Assembly (NCBI GenBank): GCA_965199235.1 | Contig: CBDAQU010000002.1 | Coordinates: 2,880,232 to 2,944,231 of the forward strand | Origin: Acetobacteraceae bacterium | GTDB taxonomy: Bacteria; Pseudomonadota; Alphaproteobacteria; Acetobacterales; Acetobacteraceae | Direction: 5' to 3' | DNA: 64,000 bases | Part shown: positions 1 to 64,000 of the stretch, piece by piece | Position numbering within the stretch: position 1 is the first letter of the stretch | How the letters are laid out: every line of letters begins with the position of its first letter | Notes under the pieces: generated by a model | What the model was told of the DNA's origin: nothing | The model's input: only the letters and a program-made list of their open reading frames with translations | Database searches by the model: none | Made by a program: the position numbers and the translations under genes

Positions 1-658
1 CCTCGTCCCTGGTCAGCGTGGTCGTCTTGAACGTCACCTCGCCGGTTGCCTTGTCGGCAACCCCCATGCGGGTCTCGAACGGCACGATCTCGTCGTCGAA
101 CCGGCCGGCCGCCTGCGCCGCAGCGGTGCGCCTCTGCGATTCCAGCGCGTAGGCGTCCTGGGTCTCGCGGGTGACCTGGTAGCGCTGTGCGACCACCTCT
201 GCCGTGTCGATCATCGGCATGTAGATTTCCGGCTTGTTCGCCTGCAGCCAGTCATCAAAACCGTGCCAGCGGTTCATGTGCTCGTTCTGCACCAGGCTGA
301 TGCTGTCCAGCCCGCCGCCGATGGCCATCGGCAGCCCGTCGAACATCACGCGCTGCGAGGCGATCGAGATCGCCTGCAGCCCGCTGCTGCACTGGCGGTC
401 GACCGTGGTGCCGGCTGTCGTCACGGGCAGGCCGGCACGGATGGCGGCCTGGCGGGCGATGTTGCCGCCGGTCGCACCCTGCTGCAGCGCGCAGCCCAGG
501 ATCACGTCCTCGATCTCGCCGCCCTCCACCTTCGCGCGCGCCATCGCCTGGGCCACCGCGTGGCCGGCCAGAGTGGCACCGTGGGTGTCGTTGAAGGCGC
601 CGCGATAGGCGCGGCCGATCGGCGTGCGTGCGGTGGAAACGATGACGGCTTCGCGCAT
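1..658 (-). CDS. Acetyl-CoA C-acyltransferase (thiolase), 5' part; runs off the window edge
   Basis: Manual translation from ATG at 658: [28 protein letters not shown]..., later GGNIARQAA and [14 protein letters not shown] (catalytic Cys motif). Not in the ORF track. Confidence 0.92.
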
Positions 659-797
659 GTGTGCTCCCTGTGGCGGGCTTGCATGCCGCGCCTGCGTTGG
701 GCCGTCTGCGCCTGCAGACAGGCCGTGAACCCTTGGACCAGCCCCGAGCCCCGCATCCGCTGGACCGGCCGGGAGCGGTTTGCCATAGTCAGCAGTG

Positions 798-813
798 TCG
801 GGTGTTCACCCTA
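798..813. promoter_or_regulatory. Palindromic operator, copy 1 (TCGGGTGTTCACCCTA; consensus TAGGGTG-NN-CACCCTA)
   Basis: Lies in the divergent thiolase/tetR gap. One mismatch to the same 16-mer found at 4425 and 13578. Confidence 0.7.
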
Positions 814-856
814 GCCATGTCAACGCGACCCGGGGGGCCGACCGCGAGGCAACACG

Positions 857-1480
857 ATGGCAGATCAACGTCCAAGCACGCGCGACCGCATCCTCGACGC
901 CTGCCGCATCCTGTTCAACGAGCGCGGGCCTGCCGAGGTGACGACCGCGGAGATCGCGACCGCAGTCGGTATCAGCGAAGGCAACCTGCACTATCACTTC
1001 CGCCGCAAGGAACTGATCCTGGTCGCCCTGTTCGACCAGTTCGAGGCCGCCAACGACCGCGCGGGCCAGCCCAACCCGGCAATGAGCCGGCACCAGGAGC
1101 CGCACCGCCAATACCTCGCCGGCTGGTTCAACATGATGTGGGAGTGGCGGCTGTTCTACGCCGCCGGCGTCTACCGCATGGCGCCGGTGCTGCAGCCGCG
1201 GCTGATGCGCATGACCGACAACGTGCAGGCCCAGGTCGGCCGTGTGCTGCACAGGCTGGTGCAGGACGGCGTCCTGCACGCGGAGACGGCCGAGATCGAG
1301 CAACTTGTCGTCAACGCCTGGATCGTGGCGAGCTACTGGATCGACTACCTGCGGCTGCGGCAGGGAGTGGAAACCATCACCCGCGACCATTTGCGCTGGG
1401 GCTACGCGCAGGTCGAGTCGCTGTTCACCCCCTACGCCCTGGCGGCCGGACGGGCTGCCAAGATCCGCAAAGTCGGGTAG
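857..1480 (+). CDS. TetR/AcrR family transcriptional regulator
   Basis: N-terminal HTH RDRILDAC...VTTAEIATAVGISEGNLHYHFRRKE; 207 aa; divergent from the thiolase. Confidence 0.93.
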   Translation: MADQRPSTRDRILDACRILFNERGPAEVTTAEIATAVGISEGNLHYHFRRKELILVALFDQFEAANDRAGQPNPAMSRHQEPHRQYLAGWFNMMWEWRLFYAAGVYRMAPVLQPRLMRMTDNVQAQVGRVLHRLVQDGVLHAETAEIEQLVVNAWIVASYWIDYLRLRQGVETITRDHLRWGYAQVESLFTPYALAAGRAAKIRKVG

Positions 1481-1586
1481 GCAGCGCTTCAGAGCATGAT
1501 GATTCCAAGTCGGCACGGGCCCTCACCCGGTGCCGGCTTATGTCCAGGTTACCATGCCATAACCGCGTCTTTGCTGAAGGTTGACG

Positions 1587-2633
1587 ATGACCACACTGAT
1601 CGAGGTGCGCGACCAGCATCGCTTCGACGAGGCCGCTCTGCGGGACTATTTGGCCGCGCACCTGCCGGAAGCGGCGGCGCCGATCGCCATACGGCAATTC
1701 CAGGGCGGCCAGTCGAACCCCACCTTCCTGCTGACGGACGCCGCAGGCCGGCGCTACGTGCTGCGCAAGAAGCCGCCGGGCGCGATCCTGCCATCCGCCC
1801 ACGCGGTCGAGCGCGAGTACGCCGCCATGCGGGCGCTGGGCCCTACATCGACGCCGGTGCCGAACGCGCGGCTGCTCTGCGAGGACAGCGCAATCATCGG
1901 CACGCCGTTCTACGTGATGGACTACATCGAAGGCCGCGTGCTGACCGATCTGCGCCTGACCGACATTCCCCAAGGCGAGCGGGCCGGCTACTACCGCGCC
2001 ATGGCGGACGGGCTGGCCGCCCTGCACAGCGTGGACTGGCGGGCGGCGGGCCTGGCAAGCTTCGGGCGGCCGGAGGCCTACATCGCGCGCCAGATCGGCC
2101 GCTGGACCAAGCAGTACCTGGCGTCCGACCCTGAAGCGAACGCCGACATGGACGCGCTGATCGAATGGCTGCCCACGCACCTGCCGCCGGACGAACCGGC
2201 GGTGATCGCGCATGGCGACTATCGCCTCGGCAACCTGATGTTCGCGCCGGACGGTCCGCGCCTGCTGGCGATACTGGATTGGGAACTGGCGACGATCGGC
2301 CATCCGATGGCCGACCTGGCCTACCTCGCCTCGTTCTACCGCCTGCCGCAGGACGGCAACCCGTTCAAGGGCCTGGGCGGCGCGGACCTGGCCGCACTCG
2401 GGCTGCCCACTGAGCTTGAGCTGGTGACGCGGTACTGCGAGGGCGTCGGCAGAGCGTTCCCCGCCGACGAATGGCCGTTCTACCTGGCGTTCTCGCTGTT
2501 CCGCTCGGCCTCGATCGGCTGGGGCGTCTACGACCGGTCGCGCCGGGGCAACGCGGCGGACCAGCGCGCACACCTCTACGGCCAGATGTTCCGCACCTGT
2601 GCGGCGGCGAGCTGGCGCATCGCGCGCGGCTGA
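1587..2633 (+). CDS. Phosphotransferase family protein (APH/ACAD10-11 N-terminal-like)
   Basis: QFQGGQSNPTF, LRKKPPG, HAVEREY, HGDYRLGN and ILDWEL motifs. Confidence 0.9.
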   Translation: MTTLIEVRDQHRFDEAALRDYLAAHLPEAAAPIAIRQFQGGQSNPTFLLTDAAGRRYVLRKKPPGAILPSAHAVEREYAAMRALGPTSTPVPNARLLCEDSAIIGTPFYVMDYIEGRVLTDLRLTDIPQGERAGYYRAMADGLAALHSVDWRAAGLASFGRPEAYIARQIGRWTKQYLASDPEANADMDALIEWLPTHLPPDEPAVIAHGDYRLGNLMFAPDGPRLLAILDWELATIGHPMADLAYLASFYRLPQDGNPFKGLGGADLAALGLPTELELVTRYCEGVGRAFPADEWPFYLAFSLFRSASIGWGVYDRSRRGNAADQRAHLYGQMFRTCAAASWRIARG

Positions 2634-2639
2634 TCGCGC

Positions 2640-2664
2640 CGAACCCGAGCCTTGCGCCGCCGTT
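2640..2664 (+). promoter_or_regulatory. Putative EcfG/sigmaT (general stress) promoter CGAAC-N16-CGTT
   Basis: One mismatch to GGAAC-N16/17-CGTT; ends 25 nt before the ATG at 2689. Confidence 0.5.
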
Positions 2665-2688
2665 GATCCCCCACACAAGGAGGGCGAC

Positions 2689-2892
2689 ATGCCAGACAAG
2701 AACGAACACACCGGCCGCTTCGGCGGCCCGGGCAGCAGCCACCAGGACAAGGACCACCCTGGCAAGAATCACCAGGAGCACGGCCACAAGGCCGGCGGCG
2801 GCAAGCCAGGCTCACAGCCCGACCACCTCAAGGACACGGGCGGCGACAACGCCGGAGGCGGACACCACTACAGAGAGCACGGCCGAACTTAA
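2689..2892 (+). CDS. Small His/Gly-rich hydrophilic protein (67 aa), probably disordered
   Basis: Strong RBS AAGGAGGG before the ATG; MPDKNEHTGRFGGPGSSHQDKDH...; 10 His and 16 Gly; codon usage like neighbouring genes. Confidence 0.75.
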   Translation: MPDKNEHTGRFGGPGSSHQDKDHPGKNHQEHGHKAGGGKPGSQPDHLKDTGGDNAGGGHHYREHGRT

Positions 2893-2931
2893 CAAACCGG
2901 GTCTGGGCCCGACTGGCCCCGTCACGCGAGA

Positions 2932-3006
2932 GCGTGCATCGCACGACACGTGAGCGCGTGCATCGCACGACACGTGAGCGGGTGGCCAGGGGCAGCGCCC
3001 CTGGCC
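2932..3006. repeat. 24-bp tandem duplication followed by a GC hairpin between convergent genes
   Basis: GCGTGCATCGCACGACACGTGAGC x2 (2932-2979), then GGCCAGGGG-cagcg-CCCCTGGCC (2984-3006). Confidence 0.85.
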
Positions 3007-3014
3007 TGCCTATC

Positions 3015-4358
3015 CTATCGCCGTCCAGCCCGCCGCAGCGCGTCCGGCGTGAAATCATCCGGCGTCAGCGACGTTGTGGTGTAGGTCGGCGCCACCGCGT
3101 CCTGGCTGTGCAGGCCCTGAACCAGGTAGCGGCGGGCGAGCAGATCCATGAACTCGTACCCGTCTGCGCCGCAGAGCGGGACATCCGGCGCCTCCGCTAT
3201 GAAGGCGAGCGCCGTCCGCCATAGCTGGCCGCGCGTATCGTAACGGTCTGCGATCGCGATCTGCCAGCTATCCTCGTCGATGTAGAACGTCCGGCGTGCA
3301 TAGATGTTGCGGAAACCCGGCTTCAACGTTGCTTCCACAACCCACACACGGTGCAGCTCGAAGCGTATCAGGTCGGGATTGACCGCGATCGGCTTTACGA
3401 TGTCGCTGTACTTAACGCCCGGCTGCTGGATCCTGTAGGTGTTGTAGGGGATGTAGATTTCCTTCTTCCCCTTCAACGTCCAGTTGTAGCGGTCTACGGC
3501 GCCGTTAAACATGTCGTAGTCGTCGACGGTCTCCAGGCCATCGGTGTTCTGCACAGGAGTGTCGTAGTTGATCTCCGGCGCGCGGCGCACGCGGCGCTCG
3601 CCCGGGTTGTAGGTCCAGGCCTCGCGCGGCTGCGAAAACGGGTCCTGGTAGCTGCGCACGAGGGTGATCTGGCCGGCGATGCGCGGCGGCTCCAGCACCT
3701 CCTGCCAGAACAGGCTGTCCCACTTGGCAGGGTTGGCCAGGCCCGGCGTGTTGTAGGCGAGCAGGATCTGCTCGTGCCACCGGGTCAGGGAGTAGTCGCC
3801 GCTCGGCGTGGTGATCGCGTTGTCGGTGGTGCGCTGCACCTGGCTGCCGCGCCAGCGCAGGATGTGGTTCCAGATCGCCTCGTTGCCGTTCTTTGGTATT
3901 GGGAACGGGATAGACAGCTTGGCGCCTGCGACGCCCAGGCCGTTTTCGGTCAGGTGCGCGCGGCTCGCATTGGCGATGGCGTTGTCGTAGATGAATTGCG
4001 GCGCCGCTGCCGTCCGGTGTGTCGGATACACGTCGACGTGGTAGCCTGGCAGCGTGCGCACCATCGCGACCGTGCCGTCCGCCATGTGGCTGGCGTAGCG
4101 GTCGACGTTCTGCGCCGTGATGACGAATAGCGGCCGCTCGGGGGCGAACGGATCTGCCCGGTAATGGCCGGACACGAAGCCGGATGCGGGGGTGGTCAGG
4201 CCGCCGGTCCAGGCAGGAATGGTGCCGTCCGCGTTGCCTGACTTCACCGCGCCCAGCGGCGTCAGGCTGTGGCCGAGATCCGCCGCGGTCTGCGCGCCCG
4301 CAGGGGCCGCCAGCACCCAGCCGGCCAGTATGGTCGCTGCAAGCAGCATCTTCTTCAT
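3015..4358 (-). CDS. DUF1329 domain periplasmic protein (LolA-like fold family)
   Basis: Signal peptide MKKMLLAATILAG...; LTPLGAVKSGNADGTIPAWTGG, YNPGERRVRRAP, RRTFYIDEDSWQI motifs. Confidence 0.9.
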   Translation of the reverse strand: MKKMLLAATILAGWVLAAPAGAQTAADLGHSLTPLGAVKSGNADGTIPAWTGGLTTPASGFVSGHYRADPFAPERPLFVITAQNVDRYASHMADGTVAMVRTLPGYHVDVYPTHRTAAAPQFIYDNAIANASRAHLTENGLGVAGAKLSIPFPIPKNGNEAIWNHILRWRGSQVQRTTDNAITTPSGDYSLTRWHEQILLAYNTPGLANPAKWDSLFWQEVLEPPRIAGQITLVRSYQDPFSQPREAWTYNPGERRVRRAPEINYDTPVQNTDGLETVDDYDMFNGAVDRYNWTLKGKKEIYIPYNTYRIQQPGVKYSDIVKPIAVNPDLIRFELHRVWVVEATLKPGFRNIYARRTFYIDEDSWQIAIADRYDTRGQLWRTALAFIAEAPDVPLCGADGYEFMDLLARRYLVQGLHSQDAVAPTYTTTSLTPDDFTPDALRRAGRR

Positions 4359-4424
4359 GATTGTCGTCCCATCCCTCGTATTTCGGCGATTTTCGCCTTC
4401 CGGCGTATCTAATCTACACCGCTC

Positions 4425-4440
4425 TAGGGTGTCCACCCTT
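4425..4440. promoter_or_regulatory. Palindromic operator, copy 2 (TAGGGTGTCCACCCTT)
   Basis: About 67 bp upstream of the DUF1329 start; one mismatch to the consensus. Confidence 0.7.
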
Positions 4441-4526
4441 GCTCAGGATACCGCTGGGGACGAACGCGGGGAGGCGGCGGGAAACTCTGTCCGTGCCGCG
4501 CGAGCCACTCGGCTGGATAAACGTGG

Positions 4527-4561
4527 CCGCCATCCGGCCGCACGGCGCGGCCGGATGGCGG
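4527..4561 (-). terminator. 15-bp stem hairpin, likely terminator after the UrcA-family gene
   Basis: CCGCCATCCGGCCGC-acggc-GCGGCCGGATGGCGG, just past the stop at 4575. Confidence 0.6.
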
Positions 4562-4574
4562 TTTGGGCCGGCCA

Positions 4575-4916
4575 TCAGTTCGGTGCGACGGACGCCACGG
4601 AGTAGCCCCTGTTTGCAGCGGCAACCACCACACGCAGGTTGTGCAACGCATCCTGCAGCGCGGCAGCCTGGCAGGCCGCGTCGTCGGAGCTGAATGCTAC
4701 CCCGCCGCTGCTTTCGCCGCACACGGCGTGGCTGGCCGCCACCAGACGGCGGCGCAGCGCGTCCACGCCTTCCTTCTTGGCGAGGTTCAGGTCGGCATAG
4801 GTGACGACCATCGTGCGCACGTCGGTGTCCGCAGCACGGGTGCTGTTCAGCAGCGCGGTGCCGGCCAGCAGGGTGACAGCCGCCAGGCTGACGCGAGAGG
4901 CTTTGGTGATGTTCAT
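4575..4916 (-). CDS. UrcA family small secreted protein
   Basis: RBS GGAG; signal peptide; VTYADLNL...GVDALRRRLVAASHAVCG...AAC (two Cys), typical of the UrcA family. Confidence 0.8.
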   Translation of the reverse strand: MNITKASRVSLAAVTLLAGTALLNSTRAADTDVRTMVVTYADLNLAKKEGVDALRRRLVAASHAVCGESSGGVAFSSDDAACQAAALQDALHNLRVVVAAANRGYSVASVAPN

Positions 4917-5262
4917 GATTGTTGCTCCAGGTTGGTCGTGACAGCGGGGTCTGCCCTCTGGTGCCCTGAGGTCCTTGACGGAGCCCCTGGCGACGGCCGA
5001 ACCGGTAGTCCGCAATCCGAGACAGGCCTGCATCAATCCAGGCTAAATCTTACTAAGGTCAATAAATCCAGCTTGAACAGAGCTTTACACGTTTCAAGGC
5101 GGTAGCTCTTAGGCCTTGTCCGAGCTAAGCTTGGCTGCTTGTCGGGTCACTCGCCGGCGCGCTCCTGTCCAGCATCGGCCTGCAACCGCCGCAGCATTGA
5201 TGTCGGGCCGGTTCTTGCGGTAAGCCGCCCGCGCGCGGCTATCACGCCGCGGGAGCGTTCCG

Positions 5263-7467
5263 ATGCCGGTCGCGCCTCAACGTGTCCGTTTCGGCCGATG
5301 GCTGCTGGATGCGCCTCGCCGGACGCTGTATGCCGATGGCGTGGCGGTCGCGTTGAACGGCCGCGGCTTCGACCTGCTGGCATTTCTGGTGGCGCGCCAT
5401 GGCCAGCCGGTCAGCCGCGACGAGATCTTCGCGCATGTCTGGCCTGGTATCACGGTCGGTGAAAACAACCTCAGCGTCCAGATATCAAGCCTGCGCAAGA
5501 TCTTGGGCGAGGGGAGCGCGGCAGGCCCAGGGTTGATCGTGACCGTGCCGGGGCGGGGCTACAGTTTTACTGGAGAGGTAAGCGCGGAGACGTCTCGTGA
5601 GTCGCCGGCGCCGATGCTGCTGCGCGAGATCGACTTGCCATCTCCTGATGCAGGGCCGTCCCAACCGGCACTGCCTGCCGCCTCCAACGCGGCAACCGGC
5701 CGCTGGGGCACATCGTCCCCGGCCGTGAGCGCTGCTTTGGGCCTAGTGCTGGCGGTTTTGCTGCTCGGCAGCGCCGCTGCCCTGTTCTGGCGCCCGGCCC
5801 CGCCAGTGCCGCGCCTCTCGATCGCCGTGCTGCCTTTGAGGAATCTTAGTTCAGACAGGGAAAAAGCCTATCTCGCAGACGCGTTGACTGATGATCTGAC
5901 GTGTGATCTCGCTCACATCCCTGGCAGCATCGTCACTGCGCGCACGAGTGCGGAGGCCTATCAACACGCAGCCATGTCGGTCGAAGCCATCGGCCACGCC
6001 TTGCGCGTTCGCTACCTTGTCGACGGAAGCCTCACCTTCGAACAGGGCCGCTATTACGTCAGCATTGGTCTGATCGACGCGGCAAACGGCCACCATCTCT
6101 GGACGAGCCGCTTGCCGCCAATCCAGGGACGGCTGTTCGAGGTTCGCAATGCGCTCGTCCGCCAGCTATCTGTGGCACTCGGGTTCGAGATGGAACAGAT
6201 CGAAAGCGCCCGGTCCATCAGCGATCGTCCGGACGATCCTGATGCGACCGACCTGTTCCTTCGAGCACGCGCAATTCTCGATTGGGACACGTCGCTTCCT
6301 GGATTGCATCGGGCTCAGGCGATGCTCGAAAACGCTATCGAGCAGCAGCCGAGGTTTGGCGATGCACTGGCCCAGCTTGGGTCGATGCTTTTGACTAAAG
6401 TTCACGACATGGACGATCCCGACGCCGACAAGGACTACGCCGAGGCCTTGGAGATGATCAAACGGGCGCTGGAGGTATCGCCGAGGAACGCCTTGGCACT
6501 CGCAGCGCACGGGCGCGCACTGACGTTCACTGGTCGATGGACGGAAGCATCCTTCAGCGCCAACGCAGCCCTGAAAATCGAGCCCTCCTGTGTCGAGGCC
6601 GAAGCGGTGCTCGCGAAGTCTGCTCAAGCGCAGGGTTACCTTGACGACGCAGTGGAGCACATCGAAGCCATCTTTCGCCTCATGCCCAATAGCCCGCTCA
6701 ACAAAACGCGCTACGTAACGCTCGGCCTGATCTATCTGGTGAAGGGCGAAACTGAGGCTGCAATGAAGCAACTTCACGAAGCGATCGCGGGTGAGGAAGA
6801 CAGTGTGCCCACTGAGGGCTTGGGAAGAGTGGAAGTCACAAAGCTTCTGCTGGTTGCCGGGACCGGCATGCTCGGCCGGTCAGCAGATGCTCGGAAACTG
6901 TATGAGGATTACCGCACCAACTGGCCTAATCGGACAGAATGGCGCTTTGCCGCCCTGTTCGACAAATCCTACACACGCATGCCCGGGTTCCAACGCATGA
7001 TGACCGCACTCGAAAACGCCGGGATGCCGGTCACGGCGGACGAGCATGCGCCACCGTCCTCGCCTTCTCCTGCATGCCCCGGCACGGCGTTCGACGAGAC
7101 CCCGGCCAAGCTCGCGCATGGCCGAACGCTCGACACCGACTCGGTTTCGGCACTTCTGAAGCTGCAACCGCCGCCACTGCTCATAGATCTCGGAGACGGT
7201 ATTGCCCAGCCCCCAGGAGCGGTGCTGTATCGGCAGGGCGAAGTCGTTAAGCCGGCAGAAGTATTTGCGCTGGATACCGCACGGCAACATAATCTCGATG
7301 CGCAAACAGTAATAATCGTAATGGGCAGCGGAGCCTACGGCTGTACTTCTTTCTTGGCAGCAACAAGTCTTCTTGCGCACGGCTATAAAAATACAGCATG
7401 GTATCGCGGTGGCGAAGAGGCATGGGCTGCGGCCGGGAAATCCTCAACCGACGGGAGACCTGAATGA
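5263..7467 (+). CDS. Membrane-anchored transcriptional regulator: OmpR/CadC-type wHTH + TM + TolB-N-like + TPR + rhodanese-like domain
   Basis: RFGRWLLD...FDLLAFLV...VGENNLSVQISSLRKILG...TVPGRGYSF; hydrophobic segment ALGLVLAVLLLGSAAALFW; SIAVLPLRNLS; TPR helices; C-terminal WYRGGEEAWAAAG. Confidence 0.85.
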   Translation: MPVAPQRVRFGRWLLDAPRRTLYADGVAVALNGRGFDLLAFLVARHGQPVSRDEIFAHVWPGITVGENNLSVQISSLRKILGEGSAAGPGLIVTVPGRGYSFTGEVSAETSRESPAPMLLREIDLPSPDAGPSQPALPAASNAATGRWGTSSPAVSAALGLVLAVLLLGSAAALFWRPAPPVPRLSIAVLPLRNLSSDREKAYLADALTDDLTCDLAHIPGSIVTARTSAEAYQHAAMSVEAIGHALRVRYLVDGSLTFEQGRYYVSIGLIDAANGHHLWTSRLPPIQGRLFEVRNALVRQLSVALGFEMEQIESARSISDRPDDPDATDLFLRARAILDWDTSLPGLHRAQAMLENAIEQQPRFGDALAQLGSMLLTKVHDMDDPDADKDYAEALEMIKRALEVSPRNALALAAHGRALTFTGRWTEASFSANAALKIEPSCVEAEAVLAKSAQAQGYLDDAVEHIEAIFRLMPNSPLNKTRYVTLGLIYLVKGETEAAMKQLHEAIAGEEDSVPTEGLGRVEVTKLLLVAGTGMLGRSADARKLYEDYRTNWPNRTEWRFAALFDKSYTRMPGFQRMMTALENAGMPVTADEHAPPSSPSPACPGTAFDETPAKLAHGRTLDTDSVSALLKLQPPPLLIDLGDGIAQPPGAVLYRQGEVVKPAEVFALDTARQHNLDAQTVIIVMGSGAYGCTSFLAATSLLAHGYKNTAWYRGGEEAWAAAGKSSTDGRPE

Positions 7468-7883
7468 ACGACCAGTCAAGCATCGCAGGTGCCGCATCGA
7501 ACGCGGACACAGACCCGACAGACATTACGATCGAGTCCCTGACCGCTCTGCTAGACGACGTGATGGCTGCGAAGGAAAAGCACTACATCGTCATCGCAGT
7601 CTACGCATTGCCGAAAGACTGCGTCATCGGCAGTCGCAGTGGCGGGCATGATGTTGGTGGCACACCTGATGGGCTGACCGGCGTCCCGCCTGGCCGAAGG
7701 AATGCGATCTATAGATTTCCGATCGTGGACAAGGTGGATTTCGCGCGCGTACAGCTCGCATCAGCCGTGATCGAGCGATTCAAGAAAGCCAATGAGGTAC
7801 AGGCGGTGGTAGCCACGTCGAACCACCTTTACGCTCAGACGGCCTTCGGAGTCGAAAAACACCACCATCCCGACAGAGCGTGA
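7464..7883 (+). CDS. Hypothetical protein (139 aa)
   Basis: ATGA overlap with the upstream stop (translational coupling); no family recognised. Confidence 0.55.
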   Translation: MNDQSSIAGAASNADTDPTDITIESLTALLDDVMAAKEKHYIVIAVYALPKDCVIGSRSGGHDVGGTPDGLTGVPPGRRNAIYRFPIVDKVDFARVQLASAVIERFKKANEVQAVVATSNHLYAQTAFGVEKHHHPDRA

Positions 7884-7901
7884 ACTGGCTCCGTCCACCT
7901 G

Positions 7902-8010
7902 ATACCGACCGGCCGTGGGACCGACACACCCAAATGAACAAAGGTTTTCGGTCTTTTTTGCAAAAAGGACTGCTTGCCTTTCGTGAGTCAGACTCAAACC
8001 CGGTCGGTAT
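7902..8010. promoter_or_regulatory. Pair of TetR-type operator-like half-sites (ATACCGACCGG ... CCGGTCGGTAT)
   Basis: Perfect 11-bp inverted repeat at 7902-7912 and 8000-8010. On the minus strand TTGTCA directly precedes the second site. Confidence 0.4.
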
Positions 8011-8042
8011 GACAACAGAGTAAATACTTTTGGGGGGTGTCT

Positions 8043-10394
8043 CTACCCCCCATGCTCCGGCTCGAGCGCCGCTGCAATATCCCCCGGGTGTTTCTGCGGC
8101 ACGATCAAATCCATCACCCCGATGATCGCCGGCAGCACCACGATCGCGCCCGCCATGTTCATGAAGAACATGAACGTCAGCAGCATGCCCATGTCCGCCT
8201 GGAACTGCAGCGGCGAGAACGCCCAGGTGGCGACGCCGATCGACAGCGAGAGGCCGGTGAAGATCACCGCGGACCCGGTCTCCCGCAGGGTCTGGATGTA
8301 GGCCGCGTTCAGCGTGTAGCCGCGACGCATGTAGTAGCTGAGGCGCGAGAACTTGTAGATGCCGTAATCCACGCCGATGCCCACGCCGAGTGCGGTCACC
8401 GGCAGGGTGGAGAGTTTCAGGCCTATGCCGAGCACGCTCATCGCGGCGTTGGCCAGGATGGACACGGCGGCCAGCGGCAGCACGATGCAGAGCGCTGCCC
8501 GCACGGAGCGGAACACGCCCAGGCAGATCACGATGATCATGCCGTAAACCAGCCCCAGCATCGGCATCTGCGCACGCTCGACGACCGCATTGGTGGCGCC
8601 GATCACGCCCGCAGTCCCGGCCGCCAGCTCCAGCCGAACCTTGGAGGCCGAGGGCGTCGCGGAAAACCGCTCGATCGTCTTGATCACGCGGTCGATCGTG
8701 CCCGCCTTGTGGTCGGTCAGGAAGATGATCAGCGGCATCGCCGAGCAGTCGTTGTTGGCCAGGCCCTGGCTCGGCTCGAAGGCCGAGCTGTCGCGGCCGA
8801 GAACGCGGCTGTCATGCGGCAGGTAGTCGAATTTCGGGTTGCCCTCGTTGAACTGCACGTTCACCAGGCGCATCAGGTGTCCCATGAACAGCGTGCTGCG
8901 CACGCCGGGCACACCCTGCAGACGATGGTCCAGGTCGTCGATCCGGCGCACGCTGGCATAGTCCAGGCACGAGTTCGCAGGACCCTCGGCTAACACCTCC
9001 AGCACGTCCACACCGACCGAGTAGTTGTTCTGGAAGAACGCCGCGTCGCGGTTGTTGCGGCTGTCCGGCCGCAACTCCGGCACGCCCACGTGAAGGTCGC
9101 CCACCACAGGCTGCCCGAGCAGCAGCGCGCCGCCGGCCACCGCCACCGTCAGCGCGCAGATGATCACCGCAGAGCGCGGCGCAATCAGGCTGGCGAGAAG
9201 TCGCCAGAACCCCTCGAAACGCGCGGCCCCGCGCTGCGCCGCCTCCACCCGCGCCATGGAGACCGCGGCAAAGCTCGCGATCACCGGAAGCACCATCAGG
9301 TTCGTCACCGCCAGCACGGCGATGCCGATCGCAGCCGTCAGGGCCAGCTCGCGTATCGCCGGCACGGGGATCGTCGTGACGGTGACGAAGGTGAGGACGG
9401 CCAGTGCCAGCGCCACCGCGCCGGGCTCCAGCAGGTTGTGGAAACTGCCGCGCGCTGCCTCCAGAGACGACTTGCCCTCGCCGACCAGGCGCACGTTGGA
9501 CAGCGCGATCTGCACGCCGTGGCTGACGCCGATCGACAGGATCAGGAAGGGGATCAGCACCGAGATCGGGTCGATCCCGATGCCGAAGATCGTGATGATG
9601 CCGAGCTGCCACATCACGGCGATCAGCGAGCAGGCGAGCGCGGCTGCGGTCAGATAGAGCGACCGCGAAACGATGTAGAGCAGCACGGCGGCCACCGCGA
9701 GCGCGATGCCGAAGAACAGCACGATCACCTGCGCGCCGTGCTCGATGTCGCCGACCGCCTGCGCGAAGCCGAGGATGTGCACCTGCGTGTCGGGCGTGTC
9801 GTATTTCGCCCGGATGATGCTGTCGAGCGAGTCGGCGAACCGGCCGTAATCGAGGTGCTTTCCGGTCTGCGGATCGACGTCGTTCAGCTTGGCGCTGACC
9901 ACCGCGCTGCGGAAGTTGTTGGCGACCAGCCTGCCGAGAATGCCGGATTTGTAGATGTTCGCTTGCAGCGTCTCGAAACCATGCGCGTCCGGCTTGAACG
10001 TCTCCGGAATGACCGGGCCGCCGTTGAACCCGCCCTCCACGACTTCGGCAAAGCGCGTGTCGGGCGTGAACAGGCTGCTGACGTGGTTGCGGTCTACGCC
10101 ATGCAGGAAGAACACGTCGTCGGTCAGGCGCCGCAGCGCGTCGAGATACTTGGCCGAGAAGATGTCGCCGTTCTTCGCCTCCAGAGAGATCAGCAGCACG
10201 TTGCCGCCGCCGAACTGCGCCTCCACCCGCTTGTAGGTGTCGATATAGGCGTTGTGCGACGGCAGAAGCTTGTCGAAGGCGGCGTCCGGGCGCACGCGCA
10301 CGGTGAAGAAGCCCAGTCCGACGGTCACGATCGCAAACAGCGCCAGCACCAGGCGGCGATGGCCGAACAGGGCGCGGTCGAGGAACCCGATCAC
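8043..10394 (-). CDS. RND superfamily / MMPL-type transporter
   Basis: 783 aa; two TM bundles with periplasmic loops; GIGVDYGIY and ILSIGVSHGVQ motifs; GTG start overlaps the YCF48 stop. Confidence 0.92.
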   Translation of the reverse strand: MIGFLDRALFGHRRLVLALFAIVTVGLGFFTVRVRPDAAFDKLLPSHNAYIDTYKRVEAQFGGGNVLLISLEAKNGDIFSAKYLDALRRLTDDVFFLHGVDRNHVSSLFTPDTRFAEVVEGGFNGGPVIPETFKPDAHGFETLQANIYKSGILGRLVANNFRSAVVSAKLNDVDPQTGKHLDYGRFADSLDSIIRAKYDTPDTQVHILGFAQAVGDIEHGAQVIVLFFGIALAVAAVLLYIVSRSLYLTAAALACSLIAVMWQLGIITIFGIGIDPISVLIPFLILSIGVSHGVQIALSNVRLVGEGKSSLEAARGSFHNLLEPGAVALALAVLTFVTVTTIPVPAIRELALTAAIGIAVLAVTNLMVLPVIASFAAVSMARVEAAQRGAARFEGFWRLLASLIAPRSAVIICALTVAVAGGALLLGQPVVGDLHVGVPELRPDSRNNRDAAFFQNNYSVGVDVLEVLAEGPANSCLDYASVRRIDDLDHRLQGVPGVRSTLFMGHLMRLVNVQFNEGNPKFDYLPHDSRVLGRDSSAFEPSQGLANNDCSAMPLIIFLTDHKAGTIDRVIKTIERFSATPSASKVRLELAAGTAGVIGATNAVVERAQMPMLGLVYGMIIVICLGVFRSVRAALCIVLPLAAVSILANAAMSVLGIGLKLSTLPVTALGVGIGVDYGIYKFSRLSYYMRRGYTLNAAYIQTLRETGSAVIFTGLSLSIGVATWAFSPLQFQADMGMLLTFMFFMNMAGAIVVLPAIIGVMDLIVPQKHPGDIAAALEPEHGG

Positions 10395-11371
10395 TGTGTC
10401 ATCTCCCTGGCCGCCTGCGTCGCCGCGGGGTCCATCAGGTGCACGCCGTCATCGCCGACCACCACCAGCTTGCCGTCGGCGGCTTCGGCGACGCCGGAGA
10501 GGGTTACACCGGTCGGCGGCGGCAGCGTGCGGGCGCGGTCGGTATGCGGATCGAACAGCATCACTAGCCCGTTGCCGCCGACCAGCGCGAAGGAGCCGTT
10601 GGCCAGCACCGTGCCGCCGAAGATCGAGCGTTGCTCGCCGGTGTCGATGCGGCGCCAGGCGGGCGAGGCGGCGCTGGAGACGAACAGGCTGCCGCGCAGC
10701 CCGAAACTGTAGACCTCGCCATCCTGCGCGCGCAGACAGCCGAACTGCGAACCGTCATAGCCGACCGGGATCGCCGTCCACGCCGCGTCGTGGCGCAGAA
10801 ACGCGTGCCCGGCCTCGCCCACCACCACCAGGTCCGGTCCACGCGCCAGCACGCAATTGAGGTGGTAGTCTTCGTCCAGGTTCGGCAGCTTGACCGGCGT
10901 CCACGCGGCGCCGGCATTGGACGTCTCCAGCATCAACGCGTACGAGCCGGTCGCGACCAGATGGCCGGGGCCCAGGCTGGCTACGGAGAACAGCACCTGG
11001 TCGGCGCCGGGGGTCGTCATCTGCGTCGTCCAGTGCGCACCCGCATCGGCGGTGTGCAGTATCGTCGAGTCCTGCCCAACCACCCAGCCATCCGACGGGC
11101 TGACGAAGACGGCAGCCGTCAGAAGTTCGTCGGTGCCGCTCGTGACGGCCGACCACGTCACACCCTGGTCGTCGGACAGCAGGATCGCACCGCGGTCGCC
11201 CACCGCAACCAGCCGCTTGCCGGCCCGGCTGACAGAGAGGAGCACGCCGTGCACGGCGCGCCAGTTCGGCGTGTCAGTCGATACCTGCCCAGCTTGCGCG
11301 ACGGTGTTTGCTGCTGCCAAGACGAGGACCATTACCATGGCCCGTAAACCAAGCTTGGGTATCAAAGACAC
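10391..11371 (-). CDS. YCF48-related / BNR-repeat beta-propeller protein
   Basis: LVAVGDRGAILLSDDQGVTW, TADAGAHW and TSNAGAAW repeats. Start is GTG 11371 (RBS GAGAGG) or ATG 11338. Confidence 0.88.
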   Translation of the reverse strand: MSLIPKLGLRAMVMVLVLAAANTVAQAGQVSTDTPNWRAVHGVLLSVSRAGKRLVAVGDRGAILLSDDQGVTWSAVTSGTDELLTAAVFVSPSDGWVVGQDSTILHTADAGAHWTTQMTTPGADQVLFSVASLGPGHLVATGSYALMLETSNAGAAWTPVKLPNLDEDYHLNCVLARGPDLVVVGEAGHAFLRHDAAWTAIPVGYDGSQFGCLRAQDGEVYSFGLRGSLFVSSAASPAWRRIDTGEQRSIFGGTVLANGSFALVGGNGLVMLFDPHTDRARTLPPPTGVTLSGVAEAADGKLVVVGDDGVHLMDPAATQAAREMTQ

Positions 11372-11418
11372 TGACCTCTCGTTCCTTCCGGGCGCTTCGA
11401 CCCTGCCCGCAAAACCGA

Positions 11419-11461
11419 AGCCACCACGCCCGGCTGCGCGTGGCAGCAAAACGTGGTGGCT
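11419..11461 (-). terminator. Stem-loop between the DUF1302 and YCF48 genes
   Basis: AGCCACCACG (11419-11428) ... CGTGGTGGCT (11452-11461). Confidence 0.45.
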
Positions 11462-11535
11462 CGACGATCTCGGCACTAAACGCCGGAACGGGTGCGCTTG
11501 CCCCTTACACGTTTCCGTCAGCGTTGTCGCCCTGG

Positions 11536-13491
11536 TCAGAACTCGTAGGACACCACGGCGGAGACGAAGTCGCGGTCGATCAGCCCGTAGAACTTCCCGC
11601 CGTCGAAAACCGGGAAATGGTTGGTGTATTGCAGGCCAAGGCTCCACGCCTGCAGGTAGTTGAACGTGACGCCGATGCTGGCTGCCGCCGTGTTCTGCAC
11701 GAACACGTTCACGCCGACGGGGCTGGTCCCGACGAAATCGTGCTGCAGGGAGATCGTCGGCTTCATGTCGATGCCGTAAGGCAGCACGTTGGGCATGTCG
11801 ATGATCGTGGCGATAGTATAGGCGGCGGAGAACTGGCTCGCCAGGCCCTTCGTCGAGAGGGGCGTATTGCCGTTCACCGTGGCCGTCTCGTTGAAGGTGG
11901 AGTTGACCTCCGTCGTGTAGGCCGCATCGAACACGCCGCGGTTGCGCGGGAAGTTCGCCACGAAGTCGCCGCCGATCTCGCCCACGATGGCGATCTGGTT
12001 GATGTATAGGCTCGGGATGGCGTTGAACAGCTTCGTCGCCGTCGTCTGGGCCTGGATCACCGGGTAGCGCTTCCAGCCGTCGATGATCTGGTTGTAACCG
12101 GTCGGTATGCCAGCGAGCTGGATCGTCTGGTCGGTGATGGCGTCGTGATAGGCGGTGGCGAGGGCCGGCGACAGGCCGAGCGACTGCTTGATGGCCGGCA
12201 GTGCCTGCGCCAGCGCCAGGTCGGACGCACTGAGCTGGATCGGCTGGTTGATGCGGCTCGACAGCTCGCCCTGGATGGCCAGGCCTTCCGGACCGGTGAA
12301 GTTCCAGCTCACGCCCAGGAGGTGGATGTCCTTCGGATAGTCGGCGAAGTAGGACGCCGTCGACTCGTAGCTTTTCTGGACGTAGCCCTTGATGCCCTCC
12401 AGAGCGATCTGGAACGGCCGCGGCAGTTCTGCGTAGGTCGGGCCCAGATAGGGCGCCAGGCCGGAGATGTTGAAGCTGCCTGTCCGGTCGGAGCTGAACG
12501 GCGTGCGGCTGTGGTAATTCTCGAAGTAGAACCCGAATTCCGCGTCGCCCAGGCTGGAGAAGCTCTTGCGCAGGGCAAAGCCGAACTCGTCAAGGCTGGT
12601 CGGGTGGCGGTCCAGGCTGCGCGGCAGCGACGCGCCGAACAGGTCGCCCACGCCGGCGTTGATGCCGTAGACGCTCTGCCGGTTGTCGGCAAAGTCGTTG
12701 CGCAGATTACCGTAGGTGCCGCCGTCCACGATCGTGTCGTTGTTGCCAAAGAACGACCCGTTGGGCTCCAATATGGTGCGCGTCCAGGCAAACTGCCAGA
12801 ACGCCTCCAGCGAGTAGCCGTCGGCCAGGTCCGTCTTTATGTCCACCACCGGGATCGGCAGGAACCCCTGGCGGAGTTCGGAGCCAGGGGTGCGCAGCGC
12901 CGTGGTGTCGAGCGGGTTGATGGAGTTTATGCCGAACTGGATGAACGTGCTCTCGCCCCAGTTAAGCGCCTGTGCGCCGACGCGCACGTCCACGGGATGG
13001 CCGAAGACCGACGGACGGGCGAAGGCGTAGGCGTCGAGCAGCCGGAGGTTCGCACCGATGTCGACCTCCGCCGAACGGCTCAGCGGCAGGAAATCGGTGC
13101 GCTCGCTGTCGGTTACAGGGTCGTAGAACCCGGTCGCACGGATGAAGAACCCGTAATCGTCCTTCTTGGCCTGCAGCTCCGTCGTGACGCGCTGCACCGC
13201 GGCCACCGGCGACCCGTCCCGGTAGTTCAGCGTGCCGTTGTCGTAGTTGGCCAGCACGAAACGCCCGCCCGGATTGGCGACACCCACGAAGTTGTAGTCG
13301 ATCGGCGACGTGCGAAGGTCCACGCTGGACGACAGCGTCGTATCGAGGTTCACCTGCCAGCCATCGATGGTTGTGTCGAAGGCGCGGGCATTGTCCGTGA
13401 CCGCCATGGCGGCACAGGCGGCTCCAGCCATCAACACCGCACGGCGCAGCCTGGTCATCGATGGTGCCCCGCACGAAACAGTATAGGCCAT
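11536..13491 (-). CDS. DUF1302 family outer-membrane protein
   Basis: Signal peptide; YDNGTLNY, GAQALNWGESTFIQFGINSINPLD, LEAFWQFAW motifs; C-terminal DRDFVSAVVSYEF (terminal Phe of beta-barrels). Confidence 0.9.
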   Translation of the reverse strand: MAYTVSCGAPSMTRLRRAVLMAGAACAAMAVTDNARAFDTTIDGWQVNLDTTLSSSVDLRTSPIDYNFVGVANPGGRFVLANYDNGTLNYRDGSPVAAVQRVTTELQAKKDDYGFFIRATGFYDPVTDSERTDFLPLSRSAEVDIGANLRLLDAYAFARPSVFGHPVDVRVGAQALNWGESTFIQFGINSINPLDTTALRTPGSELRQGFLPIPVVDIKTDLADGYSLEAFWQFAWTRTILEPNGSFFGNNDTIVDGGTYGNLRNDFADNRQSVYGINAGVGDLFGASLPRSLDRHPTSLDEFGFALRKSFSSLGDAEFGFYFENYHSRTPFSSDRTGSFNISGLAPYLGPTYAELPRPFQIALEGIKGYVQKSYESTASYFADYPKDIHLLGVSWNFTGPEGLAIQGELSSRINQPIQLSASDLALAQALPAIKQSLGLSPALATAYHDAITDQTIQLAGIPTGYNQIIDGWKRYPVIQAQTTATKLFNAIPSLYINQIAIVGEIGGDFVANFPRNRGVFDAAYTTEVNSTFNETATVNGNTPLSTKGLASQFSAAYTIATIIDMPNVLPYGIDMKPTISLQHDFVGTSPVGVNVFVQNTAAASIGVTFNYLQAWSLGLQYTNHFPVFDGGKFYGLIDRDFVSAVVSYEF

Positions 13492-13577
13492 GTACCGCCC
13501 CCCTTGAATGTCGCCGGCTCTGCGTCCGGTTGGCCTGTCCCGGCGCCTCGAGACGCGGCCGATCCAAGCAGAAACGT

Positions 13578-13593
13578 TAGGGTGGGCACACTA
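13578..13593. promoter_or_regulatory. Palindromic operator, copy 3 (TAGGGTGGGCACACTA)
   Basis: 87 bp upstream of the DUF1302 start; one mismatch to the consensus. Confidence 0.7.
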
Positions 13594-13677
13594 ATAGCGT
13601 CAAGGCGAGGTTCGGCCGTTGATGCAAGCCTGCAACACCATGCAGTGCAGCAACCCCATCGTTTGCTGCGGGATGGA

Positions 13678-13702
13678 GGAAACCGGGTGGGCGGCGAACG
13701 TT
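13678..13702 (+). promoter_or_regulatory. Putative EcfG-type promoter GGAAA-N16-CGTT
   Basis: Ends 31 nt before the GTG at 13733. Confidence 0.45.
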
Positions 13703-13732
13703 CACGCCACGCCCGATACGAAGGAGGTTGCC

Positions 13733-13903
13733 GTGAGCGAGACACAGAGCCCAGAAATACCGAAGGAGGAGCATCGCGACGACGCTCTGGACGACACCTT
13801 CCCGGCCAGCGACCCGATCTCCATCGGCGGCAGCACCGGCCCGGAGGATGCGCAGCCGCCGGACACGCTGGAGGACAACCCGAGCGCGGGTCATCCCTCC
13901 TGA
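13733..13903 (+). CDS. Small acidic protein with DDTFPASDP motif (56 aa)
   Basis: RBS AAGGAGG; MSETQSPEIPKEEHRDDALDDTFPASDPISIGG...; this motif is typical of small alphaproteobacterial stress proteins. Confidence 0.75.
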   Translation: MSETQSPEIPKEEHRDDALDDTFPASDPISIGGSTGPEDAQPPDTLEDNPSAGHPS

Positions 13904-13933
13904 GGGCAGCCTACAGCGTGTCGGCCGGGTCAC

Positions 13934-14054
13934 AGACCCGGCCAGCAGCGGAGCGTCAGACCGGCCAGCAGCGAAGCGTCAGACCGGCCAGCAGCGAAGC
14001 GTCAGAGGGGCGAGCAGCGAAGCGTCAGAGGGGCGAGCAGCGGCAACTTAGACC
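13934..14054. repeat. About five tandem copies of a 23-bp unit (AGACCGGCCAGCAGCGAAGCGTC)
   Basis: Copies start at 13934, 13958, 13981, 14004 and 14027. The phase continues to AGACC at 14050, inside the glnA stop/last codons. No spacers. Confidence 0.9.
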
Positions 14055-15490
14055 GAGTAGTACATCTCGAACTCGACCGGGTGGGGCGTATGCTCGAAGC
14101 GGAACACCTCGCTCCACTTCAGCTCGATGTAGCTTTCTATCTGATCCTTGGAAAACACGTCGCCGGCGAGCAGGAACTCGTGGTCGGCGGCCAGCGCACC
14201 GAGCGCCTCGCGCAGGGATCCGCACACGGTCGGGATGCCCTTCAGCTCCTCCGGCGGCAGGTCGTAGAGGTCCTTGTCCATCGGCTCGCCCGGGTGGATC
14301 TTGTTCCTGATGCCGTCCAGGCCGGCCATCAGCATGGCGGCGAAGGCCAGATAGGGGTTTGCCGTGGGGTCGGGGAACCGCACTTCCACCCGCTTGGCCT
14401 TCGGGCTGGTCGCATACGGGATGCGGCACGAGGCCGAGCGGTTGCGCGCCGAATACGCCAGCAGCACCGGCGCCTCGAAACCCGGGATCAGCCGCTTGTA
14501 GCTGTTGGTGCTCGGGTTGGTGAACGCGTTCAGCGCCTTGGCGTGCTTGATGATGCCGCCGATGTAGTAGAGGCAGGTCTCCGACAAGTCGGCATAGGCG
14601 TTGCCCGCGAAGACCGGGCGGCCGTCCTTCCAGATCGACTGGTGCACATGCATGCCGCTGCCGTTGTCGCCGTAGATCGGCTTGGGCATGAAGGTCGCGG
14701 TCTTGCCGTAGCTGTGCGCCACGTTGTGCACGCAATACTTGTAGATCTGCATCTGGTCGGCGCTCTTGACCAGCGGGCCGAACTTGGTGCCGAGCTCGTG
14801 CTGGCTCTGCGCCACTTCGTGGTGGTGCTTCTCGATCGGCAGGCCCATCTCGCCCATGGTGGTCAGCATCTCGGCCCGCAGGTCGCTCTCGCTGTCGACC
14901 GGCGGCACCGGGAAGTAGCCGCCTTTCACCACCGGGCGGTGCCCCATGTTGCCTTCCGGATAATCCTTCAGCGAGGCCTGCGGACCTTCGATGCTGTCGA
15001 TCTGGTAGGTGCCGTAATTGCCGCCGGTGCCGAATTTCACGCTGTCGAAAATGAAGAATTCCGCTTCCGCGCCGAACAGGGCCGCGTCGCCCACGCCCGT
15101 GGACGCGACGTAGGCCTCGGCCTTCTTCGCCGTGCTGCGCGGGTCGCGCGCGTAAGCCTGTCCGGTGCTGGGCTCGATGATATCGCAGAACAGGATCATG
15201 CTCGGCTTGGACGCGAACGGGTCCATCACCGCGCTCGCGGGGTCCGGCATCAGGATCATGTCGCTCTCGTTGATCGCCTTCCAGCCGGCGATCGAGGAGC
15301 CGTCGAACATGACGCCGTCGCGGAACGCGTCCTCGTCGATGGTGGAGACGTACTGCGCGGTATGCTGCCACTTGCCGCGAGGATCGGTGAAGCGGAGATC
15401 GACGAACTCCACGGAGTTCTCGCGCATCATCTCGAGGCATCTGGACACCGCGTTCGGTTCCGGCGGCGTCTGCTGGATCTTCTTGGCCAT
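14048..15490 (-). CDS. glnA: Glutamine synthetase type I
   Basis: [60 protein letters not shown] (adenylylated Tyr). Confidence 0.98.
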
Positions 15491-15563
15491 CTATTCCTGT
15501 TCCATGTTTCGAAAAACGGCGATCGACGACGGGGTGCTGCCTGGGCGTCGGCTGGCGTGCCGG

Positions 15564-17051
15564 TCAGCCGACGCTTTCGCCGTGGCAGACGGTGTCCAGC
15601 CCCTCCATCTCCTCCTCCGGCGTCACCGTCAGCCCTATCGTCGCCTTGAGGGCAAACAGCAGCACCAGGCTGACGAGGCTGCTCCAGACCAGGGTCACGC
15701 CGACGGCCTGGCACTGGATGACGAACTGCGCGAACGATCCGTCGGTGCCGCCGATGGTGGCCGAGGCGAACACACCGGTCAACAAGGCGCCGACGATGCC
15801 GCCCACGCCGTGCACGCCGAACGTGTCAAGGCTGTCGTCGTAGCCGAGCGCATGCTTGAGGTAGCTCGCCGAAAGGTAGCAGATCACGCCAGCGGCGACG
15901 CCGATGACGATCGCCCCGCCAGGCAGCACGAAGCCGGAGGCGGGCGTGATCGCGACCAGCCCTGCCACCGCGCCGGAGATGATGCCGAGCACGCTCGGCT
16001 TGCCCTTCAGGACCCACTCGGCGAACATCCACGCCAGTGCGGCCGCCGCCGTGGCGATCTGCGTCACCGCCATCGCCATGCCCGCGCGCCCGGTGGCGCC
16101 CACGGCCGAGCCCGCGTTGAAGCCGAACCACCCGACCCACAGGAGCGAGGCGCCGATGACGGCGTAGGTCAGGTTGTAGGGCGCCATGTTGTCGTGCCCG
16201 TAGCCGCGCCGGCGGCCCATCACCAGGCAGCACATCAGCCCGGCGATCCCTGCGTTGATGTGCACCACCGTGCCACCAGCGTAATCGAGCGTGCCGAGCT
16301 TGGACAGCCAGCCGGTGGGCGCCCAGACCCAATGCGCGATCAGGCTGTAGGAGAAGATCGACCACCCGACCATGAACAGGCACATCGCGGAGAACTTCAT
16401 CCGCTCGGCAAACGCGCCGGCGATCAGCGCAGGCGTGATGATGGCGAACGTCATCTGGAACATCATGTAGACGGTCTCCGGGATGGCGTACGGCGCCGGC
16501 GTCACCCCTGCCACCCCGTTGCCCAGCACGAAGCCAGTATCGTCCTGCTTGGAGAAACCCGCTTCGATCCCGTGCAGCATCAGGCGCGACGCGTCGCCCA
16601 CGAAGGCGGACAGCGCGTAGCCGCCGAACGCCGCCCCTGGCGGCCCGTTGGTGAAGGCGAGGCTGTAGCCGCACACCGTCCAGACGATCGTCACCAGGCA
16701 GCAGATCGCGAAGCTCTGCATCACGGTCGCCAGGATGTTCTTGCGCCGCACCATGCCGGCGTAGAACAGCGCCAGGCCAGGTATCGTCATCATCAGCACC
16801 AGCGCCGTGCTGGTCAGCATCCACGCCGTGTCGCCGTGGTCGTAGGCCGGCGGCTTGACGGGCTCTGACGGTGCGGCTGCCGGGGCTGCGGGTGCAGCCG
16901 CGGCGGCCGGAGCCTGTGCCGCGGCCGATGGCGGGGCAGAGGCGGCCGGTGCCGGTGCCGGCGGAGGAGTCTGCGCGAGCGCAGCCGTGCCGGCGGCGAT
17001 GCACAGCAGGATGGCGAGCGCGGCGATGCGCGCCTTCAACGCGTTGATCAT
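15564..17051 (-). CDS. amtB: Ammonium transporter AmtB
   Basis: GDTAWMLTSTALVLMMTIPGLALFY, FQMTFAIIT, DYAGGTVVH, DDSLDTFGVHG; signal peptide plus Pro/Ala linker. Confidence 0.97.
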   Translation of the reverse strand: MINALKARIAALAILLCIAAGTAALAQTPPPAPAPAASAPPSAAAQAPAAAAAPAAPAAAPSEPVKPPAYDHGDTAWMLTSTALVLMMTIPGLALFYAGMVRRKNILATVMQSFAICCLVTIVWTVCGYSLAFTNGPPGAAFGGYALSAFVGDASRLMLHGIEAGFSKQDDTGFVLGNGVAGVTPAPYAIPETVYMMFQMTFAIITPALIAGAFAERMKFSAMCLFMVGWSIFSYSLIAHWVWAPTGWLSKLGTLDYAGGTVVHINAGIAGLMCCLVMGRRRGYGHDNMAPYNLTYAVIGASLLWVGWFGFNAGSAVGATGRAGMAMAVTQIATAAAALAWMFAEWVLKGKPSVLGIISGAVAGLVAITPASGFVLPGGAIVIGVAAGVICYLSASYLKHALGYDDSLDTFGVHGVGGIVGALLTGVFASATIGGTDGSFAQFVIQCQAVGVTLVWSSLVSLVLLFALKATIGLTVTPEEEMEGLDTVCHGESVG

Positions 17052-17064
17052 GTCCGGTCCTTTG

Positions 17065-17403
17065 TCAGAGGGCAGCAGCGTCGAGTTCGCCGGTCCTGAC
17101 GCGGACCGCCCGTTCGATGTCCAGCACGAATATCTTGCCGTCGCCGATCTTGCCGGTTCCAGCCGACCGCGCGATCGCTTCGACGACGGCCGCCGCCTGG
17201 TCGGACAAGACCGCCGCTTCTATCTTGATCTTGGGCAGGAACTGCACGTGGTATTCGGCGCCGCGATAGATCTCGGTCTGGCCCTTCTGCCGGCCGAACC
17301 CCTTCACCTCGGTCACCGTCAGGCCCTGAACGCCCAGCGGAGTCAGCGCTTCACGCACGTCGTCGAGCTTGAAGGGTTTGACGATGGCGACCACCAGCTT
17401 CAT
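17065..17403 (-). CDS. glnK: PII nitrogen regulatory protein GlnK
   Basis: MKLVVAIVKPFKLDDVREAL...GFGRQKGQTEIYRGAEY; directly upstream of amtB. Confidence 0.93.
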   Translation of the reverse strand: MKLVVAIVKPFKLDDVREALTPLGVQGLTVTEVKGFGRQKGQTEIYRGAEYHVQFLPKIKIEAAVLSDQAAAVVEAIARSAGTGKIGDGKIFVLDIERAVRVRTGELDAAAL

Positions 17404-17460
17404 CCGCACTCTCCGCCACGGGCCCGGCCGGGGAACGCCCGGCCAGCCCTATCCAAACCC

Positions 17461-17476
17461 TTCAAGAAACGTGCCG
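17461..17476 (-). promoter_or_regulatory. Putative sigma54 -24/-12 promoter for glnK-amtB (CGGCACGTTTCTTGAA)
   Basis: Correct GG-N10 spacing, with GA instead of GC at -12; 58 bp upstream of glnK. Confidence 0.55.
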
Positions 17477-17515
17477 TCAAACCGGGCATCGTGTTTTCGC
17501 CGTCATGGATGCGCA

Positions 17516-17576
17516 TGCACACAAATATGGCACACCCTGCACGCAGGCGGCCGGCGCAAGAAACAGTTTGTGTGCA
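17516..17576. promoter_or_regulatory. Putative NtrC-type enhancer pair
   Basis: TGCACACAAA (17516) and TTTGTGTGCA (17567) form a perfect inverted pair, each part of a partial TGCAC-N7-GTGCA box, upstream of the sigma54 site. Confidence 0.45.
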
Positions 17577-17812
17577 GTCAACGTCTCGGTTTTCTGTGTT
17601 GCGAGCGTGATCGCACGGCGACCGGACAGGCAGGTTTTATCTTTTCTTTACAACTGCAGGATCGTTTACCCTTCAACCGTGCGGAGTCGGCAAGCCGGCC
17701 TTTTCGTGAAAAGAACGAGTTGGACTGCACGCGGCTGATCCGAAGCACGTGCGCACAGGCGCGCATCGCCGGCCTGATCGGCAGGCGACGCCTCAGGCGG
17801 GCAGGGCGGTGC

Positions 17813-19452
<1,640 letters not shown>

Positions 19453-19552
19453 TTTCCAATCGCTTTGGAACGTTGATACTCGTTTCGGTAAAATAACGTT
19501 GCAGCCACCTCCTGCGTCGCCTAGCTTGTTCCGATATAGAAAGGAACGGACG

Positions 19553-20434
19553 ATGCGCATAGCGGTGCTTGGGGTAGTTTCGGCGGCGACCCTGTGCTGT
19601 GTCGAGCCGGCACGCGCGCAATACGGCCGGTCCAGCGACCCGTGTGCCTCGCAGCCAATGTCGACCAGCGCGATGGGCCTGCTGATCGGCGTGCTGCAGC
19701 AGCACGGCCGCGACCAGGCCTGTGCCGAGGAACGCCGCGCCCAGTGGGACGAGTACAACACGCGCCAGAAGGCGGCCAAGGACGCGGCGGACGCAGCGAC
19801 CGCACACACGCAGGCCCAGGAGGAAGCCGGCCGGCAGGCGGAGGCGGTATCCCACCGGCAGGCTGAAGCCCAGGCCCATGAGCAGCGCCAGCACGCAGCA
19901 CTCGCCGAGGCGCGATCCAAGCGCGCTAGGGCGGAGCATCAGGCGCAGGCCGAGCGGGACGCGGCGGCGGCCGAGGCGCAGCGCCGACAAGGCGCCATCA
20001 CCCTGGCGCGCGCCGAAACCGCGCCTGGCAACCATTGCCGCGAGCCGGACCTGGCGCGCCGCGTGATCGAGGCCTGGAACGGCCTGGACGCGATGAAGAC
20101 CGCAGGCGTCAAGGCGATCGACATCGAGCATCTGACCACCGTGTCGTTCGACGCGCCGAGCCGCTCGGTCGCGTGCCACGGCGTGTTCGTCACCAACCAG
20201 GGTTTCAGGATCGTGGGCACCGCCACCGTCAGGAAGAACGTCGCCGGCGACCCCATGTTCGTCTGGGAGCGCGACCAGCGGCAGGACCTGGCGCGCTACG
20301 TGGCCCCGGCCATCGGCGCGGACTCGCCCGAACTGGCCCGGTCCGTCCAGGTGCAGCAGGCCACCAGCACCGGCGCCGCGCCGGTGCTCGACGCGCCGGC
20401 CACCCTCTCCCTCACTGCCGCGCCCCAGCGCTGA
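19553..20434 (+). CDS. Hypothetical exported protein with Ala/Gln/Glu-rich coiled coil and a C-terminal Cys-pair domain
   Basis: RBS AAAGGAA; signal-like N-terminus; no family recognised. Confidence 0.7.
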   Translation: MRIAVLGVVSAATLCCVEPARAQYGRSSDPCASQPMSTSAMGLLIGVLQQHGRDQACAEERRAQWDEYNTRQKAAKDAADAATAHTQAQEEAGRQAEAVSHRQAEAQAHEQRQHAALAEARSKRARAEHQAQAERDAAAAEAQRRQGAITLARAETAPGNHCREPDLARRVIEAWNGLDAMKTAGVKAIDIEHLTTVSFDAPSRSVACHGVFVTNQGFRIVGTATVRKNVAGDPMFVWERDQRQDLARYVAPAIGADSPELARSVQVQQATSTGAAPVLDAPATLSLTAAPQR

Positions 20435-20470
20435 CGGTGGCGTGAAGTTGACGGTGGCGTGATATAGCCT

Positions 20471-20529
20471 CAGCACGAAACGCACGAGGACGCCGGTCGC
20501 TGGAAGCCTTCGTGGCTTCGTGGTGAACC
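20471..20529. repeat. REP-like imperfect inverted repeat (CACGAA..CACGAG / CTTCGTGGCTTCGTGG)
   Basis: Visible imperfect palindrome in the intergenic region before tRNA-His. Confidence 0.4.
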
Positions 20530-20617
20530 TCTACCTCCACCCTCGCCAGGCAGGCACCCTGGCCGAATGCTCGAGGACGCCCGCAAAACGATCACTCCTG
20601 GCGCGCCACCCAGGCAT

Positions 20618-20647
20618 TTGACGCGGGCGGGCGGCCCGCCTTACACC
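20618..20647 (+). promoter_or_regulatory. Putative sigma70 promoter of tRNA-His
   Basis: TTGACG-N17-TTACAC immediately upstream of the tRNA. Confidence 0.45.
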
Positions 20648-20658
20648 CCCAAACGTGT

Positions 20659-20735
20659 GGCGGACGTAGCTCAGTTGGTAGAGCGCCGGTTTGTGGTACC
20701 GGTTGTCGCGGGTTCGATCCCCGTCGTTCGCCCCA
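20659..20735 (+). tRNA. tRNA-His (GUG) with encoded G-1 and CCA
   Basis: Acceptor stem GCGGACG/CGTTCGC; anticodon loop TTGTGGT; T-loop GGTTCGATCC; G-1 opposite C73. Confidence 0.97.
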
Positions 20736-20748
20736 TTCCAGTCGTCGG

Positions 20749-21312
20749 ATGATCGTCGGGCTGGCGCTGGCAGGCGGCTCGGGCACCCGGCTTGGCGGGG
20801 TGGACAAGGCGCTGCTGCCACTCGGCGGGCGAGCCATCATCGATTTCGTGCTGGAGCGGCTGGCCCCGCAGGTCGGCGCGACCGCCTTGTCCGCCAACGG
20901 CGACCCGCAGCGCTACCGCCATCTCGGCCTTCCGATCCTGGCCGACGAGGTGGCGGGCAGGGGGCCTCTTGGCGGGGTGTTGCGCGGGCTGGCCTGGGCG
21001 GAGGCGGTTGGGGCCGAAGCGCTGCTGAGCGTGCCTGCCGACACGCCCTTCATCCCGCGCGACCTGGCCCGGCGGTTGGGGGCCGCACCCGCCTGGGCGC
21101 ACAGTGCCACCGGTCTGCACCCCTTGGTCGCGATCTGGCCCGTCGGCTGCGCACCCGCCTTGGCCGCCTGGCTCGCCTGCGGGCCGTCCGGCCGCGTCCG
21201 TGCCTTTGGCGAGACACTGGGCATGCGGGCGGAACATTTCGCCGACGCGCCGGACCCGTTTCACAACGTGAACACGCCCGACGACCTCGCGGCGGCAAGG
21301 GCCAGGGTATAG
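20749..21312 (+). CDS. mobA: Molybdenum cofactor guanylyltransferase
   Basis: LAGGSGTRLGGVDK, GPLGG, VPADTPF, NVNTPDDL. Confidence 0.88.
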   Translation: MIVGLALAGGSGTRLGGVDKALLPLGGRAIIDFVLERLAPQVGATALSANGDPQRYRHLGLPILADEVAGRGPLGGVLRGLAWAEAVGAEALLSVPADTPFIPRDLARRLGAAPAWAHSATGLHPLVAIWPVGCAPALAAWLACGPSGRVRAFGETLGMRAEHFADAPDPFHNVNTPDDLAAARARV

Positions 21313-21340
21313 GAAGGGGCAACCTACCCGGAACGATCGC

Positions 21341-21979
21341 GTGCACTGGTCCAGCCTGAACACCTTCTTCTACGCGCTGGTCGCCCTGCTGGTGATCGTG
21401 GACCCGCCTGGCACCGCCGCCGTGTTCGCCGCGATGACGCCGCGCGACACGCCGGCCGAGCGCGCCAGCCAGGCCCGGCGCGCCTGCGCGGTCGCCTTCG
21501 GCGTGCTGGCGGTGTTCGGGCTGGCCGGCGAAATGCTGCTCTCCTCGCTCGGCATCGGCCTGCCGGCGATGCGCGTGGCCGGCGGCATCCTGCTGTTCGT
21601 CACCGCCGCAGACATGGTGCGCGGCAGCCACGGCGTGCGCGAGACCGATCCGGAGCGGCAGGCCGCCATCCGCACCGACGACGACATCGCCGTATTTCCG
21701 CTGGGCATACCGCTGATCGCCGGCCCTGGCGGCATGACCACGATGGTGGTCTTGCACAGCCATGCCGGCGGAAACTGGATGAAGATCCTGGCGATCGAGG
21801 CGGCTGTGGCCGTGACGATCCTGCTGACCCTGCTCTGCCTGCTCGGCGCCCGCTGGATCGCCCGCGCCCTGGGGGACGCCGGCACCAGCGTCGCAGGCCG
21901 CGTGCTCGGCGTCCTGCTCGCCGCGCTGGCCGTGCAGATCGCGCTCGACGGCCTGCACCAGGCGTTTGCCGCAGTCTGA
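21341..21979 (+). CDS. MarC family integral membrane protein
   Basis: IVDPPG, AGGILLF, VFPLGIPLIAGPGGM motifs. Confidence 0.92.
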   Translation: MHWSSLNTFFYALVALLVIVDPPGTAAVFAAMTPRDTPAERASQARRACAVAFGVLAVFGLAGEMLLSSLGIGLPAMRVAGGILLFVTAADMVRGSHGVRETDPERQAAIRTDDDIAVFPLGIPLIAGPGGMTTMVVLHSHAGGNWMKILAIEAAVAVTILLTLLCLLGARWIARALGDAGTSVAGRVLGVLLAALAVQIALDGLHQAFAAV

Positions 21980-22096
21980 CGAGGTGTGACGAGACCTGCG
22001 ACGGTTCGCCCGGATTTCGGCGCAAGGATCGGAGCGCGGGCAGCACGCCGCGGGGTTAGACGGCGGCTGCCAACAGCAGCCCAGGAGGCAAGGCGG

Positions 22097-23197
22097 ATGA
22101 GTGCTGTATCAGACACCGACGCAATCACCGGCGATCCGCGTTTCGCGGCGGTTCGCGCCCGCGACAGGAGTGCCGATGGCGGGTTTGTCTATGCCGTCCG
22201 GACGACTGGCGTGTTCTGCCGCCCATCCTGCGCCGCACGCCCGGCCAAGCCCAGCAACATGCTGTTCTACGCCACGCCGCAGGAGGCCGAGGCGGCCGGC
22301 TTTCGACCCTGCAGGCGGTGCAGGCCGACCGATCCGGCCCAGCCTGCGGCCGCGGCCGACCGAATGGGCGAGGTTGCGGCATACATCGCGGACCACGCCC
22401 ACCAGGCGTTGACCCTGGACCAGCTCGGCGCGGTCGCGGGGATCAGCCCCTGCCACCTCCAGCGCAGTTTCACGGCCGCCATGGGGGTCAGCCCCAGGGA
22501 GTATCATGCCGCCAAGAAACTGGAGAAATTCAAGTCTGGCCTTCGCGCGGGCGCAAACGTGCTCGGCGCCGTGTTCGACGCCGGCTACGGCTCGACCAGC
22601 CGCATCTACGAGCAGGTCGATGGCGGTCTGGGCATGACGCCGTCCGCCTACCGCGCCGGCGGGCAGGGCGAGACGATCGTGCACGCGGTCACACAGACAG
22701 CCCTCGGACCGTTGATGATGGCGGCCACCGAGCGCGGCGTCTGCTTCGTGCAGTTCGGCGAGGATTTCGGCGGATTGCGCAGGCAACTCGCGGCCGAGTT
22801 TCCGAAGGCGGAGCTCCTGCCCGCCGAGCCCGCGGGCCGCGCCTTGAAAGACTGGATGCAGGCGCTGGACGCCCACCTCTCGCGCGGCGCACCGCGGCCG
22901 GACCTGCCTGTCGACCTGCGCGGCACCGCCTTCCAGATACGCGTCTGGCGCTTCCTGCTCGGCGTCCGCCCGGGGCAGGTGGCGAGCTACGCCGAAATCG
23001 CGCGCGGCATCGGCGCGCCGCGCGCCGTCCGCGCGGCCGCCAGCGCGTGCGGCGCCAACCGGGTGGCCGTGCTGGTCCCGTGCCACCGGGCGCTGCGCGG
23101 CGATGGCGGCCTGGGCGGCTATCGCTGGGGCGTCGAGCGCAAGCGAGTCTTGCTCGACATGGAGCGTGGCCGCGCGCCGGCGGAGACGACAGCGTGA
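22097..23197 (+). CDS. ada: Bifunctional Ada regulator / O6-methylguanine-DNA methyltransferase
   Basis: Zn site FCRPSC...FRPCRRC, AraC-type HTH, C-terminal GTAFQ...VPCHR. Confidence 0.95.
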   Translation: MSAVSDTDAITGDPRFAAVRARDRSADGGFVYAVRTTGVFCRPSCAARPAKPSNMLFYATPQEAEAAGFRPCRRCRPTDPAQPAAAADRMGEVAAYIADHAHQALTLDQLGAVAGISPCHLQRSFTAAMGVSPREYHAAKKLEKFKSGLRAGANVLGAVFDAGYGSTSRIYEQVDGGLGMTPSAYRAGGQGETIVHAVTQTALGPLMMAATERGVCFVQFGEDFGGLRRQLAAEFPKAELLPAEPAGRALKDWMQALDAHLSRGAPRPDLPVDLRGTAFQIRVWRFLLGVRPGQVASYAEIARGIGAPRAVRAAASACGANRVAVLVPCHRALRGDGGLGGYRWGVERKRVLLDMERGRAPAETTA

Positions 23198-23360
23198 CCA
23201 CTCCTGCTCACCCGGATCGCGTCGGCCTTTCGACTGGGGCCAGGTCGCGAGCGATCTCGACGGCCAGGGCTGGGCGGTCCTGCCCCGCCTGCTGGATGCC
23301 GCCGGGTACGATGCGACCGCCGCGCGCTACGATGCCGGCGACGTCCGCGACGCAGCCTGA
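23194..23360 (+). pseudogene. Truncated, frameshifted remnant of a 2OG-Fe(II) oxygenase (DUF2086-like)
   Basis: GTGA coupling to the ada stop; MTTPAHPDRV, then a frameshift into FDWGQVASDLDGQGWAVLPRLLDAA, the N-terminus of this family; stops after about 55 codons. Confidence 0.65.
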
Positions 23361-23418
23361 TCGCGCATGGCCGGTCAGTCCGGCGACGACGCGATTGCCG
23401 TGTGTCCCGAAGACGTCG

Positions 23419-24954
23419 CTACTTCCCCGGCGGCCGGGAATTATGCGTGACGAGCACCGAGTCGCTGTCGCCGTCGACCTCCTGCAGCATCACCTCGTAG
23501 CCCCAGAGCTCGGCCACGTATTTCAGCGTCTGCTCGGCATCCCGCTTGGCCAGCAGCCGCCCAGGTCCTGTGCGGTGCTGCAGCACCAGCCTGCGGTCGC
23601 CTTCGAGGTCTAGGTCCACCACCTGGACATCGGCGTCGCCTTCGCCCGGGTCGTAGCTTTGCGCCAGGCTGCGCCTGATCGAACGGTAGCCCTCGTCGTC
23701 GTGAATCGCATCGACCAGCAGGGTCGGATCGCTCGTGTCGTCCAGCAGCCGGAACATGCGGAACTTCCGCATCACCGCAGGCGAGAGGAACTGCAGGATG
23801 AAGCTCTCGTCGCGGAAGTTCGCCCAGGCGTGGCGCAGCGTGCCGAGCGGGTCGCCGTTGCCGGCGATGTCTGGAAACCAGGCACGGTCCTCCCGCGTGG
23901 GCTCGGTGCACATGCGTTCGATGTCGCTCATCACCGCGTAGCCGAGCGCGTAGGGGTTGAAGCCTGGTCCGCCCGCAGGATGGTCGAAATCGGGCTGCAT
24001 GATGACGTTCGCTGTGGAGTGGATCACCTCGAGGAACGCGGCATCGTCGATCTGCCCGGTCTCGTGCAGGCGCGTCATGATCCGATTGTGCACCCAGGTG
24101 GCGCAGCCCTCGTTCATCACCTTCACCTGCGGCTGCGGATAGAAATACTGCGCGATCAGACGCACGATGCGGATGATCTCGCGTTCCCAGGATTCGAGCT
24201 TGGGCGAGTGCTTCTCGATGAAGTAGAGCAGGTTCTCCTCGGGCAGCGCCAGCTTGCGGCGCCGTTCGGCAGCCTTGTCGGCCTTCGCACCGGGCGGCAG
24301 GCCAGGCACGGTGCGCCACAAATCGTCGAACATCTGTTCGTCGTAGGCGCGCCTTTCCTGTTCGCGCCTGAGGTCCGCCTTCAGGTTGATCGAACGCGCG
24401 CCGCCGTGACGGTTCACCCCGTGGCGGGACAGCGCATGCGCCGCATCCAGCACGCGCTCCACCGCGAACACCCCGTGCCGGTCCTCGCAATCGCCGACGT
24501 AGCCGCGGGCGAACTCCAGGTAGTCGAGGATCGCCGACGCCTCGGTCCATTGCCGGAACAGGTGGTTGTTGCGGAAAAAGTGGTTATGCCCGAACGCCGC
24601 ATGCGCGATCACCAGCGCTTGCATGGTCGCCGAGTTCTCCTCCATCAGGTAGCTGATGCAGGGGTTGGAGTTGATCACCACCTCGTAGGCCAGGCTGCTG
24701 TAGCCGCGGCGGTAGCTGGTCTCGTGCTGCAGGAAACGCTTGCCGTAGGACCAGTGGCGGTAGGTCAGCGGCATGCCGTGCGCCGTGTACACGTCCAGCA
24801 TCTGCTCGGCGGTGATCACCTCGATGCGGTTCGGATAAACCTCCAGGCCGAGCTCCTCGCAGCCGATCCGCTCGATGGCGTCGTAGCTGCGCTGCAGGGT
24901 GCGGAAATCCCAGTCGCTGCCCTCGTAGATCAGGGAGGAGGTCGCCGCACTCAC
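23419..24954 (-). CDS. SpoVR family protein (YcgB)
   Basis: GMPLTYRHWSYGK, AYEVVINSNPC, HAAFGHNHFFRNN, MNEGCAT; GTGA coupling to yeaH. Confidence 0.95.
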   Translation of the reverse strand: MSAATSSLIYEGSDWDFRTLQRSYDAIERIGCEELGLEVYPNRIEVITAEQMLDVYTAHGMPLTYRHWSYGKRFLQHETSYRRGYSSLAYEVVINSNPCISYLMEENSATMQALVIAHAAFGHNHFFRNNHLFRQWTEASAILDYLEFARGYVGDCEDRHGVFAVERVLDAAHALSRHGVNRHGGARSINLKADLRREQERRAYDEQMFDDLWRTVPGLPPGAKADKAAERRRKLALPEENLLYFIEKHSPKLESWEREIIRIVRLIAQYFYPQPQVKVMNEGCATWVHNRIMTRLHETGQIDDAAFLEVIHSTANVIMQPDFDHPAGGPGFNPYALGYAVMSDIERMCTEPTREDRAWFPDIAGNGDPLGTLRHAWANFRDESFILQFLSPAVMRKFRMFRLLDDTSDPTLLVDAIHDDEGYRSIRRSLAQSYDPGEGDADVQVVDLDLEGDRRLVLQHRTGPGRLLAKRDAEQTLKYVAELWGYEVMLQEVDGDSDSVLVTHNSRPPGK

Positions 24955-26228
24955 GCCGTGGCCGCCTTGCGCCGGAACAGGTCGCGAAACACCCCGAAGA
25001 TCTCGCCCGCCTCCGCGACGCGTCGCATCGCCAGGCGGGGCGCGCGCTGCGACAGCGGCTCGTAGCCGCGCCACAGATCGGTCGCACCGCGGATCACCGC
25101 CGGGGAGCCGACCTCGATGTAGGCGTAATGCTGCACGATCGGCAGGATGTCGGTCTCCAGCAGGCCGACCGCCTTGTGCGTGTCGGCCGACGAGTTGTCG
25201 CCGTCGGAAGCCTGTGCGGCGTAGATGTTCCAGGAGTCGCGCGGGTAGCGGTCCCGCTGGATGCGGAGGAACTCGGCGAGCGCCGTGGAAACCACCGTGC
25301 CGCCGGTGCGCGGATCGGTGAAGAAGGTGGTCTCGTCAACCTCCTCGGCCACTTCGGTGTGGCGGATGAACACCAGGTCCACGCGCTTGTAGCGGCGCTC
25401 GAGGAACACGTGCAGCAGCAGGAAGAAGCGCTTGGCCAGGTCCTTCATCTGCTCGCTCATCGAGCCGGACACGTCCATCAGGCAGAACATCACTGCGCGG
25501 GCGGCGGGCTTGGGCGTCTGGGTGAAGCGGCGATAGCGCAAATCCACCGGATCGACCCAGGGCACGCGGGCAAGCCGACGCAGCGCCAGTTCCAGCTCGG
25601 CGCGCAGCATCGGCAGCCGCTCCGCCTCGTCGCCGTCGCGTTCCAGCAGGGCGACCTCGGCCTCCAGCTCGACCACCTCCGGCGGCTTGGGCCGGCGCAA
25701 CCCGATCCTGCGCGCCATCGACTGCCGCATCGTGCGCGACATGTCGATCTGCGAGGGCGTGCCGTCCACGCTGATGCCGGCGCGCACCGGAATCATCGTC
25801 TCGGTGGCCACGATCTGGCTCTTCACCAGGTCGGGCAGCTCGAGGTCGTCGAAGAACAGGTCCAGGAACTCGTCCCTGGTCAGCACGAAGCGGAAGCCGT
25901 CCTGCCCCTCGCCGCCGCCCGAACCTGCCCCGCTGCCGCCGCCGTCGCTCTTCTCAGGGCGCTGCAGACGGTCTCCGGTGGAGAATTCGTGGTTGCCGGA
26001 AAATACCACCTGGCGCTTGCCGCTGGAGAACACCGTGTGGAAGCTTGGCTCGTGCAGGATGTCGGACGGGATGGTCACGGACTGGTCGCGGGCGATCTCG
26101 CGCAAGGTTCCCTGATCGACCGCCGCGCGCGTCGCCTGCTGCACCGCCGCCCTGGCGCGCGACAGCACGCGTTGCCGGTTCTCCAGGTTCTTGCCGTGCG
26201 GGTTGGGCCTGCGGTCGATGATGTCCAA
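24951..26228 (-). CDS. yeaH: YeaH/YhbH family protein (DUF444)
   Basis: IIDRRPNPHGKNLENRQR, FCLMDVSGSM, FIRHT, NIYAAQASDGDN. Confidence 0.93.
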   Translation of the reverse strand: MDIIDRRPNPHGKNLENRQRVLSRARAAVQQATRAAVDQGTLREIARDQSVTIPSDILHEPSFHTVFSSGKRQVVFSGNHEFSTGDRLQRPEKSDGGGSGAGSGGGEGQDGFRFVLTRDEFLDLFFDDLELPDLVKSQIVATETMIPVRAGISVDGTPSQIDMSRTMRQSMARRIGLRRPKPPEVVELEAEVALLERDGDEAERLPMLRAELELALRRLARVPWVDPVDLRYRRFTQTPKPAARAVMFCLMDVSGSMSEQMKDLAKRFFLLLHVFLERRYKRVDLVFIRHTEVAEEVDETTFFTDPRTGGTVVSTALAEFLRIQRDRYPRDSWNIYAAQASDGDNSSADTHKAVGLLETDILPIVQHYAYIEVGSPAVIRGATDLWRGYEPLSQRAPRLAMRRVAEAGEIFGVFRDLFRRKAATA

Positions 26229-26238
26229 TGAACTGCGC

Positions 26239-28203
26239 TCAGGCCGACTGCTTGACCCGCATGTACCATTCGACCAGCCGGCGCACCTGACGCTCCGTGT
26301 AGCCGCGTGAGACCATACGATCGACGAAATCGTTGTGCTTCTTCTCCGTCTCGTTGTCCTTCTTGGACCCGAAGCTGATGACCGGCAGCAGATCCTCCAC
26401 CTGGCTGAACATGCGCTTCTCGATCACGTCCCTGATCTTCTCGTAGCTCGTCCAGGACGGGTTCTTTCCCGCGTTGGCGGCCCGGGTGCGCAGGGCGAAC
26501 TTGACCACTTCGTTGCGGAAATCCTTCGGGTTGGCGATGCCCGCCGGCTTCTCGATCTTCGTCAGCTCGGTGTTGAGCAGCTCGCGGTTCAGCATCTGGC
26601 CGGTGTCGGGGTCCTTGAAGTCCTGATCCTCTATCCAGGCGTCGGCATAGTCGAGGTAACGATCGAACAGGTTCTGCCCGTAATCGCCGTAGCTCTCCAG
26701 GTAGGCCTTCTGGATCTCGTTGCCGATGAACTCGGCGTAGCGTGTGGCCAGCTCGCTCTTGATGGTGGCGAGATAGGCGGCCTCGGTCTCCTGCGGGAAC
26801 TGCTCCCGCCTGATCGCCTGCTCCAGCACGTACATCAGGTGGACCGGGTCGGCGGAGACCTCGTTGGTCGAATGGTTGAACGTGGCCGACAGCACCTTGT
26901 AGGCGAACCGGGTGGAGATGCCGTCCATCCCCTCATCGACGCCGGCCGAATCCCGGTACTCCTGCATGCTCTTCACCTTGGGGTCGGTCTCGCGGATGTT
27001 CTCCCCGTCATAGACCCGCATCTTTGCGAACGGCTTGGAGTTGGCGTGCGGCTTGAGGCGCGACAGGACCGCGAACCGGGCCAGCATCTCCAGCGTGTGG
27101 GGCGCGCAGGGCGCCTCTGCCAGCGCGGAGCCGCTGATCAGCTTCTGGTAGATGCGGCCTTCCTCGGTCACCCGCAGGCAGTAGGGCACCTTGACCACGC
27201 TCACCCGGTCGAGGAAGGCCTCGTTGGTGCGGTTGTTGCGGAACGTCTGCCACTCGGCCTCGTTGGAGTGAGCCAGCAGGATGCCGTGGAACGGGATGAC
27301 GCCGATGTTCTCGGTGCCCAGATAGTTGCCCTCCTGAGTCGCCGTCAGCAGCGGATGCAGCATCTTGATCGGCGCCTTGAACATCTCCACGAACTCCAGG
27401 ATACCCTGGTTGGCGCGGTTCAGCCCGCCGGAGAAGCCGTAGGCGTCGGGGTCGTTCTGGCTGAAATTTTCCAGCTTGCGGATGTCCACCTTGCCGACGA
27501 GTGCGGAGATGTCCTGGTTGTTGTCGTCGCCCGGCTCGGTCTTGGCGATGGCGATCTGCCGGCGGCGCGAGGGGTGCAGCTTGACGACCCGGAACCGCTC
27601 GATGTCGCCGTCCCATTTGTCCAGCCGCTTGAGCGCCCACGGGCTGGCGATGCCGGTCAGGACACGCGACGGAATCCCGTATTTCTGGTGCAGGAGCGCG
27701 CCCGTGGTGTCAGGGTCGAACAGGCCGAGCGGGCTTTCGAACACCGGACTGAGCTCGTCGCCGGCCTTGAGCACGTAAATCGGCTCGCGCTCCATCAGCG
27801 CCTTGAGCCGCTCGCCGAGCGAGGATTTACCGCCGCCCACCGGGCCCAGAAGATACAAGACCTGCTTGCGCTCCTCCAATCCCTGTGCGGCATGGCGGAA
27901 AAACCCCACGATGCGTTCGATGGTGTCTTCCATGCCGTGGAACTCGGCGAACGCCGGGTAGACTCGGATGGTGCGGTTGAGGAAAAGCCTGGACAGGCGA
28001 GGATCGCGCGACGTGTCCACCATCTCCGGCTCGCCGATCGCGCGCAGCATGCGCTCGGCAGGGCTGGCATAGCAGCCCGGGTCGTCACGGCAGGCTTCGA
28101 GGTAATCGGCCAGACTCATCTCGACTTCGCGCGTCTGATCGCGAAGCTTGGCGTGGAGCGAAAAAACGTCGTTGGCACGATCCAAATGTTTTTCCAATCT
28201 CAT
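26239..28203 (-). CDS. prkA: PrkA family serine protein kinase (YeaG)
   Basis: YASPAERML, LLGPVGGGKSS (P-loop), EPGDDNNQDISALVG, EFVEMFKAPIK, C-terminal WYMRV. Confidence 0.96.
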   Translation of the reverse strand: MRLEKHLDRANDVFSLHAKLRDQTREVEMSLADYLEACRDDPGCYASPAERMLRAIGEPEMVDTSRDPRLSRLFLNRTIRVYPAFAEFHGMEDTIERIVGFFRHAAQGLEERKQVLYLLGPVGGGKSSLGERLKALMEREPIYVLKAGDELSPVFESPLGLFDPDTTGALLHQKYGIPSRVLTGIASPWALKRLDKWDGDIERFRVVKLHPSRRRQIAIAKTEPGDDNNQDISALVGKVDIRKLENFSQNDPDAYGFSGGLNRANQGILEFVEMFKAPIKMLHPLLTATQEGNYLGTENIGVIPFHGILLAHSNEAEWQTFRNNRTNEAFLDRVSVVKVPYCLRVTEEGRIYQKLISGSALAEAPCAPHTLEMLARFAVLSRLKPHANSKPFAKMRVYDGENIRETDPKVKSMQEYRDSAGVDEGMDGISTRFAYKVLSATFNHSTNEVSADPVHLMYVLEQAIRREQFPQETEAAYLATIKSELATRYAEFIGNEIQKAYLESYGDYGQNLFDRYLDYADAWIEDQDFKDPDTGQMLNRELLNTELTKIEKPAGIANPKDFRNEVVKFALRTRAANAGKNPSWTSYEKIRDVIEKRMFSQVEDLLPVISFGSKKDNETEKKHNDFVDRMVSRGYTERQVRRLVEWYMRVKQSA

Positions 28204-28226
28204 CGAGAGGGATGCGCAAAGCCGCC

Positions 28227-28242
28227 TGCAACATTCCGGCCG
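28227..28242 (-). promoter_or_regulatory. Putative sigma54 promoter for prkA-yeaH-spoVR (CGGCCGGAATGTTGCA)
   Basis: GG-N10-GC with TTGCA at -12, about 25 bp upstream of the start; E. coli yeaGH is known to be NtrC/sigma54-responsive. Confidence 0.4.
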
Positions 28243-28492
28243 CTTCGGTTTCGCTCGGCTTCAGACTCAACGCTGCATGTTAGCTTGGAACTCGACGCTG
28301 TGCATCAACAACAGATGCTGGTGAATAACTTTTCACCGGCTGCGTGCCTATTTGCGGTCGCGCGTGCAGATGCCCAGTGCGCGGCCCAGCACGTGCTGCA
28401 GTGCGGAAGAATCCGTTCGTCGTTCGCATCCTGCGCGCGAGCGGCATCTGACCGCCGCAAGCGCCACGATCGGTGCAGATGGTAAACGACGC

Positions 28493-29314
28493 TCAGGCGG
28501 CACTGGGCTCCGTTTCGGCTGGTTCCAGCGTGGCGGGTGCTGCGGCCTCGGCGAGGGTTTTGGGGGAGGGTTCGGTGCCGGCCTGGTAGCAGGCCAGCAC
28601 GTGCGCGGCCGGTCCGTCCATGCGCACGCGGCCGTGGTCCATCCAGATCACCCGCGTGCACCAGTCCAGGATCGCGCTGGAGACGTGGGAGGACAGCACC
28701 AGGATCTCCGCGCCGCGCACCACGCTTTCCAGCCGCGCGCGCGCCTTGGCGATGAAGTTGGCGTCGCCCGCCAGAAACCATTCGTCCATCAGCAGCACCT
28801 GCGGCCGGATCGCCGTCGCCATGGCGAAGCTGAGCCGCACCATCATGCCCGAGCTGTAGAAGCGCACCGGCAGTTCAAGGAACTCGCCAAGCTCGGCGAA
28901 CTCCGCCACGTCCTCCTCCAGCAGCCTTATCTGGGATGCGGGCAGCCCGTTATAGAGGCCGCGCAGCATGATGTTCTCGCGCCCGGTCAGGTCCAGGTTC
29001 ATCCCGAGCGCCGGGTCCAGCAGCGCGTTGAGGCTGCCCTCCACCCTGATGCGGCCGACCACCGGCTCGTAGATGCCGGCAATCGTGCGCAGCAGCGTGG
29101 TCTTGCCCGCGCCGTTGGTGCCGACCAGGCCCAGCCGGTCGCCGCTGCCAAGCTCGATGTCGATGTGGCGGAGCGCCTGCACCACGACGCGCTGGCGCTT
29201 GTCCTCGCCCAGCCGGCCGGACGCCACGGCGAACACCGTCTTCTTCAGGCTGCGCGCGCTGCCGTGGTAGAGCGGGAAGTCCAGCGACACGTTCTCGATG
29301 CGGATACGGGCCAT
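28493..29314 (-). CDS. Polysaccharide/polyol-phosphate ABC exporter ATPase (Wzt-like)
   Basis: GTNGAGKTT, YSSGMMVRL, LLMDEW; no C-terminal carbohydrate-binding domain. Confidence 0.9.
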   Translation of the reverse strand: MARIRIENVSLDFPLYHGSARSLKKTVFAVASGRLGEDKRQRVVVQALRHIDIELGSGDRLGLVGTNGAGKTTLLRTIAGIYEPVVGRIRVEGSLNALLDPALGMNLDLTGRENIMLRGLYNGLPASQIRLLEEDVAEFAELGEFLELPVRFYSSGMMVRLSFAMATAIRPQVLLMDEWFLAGDANFIAKARARLESVVRGAEILVLSSHVSSAILDWCTRVIWMDHGRVRMDGPAAHVLACYQAGTEPSPKTLAEAAAPATLEPAETEPSAA

Positions 29315-29324
29315 GCCGGCGCCC

Positions 29325-30188
29325 CTACATCCAGTAGGCGAGACGGGTTCGCGCCCAGGCGAAGCCGAGCCAGGCCAGCGCGCAGAACGCGGCACTGTAG
29401 CCGAACGCGAGACCCCACACCTGCCAGGACGCCGCATGCCCCAGCAAAGGCTGCCGAACCATCTCCAGCAGGGAGCCGAACGGGTTGTAGGGCAGCCACC
29501 AGCCGCGGGCCCCGAGCTGCTCCGGCCGCCAGACGATGGGGGTGACGAAGAACGCGATCTGCATCACGCTGCCCACGATGGGCGGCACGTCGCGGAACCG
29601 CGCGCAGAACGCACCCAGCAGCAGGCAGGCGGCAAACGCGTCGACCGTCCACAGCACCAGGCCGACCACGCTCTGCACCGCGACCGCACCCGGCCAGACG
29701 TCGAATACGGCGAACACCACGACGATCACCGGCAGGTTGTGCAGCAGCGAGATGACGTTGCGGATGACGGTCCGCACGGCATGCACGAAGAACGGCATAC
29801 GGACCGACCGTATGGTTCCCTCCGCCTGGGTGAAGGTGGTGCAGGCCTCTGCCACCAGCCCGCCTATCGCGTTCCAAAGCACCAGCGACAGCGCCAGGAA
29901 CGGCAGGTAGCTGCGCAGATCCATGTGGAACAATATGCTGTACAGCCCGCCCATCGCGGCCACCATGATGCCGGTCGAAATCGTCAGCCAGAACGGGCCA
30001 AGCAGGGAGCCGCGGTATTTGAGTTTCACGTCCAGCCAGCCAAGCGTCAGCGCCAGGCGCCACAGACGAAGGCCGCCAGCCAGATCCGCCCAGGCCATGC
30101 CGTGGCGCTGGCTGCGGCTGACATCCGCGCCGATGTCCAAACTGGCCCGGCGAAGCCGCGTCAGCCGATGGTCAACAATCGCGTCCAT
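29325..30188 (-). CDS. ABC-2 type polysaccharide exporter permease (Wzm-like)
   Basis: DVKLKYRGSLLGPFW, RFRDVPPIV, FFVTPIVW, YNP motifs. Start uncertain. Confidence 0.88.
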   Translation of the reverse strand: MDAIVDHRLTRLRRASLDIGADVSRSQRHGMAWADLAGGLRLWRLALTLGWLDVKLKYRGSLLGPFWLTISTGIMVAAMGGLYSILFHMDLRSYLPFLALSLVLWNAIGGLVAEACTTFTQAEGTIRSVRMPFFVHAVRTVIRNVISLLHNLPVIVVVFAVFDVWPGAVAVQSVVGLVLWTVDAFAACLLLGAFCARFRDVPPIVGSVMQIAFFVTPIVWRPEQLGARGWWLPYNPFGSLLEMVRQPLLGHAASWQVWGLAFGYSAAFCALAWLGFAWARTRLAYWM

Positions 30189-30227
30189 ACCGCCCGCCGG
30201 TACTCCATCCACCAAACCCAAGCAACC

Positions 30228-31937
30228 ATGGAGAGCCCGGCGATGACGTTTGGCAGCAGACCGTCTCCCAACGGCAACCGGAAGGATGTCATACGCAGGC
30301 GTGCCTGGCACGCGGCCGCGTGGGCGGCGGTCCTCACCCCCTGCCTGGCCCTGGCCGCCCCGCATGAGGGCGGCGTGCTGCACCTGGGCGCCTACCAGCC
30401 CGCCGGCACGATCGACCCGATGATCAACTACGAGAGCGATTTCTGGCAGCTTTTCTTCGTCACCCAGGACGGCCTGCTGACCTTCCGCAAGGCGGAGGGC
30501 CCGTCAGGTCTGGTCGTGGTGCCGGACCTGGCCGTATCGCTGCCCGACATCGCCGATGGCGGCAAAACCTACGTGTTCCGCCTGCGCCAAGGCATCCGGT
30601 TCTCCAACGGACGGGAGGTGGGCGTGGCCGACGTGGTCGCCTCGTTCCGGCGCATGTTCCGTGTCTCCGGGCCGAACACCGGAAGCTGGTACAACATCAT
30701 CGTGGGTGCCGATGCCTGCATAAAGACGCCCGCCGCCTGCACGCTTTCCGGCGGCATCGAAGGCGACGCGGCGTCGCACACCGTCACCATCCACCTGACC
30801 AGGCCGGACCCCGAATTCTGCCAGAAGATCGCGCTGCCGTTCGCCAGCGTCCTGCCCGCCGACACGCCTGCGCGGGACCTCGGCACCACGCCGCCCGCCG
30901 CCACCGGCCCGTATATGGTGGCGAGCTACAACCCGGTGCGCATGCTGACCCTGGTGCGCAACCCGTATTTCCACCAGTGGAGCGAGGAGGCGCAGCCCTC
31001 GGGCTACGTCGACCGCATGGAGGTGCGCTACGGGCTGCAGGCGGAAAGCGAGGTGAGCGCGATCGAGAATGGGGCGATGGACTGGATGGCCGACCCGCCG
31101 CCGCTGGACCGGCTGGCCGAGATCGGTGGCCAGCACACGAAGCTGGCGCACATCCACCCCATGCTCGCCTACTACTACGTCATGATGAACAACCACCTGC
31201 GCCCGTTCGACGACGTGCGGGCTCGCCAGGCCTTCGCCTTGGCGGTCAACCGGCGGGTGGCGATCGACCTCTACGGCGGCCCTGCGCTGGGCACGCCGAT
31301 CTGCCAGTTGCTGCCCGCCGGCATGCCGGGCCACGTGGATTACTGCCCGTTCACCAGGAACCCGGGCGCGCGCTGGACCGCGCCCGACCTCGCCCGCGCC
31401 CGCGCTTTGGTGGCGCAAAGCGGCACCGCCGGCATGCAGGTCACCCTGATCTGCTCGGACCGCGACGTGGAGCACAGCATCGGCGTCTACCTGCAAAGCG
31501 TGCTGGCCGATATCGGCTACGACGCAAGGGTGCACGCCGTCTCGTTCAACATACGCGACACCTACCTGCAGAACTCCAGCAACCGCGTGCAGATCGGCCT
31601 GTCGAACTGGTTCCAGGACTATCCGGAGCCGTCGGATTTCCTCAACGTGCTGTTCTCCTGCGCAGGCTACCATCCCGGCTCGGACGCCTCGATCAACATG
31701 AGCGGGTTCTGCGATCCCGCCATCGACGCGCGCATGCAGCAGGCGCTGGCGGCAGAGAGCACCGACGAACCCGCCGCCGAAAGCCTCTGGGCCGGCATCG
31801 ACCACGACGTGACCGACCGCGCGCCCAGCACCACGCTGTTCCAGATCAACTGGCTGGACCTGGTCTCGGCCCGGGTCGGCAACATCCGCTTCAGCCCGCT
31901 GTTCCACATGATACTCTCGCAGGCCTGGGTCCAATGA
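30228..31937 (+). CDS. ABC transporter substrate-binding protein, family 5 (peptide/nickel type)
   Basis: VVPDLA, DGGKTYVFRLRQGIRFSNG, PPAATGPYMV, PFDDVRARQAFALAVNR. Confidence 0.92.
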   Translation: MESPAMTFGSRPSPNGNRKDVIRRRAWHAAAWAAVLTPCLALAAPHEGGVLHLGAYQPAGTIDPMINYESDFWQLFFVTQDGLLTFRKAEGPSGLVVVPDLAVSLPDIADGGKTYVFRLRQGIRFSNGREVGVADVVASFRRMFRVSGPNTGSWYNIIVGADACIKTPAACTLSGGIEGDAASHTVTIHLTRPDPEFCQKIALPFASVLPADTPARDLGTTPPAATGPYMVASYNPVRMLTLVRNPYFHQWSEEAQPSGYVDRMEVRYGLQAESEVSAIENGAMDWMADPPPLDRLAEIGGQHTKLAHIHPMLAYYYVMMNNHLRPFDDVRARQAFALAVNRRVAIDLYGGPALGTPICQLLPAGMPGHVDYCPFTRNPGARWTAPDLARARALVAQSGTAGMQVTLICSDRDVEHSIGVYLQSVLADIGYDARVHAVSFNIRDTYLQNSSNRVQIGLSNWFQDYPEPSDFLNVLFSCAGYHPGSDASINMSGFCDPAIDARMQQALAAESTDEPAAESLWAGIDHDVTDRAPSTTLFQINWLDLVSARVGNIRFSPLFHMILSQAWVQ

Positions 31938-31956
31938 ACCCCAACACAGTCAGGGC

Positions 31957-32469
31957 TTACGGAACCGGCTTGGCCTGTTCAGGGCTGAACTCCCCGGCGA
32001 CGCTGAACCGGCGCTGGGCGCCGGCCCCGGCTGAGGCTGCCAGCAGAGCCGGCCAGTCATCAGGCGGATTGCCGCTGGCCAGCATCCTGCCGAACACGGC
32101 GTAAGGATCGCTCGCCGCCCCGGCCTTGCGCAGCGTGTCGCGGTCGTTGACCCAGGCGTAGACGACCACCCGCGCCTTCAGATCGGCCCGGAACAACAAC
32201 CGGAACCGGTTGCCGGCGAACTTGGCCCGGAACCAGTGGCGGTGCTCCCGCCCGAGCGTGTTACCCTGTCGGAACTCCGGCGCCAGCGGGTCGCGCGGCA
32301 CACGGTCCAGGATCAGCGCGTGAATGGCCGCCAACAGCCGGGTGTCGGCCTTGCTTCGCCATCCCTCCGGATCGGATCGCCTGGCCCGCTCAACGGTCGC
32401 CAGCCAGCGCTCGACCTGGTCAAGAAACAGCGGGTGGGCATAAAGGCGCCAGCCATGGCGTTCGATCAC
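31957..32469 (-). CDS. yhaV: Type II toxin, YhaV family (RelE superfamily ribonuclease)
   Basis: HGWRLYAHPLF, FRQGNTLG...HWFRAKF...RFRLLFR, VYAWVNDRDTLRKAG...DPYAVF..ML..GNPPDDW. Confidence 0.9.
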   Translation of the reverse strand: MIERHGWRLYAHPLFLDQVERWLATVERARRSDPEGWRSKADTRLLAAIHALILDRVPRDPLAPEFRQGNTLGREHRHWFRAKFAGNRFRLLFRADLKARVVVYAWVNDRDTLRKAGAASDPYAVFGRMLASGNPPDDWPALLAASAGAGAQRRFSVAGEFSPEQAKPVP

Positions 32470-32472
32470 CGG

Positions 32473-32805
32473 CTATATGGTCACCTGACCCTCTATAGCT
32501 GCGTCTAGGTCCATGTCCGCCATCTCGCCCGTCAGATCCTCCATGCGGGTGATCAGGACCGGGGTGATCGGCAGCACAGCGACGGCCGGCCGGCCGGCAA
32601 TGTCGGCCTCCACCAAGGCAAGAAAGGGCGCCAGAGCCGGGTCGGCGACATCCTCGTCAGGCAGCCCATGCACGGTGACGGTCTTCCCCTCCACCCGGAA
32701 CGCGATGCGGCCGCCATACCCGACTCCAAGCGCCTGGCGGACGGTCCTCGGCACCGTTGTTTGTCCCTTGGCGGTGATCGTGCAGAACTCCTCCACGATG
32801 GGCAT
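32473..32805 (-). CDS. prlF: Type II antitoxin, PrlF/SohA (AbrB-like)
   Basis: RBS AGGAGG; TITAKGQTTVPRTVRQALGV..GGRIAF; DPALAPFLALVEADI; C-terminal DLDAAIEG. Confidence 0.88.
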   Translation of the reverse strand: MPIVEEFCTITAKGQTTVPRTVRQALGVGYGGRIAFRVEGKTVTVHGLPDEDVADPALAPFLALVEADIAGRPAVAVLPITPVLITRMEDLTGEMADMDLDAAIEGQVTI

Positions 32806-32841
32806 GCCCAAACCTCCTGACCATGATCGGCAAACCGTTAG

Positions 32842-32859
32842 GTAATGCGAACTCCTTAC
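32842..32859. promoter_or_regulatory. Putative TA autoregulatory operator GTAATG-N6-CCTTAC
   Basis: Imperfect palindrome about 40 bp upstream of the antitoxin; overlaps the ATG currently used by the permease. Confidence 0.5.
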
Positions 32860-33849
32860 TTCGTCAGCCCTTCCGGGTTTTGGACGATCGCCTGGCGCCG
32901 GCTGCGCGCCGACGGCGCGGCGCTCGCATCGATGGCCGTGCTGCTCCTCATCGTCGGCGCCTGCGCCTGCGCACCCCTCTATGCGCACCAGATGGCCGGC
33001 ACCGACCCGTTCCGGCCCAACCTGGACGGCACGGTCGTCATCGGCGGCCGCACGCTCGACATCCTCCAGCCTGCCGACAACCCGCTGCACCTCGGCTCCG
33101 CGCCCATCGGCCCCACCTGGCACGCCGCCTACCTGCTCGGCGCGGACGGGCAGGGGCGAGACGTGTTCGCCCGCCTGCTCTACGGCGGGCGCAACTCCCT
33201 GCTCATCGCCGGCGCCGCCACGCTGCTCTGCCTCACCCTGGCCGCCCTCATCGGCATCGTCGCCGGCTACGCGGGCGGCCTGACCGACCAGCTGCTCTCC
33301 CGCGCGCTCGACATCCTGTGGGCGTTCCCTGTCTACCTGCTCGCAATCTCGCTCTCGGTCGTGCTGATCAGCCAGGGCCTGCGCCTCGGCCCGTTCACCA
33401 TCGAGGCCGACAGCCTGCTGCTGCCGATCGCCATCATCGGCATCGTCTACGTGCCCTACGCCGCCCGCCCGGTGCGCGGGCAGGTGCTGGGCCTCGCACA
33501 GAGCGACTTCGTGCTCGCCGCCGTCTCGCTCGGCGTGCCCAGCCGGCGCATCCTGGCGCGCGAGATCCTGCCCAACGTGGCGAGCACGCTCATCGTCTTC
33601 GCGCCGCTGATCATGGCGCTGAACCTGCTGACCGAAAGTGCCCTGAGCTTCCTGCAGATCGGCGTGCAGCCCCCCGCCGCCAGCTGGGGCACCATCATCG
33701 CCGACGGCCAGTCGCTGATCTACCTGCGTCCCCTGGTCGCCGTCGCCCCTGGCCTGGCCATCGTCGCCACCGTGCTCGCGCTCAACGTGCTGGGCGACTC
33801 CGTGCGCGACGCGCTGGACCCGCGCGCCAAGCTGCGCGTCCAGGCCTGA
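32845..33849 (+). CDS. Peptide ABC transporter permease (DppC/OppC-like)
   Basis: YLLGADGQGRDVFARLLYGGR, EAA-like loop DFVLAAVSLG, PPAASWG. The 5' end appears disrupted (see findings). Confidence 0.9.
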   Translation: MRTPYFVSPSGFWTIAWRRLRADGAALASMAVLLLIVGACACAPLYAHQMAGTDPFRPNLDGTVVIGGRTLDILQPADNPLHLGSAPIGPTWHAAYLLGADGQGRDVFARLLYGGRNSLLIAGAATLLCLTLAALIGIVAGYAGGLTDQLLSRALDILWAFPVYLLAISLSVVLISQGLRLGPFTIEADSLLLPIAIIGIVYVPYAARPVRGQVLGLAQSDFVLAAVSLGVPSRRILAREILPNVASTLIVFAPLIMALNLLTESALSFLQIGVQPPAASWGTIIADGQSLIYLRPLVAVAPGLAIVATVLALNVLGDSVRDALDPRAKLRVQA

Positions 33850-33852
33850 CCG

Positions 33853-34830
33853 ATGGGCAGGCTGCTGGCCCAGCGACTGGCGCAGATGGTCTTCGTCATG
33901 GCCGGCATCAGCGTGCTGGTCTTCCTGATCTTCTTCGCGACCCCGGGCGCCGACCCCGCCGCCCGCATCGCCGGCCGCAACGCGACGCCCGAGCTGCTGG
34001 CCGCCGTCCGCCACGATTTCGGCCTGGACCGGCCGATCCCCGTCCAATACGCGCTGATGATGCGCCGGTTGTTCGTCACGCAGGACCTGACCAGCTTCGT
34101 CAACCGCGGCGAGCGCGTGATCCCCGAAATCGCCGCCGGCGCCCCCATCACCCTCTCCCTGGTGCTCGGTGCCGCGGTGCTCTGGGTGCTGGGCGGGCTC
34201 GCCATCGGCGTCGCCGCCGCACTCACCCGCGGCGGGCTGACCGACCGGACGCTGATGCTGGCGAGCCTGGTCGGCGTCTCGATGCCGGTGTTCTGGGTCG
34301 GCGAGATGGCCAACCTGCTCACCCAGAGCCGCATGCACGGCAGCTGGGTGTTCGCCTGGGTCCCGCCGCTCGGCTACACGCCGCTCACCGAGAACCCCTG
34401 GCTCTGGTTCAGGACGATGCTGATCCCCTGGGCCACGCTGGCGCTGCTCTACATGGGCTTCTACGGCCGCGTGCTGCGCGCCAGCCTGATCGAGGCCTAC
34501 CAGGAGGATTTCATCCGCACCGCCCGTGCCAAGGGTCTTTCCGAAACCCGCATCCTGTTCCGCCACGCCCTGCGCGTGTCGCTGACCACCTTCGTCTCGC
34601 TGTTCGGCCTGGATTTCGGCGCGCTCGTCGGCGGCGGCGCGCTGCTGACCGAGGTGGTGTTCGGCCTGCAGGGCGTGGGCAAGCTCACCTTCGACGCGCT
34701 GCAGAACCTCGACCTCCCCGTCATCATGGCGACCGTGATGTACTCCTCCTTCTTCGTGGTCGCCGCCAACGCGGCCGTCGACGTCGCCTACGCGCTGCTC
34801 GATCCCAGGGTCAGGCTGAAGCGTGGCTGA
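33853..34830 (+). CDS. Peptide ABC transporter permease (DppB/OppB-like)
   Basis: PGADPAARIAG, FGLDRPIPVQY, DFIRTARAKGL, DLPVIMA. Confidence 0.93.
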   Translation: MGRLLAQRLAQMVFVMAGISVLVFLIFFATPGADPAARIAGRNATPELLAAVRHDFGLDRPIPVQYALMMRRLFVTQDLTSFVNRGERVIPEIAAGAPITLSLVLGAAVLWVLGGLAIGVAAALTRGGLTDRTLMLASLVGVSMPVFWVGEMANLLTQSRMHGSWVFAWVPPLGYTPLTENPWLWFRTMLIPWATLALLYMGFYGRVLRASLIEAYQEDFIRTARAKGLSETRILFRHALRVSLTTFVSLFGLDFGALVGGGALLTEVVFGLQGVGKLTFDALQNLDLPVIMATVMYSSFFVVAANAAVDVAYALLDPRVRLKRG

Positions 34831-35794
34831 CGCCCTGCTGGAACTGCGCGACCTGAGCATCGACTTCCGCACCCGCAACGGCCCGGTGCGCGCGGTGGAC
34901 CGCGTCTCGTTCAGCGTCGCCCCGCGCGAGATACTGGGCCTGGTGGGCGAATCGGGCTCCGGCAAGACGCTGTCCATGCTCGCCGCCCTCGGCCTCGTCT
35001 CCGACCCCAACGCCACCGTCTCCGGCTCGGTGCGCTTCCGCGGGCGAGAGCTGGTCGGCCTGCCGCCGCGCCAGCTGCGCGCCATACGCGGCGGCGCCGT
35101 CGCGATGGTGTTCCAGGACGCGATGAGTGCGATGAACCCCGTGCACACGATCGGCTGGCAGATCGCCGAGCAGGTGCGCGCCCACCAGCGCGTGTCGGCC
35201 CGCGCCGCCCGCGACCGCGCCATACACCTGCTCGACCTGATGGGCGTGCCCGACCCGGCCGACGCCTGCCACCGCTACCCGCACCAGCTTTCCGGCGGCC
35301 TGCGCCAGCGCGCGATGATCGCCATGGCGCTCAGTTGCGACCCGGCCTTGCTGATCGCCGACGAACCCACCACCGCGCTGGACGTGACGGTGCAGGCCCA
35401 GATCCTGGCGCTGCTGGACAATTTACGGCGGGATTTCGGCTCCAGCATCGTGCTGATCACCCACGACATGGGGGTGGTGGCCGAGCTCGCCGACCAGGTG
35501 GTCGTGATCTATGCCGGCCGCATCGCCGAACGCGGCCCCGTTTCCCGCGTGCTGCAAAGCCCCGCCCACCCCTACACGCAGGGCCTGCTCGCCGCCATCC
35601 CGTCCATGGAGGGGGTTCGCCCGCGCCGTCTCCCCGCTATCCCAGGCGCCCCGCCGTCGCCGGCGACAAGGCCCGCCGGCTGCGCCTTCGCCCCACGCTG
35701 CCCAGCCCGCTTCGCCCCCTGCGGCGCCCTGCCACCCCTGTTCGCGCGTCCCGCGCAGGACGTCGCCTGCTTCCTGGCGGAACGGTCCGCATGA
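34823..35794 (+). CDS. Peptide ABC transporter ATPase (DppD-like)
   Basis: [39 protein letters not shown]. Confidence 0.94.
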
Positions 35795-36765
35795 CCCCCC
35801 CGCTGCTCGAAGCCGTCGGCGTCACCAAAACCTACCCGGCAGGACCAAGAACCCTGCGCGCGGTGGACGGCGTCTCGCTCCGCCTGATGCGCGGCGAGAC
35901 CCTGGGCCTGGTGGGCGAATCGGGCTGCGGCAAATCCACCCTGGGCCGTTGCCTGCTTCGCCTGCAGACGCCGACCGACGGCACCATCCGCTTCGACGGC
36001 CAGGACATCACCACCCTCTCGCTGCGGGCCCTGCGCCCGCTCCGCCCGCGCATGCAGATGGTCTTCCAGGATTCGACCGGCTCGCTGAACCCGCGCCGCC
36101 GCGTGGGCGACCTCATCGCCGAACCGCTCCGCGTCCACCCCGCCCCGAACGGCCTTCATCGCACCAAAACCGACATCGCCGCCCGGATCGCCGAACTCGC
36201 CGACCTCGTGGGCCTCACCCAGCCCCAGATGGCCCAGTACCCGCACGAGTTCTCCGGTGGCCAACGCCAGAGAGTTGGCATCGCCCGCGCCCTCGCCCTG
36301 AACCCCGACCTCATCGTCGCCGACGAACCCGTCTCCGCCCTGGACGTCAGCGTGCAGGCCCAGGTGGTCAACCTGATGATGGACCTGCAGGACCGCCTGC
36401 ACCTCACCACCCTATTCATCGCCCACGACCTGGCGGTCATCCGCCAGGTCGCCACCCGAACCGCGATCATGTACCTCGGCAGCATCGTAGAAATCGGCCC
36501 CACCACCGAGATCTTCGCCCGCCCCGCACACCCCTACACCGCCTCGCTCCTCGCCGCCGTCCCCCGCCTGTCCCGAGCGTTCGGCCACCAGCCGGCCGAG
36601 CCCCCTTTGCGCGGCGAAGTCCCCAGCCCAACGAACCCCCCAACAGGCTGCCGCTTCCACCCGCGCTGCCCCCGCGTAGAAGCACGCTGCAAAGCAGAGC
36701 GTCCAACGCTGGCGACGCTCGAAGACGAGCGCCAAGCCGCATGTCATTTTCCACTCACCAAGTAG
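35791..36765 (+). CDS. Peptide ABC transporter ATPase (DppF-like)
   Basis: GESGCGKST, YPHEFSGGQRQR, DEPVSALDVSVQAQV, GCRFHPRC. Confidence 0.94.
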   Translation: MTPPLLEAVGVTKTYPAGPRTLRAVDGVSLRLMRGETLGLVGESGCGKSTLGRCLLRLQTPTDGTIRFDGQDITTLSLRALRPLRPRMQMVFQDSTGSLNPRRRVGDLIAEPLRVHPAPNGLHRTKTDIAARIAELADLVGLTQPQMAQYPHEFSGGQRQRVGIARALALNPDLIVADEPVSALDVSVQAQVVNLMMDLQDRLHLTTLFIAHDLAVIRQVATRTAIMYLGSIVEIGPTTEIFARPAHPYTASLLAAVPRLSRAFGHQPAEPPLRGEVPSPTNPPTGCRFHPRCPRVEARCKAERPTLATLEDERQAACHFPLTK

Positions 36766-36883
36766 GGCGGGCTTCGGCCTAACCGTCGCACCGACCGCCA
36801 CGTCCACAATCGCACCCGCCCGATCCAGCACCCCCGCAACGCTCGCCAACCTCCCCCCAACCCACCATCCGACAACGCCCTAC
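36762..36883. repeat. Degenerate REP doublet with GTAG ends
   Basis: GTAGGGCGG...CCGCC (36762-36799) and inverted GCCCTAC (36877-36883), adjacent to a RAYT remnant. Confidence 0.5.
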
Positions 36884-36889
36884 CTCCCC

Positions 36890-37095
36890 GACACACCCCG
36901 AGCCTCACGCGCGCGAAAACTCGAAAACGGCCGATCCGCAGCAACGGCGAGCAACCCATGCTCCACGGGATTGCAATGAGCATAGTTCATGTGGAGCCGC
37001 ATGATCCCGCTCATCGCCAACCGTGCGCGTCCAGTACCGGCGTTGCCACGCACTGCATTCGCGCTTGCGCACCAGGGAGGCGCGCCTTTCCTCCT
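36890..37095 (-). pseudogene. REP-associated tyrosine transposase (RAYT) C-terminal remnant
   Basis: RKRECSAWQRRYWTRTVGDERD, then a frameshift into HMNYAHCNPVEHGLL..AADRPFSSF. This matches the RAYT pattern WQRRFWEHxIRDExD...YIHxNPVKHGLV...WPxSSF. Confidence 0.75.
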
Positions 37096-37134
37096 GTGTC
37101 CCACCTAACAATCCGTCGGGACGAGAAGATACTG

Positions 37135-37246
37135 TCGGCAAGCGCTCGACCGCAGCCACCATGAAACGCGCCAGGTCGTCGACGCAAATCCAGGCTTTCA
37201 AGTGTGGCGGTAGTAGAAGGCCTGGTCGCGACCAGGCCGGTTTCAC
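37135..37246 (-). mobile_element. IS1182-family transposase N-terminal remnant
   Basis: RDQAF / LLPPHLKAWICVDDLARFMVAAVERLP (frameshifted), like the RDQxFLLPPxLxDWLPxDDLAHFVVxAV start of these transposases; a perfect 20-bp palindrome at 37219-37238 disrupts the start. Confidence 0.65.
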
Positions 37247-37321
37247 GCAGAGTGTCCGCGAGTAGGCGGACCGTGCAGGACGCGTCCTTGACGCCCATAA
37301 GCGACGAGCTTAGCGTCCATA

Positions 37322-37338
37322 CTGTAGTCGGATTACAG
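37322..37338. promoter_or_regulatory. Island operator, copy 1 (CTGTAGTCGGATTACAG)
   Basis: 17-bp palindrome about 80 bp upstream of the first CocE gene. Confidence 0.6.
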
Positions 37339-37419
37339 ACAGACCTTGGTCGATAGTCGCCTTAGCGCGTTTCACGCAAAGGTGCCTCATTGGCATGAGA
37401 TCGTCATTAGGGGGGGTTG

Positions 37420-39711
37420 ATGGCTGGCTTGGCCCAATCGCACGAGCGGTATTCGACTGCCGAAAGCCTCGTTGGCGTTTTTGCCGGTCCGGTAATCGGG
37501 CTGAAATACCAGACGCCGACCATGCGCGGTTTGACGAACGAGCGCGGTGAATTTGGCTACCGACCAGGCGAGATCGTCACATTCCTGCTGGGACGTCTGG
37601 TGCTCGGGGCGACCCAAGGTGCACCTCGGGTAAACCTTGCGCAGCTCGTCAGCCGGGTGTCCGGCAATATTGGTAAGCTCAGCGACCCTGCGGTGACAAA
37701 CCTCGCTCGGCTGCTTCAAACGCTGGATCAGGACGGCGATGTGGAGAACGGCGTAACGATTGCGCCTGCCGTGCATGACGTTGTCGGCTCCAGGATCATC
37801 CTGTTTGACCGGCCACCGCTGGTTCATGGCGAGATGTCGGCCGGGCAGGACAGCTTCGGCAGCGATCCGGCCGTTATAAGCCTTCTCAGCGATCTCAATG
37901 CTGCGCGGGAAGTCTTCACCGCCAAGACGCCTCGTCAGCTCTGCACGGTCGCTGCCGCTCGGAACGAAGTTCGCCGGAACGTCCGCGGCATCTTGAAGAT
38001 GACCGACGTGAAAATCCCCTTGCGCGACGGCTCCTTTGTCTACGCCGATGTCTTTCGCCCGGCTGGTGATGAAAGACACCCTGCCGTGATGCACATGAGT
38101 TTCTACGGCAAGAGCTTTTATCATGAATGCATCTGCTGCCAGGCCGACGCCCTCGAAAAGGAGGCCATGGAGGACCGATATTTCTCTGGCAACCCGGACG
38201 GCTTACACTCCGAAAACCACGAAAGCGTGGACACGTCCGAATGGGTTCCGAACGGTTACGTGGTGATCCGCATAGACGCCCGCGGCGTCTGTAACAGTCC
38301 GGGTCTTCAAGCACCGCTCAGCCGCCAAGAAGCCGAGGATTACTACGACGCCATCGAATGGGCCGCCGTCCAATCCTGGTGCAACGGCAACGTCGGGCTC
38401 TGGGGGATGTCCTACGTCGCGATGACGCAGCATAACGTGGCAAGCCTGCAGCCGCCTCATCTGAAAGCGATGATCGCGTTGGGCACGGACTCCGATCCCT
38501 ATAACGAGTACCTCCGCGTCGGCGGCCTGTGGTCTGAAGCGTGGTGGACCTGGTGGTGGAAGATCTGGTCTGGCAAGAATCATTGTGGCGAACGGAGAGA
38601 GACGGACTGGATGGCCCGGCTTAGGGCAAGTCCGTTCAACGATCCGGCGCTCTACAACCCGCACAGCACGAGTTTCATGAAACCTGAAATCGGGAGGGTG
38701 ACCGCTGCAGTCTGGATCGTTGGCCCTCAAACCGGAGCGGTCATCCACCAGGTCGGCAGCAGTGAAACTTTCATTCGCTCCACTGGAGCGAAAGGCAAGA
38801 AGTTCGACTTCATCGACGCCTGGTTTCCCCATTGCTATCGCAGCGACACGGTAGCTGAGCACATTCGGTTCTTCGACTACTGGCTCAAGGACCTCGCTAA
38901 CGGGGTGATGGATGATGCGCCCGTGCGCATCCAAGTCAGGACGGGGAACGCGGCCTACTATGAGCTGCACGAGAACGAGTGGCCGATCGCCCGGACGCAT
39001 TACACTCGGTTCTACCTGGATGCGTCACCGTCGGACTGGCACGGCGACAAGCAAAGGCAGGACTTGCTGCGAATATCGCACACGCCGCCGGTCGTCGAGA
39101 CCAGCAGGAGCTACGACGCTGATCTGGACCTGGGGCAGCCAATACCGTTCCCGAAGGGGCACGTTGGAGGCACGCCGCGCTGGTCAACCGGGGTCTCATT
39201 CGTGAGCGACCCGTTGTCAGAGGACATGGTGCTGGTGGGCTACATGAAGGTGGTGGTCTGGGTGTCATCGACGAGCAGTGACATGGATGTGCATGCCTCG
39301 CTTCGTGTGATCGACGGAGACGATCGCGAAATACGCTACGAAGCTGTCGTCCTGCCCATCGATCCTGAGCACGTCTCGCCAGTCGGTTATGGCGCGCTGA
39401 AAGTGTCGCATCGCAAACTCGACGATGCGCGGGCCACCGAGTATTGGCCGATGCACACCCATACTGAGGGCGACTACGCGCCGCTCGGCAAGGACGAGGT
39501 CGTCGCGATCGAGGTGGGGCTCCAGCCCAGCTCGGCGCTGGTCAGAAAAGGCTCGCGGCTGCGGCTCGACATCCAGCCAACCGCTCCAGCAGGCGTTCCC
39601 TCCCGCGCCTATGATGAAACCTATCACGTGGGCGCCACGAACACGATCTACACGGGACCTGACCGCCCCAGCTACCTGCAGCTTCCAGTCATCCCGATGA
39701 AAGGAAGCTGA
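37420..39711 (+). CDS. CocE/NonD family hydrolase with an extra N-terminal domain of about 190 aa
   Basis: KIPLRDGSFVYADVFRP, SFYGK, GLWGMSY (nucleophile), C-terminal LKVSHRKLD and IYTGPDRPSYLQLP. Confidence 0.88.
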   Translation: MAGLAQSHERYSTAESLVGVFAGPVIGLKYQTPTMRGLTNERGEFGYRPGEIVTFLLGRLVLGATQGAPRVNLAQLVSRVSGNIGKLSDPAVTNLARLLQTLDQDGDVENGVTIAPAVHDVVGSRIILFDRPPLVHGEMSAGQDSFGSDPAVISLLSDLNAAREVFTAKTPRQLCTVAAARNEVRRNVRGILKMTDVKIPLRDGSFVYADVFRPAGDERHPAVMHMSFYGKSFYHECICCQADALEKEAMEDRYFSGNPDGLHSENHESVDTSEWVPNGYVVIRIDARGVCNSPGLQAPLSRQEAEDYYDAIEWAAVQSWCNGNVGLWGMSYVAMTQHNVASLQPPHLKAMIALGTDSDPYNEYLRVGGLWSEAWWTWWWKIWSGKNHCGERRETDWMARLRASPFNDPALYNPHSTSFMKPEIGRVTAAVWIVGPQTGAVIHQVGSSETFIRSTGAKGKKFDFIDAWFPHCYRSDTVAEHIRFFDYWLKDLANGVMDDAPVRIQVRTGNAAYYELHENEWPIARTHYTRFYLDASPSDWHGDKQRQDLLRISHTPPVVETSRSYDADLDLGQPIPFPKGHVGGTPRWSTGVSFVSDPLSEDMVLVGYMKVVVWVSSTSSDMDVHASLRVIDGDDREIRYEAVVLPIDPEHVSPVGYGALKVSHRKLDDARATEYWPMHTHTEGDYAPLGKDEVVAIEVGLQPSSALVRKGSRLRLDIQPTAPAGVPSRAYDETYHVGATNTIYTGPDRPSYLQLPVIPMKGS

Positions 39712-39764
39712 CCCGGACCGTGTAACCCGATCGTGTAGGAGCCCCGTCCGATGGTCGGCGATCG

Positions 39765-40757
39765 ATGTTTGAAGCCGCTGCTGCCATGAGCGTGCCCGGC
39801 ATCCTCCAGATCGTGATCGGCAGCGATAACCTGCCGCTGTGCAAGCACCTGTATGCGAGCGTGTTCGGCTTTTCAGGTGCGGGCGAACGACTGATCTACT
39901 CCGAGCATAACGGCCGAGTCATGGGCCTTGGCCGATGGGGTGGCGCGACCGTGCTCTACATGGTCGGGCGACAAGAACTCGTGCAGTTGGAATTCTGGAC
40001 ACACACAACGCCACGTCAAAGGTCGCTGCCTGCAGATTGGCGTCCAAACGATATCGGCTTTTGCCGCTTGGGCATCTCGGTCCCGGATTTTTACGCGACG
40101 CTCGGGCGCCTTGCCGCCGCCAACTGCCCGGTCTTGACACCGCCCATAAAACACGACGGCTTGTGGCGCGTCTGCTTTCGCGATCCCACCATCGGCATTC
40201 CAGTGGAGATCATGGAGGAGGGCGAAGCTCTTCCGGGCACGCGAGATCGATACCACGATCTCGACCCAGCGATCGTGTATGCCGCGGTTTCGGTCATCGA
40301 CCTCGGCGAGGCAGTCACCTTTTTCGGAGACGTCGTTGGGCTGGAGAAAACCGGCGTCGAGCTTCACACGCCTGAGCACGAGGCGCTTTGGGGGTTGTCG
40401 AACGCCAAGAGGAAAGCCGCGCTGCTCCGCGGCGGAAGCGTTTTTCTGGAGATCGTCGAGTATGAAGAGCCAGCCGGTCGGGCCACGTCGCCCGACGGGT
40501 CGCTCGACCGACAAGGTTTCAAGGCTGTCGCCGTAGGCTCTCGCGATCCGGTTGAGACAGGGGCGATCTTCCGCCGTGTGAAGGCGGCGGGGTTGAGCTG
40601 GACTGTCGAGAAGCCAGCCTCCTTCATCGGGGGCAACCACGTGGTAGGCGCGGTGGCGCACCAGATGAAAACGCTTTCCGTGCCGCACGAGTTGGAACGG
40701 CAGTTCGGCTACTCACCCGACCCGGGCAAATGGTGGCGGCCTCCCCCGGGAAAGTGA
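39765..40757 (+). CDS. VOC (glyoxalase/bleomycin resistance) family protein, tandem domains
   Basis: Two repeats of the ...FF/YxxVxG(F/L)...LEF/EIVEY... pattern; PNDIGFCRLGISVPD, FRDPTIGIPVEIME. Confidence 0.78.
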   Translation: MFEAAAAMSVPGILQIVIGSDNLPLCKHLYASVFGFSGAGERLIYSEHNGRVMGLGRWGGATVLYMVGRQELVQLEFWTHTTPRQRSLPADWRPNDIGFCRLGISVPDFYATLGRLAAANCPVLTPPIKHDGLWRVCFRDPTIGIPVEIMEEGEALPGTRDRYHDLDPAIVYAAVSVIDLGEAVTFFGDVVGLEKTGVELHTPEHEALWGLSNAKRKAALLRGGSVFLEIVEYEEPAGRATSPDGSLDRQGFKAVAVGSRDPVETGAIFRRVKAAGLSWTVEKPASFIGGNHVVGAVAHQMKTLSVPHELERQFGYSPDPGKWWRPPPGK

Positions 40758-40800
40758 CTTGGTCACGTCGTTTCCCAGCCGCACGAGTATTGCTGTCAAA

Positions 40801-40817
40801 CCGGAATCCGGTTACAG
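40801..40817. promoter_or_regulatory. Island operator, copy 2 (CCGGAATCCGGTTACAG)
   Basis: Perfect right half-site just before the RBS of the monooxygenase gene. Confidence 0.5.
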
Positions 40818-40838
40818 TTTAACAAGGAGGAACCCGCC

Positions 40839-42116
40839 ATGTCGTACATTCATCCCGGCCAGTCATCCAAGCTGCCTGCAATGCTCGAACACATACGCGA
40901 GCTAGGTCCCACTCTGCGCGCGCGCGCGCCTGAGGCAGAGCGCGCTTGCCGGCTGTCATCGGAGACGATAGCCGATCTTGACGCCACTGGCGTATTCAAG
41001 ATCGGCACGCCGGCCGAGTTCGGCGGCTACGAGTTCCCTGTCTCGCAGCAGTTCGACGTCATCTCCGAAGTTTCCAAGTGGGATGGGTCGTGCGGGTGGT
41101 GCGTTTGGGTGGCAGCCGTCACCAACTGGATACCTGTCAGGTCCGGAAAGCGTGTGGTAGAGGAAGTTTACGGCCAGGACTGGGTGGGGCCGCGCGTCGC
41201 AGGATCCAGCCATTTCCCCGCCACTCGCGGGCGGGCGCGGCGTTGCGAGGGCGGGTGGATCGTATCAGGCGGCCCCTGGACCTTTGCCAGCGATTCCCTC
41301 TGGGCGCCCTATACCAACCTCGGCTGCATCGCCGATGACGGCCAGGGGCCGTATCTCGTCGGTATCCAGGTTCCGATCAATCAACTTCGGTTCCTGGACG
41401 ATTGGCACGTCGCCGGCATGAAAGGCACGGGCAGCGTCTCCCTGATGCTCGAGGAGTCGGAACTCTTCGTTCCCGAGTATCGCGGTGTGGTGTTCAGCGA
41501 CATCGTTGCCGGCACGCTTGATCACGGCCTGAAAGGATCGATCTGGCAGGCGCCGAATCTTGGCTGGGCGTTCAGCCTGATGGCCGCGATGTCGGTCGGT
41601 CTCGCGCAAGGCGCGCTGGAGCGGTTCGTGCAACGCTCTGCCGGCCGGCCGATCCGCGGGACGACGTATAAAAACCAGCTCGAGGCGCCGTTGACGCATT
41701 TGATGCTGTCCGAAGTCCATTCCAAGATCCGCTCGGCATCTCTGATGGCGCGCGCAAACGCCGAGGAGACCGACCAGCTCGGGCGTTTGGCTGCAGCAGG
41801 AAAGCATCCGGAGCAGTCAGAGCAGCAATTGTTCACCGCGCGCGTTCTGGTTGAAACAGCCTACGCAACCAAGTGGTGCGCCGAAGCGATCGAGCTGTTG
41901 CAGCGCAACTCGGGTTCTACCGCAATCATGGATAGCGAGCCGATCCAGAGAGCTTGGCGCGATGCCCGCGTGATTACGCTGCATGGAGCACTCAACCTCG
42001 AGGCTCTTGCCGAGAATTATGGACGCCTGATGGCAGGCCTGCAGCCGCACAAGTTCGAAGGGATTACCACGCTCGACCGCTTCACCGCTGCGCCGATCAA
42101 GGCGACGGTCACTTGA
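40839..42116 (+). CDS. Acyl-CoA dehydrogenase-fold flavin-dependent monooxygenase (HsaA/IacA-like oxygenase component)
   Basis: RBS AAGGAGG; LRARAPEAERACRLS, PAEFGGYE, DGSCGW, W.FASD, DDWHVAGMKGTGS, IQRAWRDARVITLH. Confidence 0.85.
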   Translation: MSYIHPGQSSKLPAMLEHIRELGPTLRARAPEAERACRLSSETIADLDATGVFKIGTPAEFGGYEFPVSQQFDVISEVSKWDGSCGWCVWVAAVTNWIPVRSGKRVVEEVYGQDWVGPRVAGSSHFPATRGRARRCEGGWIVSGGPWTFASDSLWAPYTNLGCIADDGQGPYLVGIQVPINQLRFLDDWHVAGMKGTGSVSLMLEESELFVPEYRGVVFSDIVAGTLDHGLKGSIWQAPNLGWAFSLMAAMSVGLAQGALERFVQRSAGRPIRGTTYKNQLEAPLTHLMLSEVHSKIRSASLMARANAEETDQLGRLAAAGKHPEQSEQQLFTARVLVETAYATKWCAEAIELLQRNSGSTAIMDSEPIQRAWRDARVITLHGALNLEALAENYGRLMAGLQPHKFEGITTLDRFTAAPIKATVT

Positions 42117-42285
42117 CGGGCTCCTAGCAGCTCGTCATCGAATGCCGGACCAGAGAACGCCCGGAACCAGCAGCGCGGAACACGCCAACTGAGTAATGGC
42201 GTGTGTCACCGTGGACAGTTTTGCCGAACGACGCGTCGCGTAAGCCGGTGCGACGGCAAGCCCTGTCAACGTGGGATAGGATTGA

Positions 42286-43947
42286 ATGGCTAAGGTTGAA
42301 CGTGGCATCGATCAAGACGTAATGACGCCCGGGCTCGACCCTGCTGAGCGTCGTTACCCCGGGCTCAACCCCCGGCAGGAGGAGGTCGACGGGCTCACCA
42401 TCGACTATGACGCCGCCATCAAGCTTCGCGACGGCATAACGATCTACGCCGACATATACCGGCCAGCCGACCAGGCGGATCCTCTTCCGGCCGTGCTGTT
42501 GTGGAGCGCATACGGCAAGCATTGGCGTTGGCCAGAACCTATGCTTCGTGCTTTCACCAACAACGCCAACGTTTCGCGCCATGCTCCGATCGAGTCCCCT
42601 GATCCGGCCGTGTGGTGCCCGGCAGGCTACGCGATGGTCGTGCCTGATCCCCGGGGCATCTTCCAATCCGAGGGAGACGCTACGGCTTGGTCTCCTCAGG
42701 AGGGAGACGACATTCACGACACCATCGAGTGGATTGCCGAGCAGCCCTGGTGCACCGGAAAGGTTGGCATGGGAGGCGCGTCCTACTTCGCCATCGTGCA
42801 ATGGTTTGCCGGAGCGACTCGGCCACCTCATCTGGCTGCGCTCATGCCATATGACGGGATGAGCGATCTCTATCGAGAGGTCGTCTGCCACGGTGGCATT
42901 CCGAACGGCGGTTTCGTCAAGTTCTGGAACTCCCAGACCAGAAGTTCCCGAAATCGCGCGGAGGACTGGGTGAAAGCCATGGAGCTTCACCCCTTCTTGG
43001 ACGAGTATTGGCAGACAAAATGTCCCGAGGTCGAGCAAATCCAGGTGCCAACCTATGTGATCGCCAGTTGGTCGGACCATGGCATACACACCAGAGGCTC
43101 CCTGTCGGCCTTCACGCGTCTCGGCTCCGAACAGAAATGGCTGGAGGTCCACGGCCGCAACAAATGGGCGCAGCTGTACACCCCAGAGAGCGTCCGGCGG
43201 CAGATGGCGTTCTTCGATCGATTTCTGAAGGACGTTCCAAACGAGGTAGATATTTGGCCGGCGATCCGACTGGAAATTCGTGAACGTATCGACGTTGGGG
43301 AGGAGCGTGCAGAAGCCGAATGGCCGCTTGCCCGGACGGAGTACCGTCCTTACTTTCTCGACGCAGCAACTGCAGCGCTGAGCGCCACGCCGGTAGCCTT
43401 GGAGTCGTTCGTCGCTTACGACGCAACGAGTGCCGAGCCGCAGGCGCTCTTCTCCCATACCTTTGCGACAGACACCGAACTGACCGGCTATTTCAAGCTG
43501 AAGCTTTGGGTGGAGGCTGACGGGGCTGACGACATGGACCTGTTTACGGCCGTCCAGAAGGTCGATCAGTCCGGGCAGCTCGTGACTTTCTACTACATAA
43601 CCCGTTTCAAGTTTGGCCACGCCGCGCATGGCTGGCTACGTGTCTCCCACCGAGAACTCGATGCGGAGCGTAGCCGGATTTATCAACCGGTGCATCCCCA
43701 CCAGCGTGAAGAGAGGCTGCGACAAGGCGAAATCGTGGCCGTAGAAATCGAAGTCTGGCCTTCCAGCACGTTGTTTCGAGCGGGAGACCAGATGCGCCTT
43801 GTCATCATGGGAAAGGACACCTTTCCTGAAATGCCCGGTGCCGAAATCACCATTCATCCGCTGACCCGTAATGCTGGCCGACATATTATCCACACCGGCG
43901 GCCGATACGACAGCCACCTGCTTGTGCCGTTCGTTCCCGCCGGCTGA
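42286..43947 (+). CDS. CocE/NonD family hydrolase
   Basis: IKLRDGITIYADIYRP, SAYGK, GMGGASY, WSDHGIH, GWLRVSHRELD, IHTGGRYDSHLLVP. Confidence 0.92.
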   Translation: MAKVERGIDQDVMTPGLDPAERRYPGLNPRQEEVDGLTIDYDAAIKLRDGITIYADIYRPADQADPLPAVLLWSAYGKHWRWPEPMLRAFTNNANVSRHAPIESPDPAVWCPAGYAMVVPDPRGIFQSEGDATAWSPQEGDDIHDTIEWIAEQPWCTGKVGMGGASYFAIVQWFAGATRPPHLAALMPYDGMSDLYREVVCHGGIPNGGFVKFWNSQTRSSRNRAEDWVKAMELHPFLDEYWQTKCPEVEQIQVPTYVIASWSDHGIHTRGSLSAFTRLGSEQKWLEVHGRNKWAQLYTPESVRRQMAFFDRFLKDVPNEVDIWPAIRLEIRERIDVGEERAEAEWPLARTEYRPYFLDAATAALSATPVALESFVAYDATSAEPQALFSHTFATDTELTGYFKLKLWVEADGADDMDLFTAVQKVDQSGQLVTFYYITRFKFGHAAHGWLRVSHRELDAERSRIYQPVHPHQREERLRQGEIVAVEIEVWPSSTLFRAGDQMRLVIMGKDTFPEMPGAEITIHPLTRNAGRHIIHTGGRYDSHLLVPFVPAG

Positions 43948-44074
43948 GTCGTCTCGCCAATGCCGCCACGCCCGGCTTATTCTTGCGACCAAGCTAAATC
44001 CGTAGGAGCACCTGGGCGCTGCCTATCAGCACCGCCCAATGCTGTTCTCTCTGGCTGTTCAAGCGGCGTGGTGC

Positions 44075-44596
44075 CTACCTCGCGGTGATCGCGTTGAAGA
44101 AACCGACGGTCCCTGCTTTGATGTGGCTGCTCAGAACGTTCGTTTTCATGTCGGGATTATGTTCCTGGTTCGGCTCGGGGACGAGCGGATTGCCGCTCCA
44201 AGAAACCAGCCTGCAAACACGTCGTTGAATGCGCCAGCCACGATCGGTCCGAACAAGCTCGTCATCGTACCAGCCCGTTCCCAGCCATGACGGCCCACCC
44301 TTTGCTGTTTCGCGCACAAGCAGCCAGTTTCCGTAGGCGAATGCGTAAGCCTTATCACCTTCAACATGTGCCAGTTGGCCCATCATGGTATGCTGGAAGT
44401 TGTCCAAAGTGTTGTGGAACTCGGCAAAGGATCGCTTGAAGTCTGCAAGGCCCGACCATCTCGCCCCAGCCGGACCGAAATCTGCTGTCACGTTCTCCGT
44501 AAAGATGCGGTCGAACAGATCCCATTGCCGGGAGTCGAGTGCAAAGCCATAGAGGTTGAGGATCTCGATAACAGCCGCCTTGTCATGTTCAATCAT
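44075..44596 (-). CDS. Nuclear transport factor 2 / SnoaL-like family protein
   Basis: RBS GAGGAG; LNLYGFALDSRQWDLFDRIFT, HTMMG, GWYDDELVRTDRGWRIQRR. Confidence 0.88.
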   Translation of the reverse strand: MIEHDKAAVIEILNLYGFALDSRQWDLFDRIFTENVTADFGPAGARWSGLADFKRSFAEFHNTLDNFQHTMMGQLAHVEGDKAYAFAYGNWLLVRETAKGGPSWLGTGWYDDELVRTDRGWRIQRRVCRLVSWSGNPLVPEPNQEHNPDMKTNVLSSHIKAGTVGFFNAITAR

Positions 44597-44740
44597 GGTG
44601 TTCTCCTCATCGTTACGCCGCTATCCAGTCAAGTCGTGAGAGTTTTCATCCTGTGGCAACCTTAAAGCTGCATTTGATGCTCAGTCACGGCCCTTACACA
44701 GGCGGGTTGCTACACGCATCCAAGACTTCTGGTGTCACTC

Positions 44741-47191
44741 TTAAAATTTATAGCTCCCCTCAAGAAAGAACATGCGCGGCATCCCGGGTTGCGCGACGTT
44801 GACGCCCAGCGCGGGCCCTGCAGCGATGCCGCCTGTATAATAGGAGTGGTCAAACGCATTGCGGACGTAGCCGGCCAACGAGAAGCCACTGTTCTTTATG
44901 CCTTCCAAAGCGACTCTGAAATTGACGAGTGCGTAGCCGGGGATGATTGTGCCTGGCGCCACGGTGTTGTTCAAGTTGCTGAAGTAGAACTTCGACTGCG
45001 CGAAAACGTCAGTTCGGATGGATGCCCGGCCGAAGTTCTGCGGCATGTCCTCCGACAGTTCCGCAAAAGCTGATCCAGACCATCTCGGTGTGTCGGCGTA
45101 AGGACCAAATAGCGTTGCTTGGCCCAGAACGTTGGTCAGGCCGTTAGTGTACCGAGCGTCCGTGTAACTGACACTCAGCCCGAGGTCGAGCCACTCGGCC
45201 GGACGGATCTCGCCATCGGTCTCGAAGCCGGAGATTTCCGCTTGCGGCACATTGACCGTAATGCCCGACACCGAACCATTGACCGGGTTTATCACGTAGT
45301 CAGTGCGCTGCGCGTTATTGACCCATTGGTTGAACGCGTCAGCATTCAGTCGGAACGGTGTGGAGCCAAGGTGCCCTTCGTATTTCGCGCCAACCTCAAC
45401 GTCGGTGGTGGTTTCGGGATAGAAGCCCGGACCGCCAGCGCCACCCGTTCCTGGCAGGGACGCCACGGTGGGGTTGAAGCCCCCGCTCCTAAAACTGTGC
45501 CTGGACACGACGTAGAGTAGTAGGTGGGAATTCAACTGCTCCTGCATGCCGAACTGCCAACTCAGCTTGGTTTCCGACGAAGACTGATGGTTTGAAGCGC
45601 CTGCCGGGCTGTAAAGCGCGGACCCGGGAAGCTGAATTGCGGAGTAATCCTCTCCGGTATAGCGAAGCCCCGCAGTGAAGCCTAATCCTCGCACACCTGT
45701 CAGCCGGCTCAGGTCGTACGTTCCTTGCGCATAGCCTGCGTATGACGTGCTCGGAAGCTTGTAGTAATAGACGCCGTTGATGAGCGGAATCACCGGCGGC
45801 AGACCGAGCACGCTGTCGTCGACGCCGCCGTAATTGCTTGAATTCAAGTAGTAGAAGCCTGCGACGTAGGTGAGTTGATCGTTGAAGGTTTTGCCGAGTA
45901 TCTGGACTTCCTCGGAGTAGTCGGTACTGTCCATGTTGATGCCCTCGAAGGGCACCAGGTTGAGTTCGTAGGGAACGCCTCCAGCATCGGTGTAGTCGAC
46001 CGAGTCCGCGCGATCGAAGCCGAAGATGTTCTTCAGGGTCATGCCGTTGCCAAGATCCACCGTCGTGATGTTGGAAACGATGGTGTTGTCGGAACGGTGC
46101 AAGTAGCTGCCGGGCGCATCGACATAGTTCGTGCCGTGCAGTTTCTGCTGCCGTAACGCGTCGGCGATCCCCAGAGGGTCAGCCTTGGGATTGGCTGACA
46201 AATAAAGGTCCCAGGCACCCGGAAAGCCGATGACCTTGTCGAGAAACGGGCTGAAGAACTCCTCGCCCGTAGCATTGAGCGGAGTGCCGTTATTCGTGCT
46301 GCCTGGCGCGTATGCGCTGTAGACCTCGGACGGCGTATCCGTGCCGCCCGAATGGATGAAATCGATCACCGTGGTGTTCTGCAGCCAATCTGTCGGCTTG
46401 ATCTCAAGGCTGATGCGCCCCGCCTCATGCAGAACGGTGCCAGGCGTGGTGTCCGAATACACGTCGTGCACGTAGCCGGCGCGATGTTCGTAATCGCCGG
46501 CGATGCGGAGCAGAACCTTGTCCTGCACCAGGGGAATATTCAGCGCGCCCTGGGTTTCCGTATATCCATAATCGCCTCCGCGCGTGGTTATGTAGCCGCC
46601 AAAGTCGTTCGACGGCCTCACGCTGGTGATCAGAACGGCACCACCGGTGTCGTTGCGTCCGAACAACGTGCCCTGCGGGCCTTTGAGCACCTGAATCGAC
46701 TGCAAATCGTAGAAGGCGGACGCCGAATGCGTGTCGTCCTGCACCTCGTCGAAATACGGCAGCACTCCTGGCTGCGAGTTGCTGAACACGTCGATCGACT
46801 GGCCGCGAACGGCGAAGTTCAGCTGGTTCGAGCTGGTGCCCTGCCGCACCAGGAGGCCGGATACTGCGGTCTGCAGGTCGGATTCCGTGGTGACGGCCCG
46901 TTTCGCCAGCGCCGCAGAGGTAAGTGCCGTGACCGTAACCGGCGTTTTCTCCAGCTTCTCACTGCGTCTTTGGGCGGTGACCACAACCTGTTCGAGCTGG
47001 CCGCTATTCGCGTTCGGCGGCGTGGGTTGAGCCACAGCTCCGGCCGCAGGCTGCGTCTGCGGTGGAGTCGTTGGGGTTTGTGCATGCGCAAGGAATGGCA
47101 GGCCGGCCAAGATCGTTGTTCCGGTCAGACGGCAGAGTTTGCTGCCCACGAAGCTCCTGGTCAGGCACAATAGGCTGTTCGGTTTGCGCAT
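44741..47191 (-). CDS. TonB-dependent outer-membrane receptor
   Basis: Signal peptide; TonB box LEQVVVTAQRR; plug VLKGPQGTLFGRNDTGGAV; FRSGGFN; terminal SYKF. Confidence 0.95.
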   Translation of the reverse strand: MRKPNSLLCLTRSFVGSKLCRLTGTTILAGLPFLAHAQTPTTPPQTQPAAGAVAQPTPPNANSGQLEQVVVTAQRRSEKLEKTPVTVTALTSAALAKRAVTTESDLQTAVSGLLVRQGTSSNQLNFAVRGQSIDVFSNSQPGVLPYFDEVQDDTHSASAFYDLQSIQVLKGPQGTLFGRNDTGGAVLITSVRPSNDFGGYITTRGGDYGYTETQGALNIPLVQDKVLLRIAGDYEHRAGYVHDVYSDTTPGTVLHEAGRISLEIKPTDWLQNTTVIDFIHSGGTDTPSEVYSAYAPGSTNNGTPLNATGEEFFSPFLDKVIGFPGAWDLYLSANPKADPLGIADALRQQKLHGTNYVDAPGSYLHRSDNTIVSNITTVDLGNGMTLKNIFGFDRADSVDYTDAGGVPYELNLVPFEGINMDSTDYSEEVQILGKTFNDQLTYVAGFYYLNSSNYGGVDDSVLGLPPVIPLINGVYYYKLPSTSYAGYAQGTYDLSRLTGVRGLGFTAGLRYTGEDYSAIQLPGSALYSPAGASNHQSSSETKLSWQFGMQEQLNSHLLLYVVSRHSFRSGGFNPTVASLPGTGGAGGPGFYPETTTDVEVGAKYEGHLGSTPFRLNADAFNQWVNNAQRTDYVINPVNGSVSGITVNVPQAEISGFETDGEIRPAEWLDLGLSVSYTDARYTNGLTNVLGQATLFGPYADTPRWSGSAFAELSEDMPQNFGRASIRTDVFAQSKFYFSNLNNTVAPGTIIPGYALVNFRVALEGIKNSGFSLAGYVRNAFDHSYYTGGIAAGPALGVNVAQPGMPRMFFLEGSYKF

Positions 47192-47706
47192 CTTCGTTAT
47201 AGACCCCCTGAATCATTTATCTCTCGGCTACTCCGAGTTGTTTTTCTGGACACTGACAAACCCGCGCAATGGCACGCTTGCCGGCCCGCTATCATCTGCG
47301 GTGTACCTTGTGGCTATCGGTCATGTGCGATGATGTTGACCGGTGCCGAACGCCTCAGCCTACCGAGGCGGACGGCGGCGAAACTCCCGTGGACTTTGCC
47401 AAAGGCGCCCGACCCGCAAAGGACGAAGCTTCTTGTTTGCTGCATGTGCTTCGGATCGCTCATGCAGTGATGGGCCAGCCTCGCGCTGTGCCGCTCACCC
47501 ATCCACAATCGTTGCGAAAAACCAAACACCTGCAATGGCCAAGACCCCGTCCGACCAATCGTCGGAACGAGCTGTGTGGCATCATTGTAACGACCCGTCG
47601 GGCCTTGCCACGTCCGTGGCGATTGTGGCGATCGTCTCGTATACATAACCTCCCCTCTCCCGATGTCGCCGGTCAATTCCCGTCATTGCGGGTGCGGCAT
47701 CAAGTT

Positions 47707-47723
47707 CTGTAATCAAGTTACAG
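47707..47723. promoter_or_regulatory. Island operator, copy 3 (CTGTAATCAAGTTACAG)
   Basis: 17-bp palindrome about 520 bp upstream of the TBDR start. Confidence 0.6.
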
Positions 47724-47911
47724 TAGCTATGGCGCGTGGCGGAGTCTCGCGCAAGGGTTTAATGGACAGCTCGGCGGCCGCGGTTCACGCTGGCTCACGC
47801 CGCAAAGTCCGCTTTGATCGGGGGAAAGTTAACCTGGGCAGGCCGAGACAGCGAAGGAACGCTGCGGACCCGTGGTGCGCCGACAGCAGTAGTTCAGAGG
47901 ACGATCAGGCT

Positions 47912-48107
47912 TTTCTGCGCGAAGCGGTCGGGAAGACAGGTAGGTGGCGCTCGCCCGCGTCATGATTTCGCAACGGGAGCATACAATCGCAATCCGGCCG
48001 CTTGAGGATGGTTTGGCGCTCCACACCTAGAACGAGGAACGGGACTTCAACAGTGCCAAATCGCTGTTCGAAGATACCACAAGTTCGAGGTCGATCCCGA
48101 GGTGGTC
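47912..48107 (+). pseudogene. ku: Ku (NHEJ) protein internal fragment, degraded
   Basis: LREAVGKTG / VALARVMISQREHTIAIRPLEDGLALHT*NEERDFNSAKSLFE / VDPEVV: Ku core motif with frameshifts and an in-frame TAG at 48028. Not in the ORF track. Confidence 0.75.
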
Positions 48108-48237
48108 AGTCATTGTACACTATAGTCTATAGTTCGTGACTGGTTGGCGATGATTGCGAAGTGTGTAAGGTCGGGCCAGCCACGAAAGTGTTCAGACCTG
48201 AGACGGGCGATGGCTGGCTGGCTGTGCCCTCGCTCTG

Positions 48238-48849
48238 TCAGCGACCCAGCCGCCGCAACGCTGCAGGGTAGGCCCGCAGAGGCCGAGCGCGGTGTTGACG
48301 AGGGCAGGGTGTGTTAGCGCCCGCGGGGAGTTCCCCGCCAAGTATTTGCCCGCAACCCAATGCTTGCCCGCAACCCAAATGCTTGCCCGCAACCCAAATG
48401 CTTGCCCGCGACGTTGTACTCCTCAGATAGCAGGCCCAGATCGTTCGCCACCGCCAGCACGCGCTCGAATTGTGCCCGGGCCTCCTGCTTGCGTCCCTGC
48501 ATGTTCAGGCAGTCGGCCATCCAGCAGGAGCAGGCGAGGAACGCGCCTTTGCTCGGCCCGTCCGCCTTGGCCTTGTTGCGGCGGATCAACCCGCCGTCCG
48601 ACAGCTCGCGCCGGATGGTCGCGATGGTGGCCGCCATACGAGGATCGTCCGCCGGCAGGAAACCGACCAGCGGCAGCAGCAGGCTGGCGTCTATAGCCTG
48701 GCCGCCATGATGCTGGACGAAACTGCCCAGGCCCTGGTTCCAGCCTTTCCGGCAGACCTCGTCGTGAATGGTCTCGATCCGTCGCGATTCAGCAGCGCGG
48801 CAGTCTCGCCATCGCCCAGCAGGGCGTTGGCCTCGAGCGGATGGCTCAC
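48238..48849 (-). pseudogene. Glycoside hydrolase family 15 (trehalase/glucoamylase-like) pseudogene
   Basis: N-terminus MSHPLEANALLGDGETAALLNRDGS is fused out of frame to C-terminal IHDEVCRKGWN...DASLLLPLVGFLPADDPRM...FLACSCW...LGLLSEEY...GNSPRALTHPALVNTA; the central part is deleted. Confidence 0.85.
48344..48409. repeat. 19-bp tandem expansion inside the GH15 pseudogene
   Basis: TGCTTGCCCGCAACCCAAA units; extra 19+19+18 = 56 bp, which shifts the frame. Confidence 0.9.
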
Positions 48850-48859
48850 CTGCCCGGGC

Positions 48860-49855
48860 CTATACCTTCAGCCGCTTGGCAAGCAGGTGGACGCTGGTCA
48901 CCAGGCCGATGCCGGCCACGGCCCAGAACGCCGTGCGGTGCCGGTCGGTAAACATTTCCCAGCTGCCGAGCCTGGACCGGCTGTCGAAACGGCCATGCGC
49001 GCCGTAATCGCCTGGCACGGCATTAAACAGGTTGGCCGGCGCGTCGTGCGCCAGCGTCTCGTCGCTGAGCTGGCCCTTATAGCCGGCAGTGGCGAGATAG
49101 CGATCGATCCAGCCCGGGGCGATTCGATTGGCGAGGATCGCCTTCACCGTGGGAAAGCCGACCCAGACCTCCCGCCGCCTATGGGTGGCGGCGAAAAAGA
49201 TGGCGCGCGCTGGCACCTCCGGCTCGAAGATCGGCGCCACCGGCTTGGCCTTCATGCCCATCTTGTTCAGCGCCCAGTCGAATTGCGGCGTGTTCACCGC
49301 CGGCAGGTCCACCGTCGTCAGGTGCACGGCAAGCTTGTCGTGGATGATCTCGGAGCGCAGCGAATCGGTGAAGCCGCGTATCGCGGCCTTGGCTCCGCAA
49401 TACACGGATTGCAGCGGCACCGACCGGTACGCCAGGGCGGAGCCGACATTGACGATGGTGCCGGCGTTGCGCGTGCGCATCCGTGCAAGTGCGGCCATCA
49501 TGCCGTGCACCTGGCCGAGATAGGTGACCCTGGTGCCACGCTCGATCTCCGCCGCGGTGAGCTTGGAGACCGGCGCGAACACCGTGGCCATGGCGACGTT
49601 AACCCACACGTCGATCGGCCCGAGCTCGGTCTCGGCACGGTCGGCGGCGGCCTCGACGGCCTCGGCATCGGCCACGTCCGTCGGTATGGCGAGCGCGCGC
49701 ACGCCGTAGGTCGCGCGCAGGCCGGCAGCGGCCGCCTCCAGCCGGGTCGGGTCGCGGGCCAGGAGGGCCACATCGTAGCCCTGCCTGGCAAATTCCTCGA
49801 CGGTGGCCCGGCCTACGCCGGCGCTGGCACCGGTAACGACGACGATCTTCGGCAT
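48860..49855 (-). CDS. Short-chain dehydrogenase/reductase (SDR)
   Basis: VTGASAGVGRA, SALAYRSVPLQSVYCGAK, LPAVNTPQF. Confidence 0.93.
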   Translation of the reverse strand: MPKIVVVTGASAGVGRATVEEFARQGYDVALLARDPTRLEAAAAGLRATYGVRALAIPTDVADAEAVEAAADRAETELGPIDVWVNVAMATVFAPVSKLTAAEIERGTRVTYLGQVHGMMAALARMRTRNAGTIVNVGSALAYRSVPLQSVYCGAKAAIRGFTDSLRSEIIHDKLAVHLTTVDLPAVNTPQFDWALNKMGMKAKPVAPIFEPEVPARAIFFAATHRRREVWVGFPTVKAILANRIAPGWIDRYLATAGYKGQLSDETLAHDAPANLFNAVPGDYGAHGRFDSRSRLGSWEMFTDRHRTAFWAVAGIGLVTSVHLLAKRLKV

Positions 49856-49901
49856 TTGGTTTCCTTCAGGTGCAGGAGCTGGCGCTTGGTCGGCGTGCTG
49901 T

Positions 49902-50876
49902 TCAGGCAACCGGCGCGGCGGCGGCCGCCGGCTTCGGCCGACGCAACTCGATCGCGGGAAAGCCCACGATGTCGTACGTAGCGGACGCAACGCCGATCCC
50001 GGCGTCGTCCAATGCGGTGATGATCTGCCGGCTCATCGCGTCCTTGACGCCGCGTATGCGGTGCGTGCCAACCAGGAAACGTACGGTCAACTCCAGCCAG
50101 TTATCCGTCAGACGATAGTATACCCGCGGGTCGAGATCGACCGGGTCCACCCCGAACCGCTCCTCCAGCTCGACCTTCCTCTCCACCGCCATCCCGCTGG
50201 CCTCCGTCGCGTGGCGCCCGGCGGCCTCCAGCAGGATGGCTTCGGCGCGGGCACGGTCCGCGGTGTAGGTGATGGGGATCGCAATCTCCTCCCAGATGAA
50301 CGGGAAGTCGCGGGTGTAGTTGAATACAGGCTCGGCGAAGATCTTGCTGTTGCTGACGGTGACGATACGGCCGGTGAACTGGCGCGAGTGCACCCACATG
50401 GCAGGCTCGGCGCCCTGCACGCTGGGCGGCTGGCCCATCTCCATGATGGTGGTCTGGACGAAACCAAGCCGCATGACGTCACCGCGTACCCCGCCCATGG
50501 TGATGCGGTCGCCGACGGTGAAGGTGCTGCCGCGCAGGATGACGAAGTAGCCGGCAATGGAAGTGACCACCTGCTGCAGCGCGAAGGCTAGGCCGGCGGA
50601 GACCAGGCCCAGCGCGGTGGCGAGCCGGGCCGGATCGCTGAACCAGATCGACAGGAGGCCCAGGATCAGCACCACTGCGGCCAACAGGCTGACGCCCTGC
50701 CTGGCCCAGAACTTGACTTGCAGCGGCGTGCCCTTGCCGCCACCGGTCAGCAGGCCGGCCAGCTTGCGCAGTACCCAGCTCGCCGCCAGCACGACCGCGA
50801 CGAAAGCCAGCGAGAGCAGCAGCCTGCGCCCGTTCTGGGGAGTCACGCCGACCCAGTCGATGCCGAAGATATGCAT
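49902..50876 (-). CDS. MscS family mechanosensitive channel
   Basis: GLAFALQQVVTSIAGYFVIL, FTVGDRITMGGVRGDV, VFNYTRDFPFIWEEI. Confidence 0.92.
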   Translation of the reverse strand: MHIFGIDWVGVTPQNGRRLLLSLAFVAVVLAASWVLRKLAGLLTGGGKGTPLQVKFWARQGVSLLAAVVLILGLLSIWFSDPARLATALGLVSAGLAFALQQVVTSIAGYFVILRGSTFTVGDRITMGGVRGDVMRLGFVQTTIMEMGQPPSVQGAEPAMWVHSRQFTGRIVTVSNSKIFAEPVFNYTRDFPFIWEEIAIPITYTADRARAEAILLEAAGRHATEASGMAVERKVELEERFGVDPVDLDPRVYYRLTDNWLELTVRFLVGTHRIRGVKDAMSRQIITALDDAGIGVASATYDIVGFPAIELRRPKPAAAAAPVA

Positions 50877-50883
50877 GGCGCTC

Positions 50884-51252
50884 CTAGCGTTTCACGGCCG
50901 GGACGCCTGCGCGCCGCAACTCAGCCTTGTCGATTTCCTGCTGCAGGAAGAAGTTGAGCGCCGTACGCAGCACGACGATGGCGCCTAGTTGCCCGATCTC
51001 TGTCCAGGTGGGTGCGACCGCCGTTCGCAGGATGTCCGCCCCCAGCTCCAGCTCGAGTGCCACAGCCAACCAGCGTCCGAGCCGCAGGCGGACCGCCTCC
51101 TTGGCGTCCGGCTCCCCGGCGACCATCCGTCCGGGCACGAACAGCACCAGGGCCCGCAAGGTTGCCTCGATCGCGGCCAGGCCGATCAGCAGCGCCGCCG
51201 CCGCCTCCACGCCGCCCGCCAGCAACAGGGTCGCCTGCTTGAGGAGGTCCAC
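50884..51252 (-). CDS. DUF1622 family membrane protein
   Basis: RLRLGRWLAVALELELGADILRTAVAPTWTEIGQLGAIVVLRTALNFFL. Confidence 0.88.
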   Translation of the reverse strand: MDLLKQATLLLAGGVEAAAALLIGLAAIEATLRALVLFVPGRMVAGEPDAKEAVRLRLGRWLAVALELELGADILRTAVAPTWTEIGQLGAIVVLRTALNFFLQQEIDKAELRRAGVPAVKR

Positions 51253-52575
51253 TCAGTCCATCCCGTCGTCACTCAGCGCGCCCAGCGCGCCGTGTCGGCG
51301 GACCGCGGCGAACCTGCGATGGCGCAGGCGAACATCCCCAAGGTCGGCCGCGGTGGAGACGTCGCGCTCGGCATCGCCCAGGACCAGGTCGGCGTGGCGC
51401 TGCAATTCGGCCAAGCGGCTGGCGTCGCGCTCGCAGCCGGCAACCGCGGTCAGCACGTCGAGCTGGTGGATCAGCACGGCGGCGTTGCCGGCGGCGTTCT
51501 GCCGCAGCATGTGGAACATGGCGTCCGTCAGGCCGCCATAGCCGATGGCCGGCACAACCAGCACCGCGCGCCCGTCATGTAAACTCACCCCGCCGGACAG
51601 ATGCAGCCTGGCCACGTCGCACAGGGCCGCTCCCAGGCGATCGAGCACGCTCATCGCCGTGTGCGGATCGTTGATGCCGGGCGACAGCGCCCGCACGCCC
51701 ACCTCGACCAGCTGGCGTATGGCGAACTCAAGGTCGCCGGCGCTGATCCGTTCGCCGCCTACGGCCGTGGCCGTGCGGATGGCCGCAGCCGCGCCGTCCA
51801 CCGCCGGTGTCATGACCGCGATTGCGGCGCCGGGGAACACGTAGTCCCCGGGGCGCACAAGCAGGCGCAGCGTGGTGCAGTGCGCGGCTGCCCAAGCAGC
51901 CAGGCCGGTGTCGTCGAGCTGTTGCAGGTAGCCGCGCCGTGGATCGGTGACCGGCGTGGCCGTGCGCCAGGTCGCCGGCTGCGGCGGCGCCGGCTGGGGT
52001 TCCGCGTGCATCAGGCGGCTGATCGCCCGGCGCACGTCCTCGCTGACCAGCTCGATGACGGTGTCCACGTTGATCCGGCCGGCCATGTGGCCGACGAAAA
52101 ACACCAGCGTGGCCACGCAGACGAACGCCAGCAGGATGGCGATGCTCAGCGACAGATGCGGGACGAACTCGCCCTCGCCATGCGTGCGTACGGACCGGAG
52201 CACCATCAGCGCGTAGGAAAACGTGCCGAGAAAGGCGCCGAGAGACAGCTGGTTGCCGCGGTCCCGGGTGAAGTTGCGCAGCAGGCGCGGACCCATCTGC
52301 CCCGCGGCAAGCGAGAGCGCCGCGATGGTGATGGAGAACACCGTGCCGGCGACGCCGATGGTGGACGACGCCACCGCGCCCAGCAGGGTTCGCGCGCCTG
52401 TGCCGCCCCCGTTATAGAGCCAGGGACTTTCGATCAGCCATCGCGGCACGAAACCGCTGCGGTCGACCGCCACCAGCCCGACACCAAGCAGCACGCCGCC
52501 AACGACCATACCGCCTGGCAGCAGCCAGAACGTGTCGCCCAAGGTGGCGAGCAGCTTGCGGAAACGGGCCTTCAA
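51253..52575 (-). CDS. DUF2254 family membrane protein
   Basis: VAGTVFSITIAALSLAAGQMGPRLLRNF, FLGTFSYAL, LVEVGVRALSPGINDPHTA; TTG start. Confidence 0.9.
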   Translation of the reverse strand: MKARFRKLLATLGDTFWLLPGGMVVGGVLLGVGLVAVDRSGFVPRWLIESPWLYNGGGTGARTLLGAVASSTIGVAGTVFSITIAALSLAAGQMGPRLLRNFTRDRGNQLSLGAFLGTFSYALMVLRSVRTHGEGEFVPHLSLSIAILLAFVCVATLVFFVGHMAGRINVDTVIELVSEDVRRAISRLMHAEPQPAPPQPATWRTATPVTDPRRGYLQQLDDTGLAAWAAAHCTTLRLLVRPGDYVFPGAAIAVMTPAVDGAAAAIRTATAVGGERISAGDLEFAIRQLVEVGVRALSPGINDPHTAMSVLDRLGAALCDVARLHLSGGVSLHDGRAVLVVPAIGYGGLTDAMFHMLRQNAAGNAAVLIHQLDVLTAVAGCERDASRLAELQRHADLVLGDAERDVSTAADLGDVRLRHRRFAAVRRHGALGALSDDGMD

Positions 52576-52647
52576 TCAGCTTCCAGTCTGCGTGGCGGTG
52601 ACCCGGCGGTGTTGGCTTTCCTGCGTGCCCTGGCTGCCAGGACCGTG

Positions 52648-52696
52648 TTAGAGCAATGTCACGCAGGCTGGAATGGTCGGAGTGACATTGCTCGAA
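52648..52696. repeat. Short palindromic intergenic element (TAGAGCA...TGCTC type)
   Basis: GAGCAATGTCAC-N19-GTGACATTGCTC, 12-bp perfect arms, downstream of the tRNA-Gln 3' end. Confidence 0.65.
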
Positions 52697-52759
52697 TAGG
52701 GCGAGCTGTCCCGACGAGGATGTTGGCCGGAAAGACATGGCCCGGCACGCGCAAGACAC

Positions 52760-52834
52760 TGGCTGGGGCGGGAGGATTCGAACCTCCGCATGGCGGAATC
52801 AAAATCCGCTGCCTTACCGCTTGGCGACGCCCCA
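52760..52834 (-). tRNA. tRNA-Gln (UUG)
   Basis: TGGGGCGTCGCCAAGCGGTAAGGCAGCGGATTTTGATTCCGCCATGCGGAGGTTCGAATCCTCCCGCCCCAGCCA. Confidence 0.97.
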
Positions 52835-53752
52835 ATCGTGCTCGTCATTAGGTGTGCCGCGCGGCCCCGTAAAGTGCTCCTGCCACAGCGGGCCGCCCCA
52901 GCACCACCAGCCGGGCCGGGCGAGGGCGGCGGCGGCGGCGGCGGCCTGACCGGCGCTGGGAAACAGGCCGAAACAGGTGGCGCCAGACCCGCTCATCCTG
53001 GCGAGGCCGCAGTGTTGCGCGTGGCCAAGGGCGGCGAGCACGTCACGGAGCGGCGGGCACAGCGTTGTGGCCGGCAGCTCCAGGTCGTTACGTTGCCGCG
53101 ACAGGTCGGCGGCCATCGAGGCGAAATCGGCCCAGGCAGGCGGCAGGATCAGCGGCGGCGAAAACGCGCCGGCGCGGGCCCCGAACACCGATGCCGTCGG
53201 AAGGGCGACGCCGGGGTTGATCAGCACGATCCCGCACTCAGGCATCCCGGGCGCCGGCGAGAGATCCTCGCCGATCCCCGCCATGCGGCGCGACGCGGCG
53301 TCGAGGCATACGGGGACGTCGGCGCCCAACGACGCCGCAATCGCGTGCAGCTCGCCTGGGGTGGGCGACAGGCGCCAGAACGAGGCGAGCAGGCGCAGGG
53401 CGGCGGCGGCGTCGGCCGAACCGCCGCCGATGCCGGATGCGACCGGCAGATGTTTGTCCAGGTGCAGCGCGGCTGCGGCGTCGACCCGGCAAAACTCGGC
53501 CAGCGCGCGCGCGGCCCGCAGCACCAGATTGTCCGGCTCAGCCGTCAAACCGCGGGCGAACGGGCCGCCCAGCGTCAGGCACAGGCGCTCGGCAGGCGAG
53601 GCTGCCAGGCGGTCATGCGCGCCGGCGAACACCACGAGGCTGTCGAGCAGGTGGTAGCCGTCCCCGCGCCGGCCGGTCACGTGAAGGGCAAGGTTGACCT
53701 TGGCGGGAGCCGCCTCGCTCAGCACGCGCAAGCTGTTTGTGCTGGCGAGCAT
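52814..53752 (-). CDS. ispE: 4-diphosphocytidyl-2-C-methyl-D-erythritol kinase
   Basis: EAAPAKVNLALHVTGRRGDGYHLLDSL, KHLPVASGIGGGSADAAA, LGADVP, MSGSGATCF. Confidence 0.95.
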   Translation of the reverse strand: MLASTNSLRVLSEAAPAKVNLALHVTGRRGDGYHLLDSLVVFAGAHDRLAASPAERLCLTLGGPFARGLTAEPDNLVLRAARALAEFCRVDAAAALHLDKHLPVASGIGGGSADAAAALRLLASFWRLSPTPGELHAIAASLGADVPVCLDAASRRMAGIGEDLSPAPGMPECGIVLINPGVALPTASVFGARAGAFSPPLILPPAWADFASMAADLSRQRNDLELPATTLCPPLRDVLAALGHAQHCGLARMSGSGATCFGLFPSAGQAAAAAAALARPGWWCWGGPLWQEHFTGPRGTPNDEHDWGVAKR

Positions 53753-53790
53753 GCGTGTCGTGGTTGAAGATCGCTCGAAGCGATAATGCT

Positions 53791-54192
53791 CTACGCCTTC
53801 CGCCTGGCCAGCATGCCGCTGCAGATCACGTCCAGCGCGGTGACGCCGGCGAGCGAGACGAGGGCCAGCGCCGCGCTGGCCCGGCGTGGGCCGCGCAACC
53901 CGAGCGCCGCGGTGGCGATGTCCAGGGCATCGCCACCCACGCGGCCGTACACCCAGTATGTCGGGTTGCGGGAGCGCAGGATGCCGATGCCCGTGCCGAT
54001 CTCGCGCAGCCCGTAGCTGCGCACCAGCGATTCCTGCCCGCGCAGGCCAAGCAGCCGGGTCAGCACGCGCGGCAGCAACAGCTCGACCGTGCCGAGTGCG
54101 ATGGAGAACCAGCCCAGGGCCTGGGCGAGCTCGATGGGCGCAGCGCCAGCCTGGTTTCGAGGCCGTTGGATATCGACGATCGTTCCTGGCAT
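53791..54192 (-). CDS. Small membrane protein, stress-associated type (LGWFSIALG...YGLREIGTG)
   Basis: LAQALGWFSIALGTVELL.P, RSYGLREIGTGIGIL, WVYGRVGGDALDIA: the family often seen N-terminal to cyclase/dehydrase domains. Confidence 0.75.
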   Translation of the reverse strand: MPGTIVDIQRPRNQAGAAPIELAQALGWFSIALGTVELLLPRVLTRLLGLRGQESLVRSYGLREIGTGIGILRSRNPTYWVYGRVGGDALDIATAALGLRGPRRASAALALVSLAGVTALDVICSGMLARRKA

Positions 54193-54263
54193 CACGTGTC
54201 TCCCGCAGCAGGCCGCGGCCTGCATGCTCCGATCCTGGTCGATCGAAAGCTCCCGACCTGGTT

Positions 54264-54288
54264 AACGGCACGCGCGGCGCCGCGTTGC
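54264..54288 (-). promoter_or_regulatory. Putative EcfG-type promoter GCAAC-N16-CGTT
   Basis: 72 nt upstream of the 54192 start. Confidence 0.45.
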
Positions 54289-54296
54289 CGCCCGGC

Positions 54297-55904
54297 CTAC
54301 GGAGTGGCGCTTTTCAGCCGCCCCTCTATCCTCGCCTGCTCGTCGGCATCGGGCTTGAGGACCAGCGCGCGGCGCCATTGCTCCTCGGCCTCCAAGTGTC
54401 GGCCGACGGTCCAGTAGGCGTCGCCGAGGTGGCCGGTGATGCTGGCGTCCTCCGGCTCCAGTTCGGCGGCCTTTTCCAGCAGGCGCAGGGCCTCGTGCGC
54501 GTCGCCCAGGCGCAGCTTCACCCAGCCCAGGCTGTCCACGATGGCGCCGTCGTTGGGGCGGGCATGCAGCGCGCGCTGGATCATGTCCTCCGCGGCGGGC
54601 AGGTTCTGGTTGCGGTCGGCCATCGAGTAGCCCAGGAAATTCAGCGCGGACGGCTGGTCGGGCGACAGCTCCAGCGCCCGGTTCATGTCGGCCTGCGCGC
54701 GCGGCCATTCGTGCAGCCGTTCCAGCGCCGCCCCGCGCGCGTAGAACAGCGTCCAGTCGGACGCGACCGGGTGCGGCATCAGGGCGATCGCCTGGTCGTA
54801 TGCGGCGACCGCGCCGGAGAACCGGTTTTCGCCGGCGAGCGTGTCGCCGAGCTGGGCCAGCGGCTCCGGCCGGTCCGGCATGGCAGCGGCCAGCCTGGTC
54901 AGCACCTCGACCGCCTTTGGCGCCCGGTCGTCTCGCGCGTACAGCGCGGCCAGGCGAAGCTGGACGACCGGGGAGAGCGGTTCGCTCGTGGGGATACGTT
55001 CCAGCTCCGCCGCAGCTACGGTCCACTGGTGCCGCGCGCCGGCGATTTCGGAGGCCAACAGGTGCGCCTCCGCCATGTCCGGAACCAAAGCAAGCGCCAC
55101 CTTCACCAGCAGCTCGCCGGCGTCGTGGTCGGCCTCGCCCGTGGACGCTGCTGCAACCTCGACCAGCACCTGCGCCAGCGCATAGACGGGCGCCGGTGCG
55201 CGCGGGTGGGCGAGTGCGGCGACCAGGCCGGGCTGGGCGATGGCCAGCTCCGGCGTTGCCTGGACCGCCTTGGCCAGGGTTGCGCGCGCGCCCTGCACGT
55301 CGCCGCTGCGCGCCTGCCAACTGGCCAGGATCTGCGCGAACTGCAGGCTCGGCTGGGTCTGTGCCTGGGCCAGGTCCGTGTAGAGACGCTGGGCCAGCCC
55401 GTCGCGATGCGCGGCGTCGGCGATCATGGCTGCGTGCAGCAGGGCGACGGTGCCGAGGCGGTTGTTGGTGAGCGCCGGCTGCAAGGTGTCCATCGCCCGG
55501 TCGGACTGCCCCTGCGCCTGCTGCGCCCAGGCGACCAGAAGCGGGCGCAGCGCGTCCGACAGCGGCTGGTGCGGCAGTTCGGCAAAGCCCAGCTCGGCCT
55601 GCGGCCAGTTGCCGTCATGCGCGGCGTTGGCGGCCAGCAGCAATTGCGCGAGCGGGTTGGCGGGCAGGTCGCGGGCCAGACGCGGCGCCTCCGGCGAACC
55701 TGCCAGAAGGGAGAGCACGAACGCGTCCTCGCGCAGCTCCATGTTGCCGGGGTCGGCCGCCAGCGCGTCCTGCATGCGCGCCGCGGCGAACGGCAGGTCG
55801 CCCTGATGGGCGGCGAATTGCGACACCAGGTAGTCCGCCGGGTGCGCGGCCCGGGCAGCGGTGGCGAGCAGGGTGGCGGCCAGGGTCGCTGCAATTCTGT
55901 TCAT
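54297..55904 (-). CDS. Tetratricopeptide repeat protein (exported)
   Basis: C-terminal TPRs ALNFLGYSMAD, AIVDSLGWV, ITGHLGDAYW; conserved position between ETF-QO and ispE. Confidence 0.9.
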   Translation of the reverse strand: MNRIAATLAATLLATAARAAHPADYLVSQFAAHQGDLPFAAARMQDALAADPGNMELREDAFVLSLLAGSPEAPRLARDLPANPLAQLLLAANAAHDGNWPQAELGFAELPHQPLSDALRPLLVAWAQQAQGQSDRAMDTLQPALTNNRLGTVALLHAAMIADAAHRDGLAQRLYTDLAQAQTQPSLQFAQILASWQARSGDVQGARATLAKAVQATPELAIAQPGLVAALAHPRAPAPVYALAQVLVEVAAASTGEADHDAGELLVKVALALVPDMAEAHLLASEIAGARHQWTVAAAELERIPTSEPLSPVVQLRLAALYARDDRAPKAVEVLTRLAAAMPDRPEPLAQLGDTLAGENRFSGAVAAYDQAIALMPHPVASDWTLFYARGAALERLHEWPRAQADMNRALELSPDQPSALNFLGYSMADRNQNLPAAEDMIQRALHARPNDGAIVDSLGWVKLRLGDAHEALRLLEKAAELEPEDASITGHLGDAYWTVGRHLEAEEQWRRALVLKPDADEQARIEGRLKSATP

Positions 55905-55986
55905 CAGGGCAGCCTAGACTGGCGGAACGGCGCTGTCAGCATGACGGGTGGCCGACATCGCGGCGGGCGCACGCTGGCGGCGTGGA

Positions 55987-57615
55987 TCACATGCCGCCAG
56001 GATAGGCCGGTCCTCCGCCGCCCTCGGGCGCCGACCAGTCGATGTTCTGCGTGGGGTCCTTAATGTCGCACGTCTTGCAGTGCACGCAGTTCTGCGCGTT
56101 GATCTGCAGACGAGGCTGGCCTTCCTCCACGCCCACCGCCTCGTAGACGCCCGCCGGACAGTAGCGGCTCTCCGGGCTGCGATACTGCTCCCAGTTCACG
56201 CCCAGCCAGCGCCCGGGATCGCGCAGCTTGAGGTGGACCGGCTGGTTCTCCTCGTGGTTGGTGTTGCTGATGAACACCGAGGACAGGCGGTCGAACGTCA
56301 GCTTGCCGTCCGGCTTGGGATACTCGATCTTGGGCGAGTCGGCGGCCTTGTTCAGCACCTCGTTGTCGCGGTGCTTGTGGTGGAACGTCCAGGGCGCCTT
56401 GCCGCGCAGGATGAACGTGTCGAGTCCTGAGTAGGCCATAAAGCCGTAAAGTCCGAACTTGGCGAAGGCGGGACGCAGGTTGCGCCCGTGCTTGAGCTCC
56501 GGATACAGCCAGCTCGCCTTCACCTTCCCGGTGTAGGCGGTCAGCTCGCCCGTGCGGTCGCCCGTCAGCGCGTCCGCGGCTGCCTCGGCGGCCAGCATGC
56601 CCGACTTCATCGCACAGTGCGTGCCCTTGATCTTCGGCAGGTTCAGGAAGCCGGCGGCGTCGCCGATCAGCGCGCCCCCCGGGAACGTCAGCTTCGGGAT
56701 CGACTGCAAGCCGCCCTCCGACAGAGCACGCGCGCCGTAGCTGATGCGCCGCCCGCCCTCGAAATGCCGACGCATGTGCGGGTGCGTCTTCAATCGCTGC
56801 ATCTCGTCGAACGGAGATAGCCAGGGGTTGGCGTAATCCAGGCCGATGACGAAGCCGAACGAGACCAGGCCGTCACCGAAATGATAAAGCCAGGAGCCGG
56901 CATAGGTGTTCCTGTCCGCCGGCCAGCCGACGGTGTGCATGATGAAGCCGGGCTTGTGGTTCTCGCGGGGGATCTCCCACAGCTCCTTTATGCCGAGCCC
57001 GTAGGTCTGGGGGTCCACGCCCTTGCGCAGGTCGAAACGCTCCATCAGCTGCTTGGACAGCGAGCCGCGGCAGCCCTCGCCGAACAGCGTGTACGCGGCG
57101 CGAAGCTCCATGCCTGCCGCGTAGTTGGCGCCTCGCTCTCCCTCCTTTGTCACGCCCATGTCGCCGGTGGCCACACCGACCACCCTGCCATCCTCGACCA
57201 GCAATTCGGCCGCAGAGAAGCCCGGGTAGATCTCCACGCCCAGCGCCTCCGCCTGGCGGCCGAGCCAGCGGGTCACGTCGCCAAGGCTGACGATGTAGTT
57301 GCCGTGATTGTTCATCTGCGGCGGCAGCACGGGAAATTTCAAGGCGAACCGCTTGGTGAGGAAGACGAACTGGTCCTCGCTCGCCTCGGTATGGATCGGG
57401 GCGTCCAGCTCGCGCCAGTTGGGCAGCAGCTCCTCCAGCGCGCGCGGCTCGATCACCGCGCCGGACAGGATGTGCGCGCCGACCTCGCCCGCCTTTTCCA
57501 CCACGCAGACGGCGGCATCGGGGGCGAGCTGCTTCAGCCTGATCGCCGCCGACAGACCGGCGGGACCGGCGCCCACGATGACCACGTCAAACTCCATCGC
57601 CTCGCGATCGCTCAT
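55987..57615 (-). CDS. Electron transfer flavoprotein-ubiquinone oxidoreductase
   Basis: REAMEFDVVIVGAGPAGLSAA, GAHILSGAV, IKGTHCAMKSG, 4Fe-4S YCPAGVYE...NCVHCKTCDIKDP. Confidence 0.96.
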   Translation of the reverse strand: MSDREAMEFDVVIVGAGPAGLSAAIRLKQLAPDAAVCVVEKAGEVGAHILSGAVIEPRALEELLPNWRELDAPIHTEASEDQFVFLTKRFALKFPVLPPQMNNHGNYIVSLGDVTRWLGRQAEALGVEIYPGFSAAELLVEDGRVVGVATGDMGVTKEGERGANYAAGMELRAAYTLFGEGCRGSLSKQLMERFDLRKGVDPQTYGLGIKELWEIPRENHKPGFIMHTVGWPADRNTYAGSWLYHFGDGLVSFGFVIGLDYANPWLSPFDEMQRLKTHPHMRRHFEGGRRISYGARALSEGGLQSIPKLTFPGGALIGDAAGFLNLPKIKGTHCAMKSGMLAAEAAADALTGDRTGELTAYTGKVKASWLYPELKHGRNLRPAFAKFGLYGFMAYSGLDTFILRGKAPWTFHHKHRDNEVLNKAADSPKIEYPKPDGKLTFDRLSSVFISNTNHEENQPVHLKLRDPGRWLGVNWEQYRSPESRYCPAGVYEAVGVEEGQPRLQINAQNCVHCKTCDIKDPTQNIDWSAPEGGGGPAYPGGM

Positions 57616-57769
57616 CCTGTCCGTCCTTGGTTGGTGGTCTTGGTCACGTCTTGGTTGACGTATTAGGTAGGCAGGTGCCGCAAGTGAAGAGGACGGCGAT
57701 GCCTGGCTCCGGCCATAGCTAGGCGGATTGCCGGTTTGCGCAAACCGGGCCTGCCGGTTAAACGCGGCG

Positions 57770-58543
57770 ATGGACATGCTCGCCGCCTTGCGGCTGCAGA
57801 TCGAGTGGGGTGCCGACGAAGCGCTGGACGACCACCCGATCGATCGGACGCTCGCGCCTGCGGCGCCCGCGCATGCGGCCGTCCAGGCCCCCGTTCACGC
57901 GCCAGTCGCTGCCGCCCTCTCCGGTCCGGCCGCCCGGGCGCAGGCCGCCGCGGACGGCGCCAACACGTTGCAGGCGCTCTACCGCACGATGGCGGGCTAC
58001 CGCGAGTGCGCTCTGGCCGCGACGGCGACCAAGCTGGCAGTGGCGGACGGCAACCCAGCATCGGGGCTGGTGCTGGTGGGCGAGGTGGCGGGCGCCGAGG
58101 AGGATCAGCAGGGCCGCCCCTTCGCAGGGCCGGCCGGCCGTCTGCTGGACGACATGCTCGCCTCCGTCGGGCTGACCCGGCAGCATCTGCTGGTCGCCAA
58201 CATGGTGCCCTGGAGACCCCCGGGCGGACGCGCGCCCACCGACACCGAGGTGCAGATCTGCACGCCGTTCCTGTGGCGCCACCTGACCCTGTTGCGGCCG
58301 CACACCATCGTCACCCTGGGCGCCCTGCCGGCCCGTGTGCTGACCGGGCGGGCGGAGACGATACGGCGCCTGCGAGGCCGGTGGCAGTCCGTGCCGGTTC
58401 CCGGGCTTCCCGCGCCGATCGCGATGCTGCCTATGTTTAATCCGTTGTATTTGCTGCGCTCTCCGGCGTCAAAAAAAGACGCTTGGGCAGACCTTGTCGC
58501 ACTGCGGCGCTACTTGGACAGCAACTTACGACAGTCTAGGTGA
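57770..58543 (+). CDS. Uracil-DNA glycosylase family 4-like protein
   Basis: LVGEVAGAEEDQQGRPFAGPAGRLLDDML, NMVPWRPPGGRAPTDTEVQIC; motif B reads FNPLYLLR. Confidence 0.88.
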   Translation: MDMLAALRLQIEWGADEALDDHPIDRTLAPAAPAHAAVQAPVHAPVAAALSGPAARAQAAADGANTLQALYRTMAGYRECALAATATKLAVADGNPASGLVLVGEVAGAEEDQQGRPFAGPAGRLLDDMLASVGLTRQHLLVANMVPWRPPGGRAPTDTEVQICTPFLWRHLTLLRPHTIVTLGALPARVLTGRAETIRRLRGRWQSVPVPGLPAPIAMLPMFNPLYLLRSPASKKDAWADLVALRRYLDSNLRQSR

Positions 58544-58684
58544 AATCTACTGGAACGTTGCAACCTCGATATCTTGCTTTTGCCGCATGAACACGCATCA
58601 GAGCTTGCCACATTCCTGCCTTGATTGAGCGATCATTCGACGAAGGGTTGCGCCCGCTGACAAAATACTGTTTACGCCGCCGCC

Positions 58685-60367
58685 ATGCGAGGGATCGGTC
58701 GAACCATCTCCCGCCTGTCCGCCACCCGCGCCGTCCTGGCGGGTGCCGCAATCCTGGCCGGAACCGCGTTGCGGCCCGCCCATGGCACAGCGGCGAGCGG
58801 AGGGGCGTTCTCTGAAGACCTGGCCATGGCCGTGCCGCGGGTTCACCCGCCGGCAGGGTCGAGCGGCGTCGGTCTGCCGCAGCCTCTGCCGCCGAGCGAG
58901 GCTGCGCGGGTTCGCCGTATCTTCGCCTTGCAGCGCCAGGGGTCGCTTCCGGCCGCGATCGCGGAAACCGCTCGGCTGACCGACACCAGCCTGCTCGGCC
59001 ACATTTTGGCCGACCGCCTGCTCGCCCACCCAGCCAGGGCGTCGGCACCCGCGTTGTCGGACTGGCTGGGGCGCTACGCCGACCTGCCCGATGCCTGCGC
59101 CATCTACACGCTGCTGCTCAAGCGCCTGCCTGCCGGCGCGCGCCTGCCTGCCGCACCGCCTGCCGCATCGCTCGCTTCGGCCGAGGGCGGCGCGCCTGCC
59201 GCACCCTCCTCTGCGGCGAGGACGGCCCGCGATGCCCTGGCGCGCGGACGCGACGCGGCTGCCCTGCGCGTCGGCCGCGCCGCCTTCGGCCAGAGCCACG
59301 GACGCGACGGCGAGGCGGCCTACATCGCCGGGCTGGCCGCCTGGCGCCGCGGTGGGTACGCCGCCAGCGCCACCCTGTTCGAGGGCGCGTCCCTGGCGGA
59401 AGGCGCCGGTGCGGGCATGCGCGCCAGCGCCGCCCTGTGGGCAGCGCGCGCCCATCTGCGGCAGGGCGACGCGCAGGCATGGCACGCCTGGATGCTGCGC
59501 GCCGCAGCAGAGCCGCACACGCTGCACGGCATGATCGCCAGGACCGCGCTCGGCCTCGGACCCGCCACCTCCCCGGCAAGCCCGACTTTGGCCGAGGCGG
59601 ACGTGGAGGCTGTCGCAGCGACGCCGCAGGGGCACCGGGCCTTCGCGCTGCTCCAGGTCGGCGAGGCTGCGCGGGCGGAGGCGGAACTGCGCCGCCTGTG
59701 GCCGGTGGCCCAGGCCGACGCGCCTCTGTCGCGCGCGCTGTTCCTGGTGGCCGGTGCCGCCGGCCTGGGCGAGCTGGTGGCCGACCTGTCCGGGATCGTG
59801 GACGCGACGGAAGCCGACCTGCCGGTGCCCCAGCTTCGCCCGAAAGGCGGCTTCAGGCTGGACCGGGCGCTCGTCTATGCGGTGGCGCACGTGGAATCCA
59901 ACTTCGACAGGGCGGCCGTCTCGCTCGCCGGCGCGCATGGAATGATGCAGCTGATGCCGCAGACCGCGGGCGTTCTCGGCGGTTCGGTCGCCGCCCGGAC
60001 GCTGGACGATTCCGGGCAGAACCTGCGGCTGGGCCAGGCCTACCTGGCCTACCTGGCGCAGCCCGGGATGGCGGGGGACGACCTGCTGCGCGTCCTGGCC
60101 AGCTACAATGCGGGTCCGAACGCGCTGCAGCGCTGGGCGCTGCCGTCCGACACCGACCCGCTGATGTTCCTCGAGATCGTCCCGGTCGACGAGACGCGCC
60201 ACTTCGTGCAGCGGACGCTGTCGAACCTCTGGGGCTACGCCGCGCGCTTCGGGATGCGGGCGCCGAGCCTGGAGGCAATGGCGGCCGGGGTCTGGCCCGC
60301 CTTCACGCCGGAGCTCGGCGCGGTGCCGCGGTCCCGCTTCCAGCAGGCCGTCGTTCGGCTACACTGA
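58685..60367 (+). CDS. Lytic transglycosylase (SLT domain)
   Basis: HVESNF, GMMQLMP, LASYNAGP, ETRHFVQR; signal-like N-terminus. Confidence 0.9.
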   Translation: MRGIGRTISRLSATRAVLAGAAILAGTALRPAHGTAASGGAFSEDLAMAVPRVHPPAGSSGVGLPQPLPPSEAARVRRIFALQRQGSLPAAIAETARLTDTSLLGHILADRLLAHPARASAPALSDWLGRYADLPDACAIYTLLLKRLPAGARLPAAPPAASLASAEGGAPAAPSSAARTARDALARGRDAAALRVGRAAFGQSHGRDGEAAYIAGLAAWRRGGYAASATLFEGASLAEGAGAGMRASAALWAARAHLRQGDAQAWHAWMLRAAAEPHTLHGMIARTALGLGPATSPASPTLAEADVEAVAATPQGHRAFALLQVGEAARAEAELRRLWPVAQADAPLSRALFLVAGAAGLGELVADLSGIVDATEADLPVPQLRPKGGFRLDRALVYAVAHVESNFDRAAVSLAGAHGMMQLMPQTAGVLGGSVAARTLDDSGQNLRLGQAYLAYLAQPGMAGDDLLRVLASYNAGPNALQRWALPSDTDPLMFLEIVPVDETRHFVQRTLSNLWGYAARFGMRAPSLEAMAAGVWPAFTPELGAVPRSRFQQAVVRLH

Positions 60368-60370
60368 GCC

Positions 60371-60901
60371 ATGAGCCGCATCGACGACAGCATCCCCTTC
60401 AAGCCCGTGCACATCGCCGTGCTGACCGTATCCGACACGCGCGACGCGGCCACCGACACGTCCGGCGACACGCTGGTGGCCAGGATAGAGGCGGCCGGGC
60501 ACCGCGTGAGCGACCGCGCGATCGAGCGCGACGATGCGGACGCGATCGCCGCCCATCTCAGCCGCTGGATCGCCGATGCCGGCATCGACGTGGTGATAAC
60601 GACGGGCGGCACAGGACTGACCGGCCGCGACGTGACGCCCGAGGCGTTCGAGCGCGTGATCGAAAAGCGGATCGAGGGGTTCGGCGAGCTGTTCAGGATG
60701 CTCAGCTACCAGAAGATCGGCACGTCCACGATCCAGTCGCGCGCGCTGGCCGGGCTGGCGCGCGGAACCTACCTGTTCGCCCTGCCGGGCAGCACCGGCG
60801 CGGTGCGCGACGCCTGGGACGACATCCTGGTCTGGCAGCTCGATGTGCGTCATCAGCCGTGCAACTTCGTGGAGCTGATGCCGCGGCTTCGCGAAGTTTG
60901 A
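60371..60901 (+). CDS. moaB: Molybdenum cofactor biosynthesis protein B
   Basis: [10 protein letters not shown]...[50 protein letters not shown]. Confidence 0.95.
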
Positions 60902-60931
60902 ACCCTACCGTCCCTCCTTGCTGTCGCATGG

Positions 60932-61016
60932 TGCTTGCCGGGGCGGTTCGCCCTCGAGGCTGAACCCCTCCCGGGGGGCCTGCGGCGGCCTCGACCGCGA
61001 ACCGCCCCGGCAAGCA
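60932..61016. repeat. 85-nt structured palindrome with perfect 20-bp outer arms
   Basis: TGCTTGCCGGGGCGGTTCGC (60932-60951) / GCGAACCGCCCCGGCAAGCA (60997-61016); inner stem TCGAGGC/GCCTCGA. Confidence 0.85.
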
Positions 61017-61036
61017 GGCGGCTGACATCGAACGAA

Positions 61037-61108
61037 TGGCGGGGAAAGGCTGGCGGGGGAAAGGCTGGCGGGGGAAGAATGGCGGGGAAAAGAATGGCGG
61101 GGAAGGGA
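61037..61108. repeat. Five imperfect 14-15-bp G-run tandem repeats (TGGCGGGG(G)AA...)
   Basis: Units at 61037, 61051, 61066, 61080 and 61095. Confidence 0.88.
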
Positions 61109-61177
61109 CGTCGGCCGCGCGGCCGGGCCACGTTCGCGCGCGAAAACCGCACGTGATCGTCGCCCGCGTAACGGCGT

Positions 61178-61203
61178 CGAACCGGCAGGCTCCCTGCCGG
61201 TTC
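61178..61203 (+). promoter_or_regulatory. Putative EcfG-type promoter CGAAC-N16-GGTT, itself an 11-bp perfect hairpin
   Basis: GAACCGGCAGG-ctc-CCTGCCGGTTC; 21 nt before the ATG at 61223. Confidence 0.45.
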
Positions 61204-61222
61204 ACTCCGCCGGAGGTAGCCG

Positions 61223-62092
61223 ATGGCGCAGCAGACAGAGGTGGACCCGCAGGCCCTGTTCGGCGAGGCGGACAGCGAGGGAGTGATGGTGCTCGCCCCC
61301 GATCTGGCCTACCGCCGGCTCGGCATCGTCAACATCGTGCTCGCCGGCGCGCCCGGCGGGGAGTGGGTGCTGATCGACACCGGACTGCCCGGCACGCAGC
61401 GCGTGATCGAGGATGCGATCGAAAGCAGGTTCGGCGCAGGCGCCAGGCCTAGCGCGATCGTGATGACCCACGGGCATTTCGACCATGTGGGCCTGCTCGA
61501 GACGCTGGCAGCCCGTTGGGACGTGCCGGTCTATGCGCACCCTCACGAGCTGCCTTACCTGAACGGCACGTCGTCCTACCCGCCGCCCGACCCGCATGTG
61601 GGCGGCGGCCTGATGTCGCGCCTCTCGCCGCTGTTTCCGCGCAGCCCGGTGGACGTCAGGCGCCGGCTGCATGCGCTGCCCGAGGATGGCAGCGTGCCGT
61701 TCATGCCTGGATGGCGCTGGATCCACACGCCCGGCCACTCGGCGGGGCACGTCTCGTTCTGGCGGCAGAGCGACCGCGGCCTGATCGCCGGCGACGCGTT
61801 CGTCACCACCGCGCAGGAATCGGTCTATGCGGCGGCCACCCAGGCGCCGGAGCTGCACGGGCCGCCGATGTATTTCACCCATGATTGGCAGGCGGCCCGG
61901 GCGTCCGTCGAGGCTCTGGCACGGCTGCAGCCGGACTACGCCGTCACCGGCCACGGCCACGCCATGCACGGCGCGCCGATGCGGACCGCGCTGGACCGGC
62001 TGGCGCGCGAGTTCGTGGCGAGCGCCGTGCCGCCGGACGGCACGTACGTGCTGCACCCCGCGCGCGCGGCAGACGGTTCGGCCTACCAGTAG
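61223..62092 (+). CDS. MBL-fold metallo-hydrolase
   Basis: LIDTG, THGHFDHVG, HTPGHSAGH, IAGDAF, TGHG. Confidence 0.92.
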   Translation: MAQQTEVDPQALFGEADSEGVMVLAPDLAYRRLGIVNIVLAGAPGGEWVLIDTGLPGTQRVIEDAIESRFGAGARPSAIVMTHGHFDHVGLLETLAARWDVPVYAHPHELPYLNGTSSYPPPDPHVGGGLMSRLSPLFPRSPVDVRRRLHALPEDGSVPFMPGWRWIHTPGHSAGHVSFWRQSDRGLIAGDAFVTTAQESVYAAATQAPELHGPPMYFTHDWQAARASVEALARLQPDYAVTGHGHAMHGAPMRTALDRLAREFVASAVPPDGTYVLHPARAADGSAYQ

Positions 62093-62116
62093 GCCGACCA
62101 GAACGAAGGGGCGCTC

Positions 62117-62890
62117 ATGACACTCGAGGGCAAGGTAGCGATCATCACCGGCGCCGATTCCGGCATCGGCCAGGCGGCGGCGAAGATCTTCGCCGAGGCC
62201 GGCGCAGACGTGGCCATCGGCTACCACACCGATGCGGACGGCGCGCATGCAACCCGGCGGTTGGTGGAGGAGGCAGGCCGCCGCGCCTGGGTGGGCCAGG
62301 TCGACGTGGCGGAGATGGCCTCTGTGGACAGCTTCTTCGCGGCCGCCGCAGGCGCGCTCGGCACGCCGCACATCCTGGTCGCCAATGCGGGCGTCGGCAT
62401 GGGCGAGAGCACTGCGGTGGCCGACATGGACGAGGCCAGGCTGGACCGGGTGCTCGACACCGACCTGAAAGGGCCGCTGTTCTGCGCCCGCTCCTTCGTG
62501 CGCGCGCGCCGCGCCGCCGGCGGACAGGGGCGGCTGGTGTTCGTAGGCTCGGTCGCGGGCCACCTGCCCACCGCCGGCAGCGCGCCATACGGCATGGCGA
62601 AGGCTGGGCTGAACTCGCTGGTGCGGTCGCTCTCGGTCGAGGCCGCGCCAGACAGGATCAACGTGAACGCCATCGCGCCCGGGCTGATCCGGACGCCGAT
62701 GACACAGGAGCGGCTGGACGACCCGTCGGCGCGCGAGAAGAGCATGGAGGCGATCTTGTGGCACCGCCCGGGGCAGCCGGAGGAAATCGGCAGGCTGGCG
62801 CTGTTCCTGGCGGCCGACACCGGCGACTACGTGACCGGCCAGACCTGGACGATGGATGGCGGCCTGACGATGCACTGGGGCGGCGCGTGA
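62117..62890 (+). CDS. SDR family oxidoreductase (glucose 1-dehydrogenase-like)
   Basis: ITGADSGIGQA, NAGVG, YGMAKAG, NAIAPGLIRTPM, YVTGQTWTMDGG. Confidence 0.93.
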   Translation: MTLEGKVAIITGADSGIGQAAAKIFAEAGADVAIGYHTDADGAHATRRLVEEAGRRAWVGQVDVAEMASVDSFFAAAAGALGTPHILVANAGVGMGESTAVADMDEARLDRVLDTDLKGPLFCARSFVRARRAAGGQGRLVFVGSVAGHLPTAGSAPYGMAKAGLNSLVRSLSVEAAPDRINVNAIAPGLIRTPMTQERLDDPSAREKSMEAILWHRPGQPEEIGRLALFLAADTGDYVTGQTWTMDGGLTMHWGGA

Positions 62891-62891
62891 C

Positions 62892-63584
62892 CTACCAGGG
62901 GATCACCGCCCCGGTATTGTCCAGAAAGCAGCCGGTCTTGGTTGCCGCATCCATGGTGGCGAGCAGCCGGCGCGCGGCCTCCTCGGCTGGTATCCCCTGG
63001 TCCGGGCCGGTGAACGGGTCGGAGAGGCGGGTGCGGACGGTGCCGGGATGCAGGGCGAGCAGCACTGCGTCCGGCCGGCGCCTGGCTACCTCTACCGAGG
63101 CGGTGCGCAGGATCTGGTTCAGCGCCGCCTTGGACGCGCGATAGGAATACCAGCCGCCCAGCTGGTTGTCGCCGATGCTGCCGACCCTGGCGGAGAGGGT
63201 GGCGAACACCGAGCGGCCCTGGCGCGGCAGCAGCTCCACGAAATGCTTCAGCAGCAGCGCGGGACCTACGGCGTTGATCGCAAAGGCGCGCGCCATCGTG
63301 CCGGGATCGAGGTCGGCCAGGCGTTTCTCTGGCCCGCGACCGTCTATCGTGAGCGCCCCCGTGGCGTCGATGATGCGGCCGAACGGGGCCAGCGGCCGCA
63401 GCGCGGATGCCGCCGCAAAGATGCTGGCCTCGTCGGTTACGTCGAGGGCCGGATCGGTCGACCGGGCGAGACCTACCCCTGCATTGGCTGACAGGGCGGC
63501 GAGCAGGGCGGCACCGATGCCGCCTGTGCTGCCGATGACAAGGGTTGACGGAGCGGCGCGCGCCGAGGCCGAGAGCTCAGAAAT
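62892..63584 (-). CDS. CsgA/C-factor-like SDR; start codon not canonical or lost
   Basis: In frame upstream of the ORF-track ATG: TLVIGSTGGIGAAL...PEKRL; then SARVGSIGDNQLGGWYSYRASKAALNQ, LHPGTVRT. There is no ATG, GTG or TTG between the upstream in-frame stop and the GxxGxG motif; ATT at 63584 is the only candidate. Confidence 0.8.
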   Translation of the reverse strand: MSELSASARAAPSTLVIGSTGGIGAALLAALSANAGVGLARSTDPALDVTDEASIFAAASALRPLAPFGRIIDATGALTIDGRGPEKRLADLDPGTMARAFAINAVGPALLLKHFVELLPRQGRSVFATLSARVGSIGDNQLGGWYSYRASKAALNQILRTASVEVARRRPDAVLLALHPGTVRTRLSDPFTGPDQGIPAEEAARRLLATMDAATKTGCFLDNTGAVIPW

Positions 63585-63726
63585 CGGTGCAGCGGCCCTT
63601 CACCTCCCAGTCGCCGTAGCGTGTGGGTTCGGGCCCTTTCGGGCCGCCGATCTCCTTGGGCATTTTGGCCGGCTGAGCGGCCGGGGCTGCTTCGGGCGAA
63701 GCCTGGGTGTCTGTCTGGTCGGTCAT
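63577..63726 (-). CDS. DUF1674 family small protein (SdhAF4-like)
   Basis: KEIGGPKGPEPTRYGDWEVKGRCTDF. Start is 63726 or 63735. Confidence 0.9.
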   Translation of the reverse strand: MTDQTDTQASPEAAPAAQPAKMPKEIGGPKGPEPTRYGDWEVKGRCTDF

Positions 63727-63788
63727 GACAGGCATGTCGGGTGCGCCGCTTTGCTTGGCAAGCGGGCAAAGCCCTCCTGAACTGGGGG

Positions 63789-64000
63789 TCAGGACTCCAC
63801 GCGGTTTTCCACCAGTTCGCTCACCACGCCCGGGTCGGCCAGGGTGGAGGTGTCGCCCAGGCCCTCGGTCTCGTTGGCGGCGATCTTGCGCAGGATGCGG
63901 CGCATGATCTTGCCACTGCGTGTCTTGGGCAGGCCGGGCGCCCACTGGATGGCATCGGGTGCCGCAATCGGTCCGATCTCGCGCCGGACCCAGGCCACCA
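63789..64000 (-). CDS. acs: Acetyl-CoA synthetase, C-terminal part (runs off the window edge)
   Basis: [38 protein letters not shown]...[10 protein letters not shown]. Confidence 0.95.

Follow-up and report, generated by a model that had tools for sequence, protein, structure and literature searches.

Copies of a 16 bp palindrome, TAGGGTGNNCACCCTA (TAGGGTG-NN-CACCCTA), lie in front of a thiolase gene, a divergent tetR gene and genes of an envelope transporter within the window, the 64 kb stretch of Acetobacteraceae DNA analysed here. This raises the question of whether the palindrome is the operator of that TetR protein and, if so, what kind of regulon it defines. The genes and the three predicted operators are:

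1–658, minus strand: thiolase (acetyl-CoA C-acyltransferase), 5' part only, ATG at 658 (Pfam Thiolase_N)
798–813, no strand: predicted operator O1, TCGGGTGTTCACCCTA, in the divergent thiolase/tetR gap
857–1480, plus strand: tetR, TetR-family regulator, proposed binder of O1–O3
1581–2633, plus strand: APH-family phosphotransferase, homologue of the ACAD11 kinase domain (Pfam APH, 350 aa)
3015–4358, minus strand: DUF1329, LolA-like periplasmic protein, monocistronic in the window (Pfam, 467 bits)
4425–4440, no strand: predicted operator O2, TAGGGTGTCCACCCTT, 67 bp upstream of the DUF1329 start codon
8043–10394, minus strand: RND/MMPL (HAE3-like) inner-membrane transporter (Pfam MMPL/Patched)
10391–11338, minus strand: BNR/YCF48-like beta-propeller protein (Pfam PSII_BNR), with a probable start near 11338
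11536–13491, minus strand: DUF1302, predicted outer-membrane beta-barrel, first gene of the DUF1302-BNR-RND operon (Pfam, 422 bits)
13578–13593, no strand: predicted operator O3, TAGGGTGGGCACACTA, 87 bp upstream of the DUF1302 start codon

A motif search of the window at up to one mismatch returned exactly these three palindromes, each with one mismatch, as the first-pass annotation had reported. The repeats are real and non-random: 100 of 100 dinucleotide-preserving shuffles contained no match. No site beyond O1, O2 and O3 was found in the whole 64 kb at up to three mismatches, and the weight-matrix scores of O1–O3 (20.8–23.3 bits) are followed by a next best of 9.1 bits, within an ORF at 40705. 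All three sites are intergenic and located 44–140 bp upstream of start codons; O1 lies 44 bp upstream of the tetR start and 140 bp from the divergent thiolase start. The gene assignments made in the first pass (thiolase, tetR, DUF1329, DUF1302-BNR/YCF48-RND) also proved correct by Pfam and coordinates.

The TetR protein comprises a helix-turn-helix (HTH) domain (PF00440, 46.2 bits against a cut-off of 24) and an all-helical C-terminal domain for ligand binding and dimerisation (PF13972, 90.6 bits against a cut-off of 25). It is similar over its full length to the TetR structures 3rh2 and 3nnr. No NCBIfam equivalog reached its cut-off for this protein, and the AcrR and MtrR models scored far below theirs. 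Within the HTH, the recognition segment EGNLHYHF is invariant in homologues down to 29% identity, save for one H-to-W change. TetR repressors are marked by a palindrome of about 15–17 bp at their own and their target promoters, and such a palindrome was found here at the tetR promoter, at 13 further loci and at the targets.

In 17 related loci, where TetR identity drops as low as 56%, the palindrome is conserved at the corresponding promoters. The site in the thiolase/tetR gap recurs in 13 further loci (at most two mismatches, TetR identity 56–83%), the one upstream of DUF1329 in 14 and the one upstream of DUF1302 in five (L002–L004, L081, L085). Phylogenetic footprinting, a check suggested by the first-pass annotation, showed that the operator is kept at orthologous promoters of every relative with this TetR while the flanks diverge, with an identity of 0.89–0.97 for the operators versus 0.34–0.56 for the 60-bp flanks (O1, 0.89 versus 0.44–0.51; O2, 0.97 versus 0.34–0.56). 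At O2, 13 of 16 bases are invariant across 12 aligned loci, and the site is also present in L085, L086 and L152. The exceptions are L107, without a recognisable site before DUF1329, and L003, in which O1 is degenerate. Since many of the loci are phylogenetically related, part of this conservation is shared ancestry. In about 0.39 Mb of DNA from the clade, no stray site with at most one mismatch was found outside these promoter classes.

The palindrome also co-occurs with this TetR subfamily. Both are absent from 71 distant DUF1302/DUF1329/BNR/RND loci, and a 60% paralogue (L084) is accompanied by TTGACC-N4-TAGGGTACGCACCCTA before an SDR gene. A metagenome scan with the pattern TTGAC-N5-operator (−35 box plus operator) yielded 63 matches, 32 of them preceding DUF1302 and another 11 within tetR gaps. 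Four more adjoin distant TetR homologues (30–42% identity) with other target genes, these tetR genes being paired divergently with a gene for an FMO-like monooxygenase or for DJ-1/PfpI; the remainder are mostly low-GC chance matches. Because the pattern was built from the known sites, only the matches beside the distant TetRs are independent of its design. The palindrome tracks the TetR subfamily, since it is absent from TetR-less loci and recurs beside the distant homologues.

Based on these observations we propose that the palindrome is the operator of the PF13972-type TetR at 857–1480, which would repress four transcription units; we estimate the probability of this reading at roughly 75%. 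The co-control by TetR that the first-pass annotation had put forward stands insofar as, judged by sequence, the palindrome behaves like an operator joining the thiolase operon, tetR, DUF1329 and DUF1302-BNR-RND. The role in uptake attached to it is not supported, as discussed below.

The sites could instead belong to another, unlinked global or lipid regulator, with the TetR as just one member of its regulon. Sites do occur at unlinked loci, an observation that also counts in favour of the TetR regulon: in one assembly DUF1329 (L008) and tetR (L087) carry the site on separate contigs, and several DUF1302 operons keep it with no tetR nearby. A half-operator-like element conserved upstream of AMP-ligase/ACAD genes also indicates that other conserved promoter elements exist here. 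We nevertheless consider this alternative unlikely. The motif follows TetR homologues into four contexts (thiolase gap, SDR, FMO-like monooxygenase and DJ-1/PfpI), in which TetR identity falls to 30–42% with the HTH still conserved. No other regulator was found to be conserved in these neighbourhoods, and the relatives lack the CadC-like regulator encoded at 5263.

For TetR as the binder, the placement of the operators relative to the promoters indicates how it might act. The candidate promoter elements are:

761–789, plus strand: TGGACC-N17-CATAGT, putative tetR promoter
818–823, minus strand: TTGACA, putative thiolase −35, 4 nt from O1, kept in 9 of 9 aligned loci
13574–13603, minus strand: putative DUF1302 promoter, TTGACG (13603–13598), 18-nt spacer, TAACGT (13579–13574)

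In the alignment of the tetR promoter candidate, TGGACC and CATAG are invariant and the last base of CATAGT varies. O1 would sit at approximately +2 to +18 relative to this promoter. With counting from the C of TTGAC, the TTGAC-N5-operator arrangement also recurs at DUF1302 and at the L084 paralogue. The 18-nt spacer of the DUF1302 promoter contains most of O3, an arrangement conserved in five loci and 32 metagenome contigs. Because the candidate hexamers are weak and a strict scan of positions 600–14100 found no consensus sigma-70 promoters, we only infer that operators and promoters overlap.

According to the mechanism we propose, a TetR dimer would bind the three operators and, in its ligand-free form, repress four transcription units. 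O1 would be common to overlapping divergent thiolase and tetR promoters, as in Tn10 tetR/tetA, and would thus control both the thiolase(-SDR-GMC oxidoreductase) operon and, by autoregulation, the tetR-APH kinase operon. DUF1329 would be repressed via O2 and DUF1302-BNR-RND via O3, which would lie in the −35/−10 spacer and overlap the −10. The repressor would be released by a ligand that is hydrophobic or derived from a lipid, perhaps an acyl-CoA or a hydroxy-lipid/ester intermediate, so that the envelope transport machine and the oxidation enzymes would be switched on together.

O2 is not typically placed for such a repressor. Apparently only 6 nt separate it from the likeliest DUF1329 −35, with O2 on the upstream side and centred near −50, which is an unusual location for a repressor, and DUF1329 lacks the TTGAC box 4 nt away, unlike the other two promoters. 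TetR might accordingly bind its sites and activate, or act in both directions, at DUF1329 if not more widely, but this is unlikely. In the thiolase and DUF1302 promoters the putative −35/−10 spacer is taken up by the operator, the classical repressor geometry, and the promoter assignments themselves are putative. Most characterised TetR proteins are repressors.

It is highly improbable that the repeats arose by chance, or that they represent a conserved promoter or sigma-factor element or some small repeat, rather than a regulator site: their ends overlap conserved −10-like hexamers (TAACGT, GACACT) and their site-specific departures from the palindrome are themselves conserved, but dyad symmetry over 14 positions is retained in about 60 independent sequences, zero sites are expected by chance, and a mobile repeat does not fit because conservation is limited to the 16 bp while the flanks diverge. 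A terminator was rejected as well (stem of 7 bp, loop of 2 nt, no T-run), and no Rfam family matched at the palindrome sites.

The predicted TetR repression resembles the Tn10 TetR/tetO system, in which overlapping divergent tetR and tetA promoters have common palindromic operators. Both pair a TetR-family HTH with an operator palindrome of roughly 16 bp in the stretch that separates tetR from its divergent target, and in both, by prediction for the window, autoregulation operates through one operator serving two overlapping divergent promoters. The window TetR differs in its C-terminal family (PF13972) and its operator sequence. The Tn10 gap contains two operators and that of the window one, with two more located elsewhere, at promoters 3.6 and 12.8 kb away from O1. 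The Tn10 target is a drug pump, whereas the targets in the window are metabolic and envelope genes.

Actinobacterial TetR repressors of the KstR/KstR2/Mce3R type put genes for the transport of lipids or steroids under joint control with beta-oxidation-like catabolism. The logic is the same, with one TetR and one palindrome for several operons of lipid transport and acyl-CoA-type catabolism, and in relatives a heteromeric ACAD pair beside the cluster is ChsE4/ChsE5-like, closer to these than to ACAD11. In contrast to KstR-type systems, the ACAD and ligase genes carry only the half-operator-like element, and no full operator was found there. The operator also differs from the KstR motifs, and the KstR systems are actinobacterial with an Mce transporter, whereas the window is alphaproteobacterial with DUF1302/DUF1329/BNR/RND. 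Membership in KstR/KstR2 was rejected, as KstR2 (4w97) matched only with E = 5e-4, via the HTH alone.

AcrR, TtgR and MexZ likewise are TetR repressors of an RND operon (predicted here) with a hydrophobic ligand. Their pump is of the tripartite HAE1 type, whereas that of the window is four-part, HAE3-like and without a membrane-fusion protein, no gene for which is present here. The window regulator is not beside the pump operon, and catabolic enzymes belong to the same regulon. A local repressor of the AcrR/TtgR type was rejected, as tetR is divergent from thiolase and lies 12 kb away from the promoter of the pump.

All four AmeABCD-like families are present in the window (Pfam PF06980, PF07044, PF14870 and PF03176). 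DUF1329 has a signal-peptide-like N-terminus from the ATG at 4358, and the BNR translation contains the signal-peptide-like MVMVLVLAAANTVAQA (orthologues, 314 aa). There is a 4-nt overlap between the start of the RND gene and the stop of BNR; the best NCBIfam match of the RND component, TIGR00921 (HAE3), reaches 109 bits, below the cut-off of 351.9. The canonical order DUF1302-DUF1329-BNR-RND is seen in L012–L080. The window instead has DUF1302-BNR-RND, with DUF1329 3.6 kb away on its own promoter, and in this it differs from the AmeABCD, PP and Sama systems. RND pumps export, and published data on the four-protein set point to export or are ambiguous, so that the uptake or import role was not borne out. 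Published work on the four-protein set AmeABCD of Castellaniella defragrans suggests export (PMC6394551), and 'export of a cell wall component' was suggested for Sama_1588-1591 (bioRxiv 10.1101/072470). P. putida PP_0765/0766 and PP_2018/2019 are needed for growth on fatty esters, the direction not being established (bioRxiv 10.1101/2020.07.04.188060). These systems have the same four families as the window, co-regulated or cofit in those organisms, and a common association with catabolism of hydrophobic substrates. The operator that DUF1329 and DUF1302-BNR-RND have in common in the window would fit co-expression of the four genes. Regulators known or proposed for the four-gene system elsewhere are of the LuxR or AraC type (PP_0767; PMC13499233), and the literature searched described no TetR operator for it.

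The thiolase gene runs past the start of the window; its full-length orthologue passes the NCBIfam PRK07108 cut-off, and genes for an SDR and a GMC oxidoreductase come after it in relatives. Breakdown of the beta-oxidation type, as initially proposed, is too narrow for the regulated set, since this also includes the SDR, the GMC oxidoreductase and the ACAD11-type kinase, and three relatives (L003, L005, L140) have no thiolase in the regulated operon. Together these enzymes suggest that the compound broken down is a hydroxylated or esterified lipid. Only tentatively, the TetR ligand may be the physiological substrate of the envelope machine, or its CoA derivative, and the regulon an unrecognised catabolic pathway for such lipids, with the operator-TetR pair re-used by paralogues that control FMO and SDR genes. 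If so, a pathway in uncultured Acetobacteraceae would couple the envelope machine to the SDR, the GMC oxidoreductase, the thiolase and an ACAD11-type 4-hydroxyacyl-CoA kinase. The predicted regulon would be of a conventional type, and its use lies in the link it would make, in these bacteria, between lipid-oxidation genes and an envelope transporter of four proteins that is still poorly understood.

The kinase domain of ACAD10/ACAD11 is a 4-hydroxyacyl-CoA kinase (PMC12440821, PMC11342911). The APH gene product aligns across this whole domain (8v3v and 8v3u, E = 4e-77, residues 6–338) and matches 3dxp with E = 2.5e-92. In ACAD10/ACAD11 the kinase is fused to an ACAD that eliminates the phosphate, whereas in the window the putative kinase stands alone. 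The APH gene overlaps or abuts tetR in L085–L087 and is probably co-transcribed with it.

We searched the 64-kb window for the palindrome TAGGGTGNNCACCCTA and obtained exactly three matches at up to one mismatch, all of them intergenic:

798–813: O1, TCGGGTGTTCACCCTA, 44 bp upstream of the tetR ATG and 140 bp from the thiolase ATG
4425–4440: O2, TAGGGTGTCCACCCTT, 67 bp upstream of the DUF1329 gene
13578–13593: O3, TAGGGTGGGCACACTA, 87 bp upstream of the DUF1302 gene

With no match at this threshold in 100 dinucleotide-preserving shuffles, the three-fold occurrence is real and strongly non-random. Allowing three mismatches yielded no further site in the 64 kb. All collected sites were combined into a weight matrix, with which O1–O3 scored 20.8–23.3 bits and the next-best position in the window 9.1 bits. 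This fourth match, at 40705, falls in the 3' part of an ORF and was discarded. The coordinates and gene calls of the first-pass annotation agree with the site distances and with the following gene map:

window start to 658, minus strand: thiolase gene, running off the window, ATG at 658
857–1480, plus strand: tetR (PF00440 and PF13972)
1581–2633, plus strand: APH-family phosphotransferase
2689–2892, plus strand: small Gly/His-rich ORF
3015–4358, minus strand: DUF1329
4575–4917, minus strand: small secreted ORF without family match
5263–7467, plus strand: CadC/OmpR-type regulator with TPR
7464–7883, plus strand: ORF of 139 aa, function not assigned
8043–10394, minus strand: RND/MMPL protein (HAE3-like)
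10391 to about 11338, minus strand: BNR/YCF48-like protein
11536–13491, minus strand: DUF1302
14048–15490, minus strand: glnA

Based on comparative genomics, we put the probability at roughly three in four that the palindrome is the operator of the TetR encoded at 857–1480, with binding predicted, and that four transcription units (thiolase operon, tetR–APH, DUF1329 and DUF1302–BNR–RND) make up the regulon it marks. As a TetR operator with its regulon, it is of the usual kind.

Searching GTDB species genomes for the DUF1329 protein gave 80 loci. Nine of these belong to close relatives (69–82% identity, all metagenome-assembled Acetobacteraceae or Alphaproteobacteria), and the palindrome lies just upstream of DUF1329 in all nine. 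Where the locus reaches far enough, the tetR/thiolase gap and the region before DUF1302 contain it as well. The remaining 71 loci encode DUF1329 proteins of at most 52% identity, mostly in a canonical DUF1302–DUF1329–BNR–RND operon; neither this TetR nor a site at up to one mismatch was found in any of them, and their 1.3 Mb contained only one match at two mismatches.

TetR orthologues (56–83% identity), identified with the exact protein, occur in L081, L082/83, L085–L088 and L152; the last (83%) served as a proxy for the DNA to the left of the window. All these loci share a core module in which a GMC oxidoreductase, SDR and thiolase operon, led by the thiolase gene, diverges from tetR–APH; the GMC gene is missing from it in L081, L085 and L152. 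The module is usually accompanied by DUF1329 and sometimes by DUF1302–BNR–RND, and the palindrome occupies the expected promoters throughout. We aligned each of the three intergenic regions for phylogenetic footprinting: within the proposed operator, pairwise identity averages 0.89, 0.97 and 0.96, compared with 0.34–0.56 in the 60-bp flanks. The site is also kept at targets away from tetR. DUF1329 (L008) and tetR (L087) lie on separate contigs of one assembly, and several metagenome DUF1302 operons with the site have no tetR within several kb.

The distribution of the motif indicates that it goes with the TetR and not with the transporter genes. A paralogue of 60% identity (L084) has TTGACC-N4-TAGGGTACGCACCCTA between tetR and an SDR gene, with neither DUF1302 nor DUF1329 nearby. 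A scan of the metagenome collection with TTGACNNNNNTAGKGTRNNCACCCNA, which combines a conserved -35-like box with the operator, gave 63 loci; since the pattern was designed from the DUF1302 and tetR-gap classes, only the matches at distant TetR homologues count as independent evidence:

32 of 63: before DUF1302 (protein identity 52–79%)
11 of 63: in thiolase/tetR or SDR/tetR gaps
4 of 63: adjoining TetR homologues of only 30–42% identity (L131, L132, L139, L096)
13 of 63: on low-GC contigs (0.37–0.54) without related genes, counted as chance background
1 of 63: probably a truncated DUF1302 promoter (L103)
2 of 63: left unclassified (L127, L151)

The distant homologues are divergent from an FMO-like flavin monooxygenase gene in L131 and L132 and from a DJ-1/PfpI gene in L096; L139 is a short contig, and its downstream gene was left unnamed. 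A protein alignment showed the HTH recognition segment (…ISEGNLHYHFRRK…) to be conserved in all these TetR homologues, even where overall identity is as low as 29%. With 21 clusters at 50% identity (E up to 1e-30), the subfamily is a small one. The protein is assigned to no NCBIfam equivalog, its nearest structures, 3rh2 and 3nnr, are both without described function, and a literature search on PF13972, on TetR with DUF1329 and on the motif found nothing relevant. AlmR of Alcanivorax, at first taken for a TetR controlling almA, was considered as a lead. It was dropped because it is described with an Ig-like domain (PMC11784139).

Promoter hexamers were derived from conservation only; a strict sigma-70 consensus scan of 600–14100 found no promoter, and no proposed hexamer reached its threshold. 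Among sequencing runs, a search turned up about three from a single sample, stored as contigs and of unspecified library type, and none of RNA. The promoter geometry as a whole is thus inferred. TTGAC(A/G/C) is conserved exactly 4 nt from the operator at the thiolase gene, at DUF1302 and at the L084 site, which would place the operator in the -35/-10 spacer, overlapping a weak -10 that would be GACACT at the thiolase gene and TAACGT at DUF1302. On the opposite strand of the thiolase/tetR gap, an invariant TGGACC is separated by 17 nt from CATAGT, of which CATAG is invariant. This would be the tetR promoter, with O1 at about +2 to +18. Two overlapping divergent promoters would in that case share the single operator O1, an arrangement known from Tn10 tetR/tetA and predicted here. 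At DUF1329, the conserved blocks GTTGCTTA and GTGAAATCGCCGC come after the operator, which probably lies just upstream of the -35, a position less typical of a repressor. Across genomes, each operator class departs from the perfect palindrome in its own constant way: CACCCGA at thiolase/tetR, TAGTGTG at DUF1302 and AAGGGTG at DUF1329. End positions doubling as promoter elements may be the cause.

The first-pass annotation proposed that TetR co-controls import of a hydrophobic compound and its beta-oxidation-type breakdown. Co-control is supported by the shared operator and the co-occurrence of TetR; import is not, and beta-oxidation is too narrow a description. Judging by the enzymes, a pathway for a hydroxylated, oxo- or esterified lipid is more likely than plain fatty-acid beta-oxidation. 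The thiolase is a PRK07108-type acetyl-CoA C-acyltransferase (NCBIfam). In most relatives the thiolase gene is followed by an SDR and a choline-dehydrogenase-like GMC oxidoreductase. The regulated operon has no thiolase in L003, L005 and L140, where the SDR gene comes first behind the operator (L003:13380-13560, L005:13240-13430). The L003 operator is degenerate (TGGGGTGGCCGCCCGA), and an A/T-rich hairpin-like stretch precedes the SDR gene in both L003 and L005. The APH gene is kept behind tetR in all relatives examined. Its stand-alone product is homologous over its full length to the ACAD11 kinase domain (8v3v, E 4e-77) and is also a homologue of 3dxp. The ACAD11 domain phosphorylates 4-hydroxyacyl-CoAs (PMC12440821, PMC11342911).

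An acyl-CoA ligase and a ChsE4/ChsE5-like ACAD pair adjoin the tetR cluster in relatives. They are preceded only by a conserved half-operator-like element, TTGAC(G/C)-T-TAGAGGCA(G/A)ATACCCTAAC (L081:2384-2537, L085:2433-2568, L086:658-825, L082:15805-15909, L152:1289-1483). On the right it resembles half of the operator; on the left it is degenerate, with a spacing of +1. The same TetR may bind it weakly, or it may serve another factor. In L086 (13158-16910), two squalene/phytoene-synthase-family genes, a glycosyltransferase gene and an NAD-dependent epimerase/3-beta-HSD gene adjoin the tetR/DUF1329 cluster, an arrangement that we take to resemble hopanoid biosynthesis genes.

Import by the DUF1302/DUF1329/BNR/RND set is unsupported, because published work is in favor of export or direction-neutral and characterised RND proteins are, to our knowledge, all exporters. 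The set is widespread in Gram-negatives, its genes are cofit in several species, and growth on fatty esters or monoterpenes depends on them; it is without defined substrate, established transport direction or solved structure (bioRxiv 10.1101/072470, bioRxiv 10.1101/2020.07.04.188060, PMC6394551, PMC13499233). The four families were observed to be cofit, and export of a cell-wall component was proposed for them (bioRxiv 10.1101/072470). AmeABCD of Castellaniella is a described exporter that gives monoterpene tolerance (PMC6394551). P. putida requires the four families on Tween 20 and butyl stearate, with a LuxR-type regulator (bioRxiv 10.1101/2020.07.04.188060), and a 2026 survey lists LuxR and AraC neighbours, the structure being yet to be solved (PMC13499233).

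The interest of the regulon lies in a ligand-level handle on this widespread, uncharacterised envelope system: a sharp operator and a ligand-sensing TetR offer a cheap biochemical route to its substrate class, and, with the co-regulated enzymes taken into account, hydroxy-, oxo- or ester-lipids are left as candidates. The carriers found are all metagenome-assembled and uncultured, which limits the practical value and makes tests necessarily heterologous.

Between O2/DUF1329 and the RND gene (4441–8042), the window holds the small secreted ORF, the CadC/OmpR-type regulator and the 139-aa ORF. The operator and DUF1329 directly follow the RND gene in L081 and L085, and L002–L006 carry at this place a DUF1329 paralogue (about 64% identity) sharing the operator gap. 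Given this different content, the stretch is variable or was acquired by insertion. A gap of about 197 bp, which measures about 170–180 bp in relatives, separates the DUF1302 stop (11536) from the likely BNR start (about 11338) and contains a terminator-like hairpin with a T-run (11420–11447, minus strand). The hairpin may be an intra-operon attenuator setting the ratio of outer-membrane to downstream proteins. Tandem repeats occur at 2923–2984 (24-bp unit, 2.6 copies), between the small Gly/His-rich ORF and the DUF1329 3' end, and at 13933–14042 (23-bp unit, 4.7 copies, 94% matches), between a small acidic ORF (13734–13903) and the glnA stop. The Rfam matches in the window are two tRNA genes, at 20660–20732 (plus strand) and 52763–52834 (minus strand).

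Follow-up and report, generated by a model that had tools for sequence, protein, structure and literature searches.

The 64,000-nucleotide stretch of Acetobacteraceae DNA that we analysed (the window) contains a three-gene cassette built around a variant ToxR/CadC-type one-component regulator that most likely activates urcA locally. The gene for a secreted UrcA-family stress protein is divergent from a gene for a 734 amino acid transmembrane regulator, which is followed by a small open reading frame, orf139 (Table 1). We predict that the regulator binds a repeat array in the intergenic region and most likely activates urcA, that it carries a periplasmic sensor, and that orf139 encodes an accessory factor; we give this proposal as a whole a probability of roughly 65%. 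A literature search for the TolB/TPR/wHTH architecture returned no match.

Table 1. Features of the cassette, with positions counted from the first letter of the window
Feature	Position	Strand	Evidence
Terminator-like GC-rich hairpin, 15 bp, 3′ of the urcA stop, weak U-tract	4527..4561	-	RNA fold z -3.3
urcA, 113 aa secreted UrcA-family protein, signal peptide, two Cys (C66, C82)	4575..4916	-	TIGR04433
urcA-side boxes CTACCG (5003-5008, -10-like) and GTCGCC (4989-4994), minus-strand reading	4989..5008	-	Conservation
Array of seven 10-bp direct-repeat units, candidate operator	5030..5099	.	Gap-free alignment of 17 intergenic regions
ToxR/CadC-like transmembrane one-component regulator, 734 aa	5263..7467	+	Domain matches; SD GGGAG before ATG
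OmpR/CadC-type wHTH, residues 28-102, without receiver domain	5344..5568	+	PF00486 (Trans_reg_C), 57.1 bits
Single TM segment, residues 155-176	5725..5790	+	KD19 2.47
Alpha/beta region after TM, residues 183-345; likeness to FlgO, TolB-N or CadC periplasmic domain not proven	5809..6297	+	Conservation
TPR repeats, about residues 345-515	6295..6807	+	PF13428, PF14559
Rhodanese-like domain, catalytically dead, with N-terminal extension, residues 596-734	7048..7464	+	AlphaFold, Foldseek, profile search
orf139, 139 aa small soluble protein, fast-evolving, coupled (ATGA)	7464..7883	+	Overlap with regulator stop, SD
Terminator-like hairpin after orf139	7949..7972	+	10-pair stem, consensus terminator scan

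A first, sequence-only reading of this DNA had recognised urcA, the 734 amino acid gene and an ATGA-overlapping frame of 139 amino acids, and the list of open reading frames bears this gene set out, with only the urcA start corrected. As listed (4575-5036) the urcA frame is over-extended; we place the start at the ATG at 4916 (MNITK...), which has the SD GGAG 8 nt upstream and gives 113 amino acids. The gap between urcA and the regulator gene is 346 bp. The cassette had also been described as a block of lower GC content, which is true of 5800-8200 (0.56-0.62; flanks 0.66-0.72) and of the intergenic region (0.61), but not of urcA (0.68). An Rfam search of 4300-8200 gave no match.

The genome contains this urcA as its sole UrcA-family copy. 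Its product was first read as a secreted protein with two Cys, in agreement with a TIGR04433 score of 57.4 bits (cut-off 25), a hydrophobic, signal-peptide-like N-terminus, and Cys at C66 and C82, both of which are present across the 16 paired UrcA proteins listed. No relative of UrcA with a solved structure was found. The terminator that had been assigned to the gene is in part substantiated: the hairpin follows the stop (-41.9 kcal/mol for a 76-nt stretch, z -3.3), but it was not called by the consensus terminator scan because its U-tract is only UUU.

The 734 amino acid protein has the architecture of a membrane-anchored ToxR/CadC-type regulator, supported by the wHTH, one TM segment and TPR repeats that had been noticed at first. 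The wHTH is preceded by just 27 residues. Among solved structures it matches the DNA-binding domain of E. coli CadC best (5ju7, E 1.7e-12); OmpR-family regulators and ToxR come next. Residues 155-176 form the sole hydrophobic window of the protein, and a hydrophobic stretch occurs at this position in 12 of 12 aligned relatives. The positive-inside charges that flank the segment are uninformative on orientation. We infer that the C-terminal part is periplasmic, given that the wHTH has to be cytoplasmic and that the nearest family of the C-terminal domain is TIGR03865. Members of that family are periplasmic. The TPR repeats score well above their cut-offs (PF13428, 42.9 bits against a gathering score of 23.5; PF14559, 40 against 25). 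The alpha/beta region has a mean column identity of 67% (37 relatives). Its earlier assignment to TolB-N lacks significance: a profile of residues 181-345 has no significant match in the PDB (FlgO E 0.14, TolB 0.2, CadC periplasmic domain 0.5).

The start of orf139 overlaps the regulator stop as ATGA and has the SD GGGAGA, as expected of the coupled frame first described, and homologs follow the regulator in the ortholog clade (L014-L017), with an overlap of 1-4 nt kept in L014 and L015. These findings support orf139 as a real, conserved partner of the regulator in this clade. The protein lacks both a TM segment and a signal peptide (max KD19 1.02), has no in-frame start further upstream, and is predicted to be cytoplasmic. 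It has no match in Pfam or NCBIfam; its relatives number only 9 among 1.84 billion representatives, and a word-indexed search of 5.8 billion proteins matched orf139 just to itself. A structure model built from a 5-sequence alignment was unusable (pLDDT 43). Most members of the regulator family are trailed by a small, fast-evolving ORF, and none of 33 such ORFs matched Pfam. Because hhalign comparisons among four clusters of them were not significant (best pair A vs D, E 8e-4, probability 24%), we regard these ORFs as positional analogs and not as one family.

A regulator-family gene lies head-to-head with the UrcA gene, always divergent, at 17 of the 26 UrcA loci of the source genus, although this count overstates independence since related sequences share history. 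No such pairing occurs at the 11 loci in other Acetobacteraceae genera, so the pairing, whose conservation the sequence-only reading had proposed to check, recurs within the genus but is not general for UrcA genes. The three-gene cassette is present in several copies per genome in this single genus, whose members are acetic-acid-type bacteria that live in lichens and bogs; genome G010 has three cassettes. The paired loci come from two long clades of the regulator tree and from short paralogs, and the pairing persists amid entirely different neighbours (L029, L037, L040). Its recurrence across the genus, in at least three paralog groups, argues that the link between UrcA and the regulator is not due to chance.

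UrcA distances follow the distances of the adjacent regulators (r 0.75, Mantel p about 5e-4). Proteins or peptides are the typical ligands of TPR domains. UrcA could act in the periplasm as a partner or ligand of the regulator that is paired with it, for example docking on the TPR or rhodanese-like part, in a feedback loop with the co-component encoded divergently and not downstream; this co-divergence, the multiplication of cassettes as units within genomes, the usual binding by TPR domains, and the small periplasmic partner commonly needed by ToxR-type factors (PMC9214523) would all fit. We consider such a role unlikely, as co-duplication of neighbouring genes alone predicts co-divergence, and an adjacent regulator is missing from 9 of the 26 UrcA loci in the genus and from all 11 in other genera. 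It also seems improbable that the three genes together form an envelope-signalling unit of an undescribed kind, with UrcA as co-sensor or feedback ligand and orf139 tuning the wHTH or the linker.

The region between the two divergent genes had been read as an AT-rich promoter (5040-5140). It is AT-rich over 5030-5100, but what it contains is a conserved repeat array, and a generic AT-rich promoter was rejected as a full account of 5030-5100 on the gap-free alignment of 17 loci and on repeat cores that are each clade's own. The seven units read gcaTCAATcc aggCTAAAtc ttaCTAAGgt caaTAAATcc agcTTGAAca gagCTTTAca cgtTTCAAgg. A/T is conserved at positions 5, 15, 25, 35, 45, and 55 of the aligned array, and conservation is strong in units 1-4 (5030-5069), with the cores TCAAT, CTAAA, CTAAG, and TAAAT. 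A PWM of the array scores 45 at the locus and 22.7 at the next-best site of the 3.95-Mb genome, which makes the site unique. Paralog clades have similar phased arrays with other cores (TCAAA, TGAAA), which resemble the ToxR box TNAAA-N5-TNAAA (PMC8517210). Of 54 upstream regions, 17 contain exact 4-mer triples with a period of 10/11, compared with 1.4 +/- 1.2 after shuffling. The array looks like the binding site of the regulator.

On the urcA side, each of the 17 paired loci has the CTACCG and GTCGCC boxes, which lie at a fixed distance (21-24 nt) from repeat 1 and may have a promoter role. The separation of repeat 1 and the -10-like box exceeds the usual -35/-10 spacer, and a sigma-70 consensus scan of 4300-8300 found no promoter. 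The array might instead serve the regulator's own promoter, or repression. A regulator that represses urcA or only regulates itself would be consistent with a site between two divergent genes, with the similar arrays that precede regulator-family genes without an adjacent UrcA gene by 100-240 nt, and with the -10-like TTAGAC-type box that several loci have some 17 nt rightward of repeat 4. We judge that there is little likelihood of this, since OmpR/ToxR/CadC-type factors on phased direct repeats by a poor -35 promoter usually activate (PMC5430869, PMC8517210) and the best-conserved flanking box is at a fixed distance on the urcA side.

The C-terminal domain scores 17.2 with Pfam Rhodanese (PF00581), under the cut-off of 22.2. 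Its profile matches 1yt8 (E 5.8e-6), and with its AlphaFold model (pLDDT 91) the best 50 Foldseek matches are all rhodanese (1yt8 E 8.5e-6, TMq about 0.6). These results together confirm the rhodanese-like part named in the sequence-only reading, despite the sub-threshold Pfam score. The rhodanese loop IIVMGSGAYGCTSF is present (GSGAYGC), and the catalytic Cys of 1yt8 aligns with G688, which upholds the Gly earlier noted in place of the active-site Cys; Gly or Ser is found there in 12 aligned relatives. An active sulfurtransferase is ruled out by the absence of the catalytic Cys, and judging from the alignment the domain is an inactive rhodanese-homology domain. In 49 of 49 relatives the C-terminal domain is nearest to TIGR03865 (PQQ_CXXCW), below the cut-off (best E 2.4e-17). 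The protein described here scores 32 bits against a cut-off of 128 and lacks the CXXCW motif.

C605 and C694 strictly co-occur: both are present in 7 of 54 relatives, which form one clade (counts 7/0/0/47), and in other clades the two sites read Leu/Ser, Leu/Val, Lys/Trp, or Leu/Phe. Because the pair strictly co-occurs in one clade, its distribution suggests a disulfide rather than a catalytic thiol, and C694, the downstream Cys first described as kept, is no catalytic remnant but part of this clade-specific pair. UrcA pairing does not depend on the Cys pair or on the rhodanese domain, because a second UrcA-linked clade has Leu/Val at the two sites and three UrcA-linked short paralogs lack the domain wholly. 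In CadC and ToxR, periplasmic Cys residues act as switches. Given that precedent, the conserved periplasmic disulfides of the family (PMC9214523) and the location of C694 where the degenerate active-site loop ends, the domain could sense thiols or persulfides via C694, as was suggested at first. This is very unlikely in view of the Gly at the catalytic position, the residues of other clades, which fit a contact pair turned disulfide, the presence of C694 only with C605 and in one clade, and the UrcA-linked regulators that lack both Cys or the whole domain.

The cassette lies between an RND gene (8043-10394) and a DUF1329 gene (3015-4436), and loci of the ortholog clade retain the RND neighbour. 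The flanking transport cluster comprises DUF1302, Ycf48-like, RND, and DUF1329 genes. There is only the slimmest chance that this cluster is the true target, with urcA a bystander, as the repeat array occurs just once in this genome and the UrcA pairing is kept where the neighbours differ.

We therefore return to local activation of urcA. The cytoplasmic OmpR-type wHTH, probably oligomeric, would bind the 10-bp-phased direct repeats at 5030-5069, possibly extending to 5099. Occupancy of the array would most likely activate urcA, because the array adjoins the conserved -10-like box 21-24 bp off on the urcA side, and may act on the regulator-orf139 operon on the opposite side as well. Past the TM segment, the periplasmic sensor would comprise the CadC-like alpha/beta region and the TPR repeats, then the catalytically dead rhodanese-like domain, within which a disulfide most likely joins C605 to C694. 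The cue proposed at first for this sensor was a thiol, a metal or a peptide, and could be UrcA itself. Through translational coupling, orf139 would yield a soluble accessory factor for the regulator, one that diverges rapidly.

The regulator resembles CadC in its N-terminal OmpR-type wHTH without a receiver, for which CadC is the best solved match, in its cytoplasmic linker and single TM segment, in a predicted periplasmic sensor whose TPR-like helical subdomain comes after an alpha/beta one (PMC9214523), and in an AT-rich site, here a candidate, adjoining the target promoter (PMC5430869). It is not a CadC ortholog: NF007540 gives 101.6 bits against a cut-off of 400 and covers the N-terminal 130 residues only. 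It has an extra C-terminal rhodanese-like domain and a coupled small ORF, the predicted target is urcA in place of cadBA, and the candidate operator is a row of direct repeats whereas that of CadC is a quasi-palindrome. ToxR/ToxS and VtrA/VtrC likewise combine a transmembrane wHTH factor with an overlapping, co-translated, very fast-evolving partner without a match to any known family (Kinch et al. 2022, PMC9214523), and have periplasmic cysteines near the C-terminus. ToxR also uses TNAAA-type direct repeats at 10-bp spacing (PMC8517210). However, orf139 lacks a TM segment or signal peptide, whereas ToxS and VtrC are membrane-anchored, periplasmic and lipocalin-like, and the periplasmic part predicted here is multi-domain, of about 550 amino acids, and not a small alpha/beta domain.

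In Caulobacter, urcA is driven by the two-component regulator UzcR, whose OmpR-family DNA-binding domain is bound at -43/-53 (PMC8963506). Both systems place a site for an OmpR-family DNA-binding domain upstream of a UrcA-family gene; in our case this is a candidate site. UzcRS is a histidine kinase/response regulator pair with a large regulon, encoded elsewhere in the Caulobacter genome; here there is a single membrane protein encoded beside urcA, with a candidate site that occurs once in the genome. The UzcR motif, CATTAC-N6-TTAA, also differs from the phased CTAAA-type repeats. Among named families, TIGR03865 comes closest to the C-terminal domain and shares a WYRGGEEAW-type C-terminal motif region with it, but the domain here has no CXXCW and is fused to a transcription factor, whereas TIGR03865 proteins stand alone.

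No gene of Caulobacter is induced more strongly by uranium than urcA, on which uranium biosensors are based, and the function of UrcA is unknown (PMC8963506). In the genome described here, the urcA family appears to be wired to a different input, a dedicated adjacent membrane one-component sensor with a predicted single-site operator. The cassette would extend the ToxR/CadC-type regulators with a catalytically dead rhodanese domain, predicted to be periplasmic, with candidate operators whose repeat cores differ between clades, and with an unannotated class of coupled, fast-evolving small ORFs, apparently cytoplasmic unlike ToxS and VtrC. If UrcA were a co-sensor, UrcA-family proteins would be signalling partners and not passive stress effectors. 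With one regulator, one predicted site and one output in a small and self-contained circuit, the cassette may offer a route to the inducing cue and to the role of UrcA.

We predict that the 734-aa protein is a ToxR/CadC-type membrane one-component activator. Its cytoplasmic wHTH would bind the phased repeats of the array, a candidate operator of seven 10-bp units between urcA and the regulator gene, and the bound regulator would turn on the adjacent urcA and possibly also its own operon. The alpha/beta-TPR-rhodanese-like ectodomain may read a periplasmic cue, and the product of orf139, the small ORF coupled to the regulator gene, may be a coupled accessory factor. From sequence comparisons, we give this mechanism as a whole a probability of roughly 0.65. 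We put more confidence than this in a dedicated local regulator acting through this operator, and less in activation as the direction of control.

Features of the urcA-regulator-orf139 cassette and its flanks (window positions)
Feature	Position	Strand	Remarks
DUF1329 gene	3015-4436		flanks the cassette on one side
urcA	4575-4916	minus	ATG at 4916, Shine-Dalgarno GGAG; product begins MNITK...
GTCGCC	4989-4994		urcA side, 8-9 nt beyond the CTAYSG box
CTAYSG box	5003-5008		urcA side of array; conserved, 21-24 nt from unit 1
Array	5030-5099		gcaTCAATcc aggCTAAAtc ttaCTAAGgt caaTAAATcc agcTTGAAca gagCTTTAca cgtTTCAAgg
Regulator gene	5263-7467	plus	734 aa; divergent from urcA
orf139	7464-7883		139 aa; ATG overlaps regulator TGA (ATGA); GGGAGA 8 nt ahead
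Hairpin	7949-7972		in orf139-RND gap
Palindrome	7984-7996		TGAGTCAGACTCA; in orf139-RND gap
HAE3/MMPL-type RND gene	8043-10394		flanks the cassette on the other side; Ycf48-like and DUF1302 genes upstream of it

On TIGR04433, UrcA reaches 57.4 bits (cut-off 25). Its N-terminus resembles a signal peptide, it contains two Cys, and its gene is single-copy in the 3.95-Mb source genome. A TTG at 5036 was rejected as its start because it over-extends the gene. A sequence-only reading had given urcA its own terminator and placed the whole module in a lower-GC block, and each claim stands in part. There is a 15-bp GC hairpin 3′ of the urcA stop codon (z -3.3), but its U-tract is weak and a consensus terminator scan did not call it. 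GC is 0.56-0.62 across 5800-8200 and 0.61 in the 346-bp urcA-regulator intergenic region, versus 0.66-0.72 in the surroundings, but urcA is not GC-poor. The cassette is embedded in a DUF1302, Ycf48-like, RND (HAE3) and DUF1329 transport cluster (3015-13491). Across its ortholog clade the RND neighbor is kept and the urcA-side neighbors are variable, with DUF1329 in either orientation or replaced by unrelated genes. orf139 and the RND gene converge on an AT-richer gap (7884-8042).

The regulator has an OmpR-type wHTH at residues 28-102 (57 bits) and lacks a receiver domain. Among solved structures the wHTH is closest to the E. coli CadC domain (5ju7, E 1.7e-12), with OmpR-family regulators and ToxR next; CadC orthology is ruled out (101.6 bits versus a cut-off of 400). 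The sole strongly hydrophobic segment is at residues 155-176 (KD19 2.47), and TPR families score above their cut-offs at about residues 345-515. The wHTH, single TM and TPR part claimed from sequence are thus all found. Residues 183-345 are the best-conserved stretch of the regulator family (67% column identity). The TolB-N part claimed there stays a lead, not a result, because the profile matches are non-significant (FlgO 0.14, TolB 0.2, CadC periplasmic domain 0.5).

The C-terminus scores 17.2 on Pfam Rhodanese, under the cut-off of 22.2. A 49-sequence profile of residues 596-734 matches the thiosulfate sulfurtransferase 1yt8 (E 5.8e-6), and the AlphaFold model of this domain (pLDDT 91, pTM 0.86) retrieves rhodanese domains as all of the top 50 Foldseek matches (1yt8 E 8.5e-6, TMq 0.63). 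G688 occupies the position of the 1yt8 catalytic Cys, as expected from the earlier description of a rhodanese-like part with Gly for the active-site Cys, and this leaves the domain catalytically dead. Among named families the domain is nearest to TIGR03865 (PQQ-associated CXXCW rhodanese-like), which all 49 relatives match under cut-off; members of that family are generally periplasmic.

Cysteines 605 and 694 are both present in seven of the 54 full-length relatives and both absent in 47, and the seven carriers are exactly one clade of the regulator tree. Elsewhere in the tree the two sites are Leu/Ser, Leu/Val, Lys/Trp, His/Trp or Leu/Phe, which look like a co-varying contact pair that turned Cys-Cys once. 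We read C605-C694 as a putative disulfide that would staple the N-terminal extension onto the degenerate active-site loop of the rhodanese-like domain. In the second UrcA-linked clade the two sites are Leu/Val, and three short UrcA-linked paralogs (583-640 aa) stop before the rhodanese domain (one ends ...VKAGMPL), so the UrcA link can do without both the Cys pair and the domain.

The source genus (Acetobacteraceae) is represented mostly by lichen and bog MAGs, according to record titles, and UrcA is present in 18 of 26 genomes from it. The claimed pairing is conserved inside the genus, where 17 of 26 distinct UrcA loci (14 genomes) are head-to-head with a regulator-family gene, always divergent; these and the following locus counts and statistics are drawn from related, hence non-independent, loci. 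It does not extend to the 120 other Acetobacteraceae genera sampled, nine of which have UrcA: none of their 11 UrcA loci has a regulator-family neighbor within 1.5 kb. When 54 full-length relatives are placed in a maximum-likelihood tree, the UrcA-linked proteins, 11 in all, fall into two well-supported clades (7 and 4), requiring two changes of label, a number equally low in none of 500 shuffles. Pairwise UrcA distances correlate with those of the adjacent regulators (r 0.75, Mantel p ~5e-4), and each cassette has therefore duplicated and diverged as a unit.

Some genomes of the genus have tandem UrcA duplicates (L017/L105 on G003:C84, L124/L128 on G013:C122). At a locus of the closest clade (L036, G022:C5:437864-441008), the ortholog regulator is in three pieces, with one TAA and frame changes, and two tandem UrcA genes beside it remain intact. 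The source genome has at least two further full-length regulator paralogs outside the window, with 42% and 37% identity (L134, G000:C2:2539000-2545500; L135, G000:C2:3027500-3034000), so regulator-plus-small-ORF cassettes are multi-copy there.

Seventeen intergenic regions anchored on repeat 1 align without gaps, with conserved A/T at 5, 15, 25, 35, 45 and 55, an exact 10-bp period. Units 1-4 are best conserved. We infer that the CTAYSG box is the putative urcA -10 element. Scored with a position weight matrix of the array, the window site, which is in the training set, reaches 45, versus 22.7 for the next-best genome site. Paralogs without UrcA have their own phased upstream repeats (TCAAA/TCAAT x3, TGAAA x3, GCTAAA x3-4, CCGAAA x3, CTTAA x3), and 17 of 54 upstream regions contain exact 4-mer triples with a period of 10/11, versus 1.4 +/- 1.2 (maximum 5) in shuffles. 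Repeat cores that shift with regulator clade are what sites bound by the regulators themselves would be expected to show. In pattern the repeats match the ToxR box, TNAAA-N5-TNAAA (PMC8517210).

The start/stop coupling of orf139 was seen as claimed, and its homologs follow the regulator in the ortholog clade with the overlap kept. Its product has no TM segment, signal peptide or possible start further upstream, and no match in Pfam or NCBIfam; only nine relatives came out of a profile search across 1.84 billion representatives, and the AlphaFold model is unusable (pLDDT 43). Most other regulator-family members have a small ORF (80-140 aa) directly downstream. They form four clusters matching the regulator clades, with no demonstrable homology between clusters and no Pfam match for any of 33. 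Small ORFs from loci L014-L090 have a common element order of beta strand, Gly/Pro-rich loop, beta strand and C-terminal helix. All of them may belong to a single partner family that evolves very fast. The arrangement of regulator and fast-evolving partner resembles ToxR/ToxS-type co-component cassettes, whose partners are membrane-anchored periplasmic proteins (PMC9214523), whereas a soluble, cytoplasmic protein is predicted for orf139.

In Caulobacter, UzcR, a response regulator of the OmpR family, acts from -43/-53 sites to activate urcA (PMC8963506). The two circuits would be parallel in output (urcA), but the Caulobacter input is two-component and the source-genome cassette would have a local one-component sensor in its place. 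We found no description of the regulator architecture, the UrcA pairing or the operator in the searchable literature, and the regulator is best filed among ToxR/CadC-type regulators as a variant not previously described there. Upstream of the L134 paralog lies a divergent gene whose product is probably secreted; downstream of the paralog is a 137-aa small ORF of the "cluster A" type. In a non-UrcA clade (L046, 4884-5264; L061, 5264-5644), a gene for another small secreted protein (126 aa, MNKFLKMTAG...) takes the divergent upstream position. Small secreted-protein genes seem to recur opposite the regulators of this family, with exchangeable targets.

Follow-up and report, generated by a model that had tools for sequence, protein, structure and literature searches.

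Cocaine esterase (CocE) from Rhodococcus sp. MB1, the type member of the CocE/NonD (peptidase S15) family, hydrolyzes an aryl-carboxylate ester, a benzoate, and the same chemistry is proposed below for two hydrolases of this family. Aryl-ester (depside) hydrolysis between hydroxybenzoates is the reaction of tannase/depsidase (EC 3.1.1.20) and of the lichen orsellinate-depside hydrolase (EC 3.1.1.40), the latter of which has, to our knowledge, no assigned sequence. The HsaAB-HsaC-HsaD system for steroid rings A and B follows a logic of hydroxylase, VOC protein, and alpha/beta hydrolase: a two-component phenol hydroxylase with the ACAD fold, a type to which C2-HpaH also belongs, acts before extradiol cleavage and C–C hydrolysis. 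In sphingomonads, TonB-dependent receptors (TBDRs) for lignin-derived aromatics, such as DdvT of Sphingobium sp. SYK-6, are encoded beside the catabolic genes that they serve. The fungal 1,2,3,5-tetrahydroxybenzene pathway for gallate and 2,4,6-trihydroxybenzoate combines a flavoprotein monooxygenase with DUF3500 and FAH proteins (PMC10832562). We analyzed a 64-kb stretch of DNA (the window) from an Acetobacteraceae bacterium, in which an island of six genes encodes two hydrolases (CocE1 and CocE2), a tandem VOC protein, a flavin-dependent monooxygenase (FMO), a SnoaL_4 protein, and a TBDR. This six-gene set has no characterized counterpart; full-text searches of the literature turned up no pathway that contains it, in line with the first-pass annotation. 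In our judgment, the chances are even that the island is an imported upper-pathway module for depside-type polyphenol esters (hydroxybenzoate units linked via aryl-ester bonds), acquired horizontally as a trimmed copy of a conserved catabolic cluster.

The low-GC block spans approximately 11.4 kb, from about 36,900 to about 48,300, with a GC content of 0.55–0.63 versus 0.65–0.73 in the flanks. The GC3 values of the six genes (0.65–0.74, mean 0.713) are disjoint from those of the 31 other genes in the window (0.885 ± 0.037, minimum 0.788; Mann-Whitney p = 8.6e-7). All six reading frames are uninterrupted and agree in length with their orthologues, and their dN/dS values of 0.08–0.13 relative to the nearest relatives reveal purifying selection, mirroring long-term history more than the period after insertion. 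These six intact genes form a genuine block acquired by horizontal transfer. The gene order is CocE1, VOC, FMO, CocE2, SnoaL_4, and TBDR, so that the TBDR and NTF2-like genes constitute the right-hand unit, convergent with the four-gene plus-strand unit. The foreign composition, the intactness, the two convergent units, and the family assignments of the first-pass annotation all agree with these observations and with the Pfam and NCBIfam matches (Table 1). It had confined the block to 37,322–47,723 between transposase and Ku remnants; the block is indeed distinct but wider, as it includes the non-coding spacer, and only the transposase holds. The joined adjacent frames of the RAYT remnant match positions 88–146 of the 146 in its family model (E = 1.3e-13, below the family cut-off), while single frames have no Pfam match; the remnant lies at the left border, where the GC content begins to fall. 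Neither Pfam nor NCBIfam detected Ku on the tested stop-to-stop segments. The right-hand remnant is instead a GH15 pseudogene that keeps just a short N-terminal piece and the C-terminal third (positions 423–546 of 570 in the TreH1 model, 3.9e-16), and it marks the point where host composition resumes. The spacer yields no Pfam or NCBIfam match on stop-to-stop segments, no Rfam or plasmid match, and no similarity to related loci. No direct or inverted repeats flank the island, and neither an integrase nor a tRNA lies next to it. The palindrome, located approximately 185 bp upstream of CocE1, occurs once in the window and is only a candidate operator; it coincides with a public assembly graph break (37,237–37,272). 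Since a similar box, approximately 130 bp upstream of the operon, is present only in locus L005, the palindrome is not conserved across loci.

Table 1. Features of the island and its borders (window coordinates)
Feature	Position	Strand	Match or description
RAYT (REP-associated tyrosine transposase) remnant, frameshifted, C-terminal	36883..37309	-	NCBIfam NF047646
18-bp perfect palindrome GCCTGGTCGCGACCAGGC, core CTGGTCGCGACCAG	37220..37237	.	FadR/GntR-like box, candidate operator
CocE1, CocE/NonD (S15) serine hydrolase, 763 aa	37420..39711	+	TIGR00976, PF02129, PF08530
Tandem (two-domain) VOC-fold protein, rare family	39765..40757	+	Pfam Glyoxalase, Glyoxalase_4
FMO, two-component flavin-dependent monooxygenase, oxygenase component	40839..42116	+	PF08028 76.3 bits
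CocE2, CocE/NonD serine hydrolase, 553 aa, canonical triad	42286..43947	+	TIGR00976
SnoaL_4 / NTF2-like protein, 173 aa	44075..44596	-	PF13577 93.1 bits
TBDR, TonB-dependent outer-membrane receptor, 816 aa	44741..47191	-	Plug domain PF07715 43.2 bits
Non-coding low-GC spacer, right part of island	47192..48313	.	GC 0.57-0.60, 1.1 kb
GH15 (trehalase/glucoamylase-like) pseudogene remnant	48317..48867	-	PF00723 1.3e-10; NF041084 TreH1

CocE1 and CocE2 score 213.5 and 260.3 bits on the CocE/NonD model TIGR00976 (cut-off 66.3). In CocE2, Ser166, Asp264, and His289 are invariant among 13 orthologues, and the oxyanion Tyr76 is conserved. In CocE1 (numbered on the 764-aa ORF starting at 37,417), the nucleophile Ser332 and the oxyanion Tyr230 are invariant, and the positions of the canonical Asp and His are not conserved. 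The N-terminal extension of CocE1, approximately 190 aa long, is densely invariant across 22 homologues; a signal peptide is not evident, and the AF2 model (pLDDT 53) is too low for use. The S15 family also includes aminopeptidases, amino-acid ester hydrolases, and cephalosporin acylases. With their Peptidase_S15 and PepX_C domains, the two hydrolases might resemble Xaa-Pro dipeptidyl-peptidases or alpha-amino-acid ester hydrolases/acylases and act on a peptide, depsipeptide, alkaloid amide, or beta-lactam-like compound, whose freed aromatic moiety the oxygenase and the VOC protein would process. The scores on the Xaa-Pro dipeptidyl-peptidase models, however, lie far under the cut-off (42 and 28 vs 642), while both hydrolases pass the CocE/NonD model. 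The Opp/Dpp-type ABC importer adjoining the island would suit such substrates, but it is host-like in composition and co-conserved with the cluster in no related locus, and the recurrent accessory genes belong to aromatic-acid rather than amino-acid catabolism. An amide or peptide substrate is thus quite improbable. As for depside-type esters, no CocE/NonD enzyme is known to act as a depsidase, and the known depsidases are tannases, which counts against our preferred reading.

The FMO adopts the acyl-CoA-dehydrogenase fold and is homologous to HsaA (2rfq, 5e-35) and C2-HpaH (2jbr, 2e-29), yet it fails both equivalog cut-offs (178.8 vs 450 for HsaA; 135.5 vs 650 for HpaH-C2). The VOC protein has only 143 relatives among 5.8 billion proteins. 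It scores 29 bits on Pfam Glyoxalase and 27.6 bits on Glyoxalase_4, matches no NCBIfam model, and finds 1ss4 as its best PDB sequence match (5e-8). Among the top Foldseek matches of its AF2 model (pLDDT 82, pTM 0.85) are 1zsw, the hydroquinone dioxygenase PcpA (4huz, TM 0.62), the two-domain glyoxalase I of maize (TM 0.60), and 3oaj of B. subtilis. The invariant residues Q15, E76, H80, R101, and E148 all reside in the N-domain and are more suggestive of an altered site of the glyoxalase I type. A metal triad of the extradiol type is not obvious, and the C-terminal domain has no ligand set or evident 2-His-1-carboxylate site; a role in ring cleavage is therefore a guess. That role is central to an alternative based on the HsaAB-HsaC-HsaD logic, in which the FMO would produce a catechol or hydroquinone, the VOC protein would cleave the ring, and CocE2 (perhaps also CocE1) would act as a C–C hydrolase whose target is either the product of ring fission or a beta-di/triketone. 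Such a scheme calls for a phenolic without ester bonds, for instance usnic acid, a dibenzofuran bearing C-acetyl and beta-triketone groups that occurs in several of the host lichens (Usnea, Cladonia arbuscula, and Parmotrema xanthinum), or another polyketide. Consistent with this alternative, HsaA and C2-HpaH, the nearest characterized FMO relatives, yield catechols, and PcpA is among the two-domain proteins structurally nearest to the VOC protein, whose metal site is nonetheless non-canonical. With the exception of L033, VOC and CocE2 are neighbors in every locus that has a VOC homologue of at least 65% identity and sufficient flanking sequence; on the Polymorphobacter plasmid, CocE1 and VOC share 4 bp; and such adjacency is the usual dioxygenase–hydrolase arrangement. 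However, the known meta-cleavage-product hydrolases are small alpha/beta hydrolases of approximately 290 aa rather than S15/CocE-type enzymes with PepX_C, and the two to three paralogous hydrolases per locus suit several ester bonds better than a single C–C cleavage. In addition, the FMO is absent from loci that retain CocE1-VOC-CocE2 (L006, L009, L010, and L034-L036). We consider this meta-cleavage scheme rather unlikely.

The SnoaL_4 protein, whose best PDB match is the uncharacterized 4gb5 (1e-10), accompanies CocE1 in the window and in L002, L003, L007, L008, L011-L014, L032, L033, L037, L039, L040, and L041, with additional Pfam-called SnoaL_4 genes in L034 and L038. It also matches Pfam SnoaL. 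Aromatic polyketides are commonly tailored by SnoaL-like cyclases, flavin oxygenases, and VOC proteins, and the combination of SnoaL-like protein, ACAD-type oxygenase, and VOC protein is also found in type II polyketide clusters. It is nevertheless hardly credible that the island is a biosynthetic or tailoring fragment, since neither the island nor the approximately 25 related loci contain a PKS, NRPS, cyclase/aromatase, glycosyltransferase, or exporter, and the related loci instead carry importers (TBDR, OprB, MFS, ABC), catabolic regulators, and ring-cleavage or FAH genes. The TBDR possesses a signal peptide and a C-terminal Phe. It belongs to the cluster, because its nearest relatives (a paralogue within this genome at 85% and a homologue at 75%) also adjoin CocE/SnoaL_4/FMO clusters; its distant relatives (43–52% identity) include receptors of Sphingobium, Rhizorhabdus, and Croceicoccus. 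The five enzyme subfamilies of the island have no characterized member, and their closest solved structures are structural-genomics entries, which weighs against the depside-ester reading.

The co-conservation that the first-pass annotation had proposed as a check was found. Among 13 species-representative genomes with a VOC homologue of at least 65% identity, CocE2 adjoins VOC in all 13, and the FMO, CocE1, and SnoaL_4 genes are present in 10, 9, and 8, respectively, several of the absences falling at contig ends. The same gene set also occurs on further metagenome contigs and one plasmid, and the gene order is shuffled among loci. The cluster spans Alphaproteobacteria, Actinomycetota, and Dormibacterota; its hosts include Acetobacteraceae, Caulobacteraceae, Sphingomonadales, Streptosporangiaceae, Solirubrobacteraceae, and Ca. 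Dormiibacter, at approximately 65–80% amino-acid identity, which implies lateral spread and selection for clustering. In the fuller clusters found elsewhere, the core is joined by genes for a GntR regulator, an MFS transporter, flavin reductase, NmrA, cupin, Amidohydro_2, and ring cleavage. All of these, including the inner-membrane carrier and the downstream genes, are missing from the copy in the window, and the earlier description of the island as self-contained is not supported. This minimal content, together with the pseudogene remnants and the 1.1 kb of non-coding DNA at the borders, might indicate a functionless passenger bereft of its partner genes and becoming pseudogenes. Such decay is very improbable, given the full-length reading frames, the intact catalytic residues, and the low dN/dS values; moreover, a second, fuller paralogous locus in the same genome, with GntR, FMN reductase, and downstream enzymes, could complement the island. 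Across the related loci, the accessory genes encode GntR/TetR regulators, MFS transporters, TBDR or OprB porins, flavin reductase, Amidohydro_2, PheA-type FAD hydroxylases, classical extradiol dioxygenases, and FAH-like hydrolases with DUF3500. Amidohydro_2 is the family of resorcylate-type decarboxylases. These genes fit polyhydroxybenzoate catabolism.

The cluster is strongly associated with lichen-derived genomes. Nine of the 13 VOC-homologue genomes are MAGs assembled from the metagenomes of lichens (Lecanora, Cladonia, Usnea, Everniopsis, Melanohalea, Parmotrema, and the sample 'private_X11'), and the other four are not from lichens, while the approximately 670 bacterial species of the lichen MAG study represent at most ~0.4% of the 185,579 species scanned. 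A plasmid with the complete cluster is present in Polymorphobacter sp. PAMC 29334, which was cultured from a Megaspora lichen. Depsides and depsidones are hallmark polyphenols of lichens (PMC8042158). Since the cluster core recurs in several phyla, mostly in bacterial genomes obtained from lichens, it probably degrades ester-linked phenolics of the kind made by lichens. The aromatic ester of fungal or plant origin proposed at first thus remains the best substrate class and is sharpened by this association. Soil actinomycetes, e.g., Streptomyces montanisoli and Actinomadura opuntiae, commonly carry a CocE1+FMO+SnoaL_4 sub-module that lacks VOC and CocE2, and this substrate class therefore extends beyond lichens. 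The substrate could equally be plant-derived, e.g., tannin fragments or the depside made from flavonols by quercetinase.

For a depside-type ester, these observations suggest the following scheme. The TBDR would bring the compound across the outer membrane, and an unlinked carrier would take it across the inner membrane. Cytoplasmic CocE1 and CocE2 would then open the ester (or lactone) bonds, and the HsaA/HpaH-like oxygenase would hydroxylate a freed phenolic ring with reduced flavin supplied by a reductase whose gene lies outside the island. The VOC protein may open or isomerize the hydroxylated ring, with SnoaL_4 performing an accessory dehydration, isomerization, or decarboxylation-type step. 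The products would enter ring-cleavage pathways encoded elsewhere, for example at the paralogous locus.

Compared with the described systems, the island combines familiar elements in a different arrangement. The nucleophile Ser (GxSYxG) and the oxyanion Tyr of the Rhodococcus CocE are common to both hydrolases, and CocE2 also keeps the Asp and His. However, phmmer aligns only the first 110–160 residues of the hydrolase domain (E ~1e-25 for CocE2 and ~1e-14 for CocE1), CocE2 is much nearer to the uncharacterized S. aureus 3ib3 (its best PDB match, 2e-128), CocE1 differs in its N-terminal extension and Asp/His positions, and the genomic context is wholly different. The island shares the HsaAB-HsaC-HsaD logic, but its VOC protein is not an HsaC-type extradiol dioxygenase, its hydrolases are S15-type rather than HsaD-type, and it has neither a reductase for the FMO nor nearby steroid genes. 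The VOC protein shares its two-domain architecture with the hydroquinone dioxygenases PcpA/LinE and two-domain glyoxalase I, although the identity is just 12–16%, and its invariant residues fit neither the His/His/Glu site of PcpA nor the classical extradiol site. Tannases fall into different alpha/beta-hydrolase families, and the likeness is a functional analogy only. The link between the island TBDR and aromatics is one of neighborhood alone (three loci of its own subfamily and five of another). The fungal FAD hydroxylase-DUF3500-FAH trio is absent from the island of the window, and the connection lies in the neighborhood of its relatives: the trio adjoins CocE1/FMO/SnoaL_4 in L040 and L041, and DUF3500 and FAH adjoin the cluster in L033. 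The trio beside related clusters suggests that these clusters deliver polyhydroxybenzoates.

The block of foreign composition proposed in the first-pass annotation is real. GC drops to 0.55–0.63 from about 36,900 to about 48,300, against 0.65–0.73 in the flanks, and the third-position GC of the six island genes (0.65–0.74) is disjoint from that of 31 other genes in the window (0.885 ± 0.037; Mann–Whitney p = 8.6e-7). The exact edges proposed earlier, 37,322 and 47,723, did not hold, as the low GC runs beyond both. Six long ORFs are the only recognizable content of the block, and their family assignments are upheld by Pfam and NCBIfam. The genes are arranged in two convergent units as previously described, although their order had been misread: the TonB-dependent receptor (TBDR) and the NTF2-like (SnoaL_4) protein constitute the right-hand unit. 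The island genes have the same lengths as their orthologs, and the dN/dS values relative to the nearest relatives are 0.08–0.13 for all six. At 90% identity, every protein tested is a singleton. Since the block deviates from the host in composition and codon use, and orthologs with 65–80% identity occur in other phyla, it can be regarded as a genomic island. Promoter and terminator scans gave signals no higher than the shuffled expectation, and an Rfam scan of 36–49 kb returned zero matches. An operator common to the island and the paralogous locus of the same genome was considered and rejected; the one FadR-like palindrome upstream of CocE1, at 37,220–37,237, is not kept across loci.

Features of the low-GC island and its borders
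Feature	Coordinates	Strand	Remark
Opp/Dpp ABC importer	ends 36,765		complete; host composition; left of RAYT remnant
REP-associated tyrosine transposase (RAYT) remnant			left border; C-terminal, frameshifted; E 1.3e-13
CocE1	37,420–39,711	+	CocE/NonD hydrolase
VOC	39,765–40,757	+	tandem VOC protein
FMO	40,839–42,116	+	flavin monooxygenase, acyl-CoA-dehydrogenase fold
CocE2	42,286–43,947	+	CocE/NonD hydrolase
SnoaL_4 protein	44,075–44,596	−
TBDR	44,741–47,191	−	TonB-dependent receptor
GH15/trehalase-like remnant	48,317–48,867		right border; pseudogene
SDR, MscS channel, DUF2254 protein			host genes beyond the GH15 remnant

The degraded RAYT remnant is the only mobility hallmark at the island, where no integrase, bounding direct or inverted repeats, or adjacent tRNA were found. 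The Ku remnants reported previously are not borne out by Pfam and NCBIfam scans of stop-to-stop segments at both junctions. The right-hand 1.1 kb of low-GC DNA contains nothing recognized in Pfam, NCBIfam, Rfam, plasmid and related-locus searches, and blastx and tblastx comparisons with all related loci for decayed cluster genes in the junction DNA yielded composition-driven noise only. A search of plasmid DNA with the island and both junctions retrieved only a weak 95-bp match to a Lichenicola cladoniae plasmid. Inside the GH15 remnant, where its frame decays, the 19-nt unit CCAAATGCTTGCCCGCAAC is repeated four times in tandem at 48,338–48,412. A functional tie to the adjacent Opp/Dpp importer was rejected, because the importer has host composition and is not co-conserved with the island. 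Further to the left, a YhaV toxin/PrlF antitoxin pair at 31,957–32,805 (−) splits the solute-binding-protein gene from the permease genes of the Opp/Dpp-type importer. Public community assemblies holding the window sequence break at 37,237–37,272, with many alternative continuations on either side, and the island contig (37,243–46,370) has a word depth of 33 in run X1, the flanks lying at about 16–31. This pattern could mean that the palindrome, or a repeat at this site, occurs in several contexts; alternatively, the island could be carried by more than one genome of that community. Elsewhere in the window, a second low-GC stretch (0.58–0.61) lies at about 5,000–8,000 and is possibly another acquired piece. 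An ORF at 5,263–7,467 (+) encodes a 734-residue protein with TPR repeats and, at its N-terminus, a winged-helix DNA-binding domain of the OmpR/CadC type; it is followed by a 139-residue ORF without an assigned family. Unrelated to the island, a PrkA serine kinase and a SpoVR-like protein are encoded at 23,419–28,203 (−) with one further ORF between them, a set conserved as a stress-response trio in many Gram-negative bacteria.

Co-conservation of the island genes, on which the earlier proposal depended, is borne out across unrelated genomes. When 185,579 species, each represented by a single genome, were scanned for the VOC protein, 30 loci emerged. In all 13 loci with a VOC homolog of at least 65% identity, CocE2 (70–77%) is adjacent; FMO is present in 10 of these, CocE1 in nine and SnoaL_4 in eight, and several of the absences coincide with contig ends. 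The carriers belong to Acetobacteraceae, Caulobacteraceae, Sphingomonadales, Streptosporangiaceae, Solirubrobacteraceae and Ca. Dormiibacter, so that the same families recur as a conserved cluster in at least three phyla, and the pattern is repeated on further metagenome contigs and one plasmid. The gene order varies between loci, with SnoaL_4 located upstream or downstream on either strand and CocE1 preceding VOC or following CocE2. This shuffling of order and orientation indicates that the clustering is held by selection rather than merely inherited, and the identities of about 65–80% between members of different phyla point to lateral transfer. In the soil actinomycetes Streptomyces montanisoli and Actinomadura opuntiae, CocE1 is accompanied by FMO, SnoaL_4, a third CocE paralog, NmrA, a cupin, a CoA-transferase, a flavin reductase and a trio of FAD hydroxylase, DUF3500 protein and FAH hydrolase, and VOC and CocE2 are absent from these loci. 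Together with the spread of CocE1 relatives, this absence shows CocE1 and SnoaL_4, with or without FMO, to be a widespread unit to which VOC and CocE2 are added as a rarer pair.

Both hydrolases exceed the TIGR00976 (CocE/NonD) cut-off of 66.3 bits, with 213.5 bits for CocE1 and 260.3 bits for CocE2, and PF02129 (S15) and PF08530 (PepX_C) match both. The NCBIfam models of PepX, the Xaa-Pro dipeptidyl-peptidase, require 642 bits and give at best 42 and 28. All orthologs of CocE1 and CocE2 retain the nucleophilic Ser (GxSYxG) and the oxyanion Tyr, and one Tyr-to-Phe replacement occurs in a CocE3, the third CocE-type paralog found in related loci. As reference positions for the triad and the oxyanion residue, we took the presumed S117, D259, H287 and Y44 of Rhodococcus CocE. 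In CocE2, Asp264 and His289 are invariant and located at or near the expected places, and its closest solved relative is an uncharacterized Staphylococcus aureus protein (3ib3). In CocE1, aligned to a reference CocE sequence, a Gly occupies the Asp position and the aligned His is variable; His444, Asp464, Asp467 and His482 are invariant candidate residues. Residues 1–190 of CocE1 (37,420–38,000) constitute a conserved N-terminal extension that is densely invariant in 22 homologs from several phyla. The extension faintly resembles only a segment of the SslE/AcfD lipoprotein metalloproteases (E about 1e-3), and the AlphaFold2 model of CocE1, built from a shallow alignment, has a pLDDT of 53. For CocE1 with this extension of about 190 residues, relatives sharing at least 65% identity number in the hundreds. 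No signal peptide is evident on CocE1 or CocE2, which points to hydrolysis in the cytoplasm.

FMO is the oxygenase component of a two-component flavin-dependent monooxygenase of the ACAD fold (group D), matching PF08028 with 76.3 bits (cut-off 22.7). Its PDB matches are HsaA (2rfq, 5e-35) and C2-HpaH (2jbr, 2e-29), both phenol ortho-hydroxylases, and it scores below the equivalog cut-offs of either (178.8 vs 450 for HsaA and 135.5 vs 650 for HpaH-C2). No partner NAD(P)H:flavin reductase was found in the island, and the flavin reductase of the Polymorphobacter plasmid cluster has no homolog within the 64-kb window. Flavin reductases occur in the related loci L032, L033, L038, L040 and L041, and a reductase encoded elsewhere can serve FMO. 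The SnoaL_4 protein matches PF13577 with 93.1 bits (cut-off 24), and no characterized close relative was found. The TBDR has a signal-peptide N-terminus ending in LAHA/QTP, a Plug domain (PF07715, 43.2 bits; cut-off 23.9) and a C-terminus ending in GSYKF with an aromatic last residue. A partial match to TIGR01783 over residues 481–816 stays below the cut-off at 113.7 bits. The protein thus combines the signal peptide, plug and C-terminal β-barrel with terminal aromatic residue of a TonB-dependent receptor. The sphingomonad and caulobacter loci contain a different TBDR family, and the Acetobacteraceae loci contain an OprB porin. Despite these other importers, the window TBDR belongs to the system, as a homolog with 75% identity, from a different organism in the same assembly, is likewise located beside CocE, SnoaL_4 and FMO genes.

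Fuller versions of the cluster show that the island is not self-contained, contrary to the first-pass annotation. The plasmid of Polymorphobacter sp. PAMC 29334 encodes, in order, NTF2, CocE1, VOC, FMO, CocE2, MFS, GntR, amidohydrolase, NmrA, a hypothetical protein, TBDR, a second VOC, another hypothetical protein, a cupin, a flavin reductase and an MhpA-like hydroxylase. Several of its accessory genes recur in other loci, and none has a homolog within the 64-kb window. The genome of the window contains a second low-GC (0.61) locus, L038 (contig ctg60013, ENA assembly ERZ25067524), which is paralogous to the island. L038 encodes SnoaL_4, a CocE1-like protein (49%), a CocE3-like protein and a TBDR 85% identical to that of the window, in addition to GntR, TetR, an FAD aromatic hydroxylase, a CoA ligase, a classical extradiol dioxygenase, an FAH hydrolase, an FMN reductase and a cupin. 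A small family of loci combining CocE, SnoaL_4 and TBDR seems to be present in this organism, and L038 could supply functions missing from the island.

Three lines of evidence, namely family chemistry, neighboring genes and habitat, point to ester-linked polyhydroxybenzoates of the depside type as substrates. The substrate of CocE, after which the hydrolase family is named, is a benzoate ester, and the presence of two to three paralogous hydrolases per locus suits a multi-ester substrate. The recurrent neighbors are those of hydroxybenzoate catabolism, including Amidohydro_2 proteins (which we take to be the family of resorcylate-type decarboxylases), FAD hydroxylases, extradiol dioxygenases and the flavoprotein–DUF3500–FAH trio. 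The trio corresponds to the fungal 1,2,3,5-tetrahydroxybenzene pathway for gallate and 2,4,6-trihydroxybenzoate (PMC10832562). The FAD hydroxylase, DUF3500 and FAH-like hydrolase genes are contiguous in L040 and L041, and in L033 DUF3500 and FAH lie close together with no adjoining hydroxylase. By analogy with the fungal cluster, these three loci may represent bacterial versions of this recently proposed central pathway.

The habitat signal is pronounced. Nine of the 13 genomes with a close VOC homolog are lichen-metagenome MAGs from the survey of Tagirdzhanova et al. (PMC11542873), and their hosts are Lecanora albella, L. oreinoides, Cladonia arbuscula, Usnea subscabrosa, Everniopsis trulla, Melanohalea halei and Parmotrema xanthinum (two MAGs), with one from a 'private_X11' sample. 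That survey covers about 670 bacterial species (PMC11542873), corresponding to at most about 0.4% of the 185,579 species scanned and to a chance expectation of about 0.05 of the 13; a crude binomial probability, which assumes independence and is uncorrected for phylogeny, is about 1e-19. The Polymorphobacter strain, the sole cultured plasmid carrier, was isolated from the lichen Megaspora. Depsides and depsidones are characteristic lichen polyphenols thought to shape the lichen microbiota (PMC8042158). A strictly lichen-specific substrate is disfavored by the four non-lichen genomes (a Sphingobium MAG, a Solirubrobacteraceae MAG, Sphingomonas tagetis and an Antarctic-soil Dormiibacter) and by the frequency of the CocE1 sub-module in soil actinomycetes. 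Plant-derived depsides, such as tannin fragments and the quercetinase product, fit the same enzymes. Taking these observations together, we give roughly even chances to the reading that the island is a cut-down module for the upper pathway of depside-type polyphenol esters that has spread laterally and is enriched in lichen bacteria.

The VOC protein bears on the main rival reading, a meta-cleavage-like module in which VOC would act as the dioxygenase and CocE2 as a C–C hydrolase and whose substrate would be a phenolic other than an ester, such as usnic acid; we regard this as improbable. Membership in the VOC superfamily is supported by PF00903 (29 bits; cut-off 20.6) and PF13669 (27.6 bits; cut-off 27), and the AlphaFold2 model (pLDDT 82) comprises four βαβββ modules in two domains that match two-domain VOC proteins with a Foldseek probability of 1.0. 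The hydroquinone dioxygenase PcpA is among the structurally nearest proteins, together with the Bacillus cereus glyoxalase-family metalloprotein 1zsw, two-domain glyoxalase I and GLOD4. Type I extradiol dioxygenases, however, carry a 2-His-1-carboxylate Fe(II) site in the C-terminal domain, whereas the invariant residues of VOC would form no such classical site in the model. When the invariant columns of this domain are mapped onto the predicted strands, no His/His/Glu set is found, and Tyr172/Ser176 and Glu229/Tyr233 stand there instead. The sequence E-values against homoprotocatechuate dioxygenases are 0.16 or worse. The VOC family is rare, with 143 relatives among 5.8 billion proteins. Its distant members (36–48%; Thermoleophilia and other Actinomycetota) are neighbored by SDRs, acyl-CoA dehydrogenases, CoA ligases and P450s, and these neighborhoods, which lack the hydrolases and FMO, gave no functional clue.

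The VOC–CocE2 form of the cluster might be the first genetic determinant for the bacterial breakdown or detoxification of lichen substances, that is, depsides and depsidones such as atranorin, lecanoric, gyrophoric and fumarprotocetraric acid, and possibly usnic acid. It would have been passed laterally among phylogenetically diverse bacteria of the lichen thallus and would include two kinds of enzyme whose chemistry is new: a depsidase of the CocE/NonD family that has a novel domain at its N-terminus, and a VOC enzyme whose active site is non-canonical. We advance this proposal only tentatively and consider it rather doubtful as a whole. Lichens are rich in antibacterial polyphenols, yet are home to stable bacterial communities. 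No gene for bacterial tolerance of, or feeding on, lichen substances was found in the literature searched. A compact, phylum-crossing cluster found mostly in lichen-derived genomes offers a concrete handle on how bacteria cope with these substances. Two carriers are available in culture, Polymorphobacter sp. PAMC 29334, with the plasmid genes KZX46_RS22265–RS22285, and Sphingomonas tagetis MG17. Whatever the substrate, three protein groups stand out as uncharacterized: the CocE1 subfamily, which has an additional domain at the N-terminus, the CocE2 subfamily, to which S. aureus 3ib3 is related, and the rare two-domain VOC family. The cluster further connects CocE/NonD hydrolases with polyhydroxybenzoate pathways, a link that could aid the bioconversion of polyphenols and tannins.

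The description of the gene set as undescribed stands within the full-text literature, most subscription journals lying outside it: the search yielded no pathway with the island gene set, no bacterial pathway for lichen depsides or usnic acid, and no CocE/NonD depsidase or matching cluster. Compared with known systems, the island is of a familiar kind, a catabolic cluster that was acquired and combines hydrolases and oxygenases with a TBDR of its own; its particular gene set, its two uncharacterized enzyme subfamilies and its ecological distribution are new.
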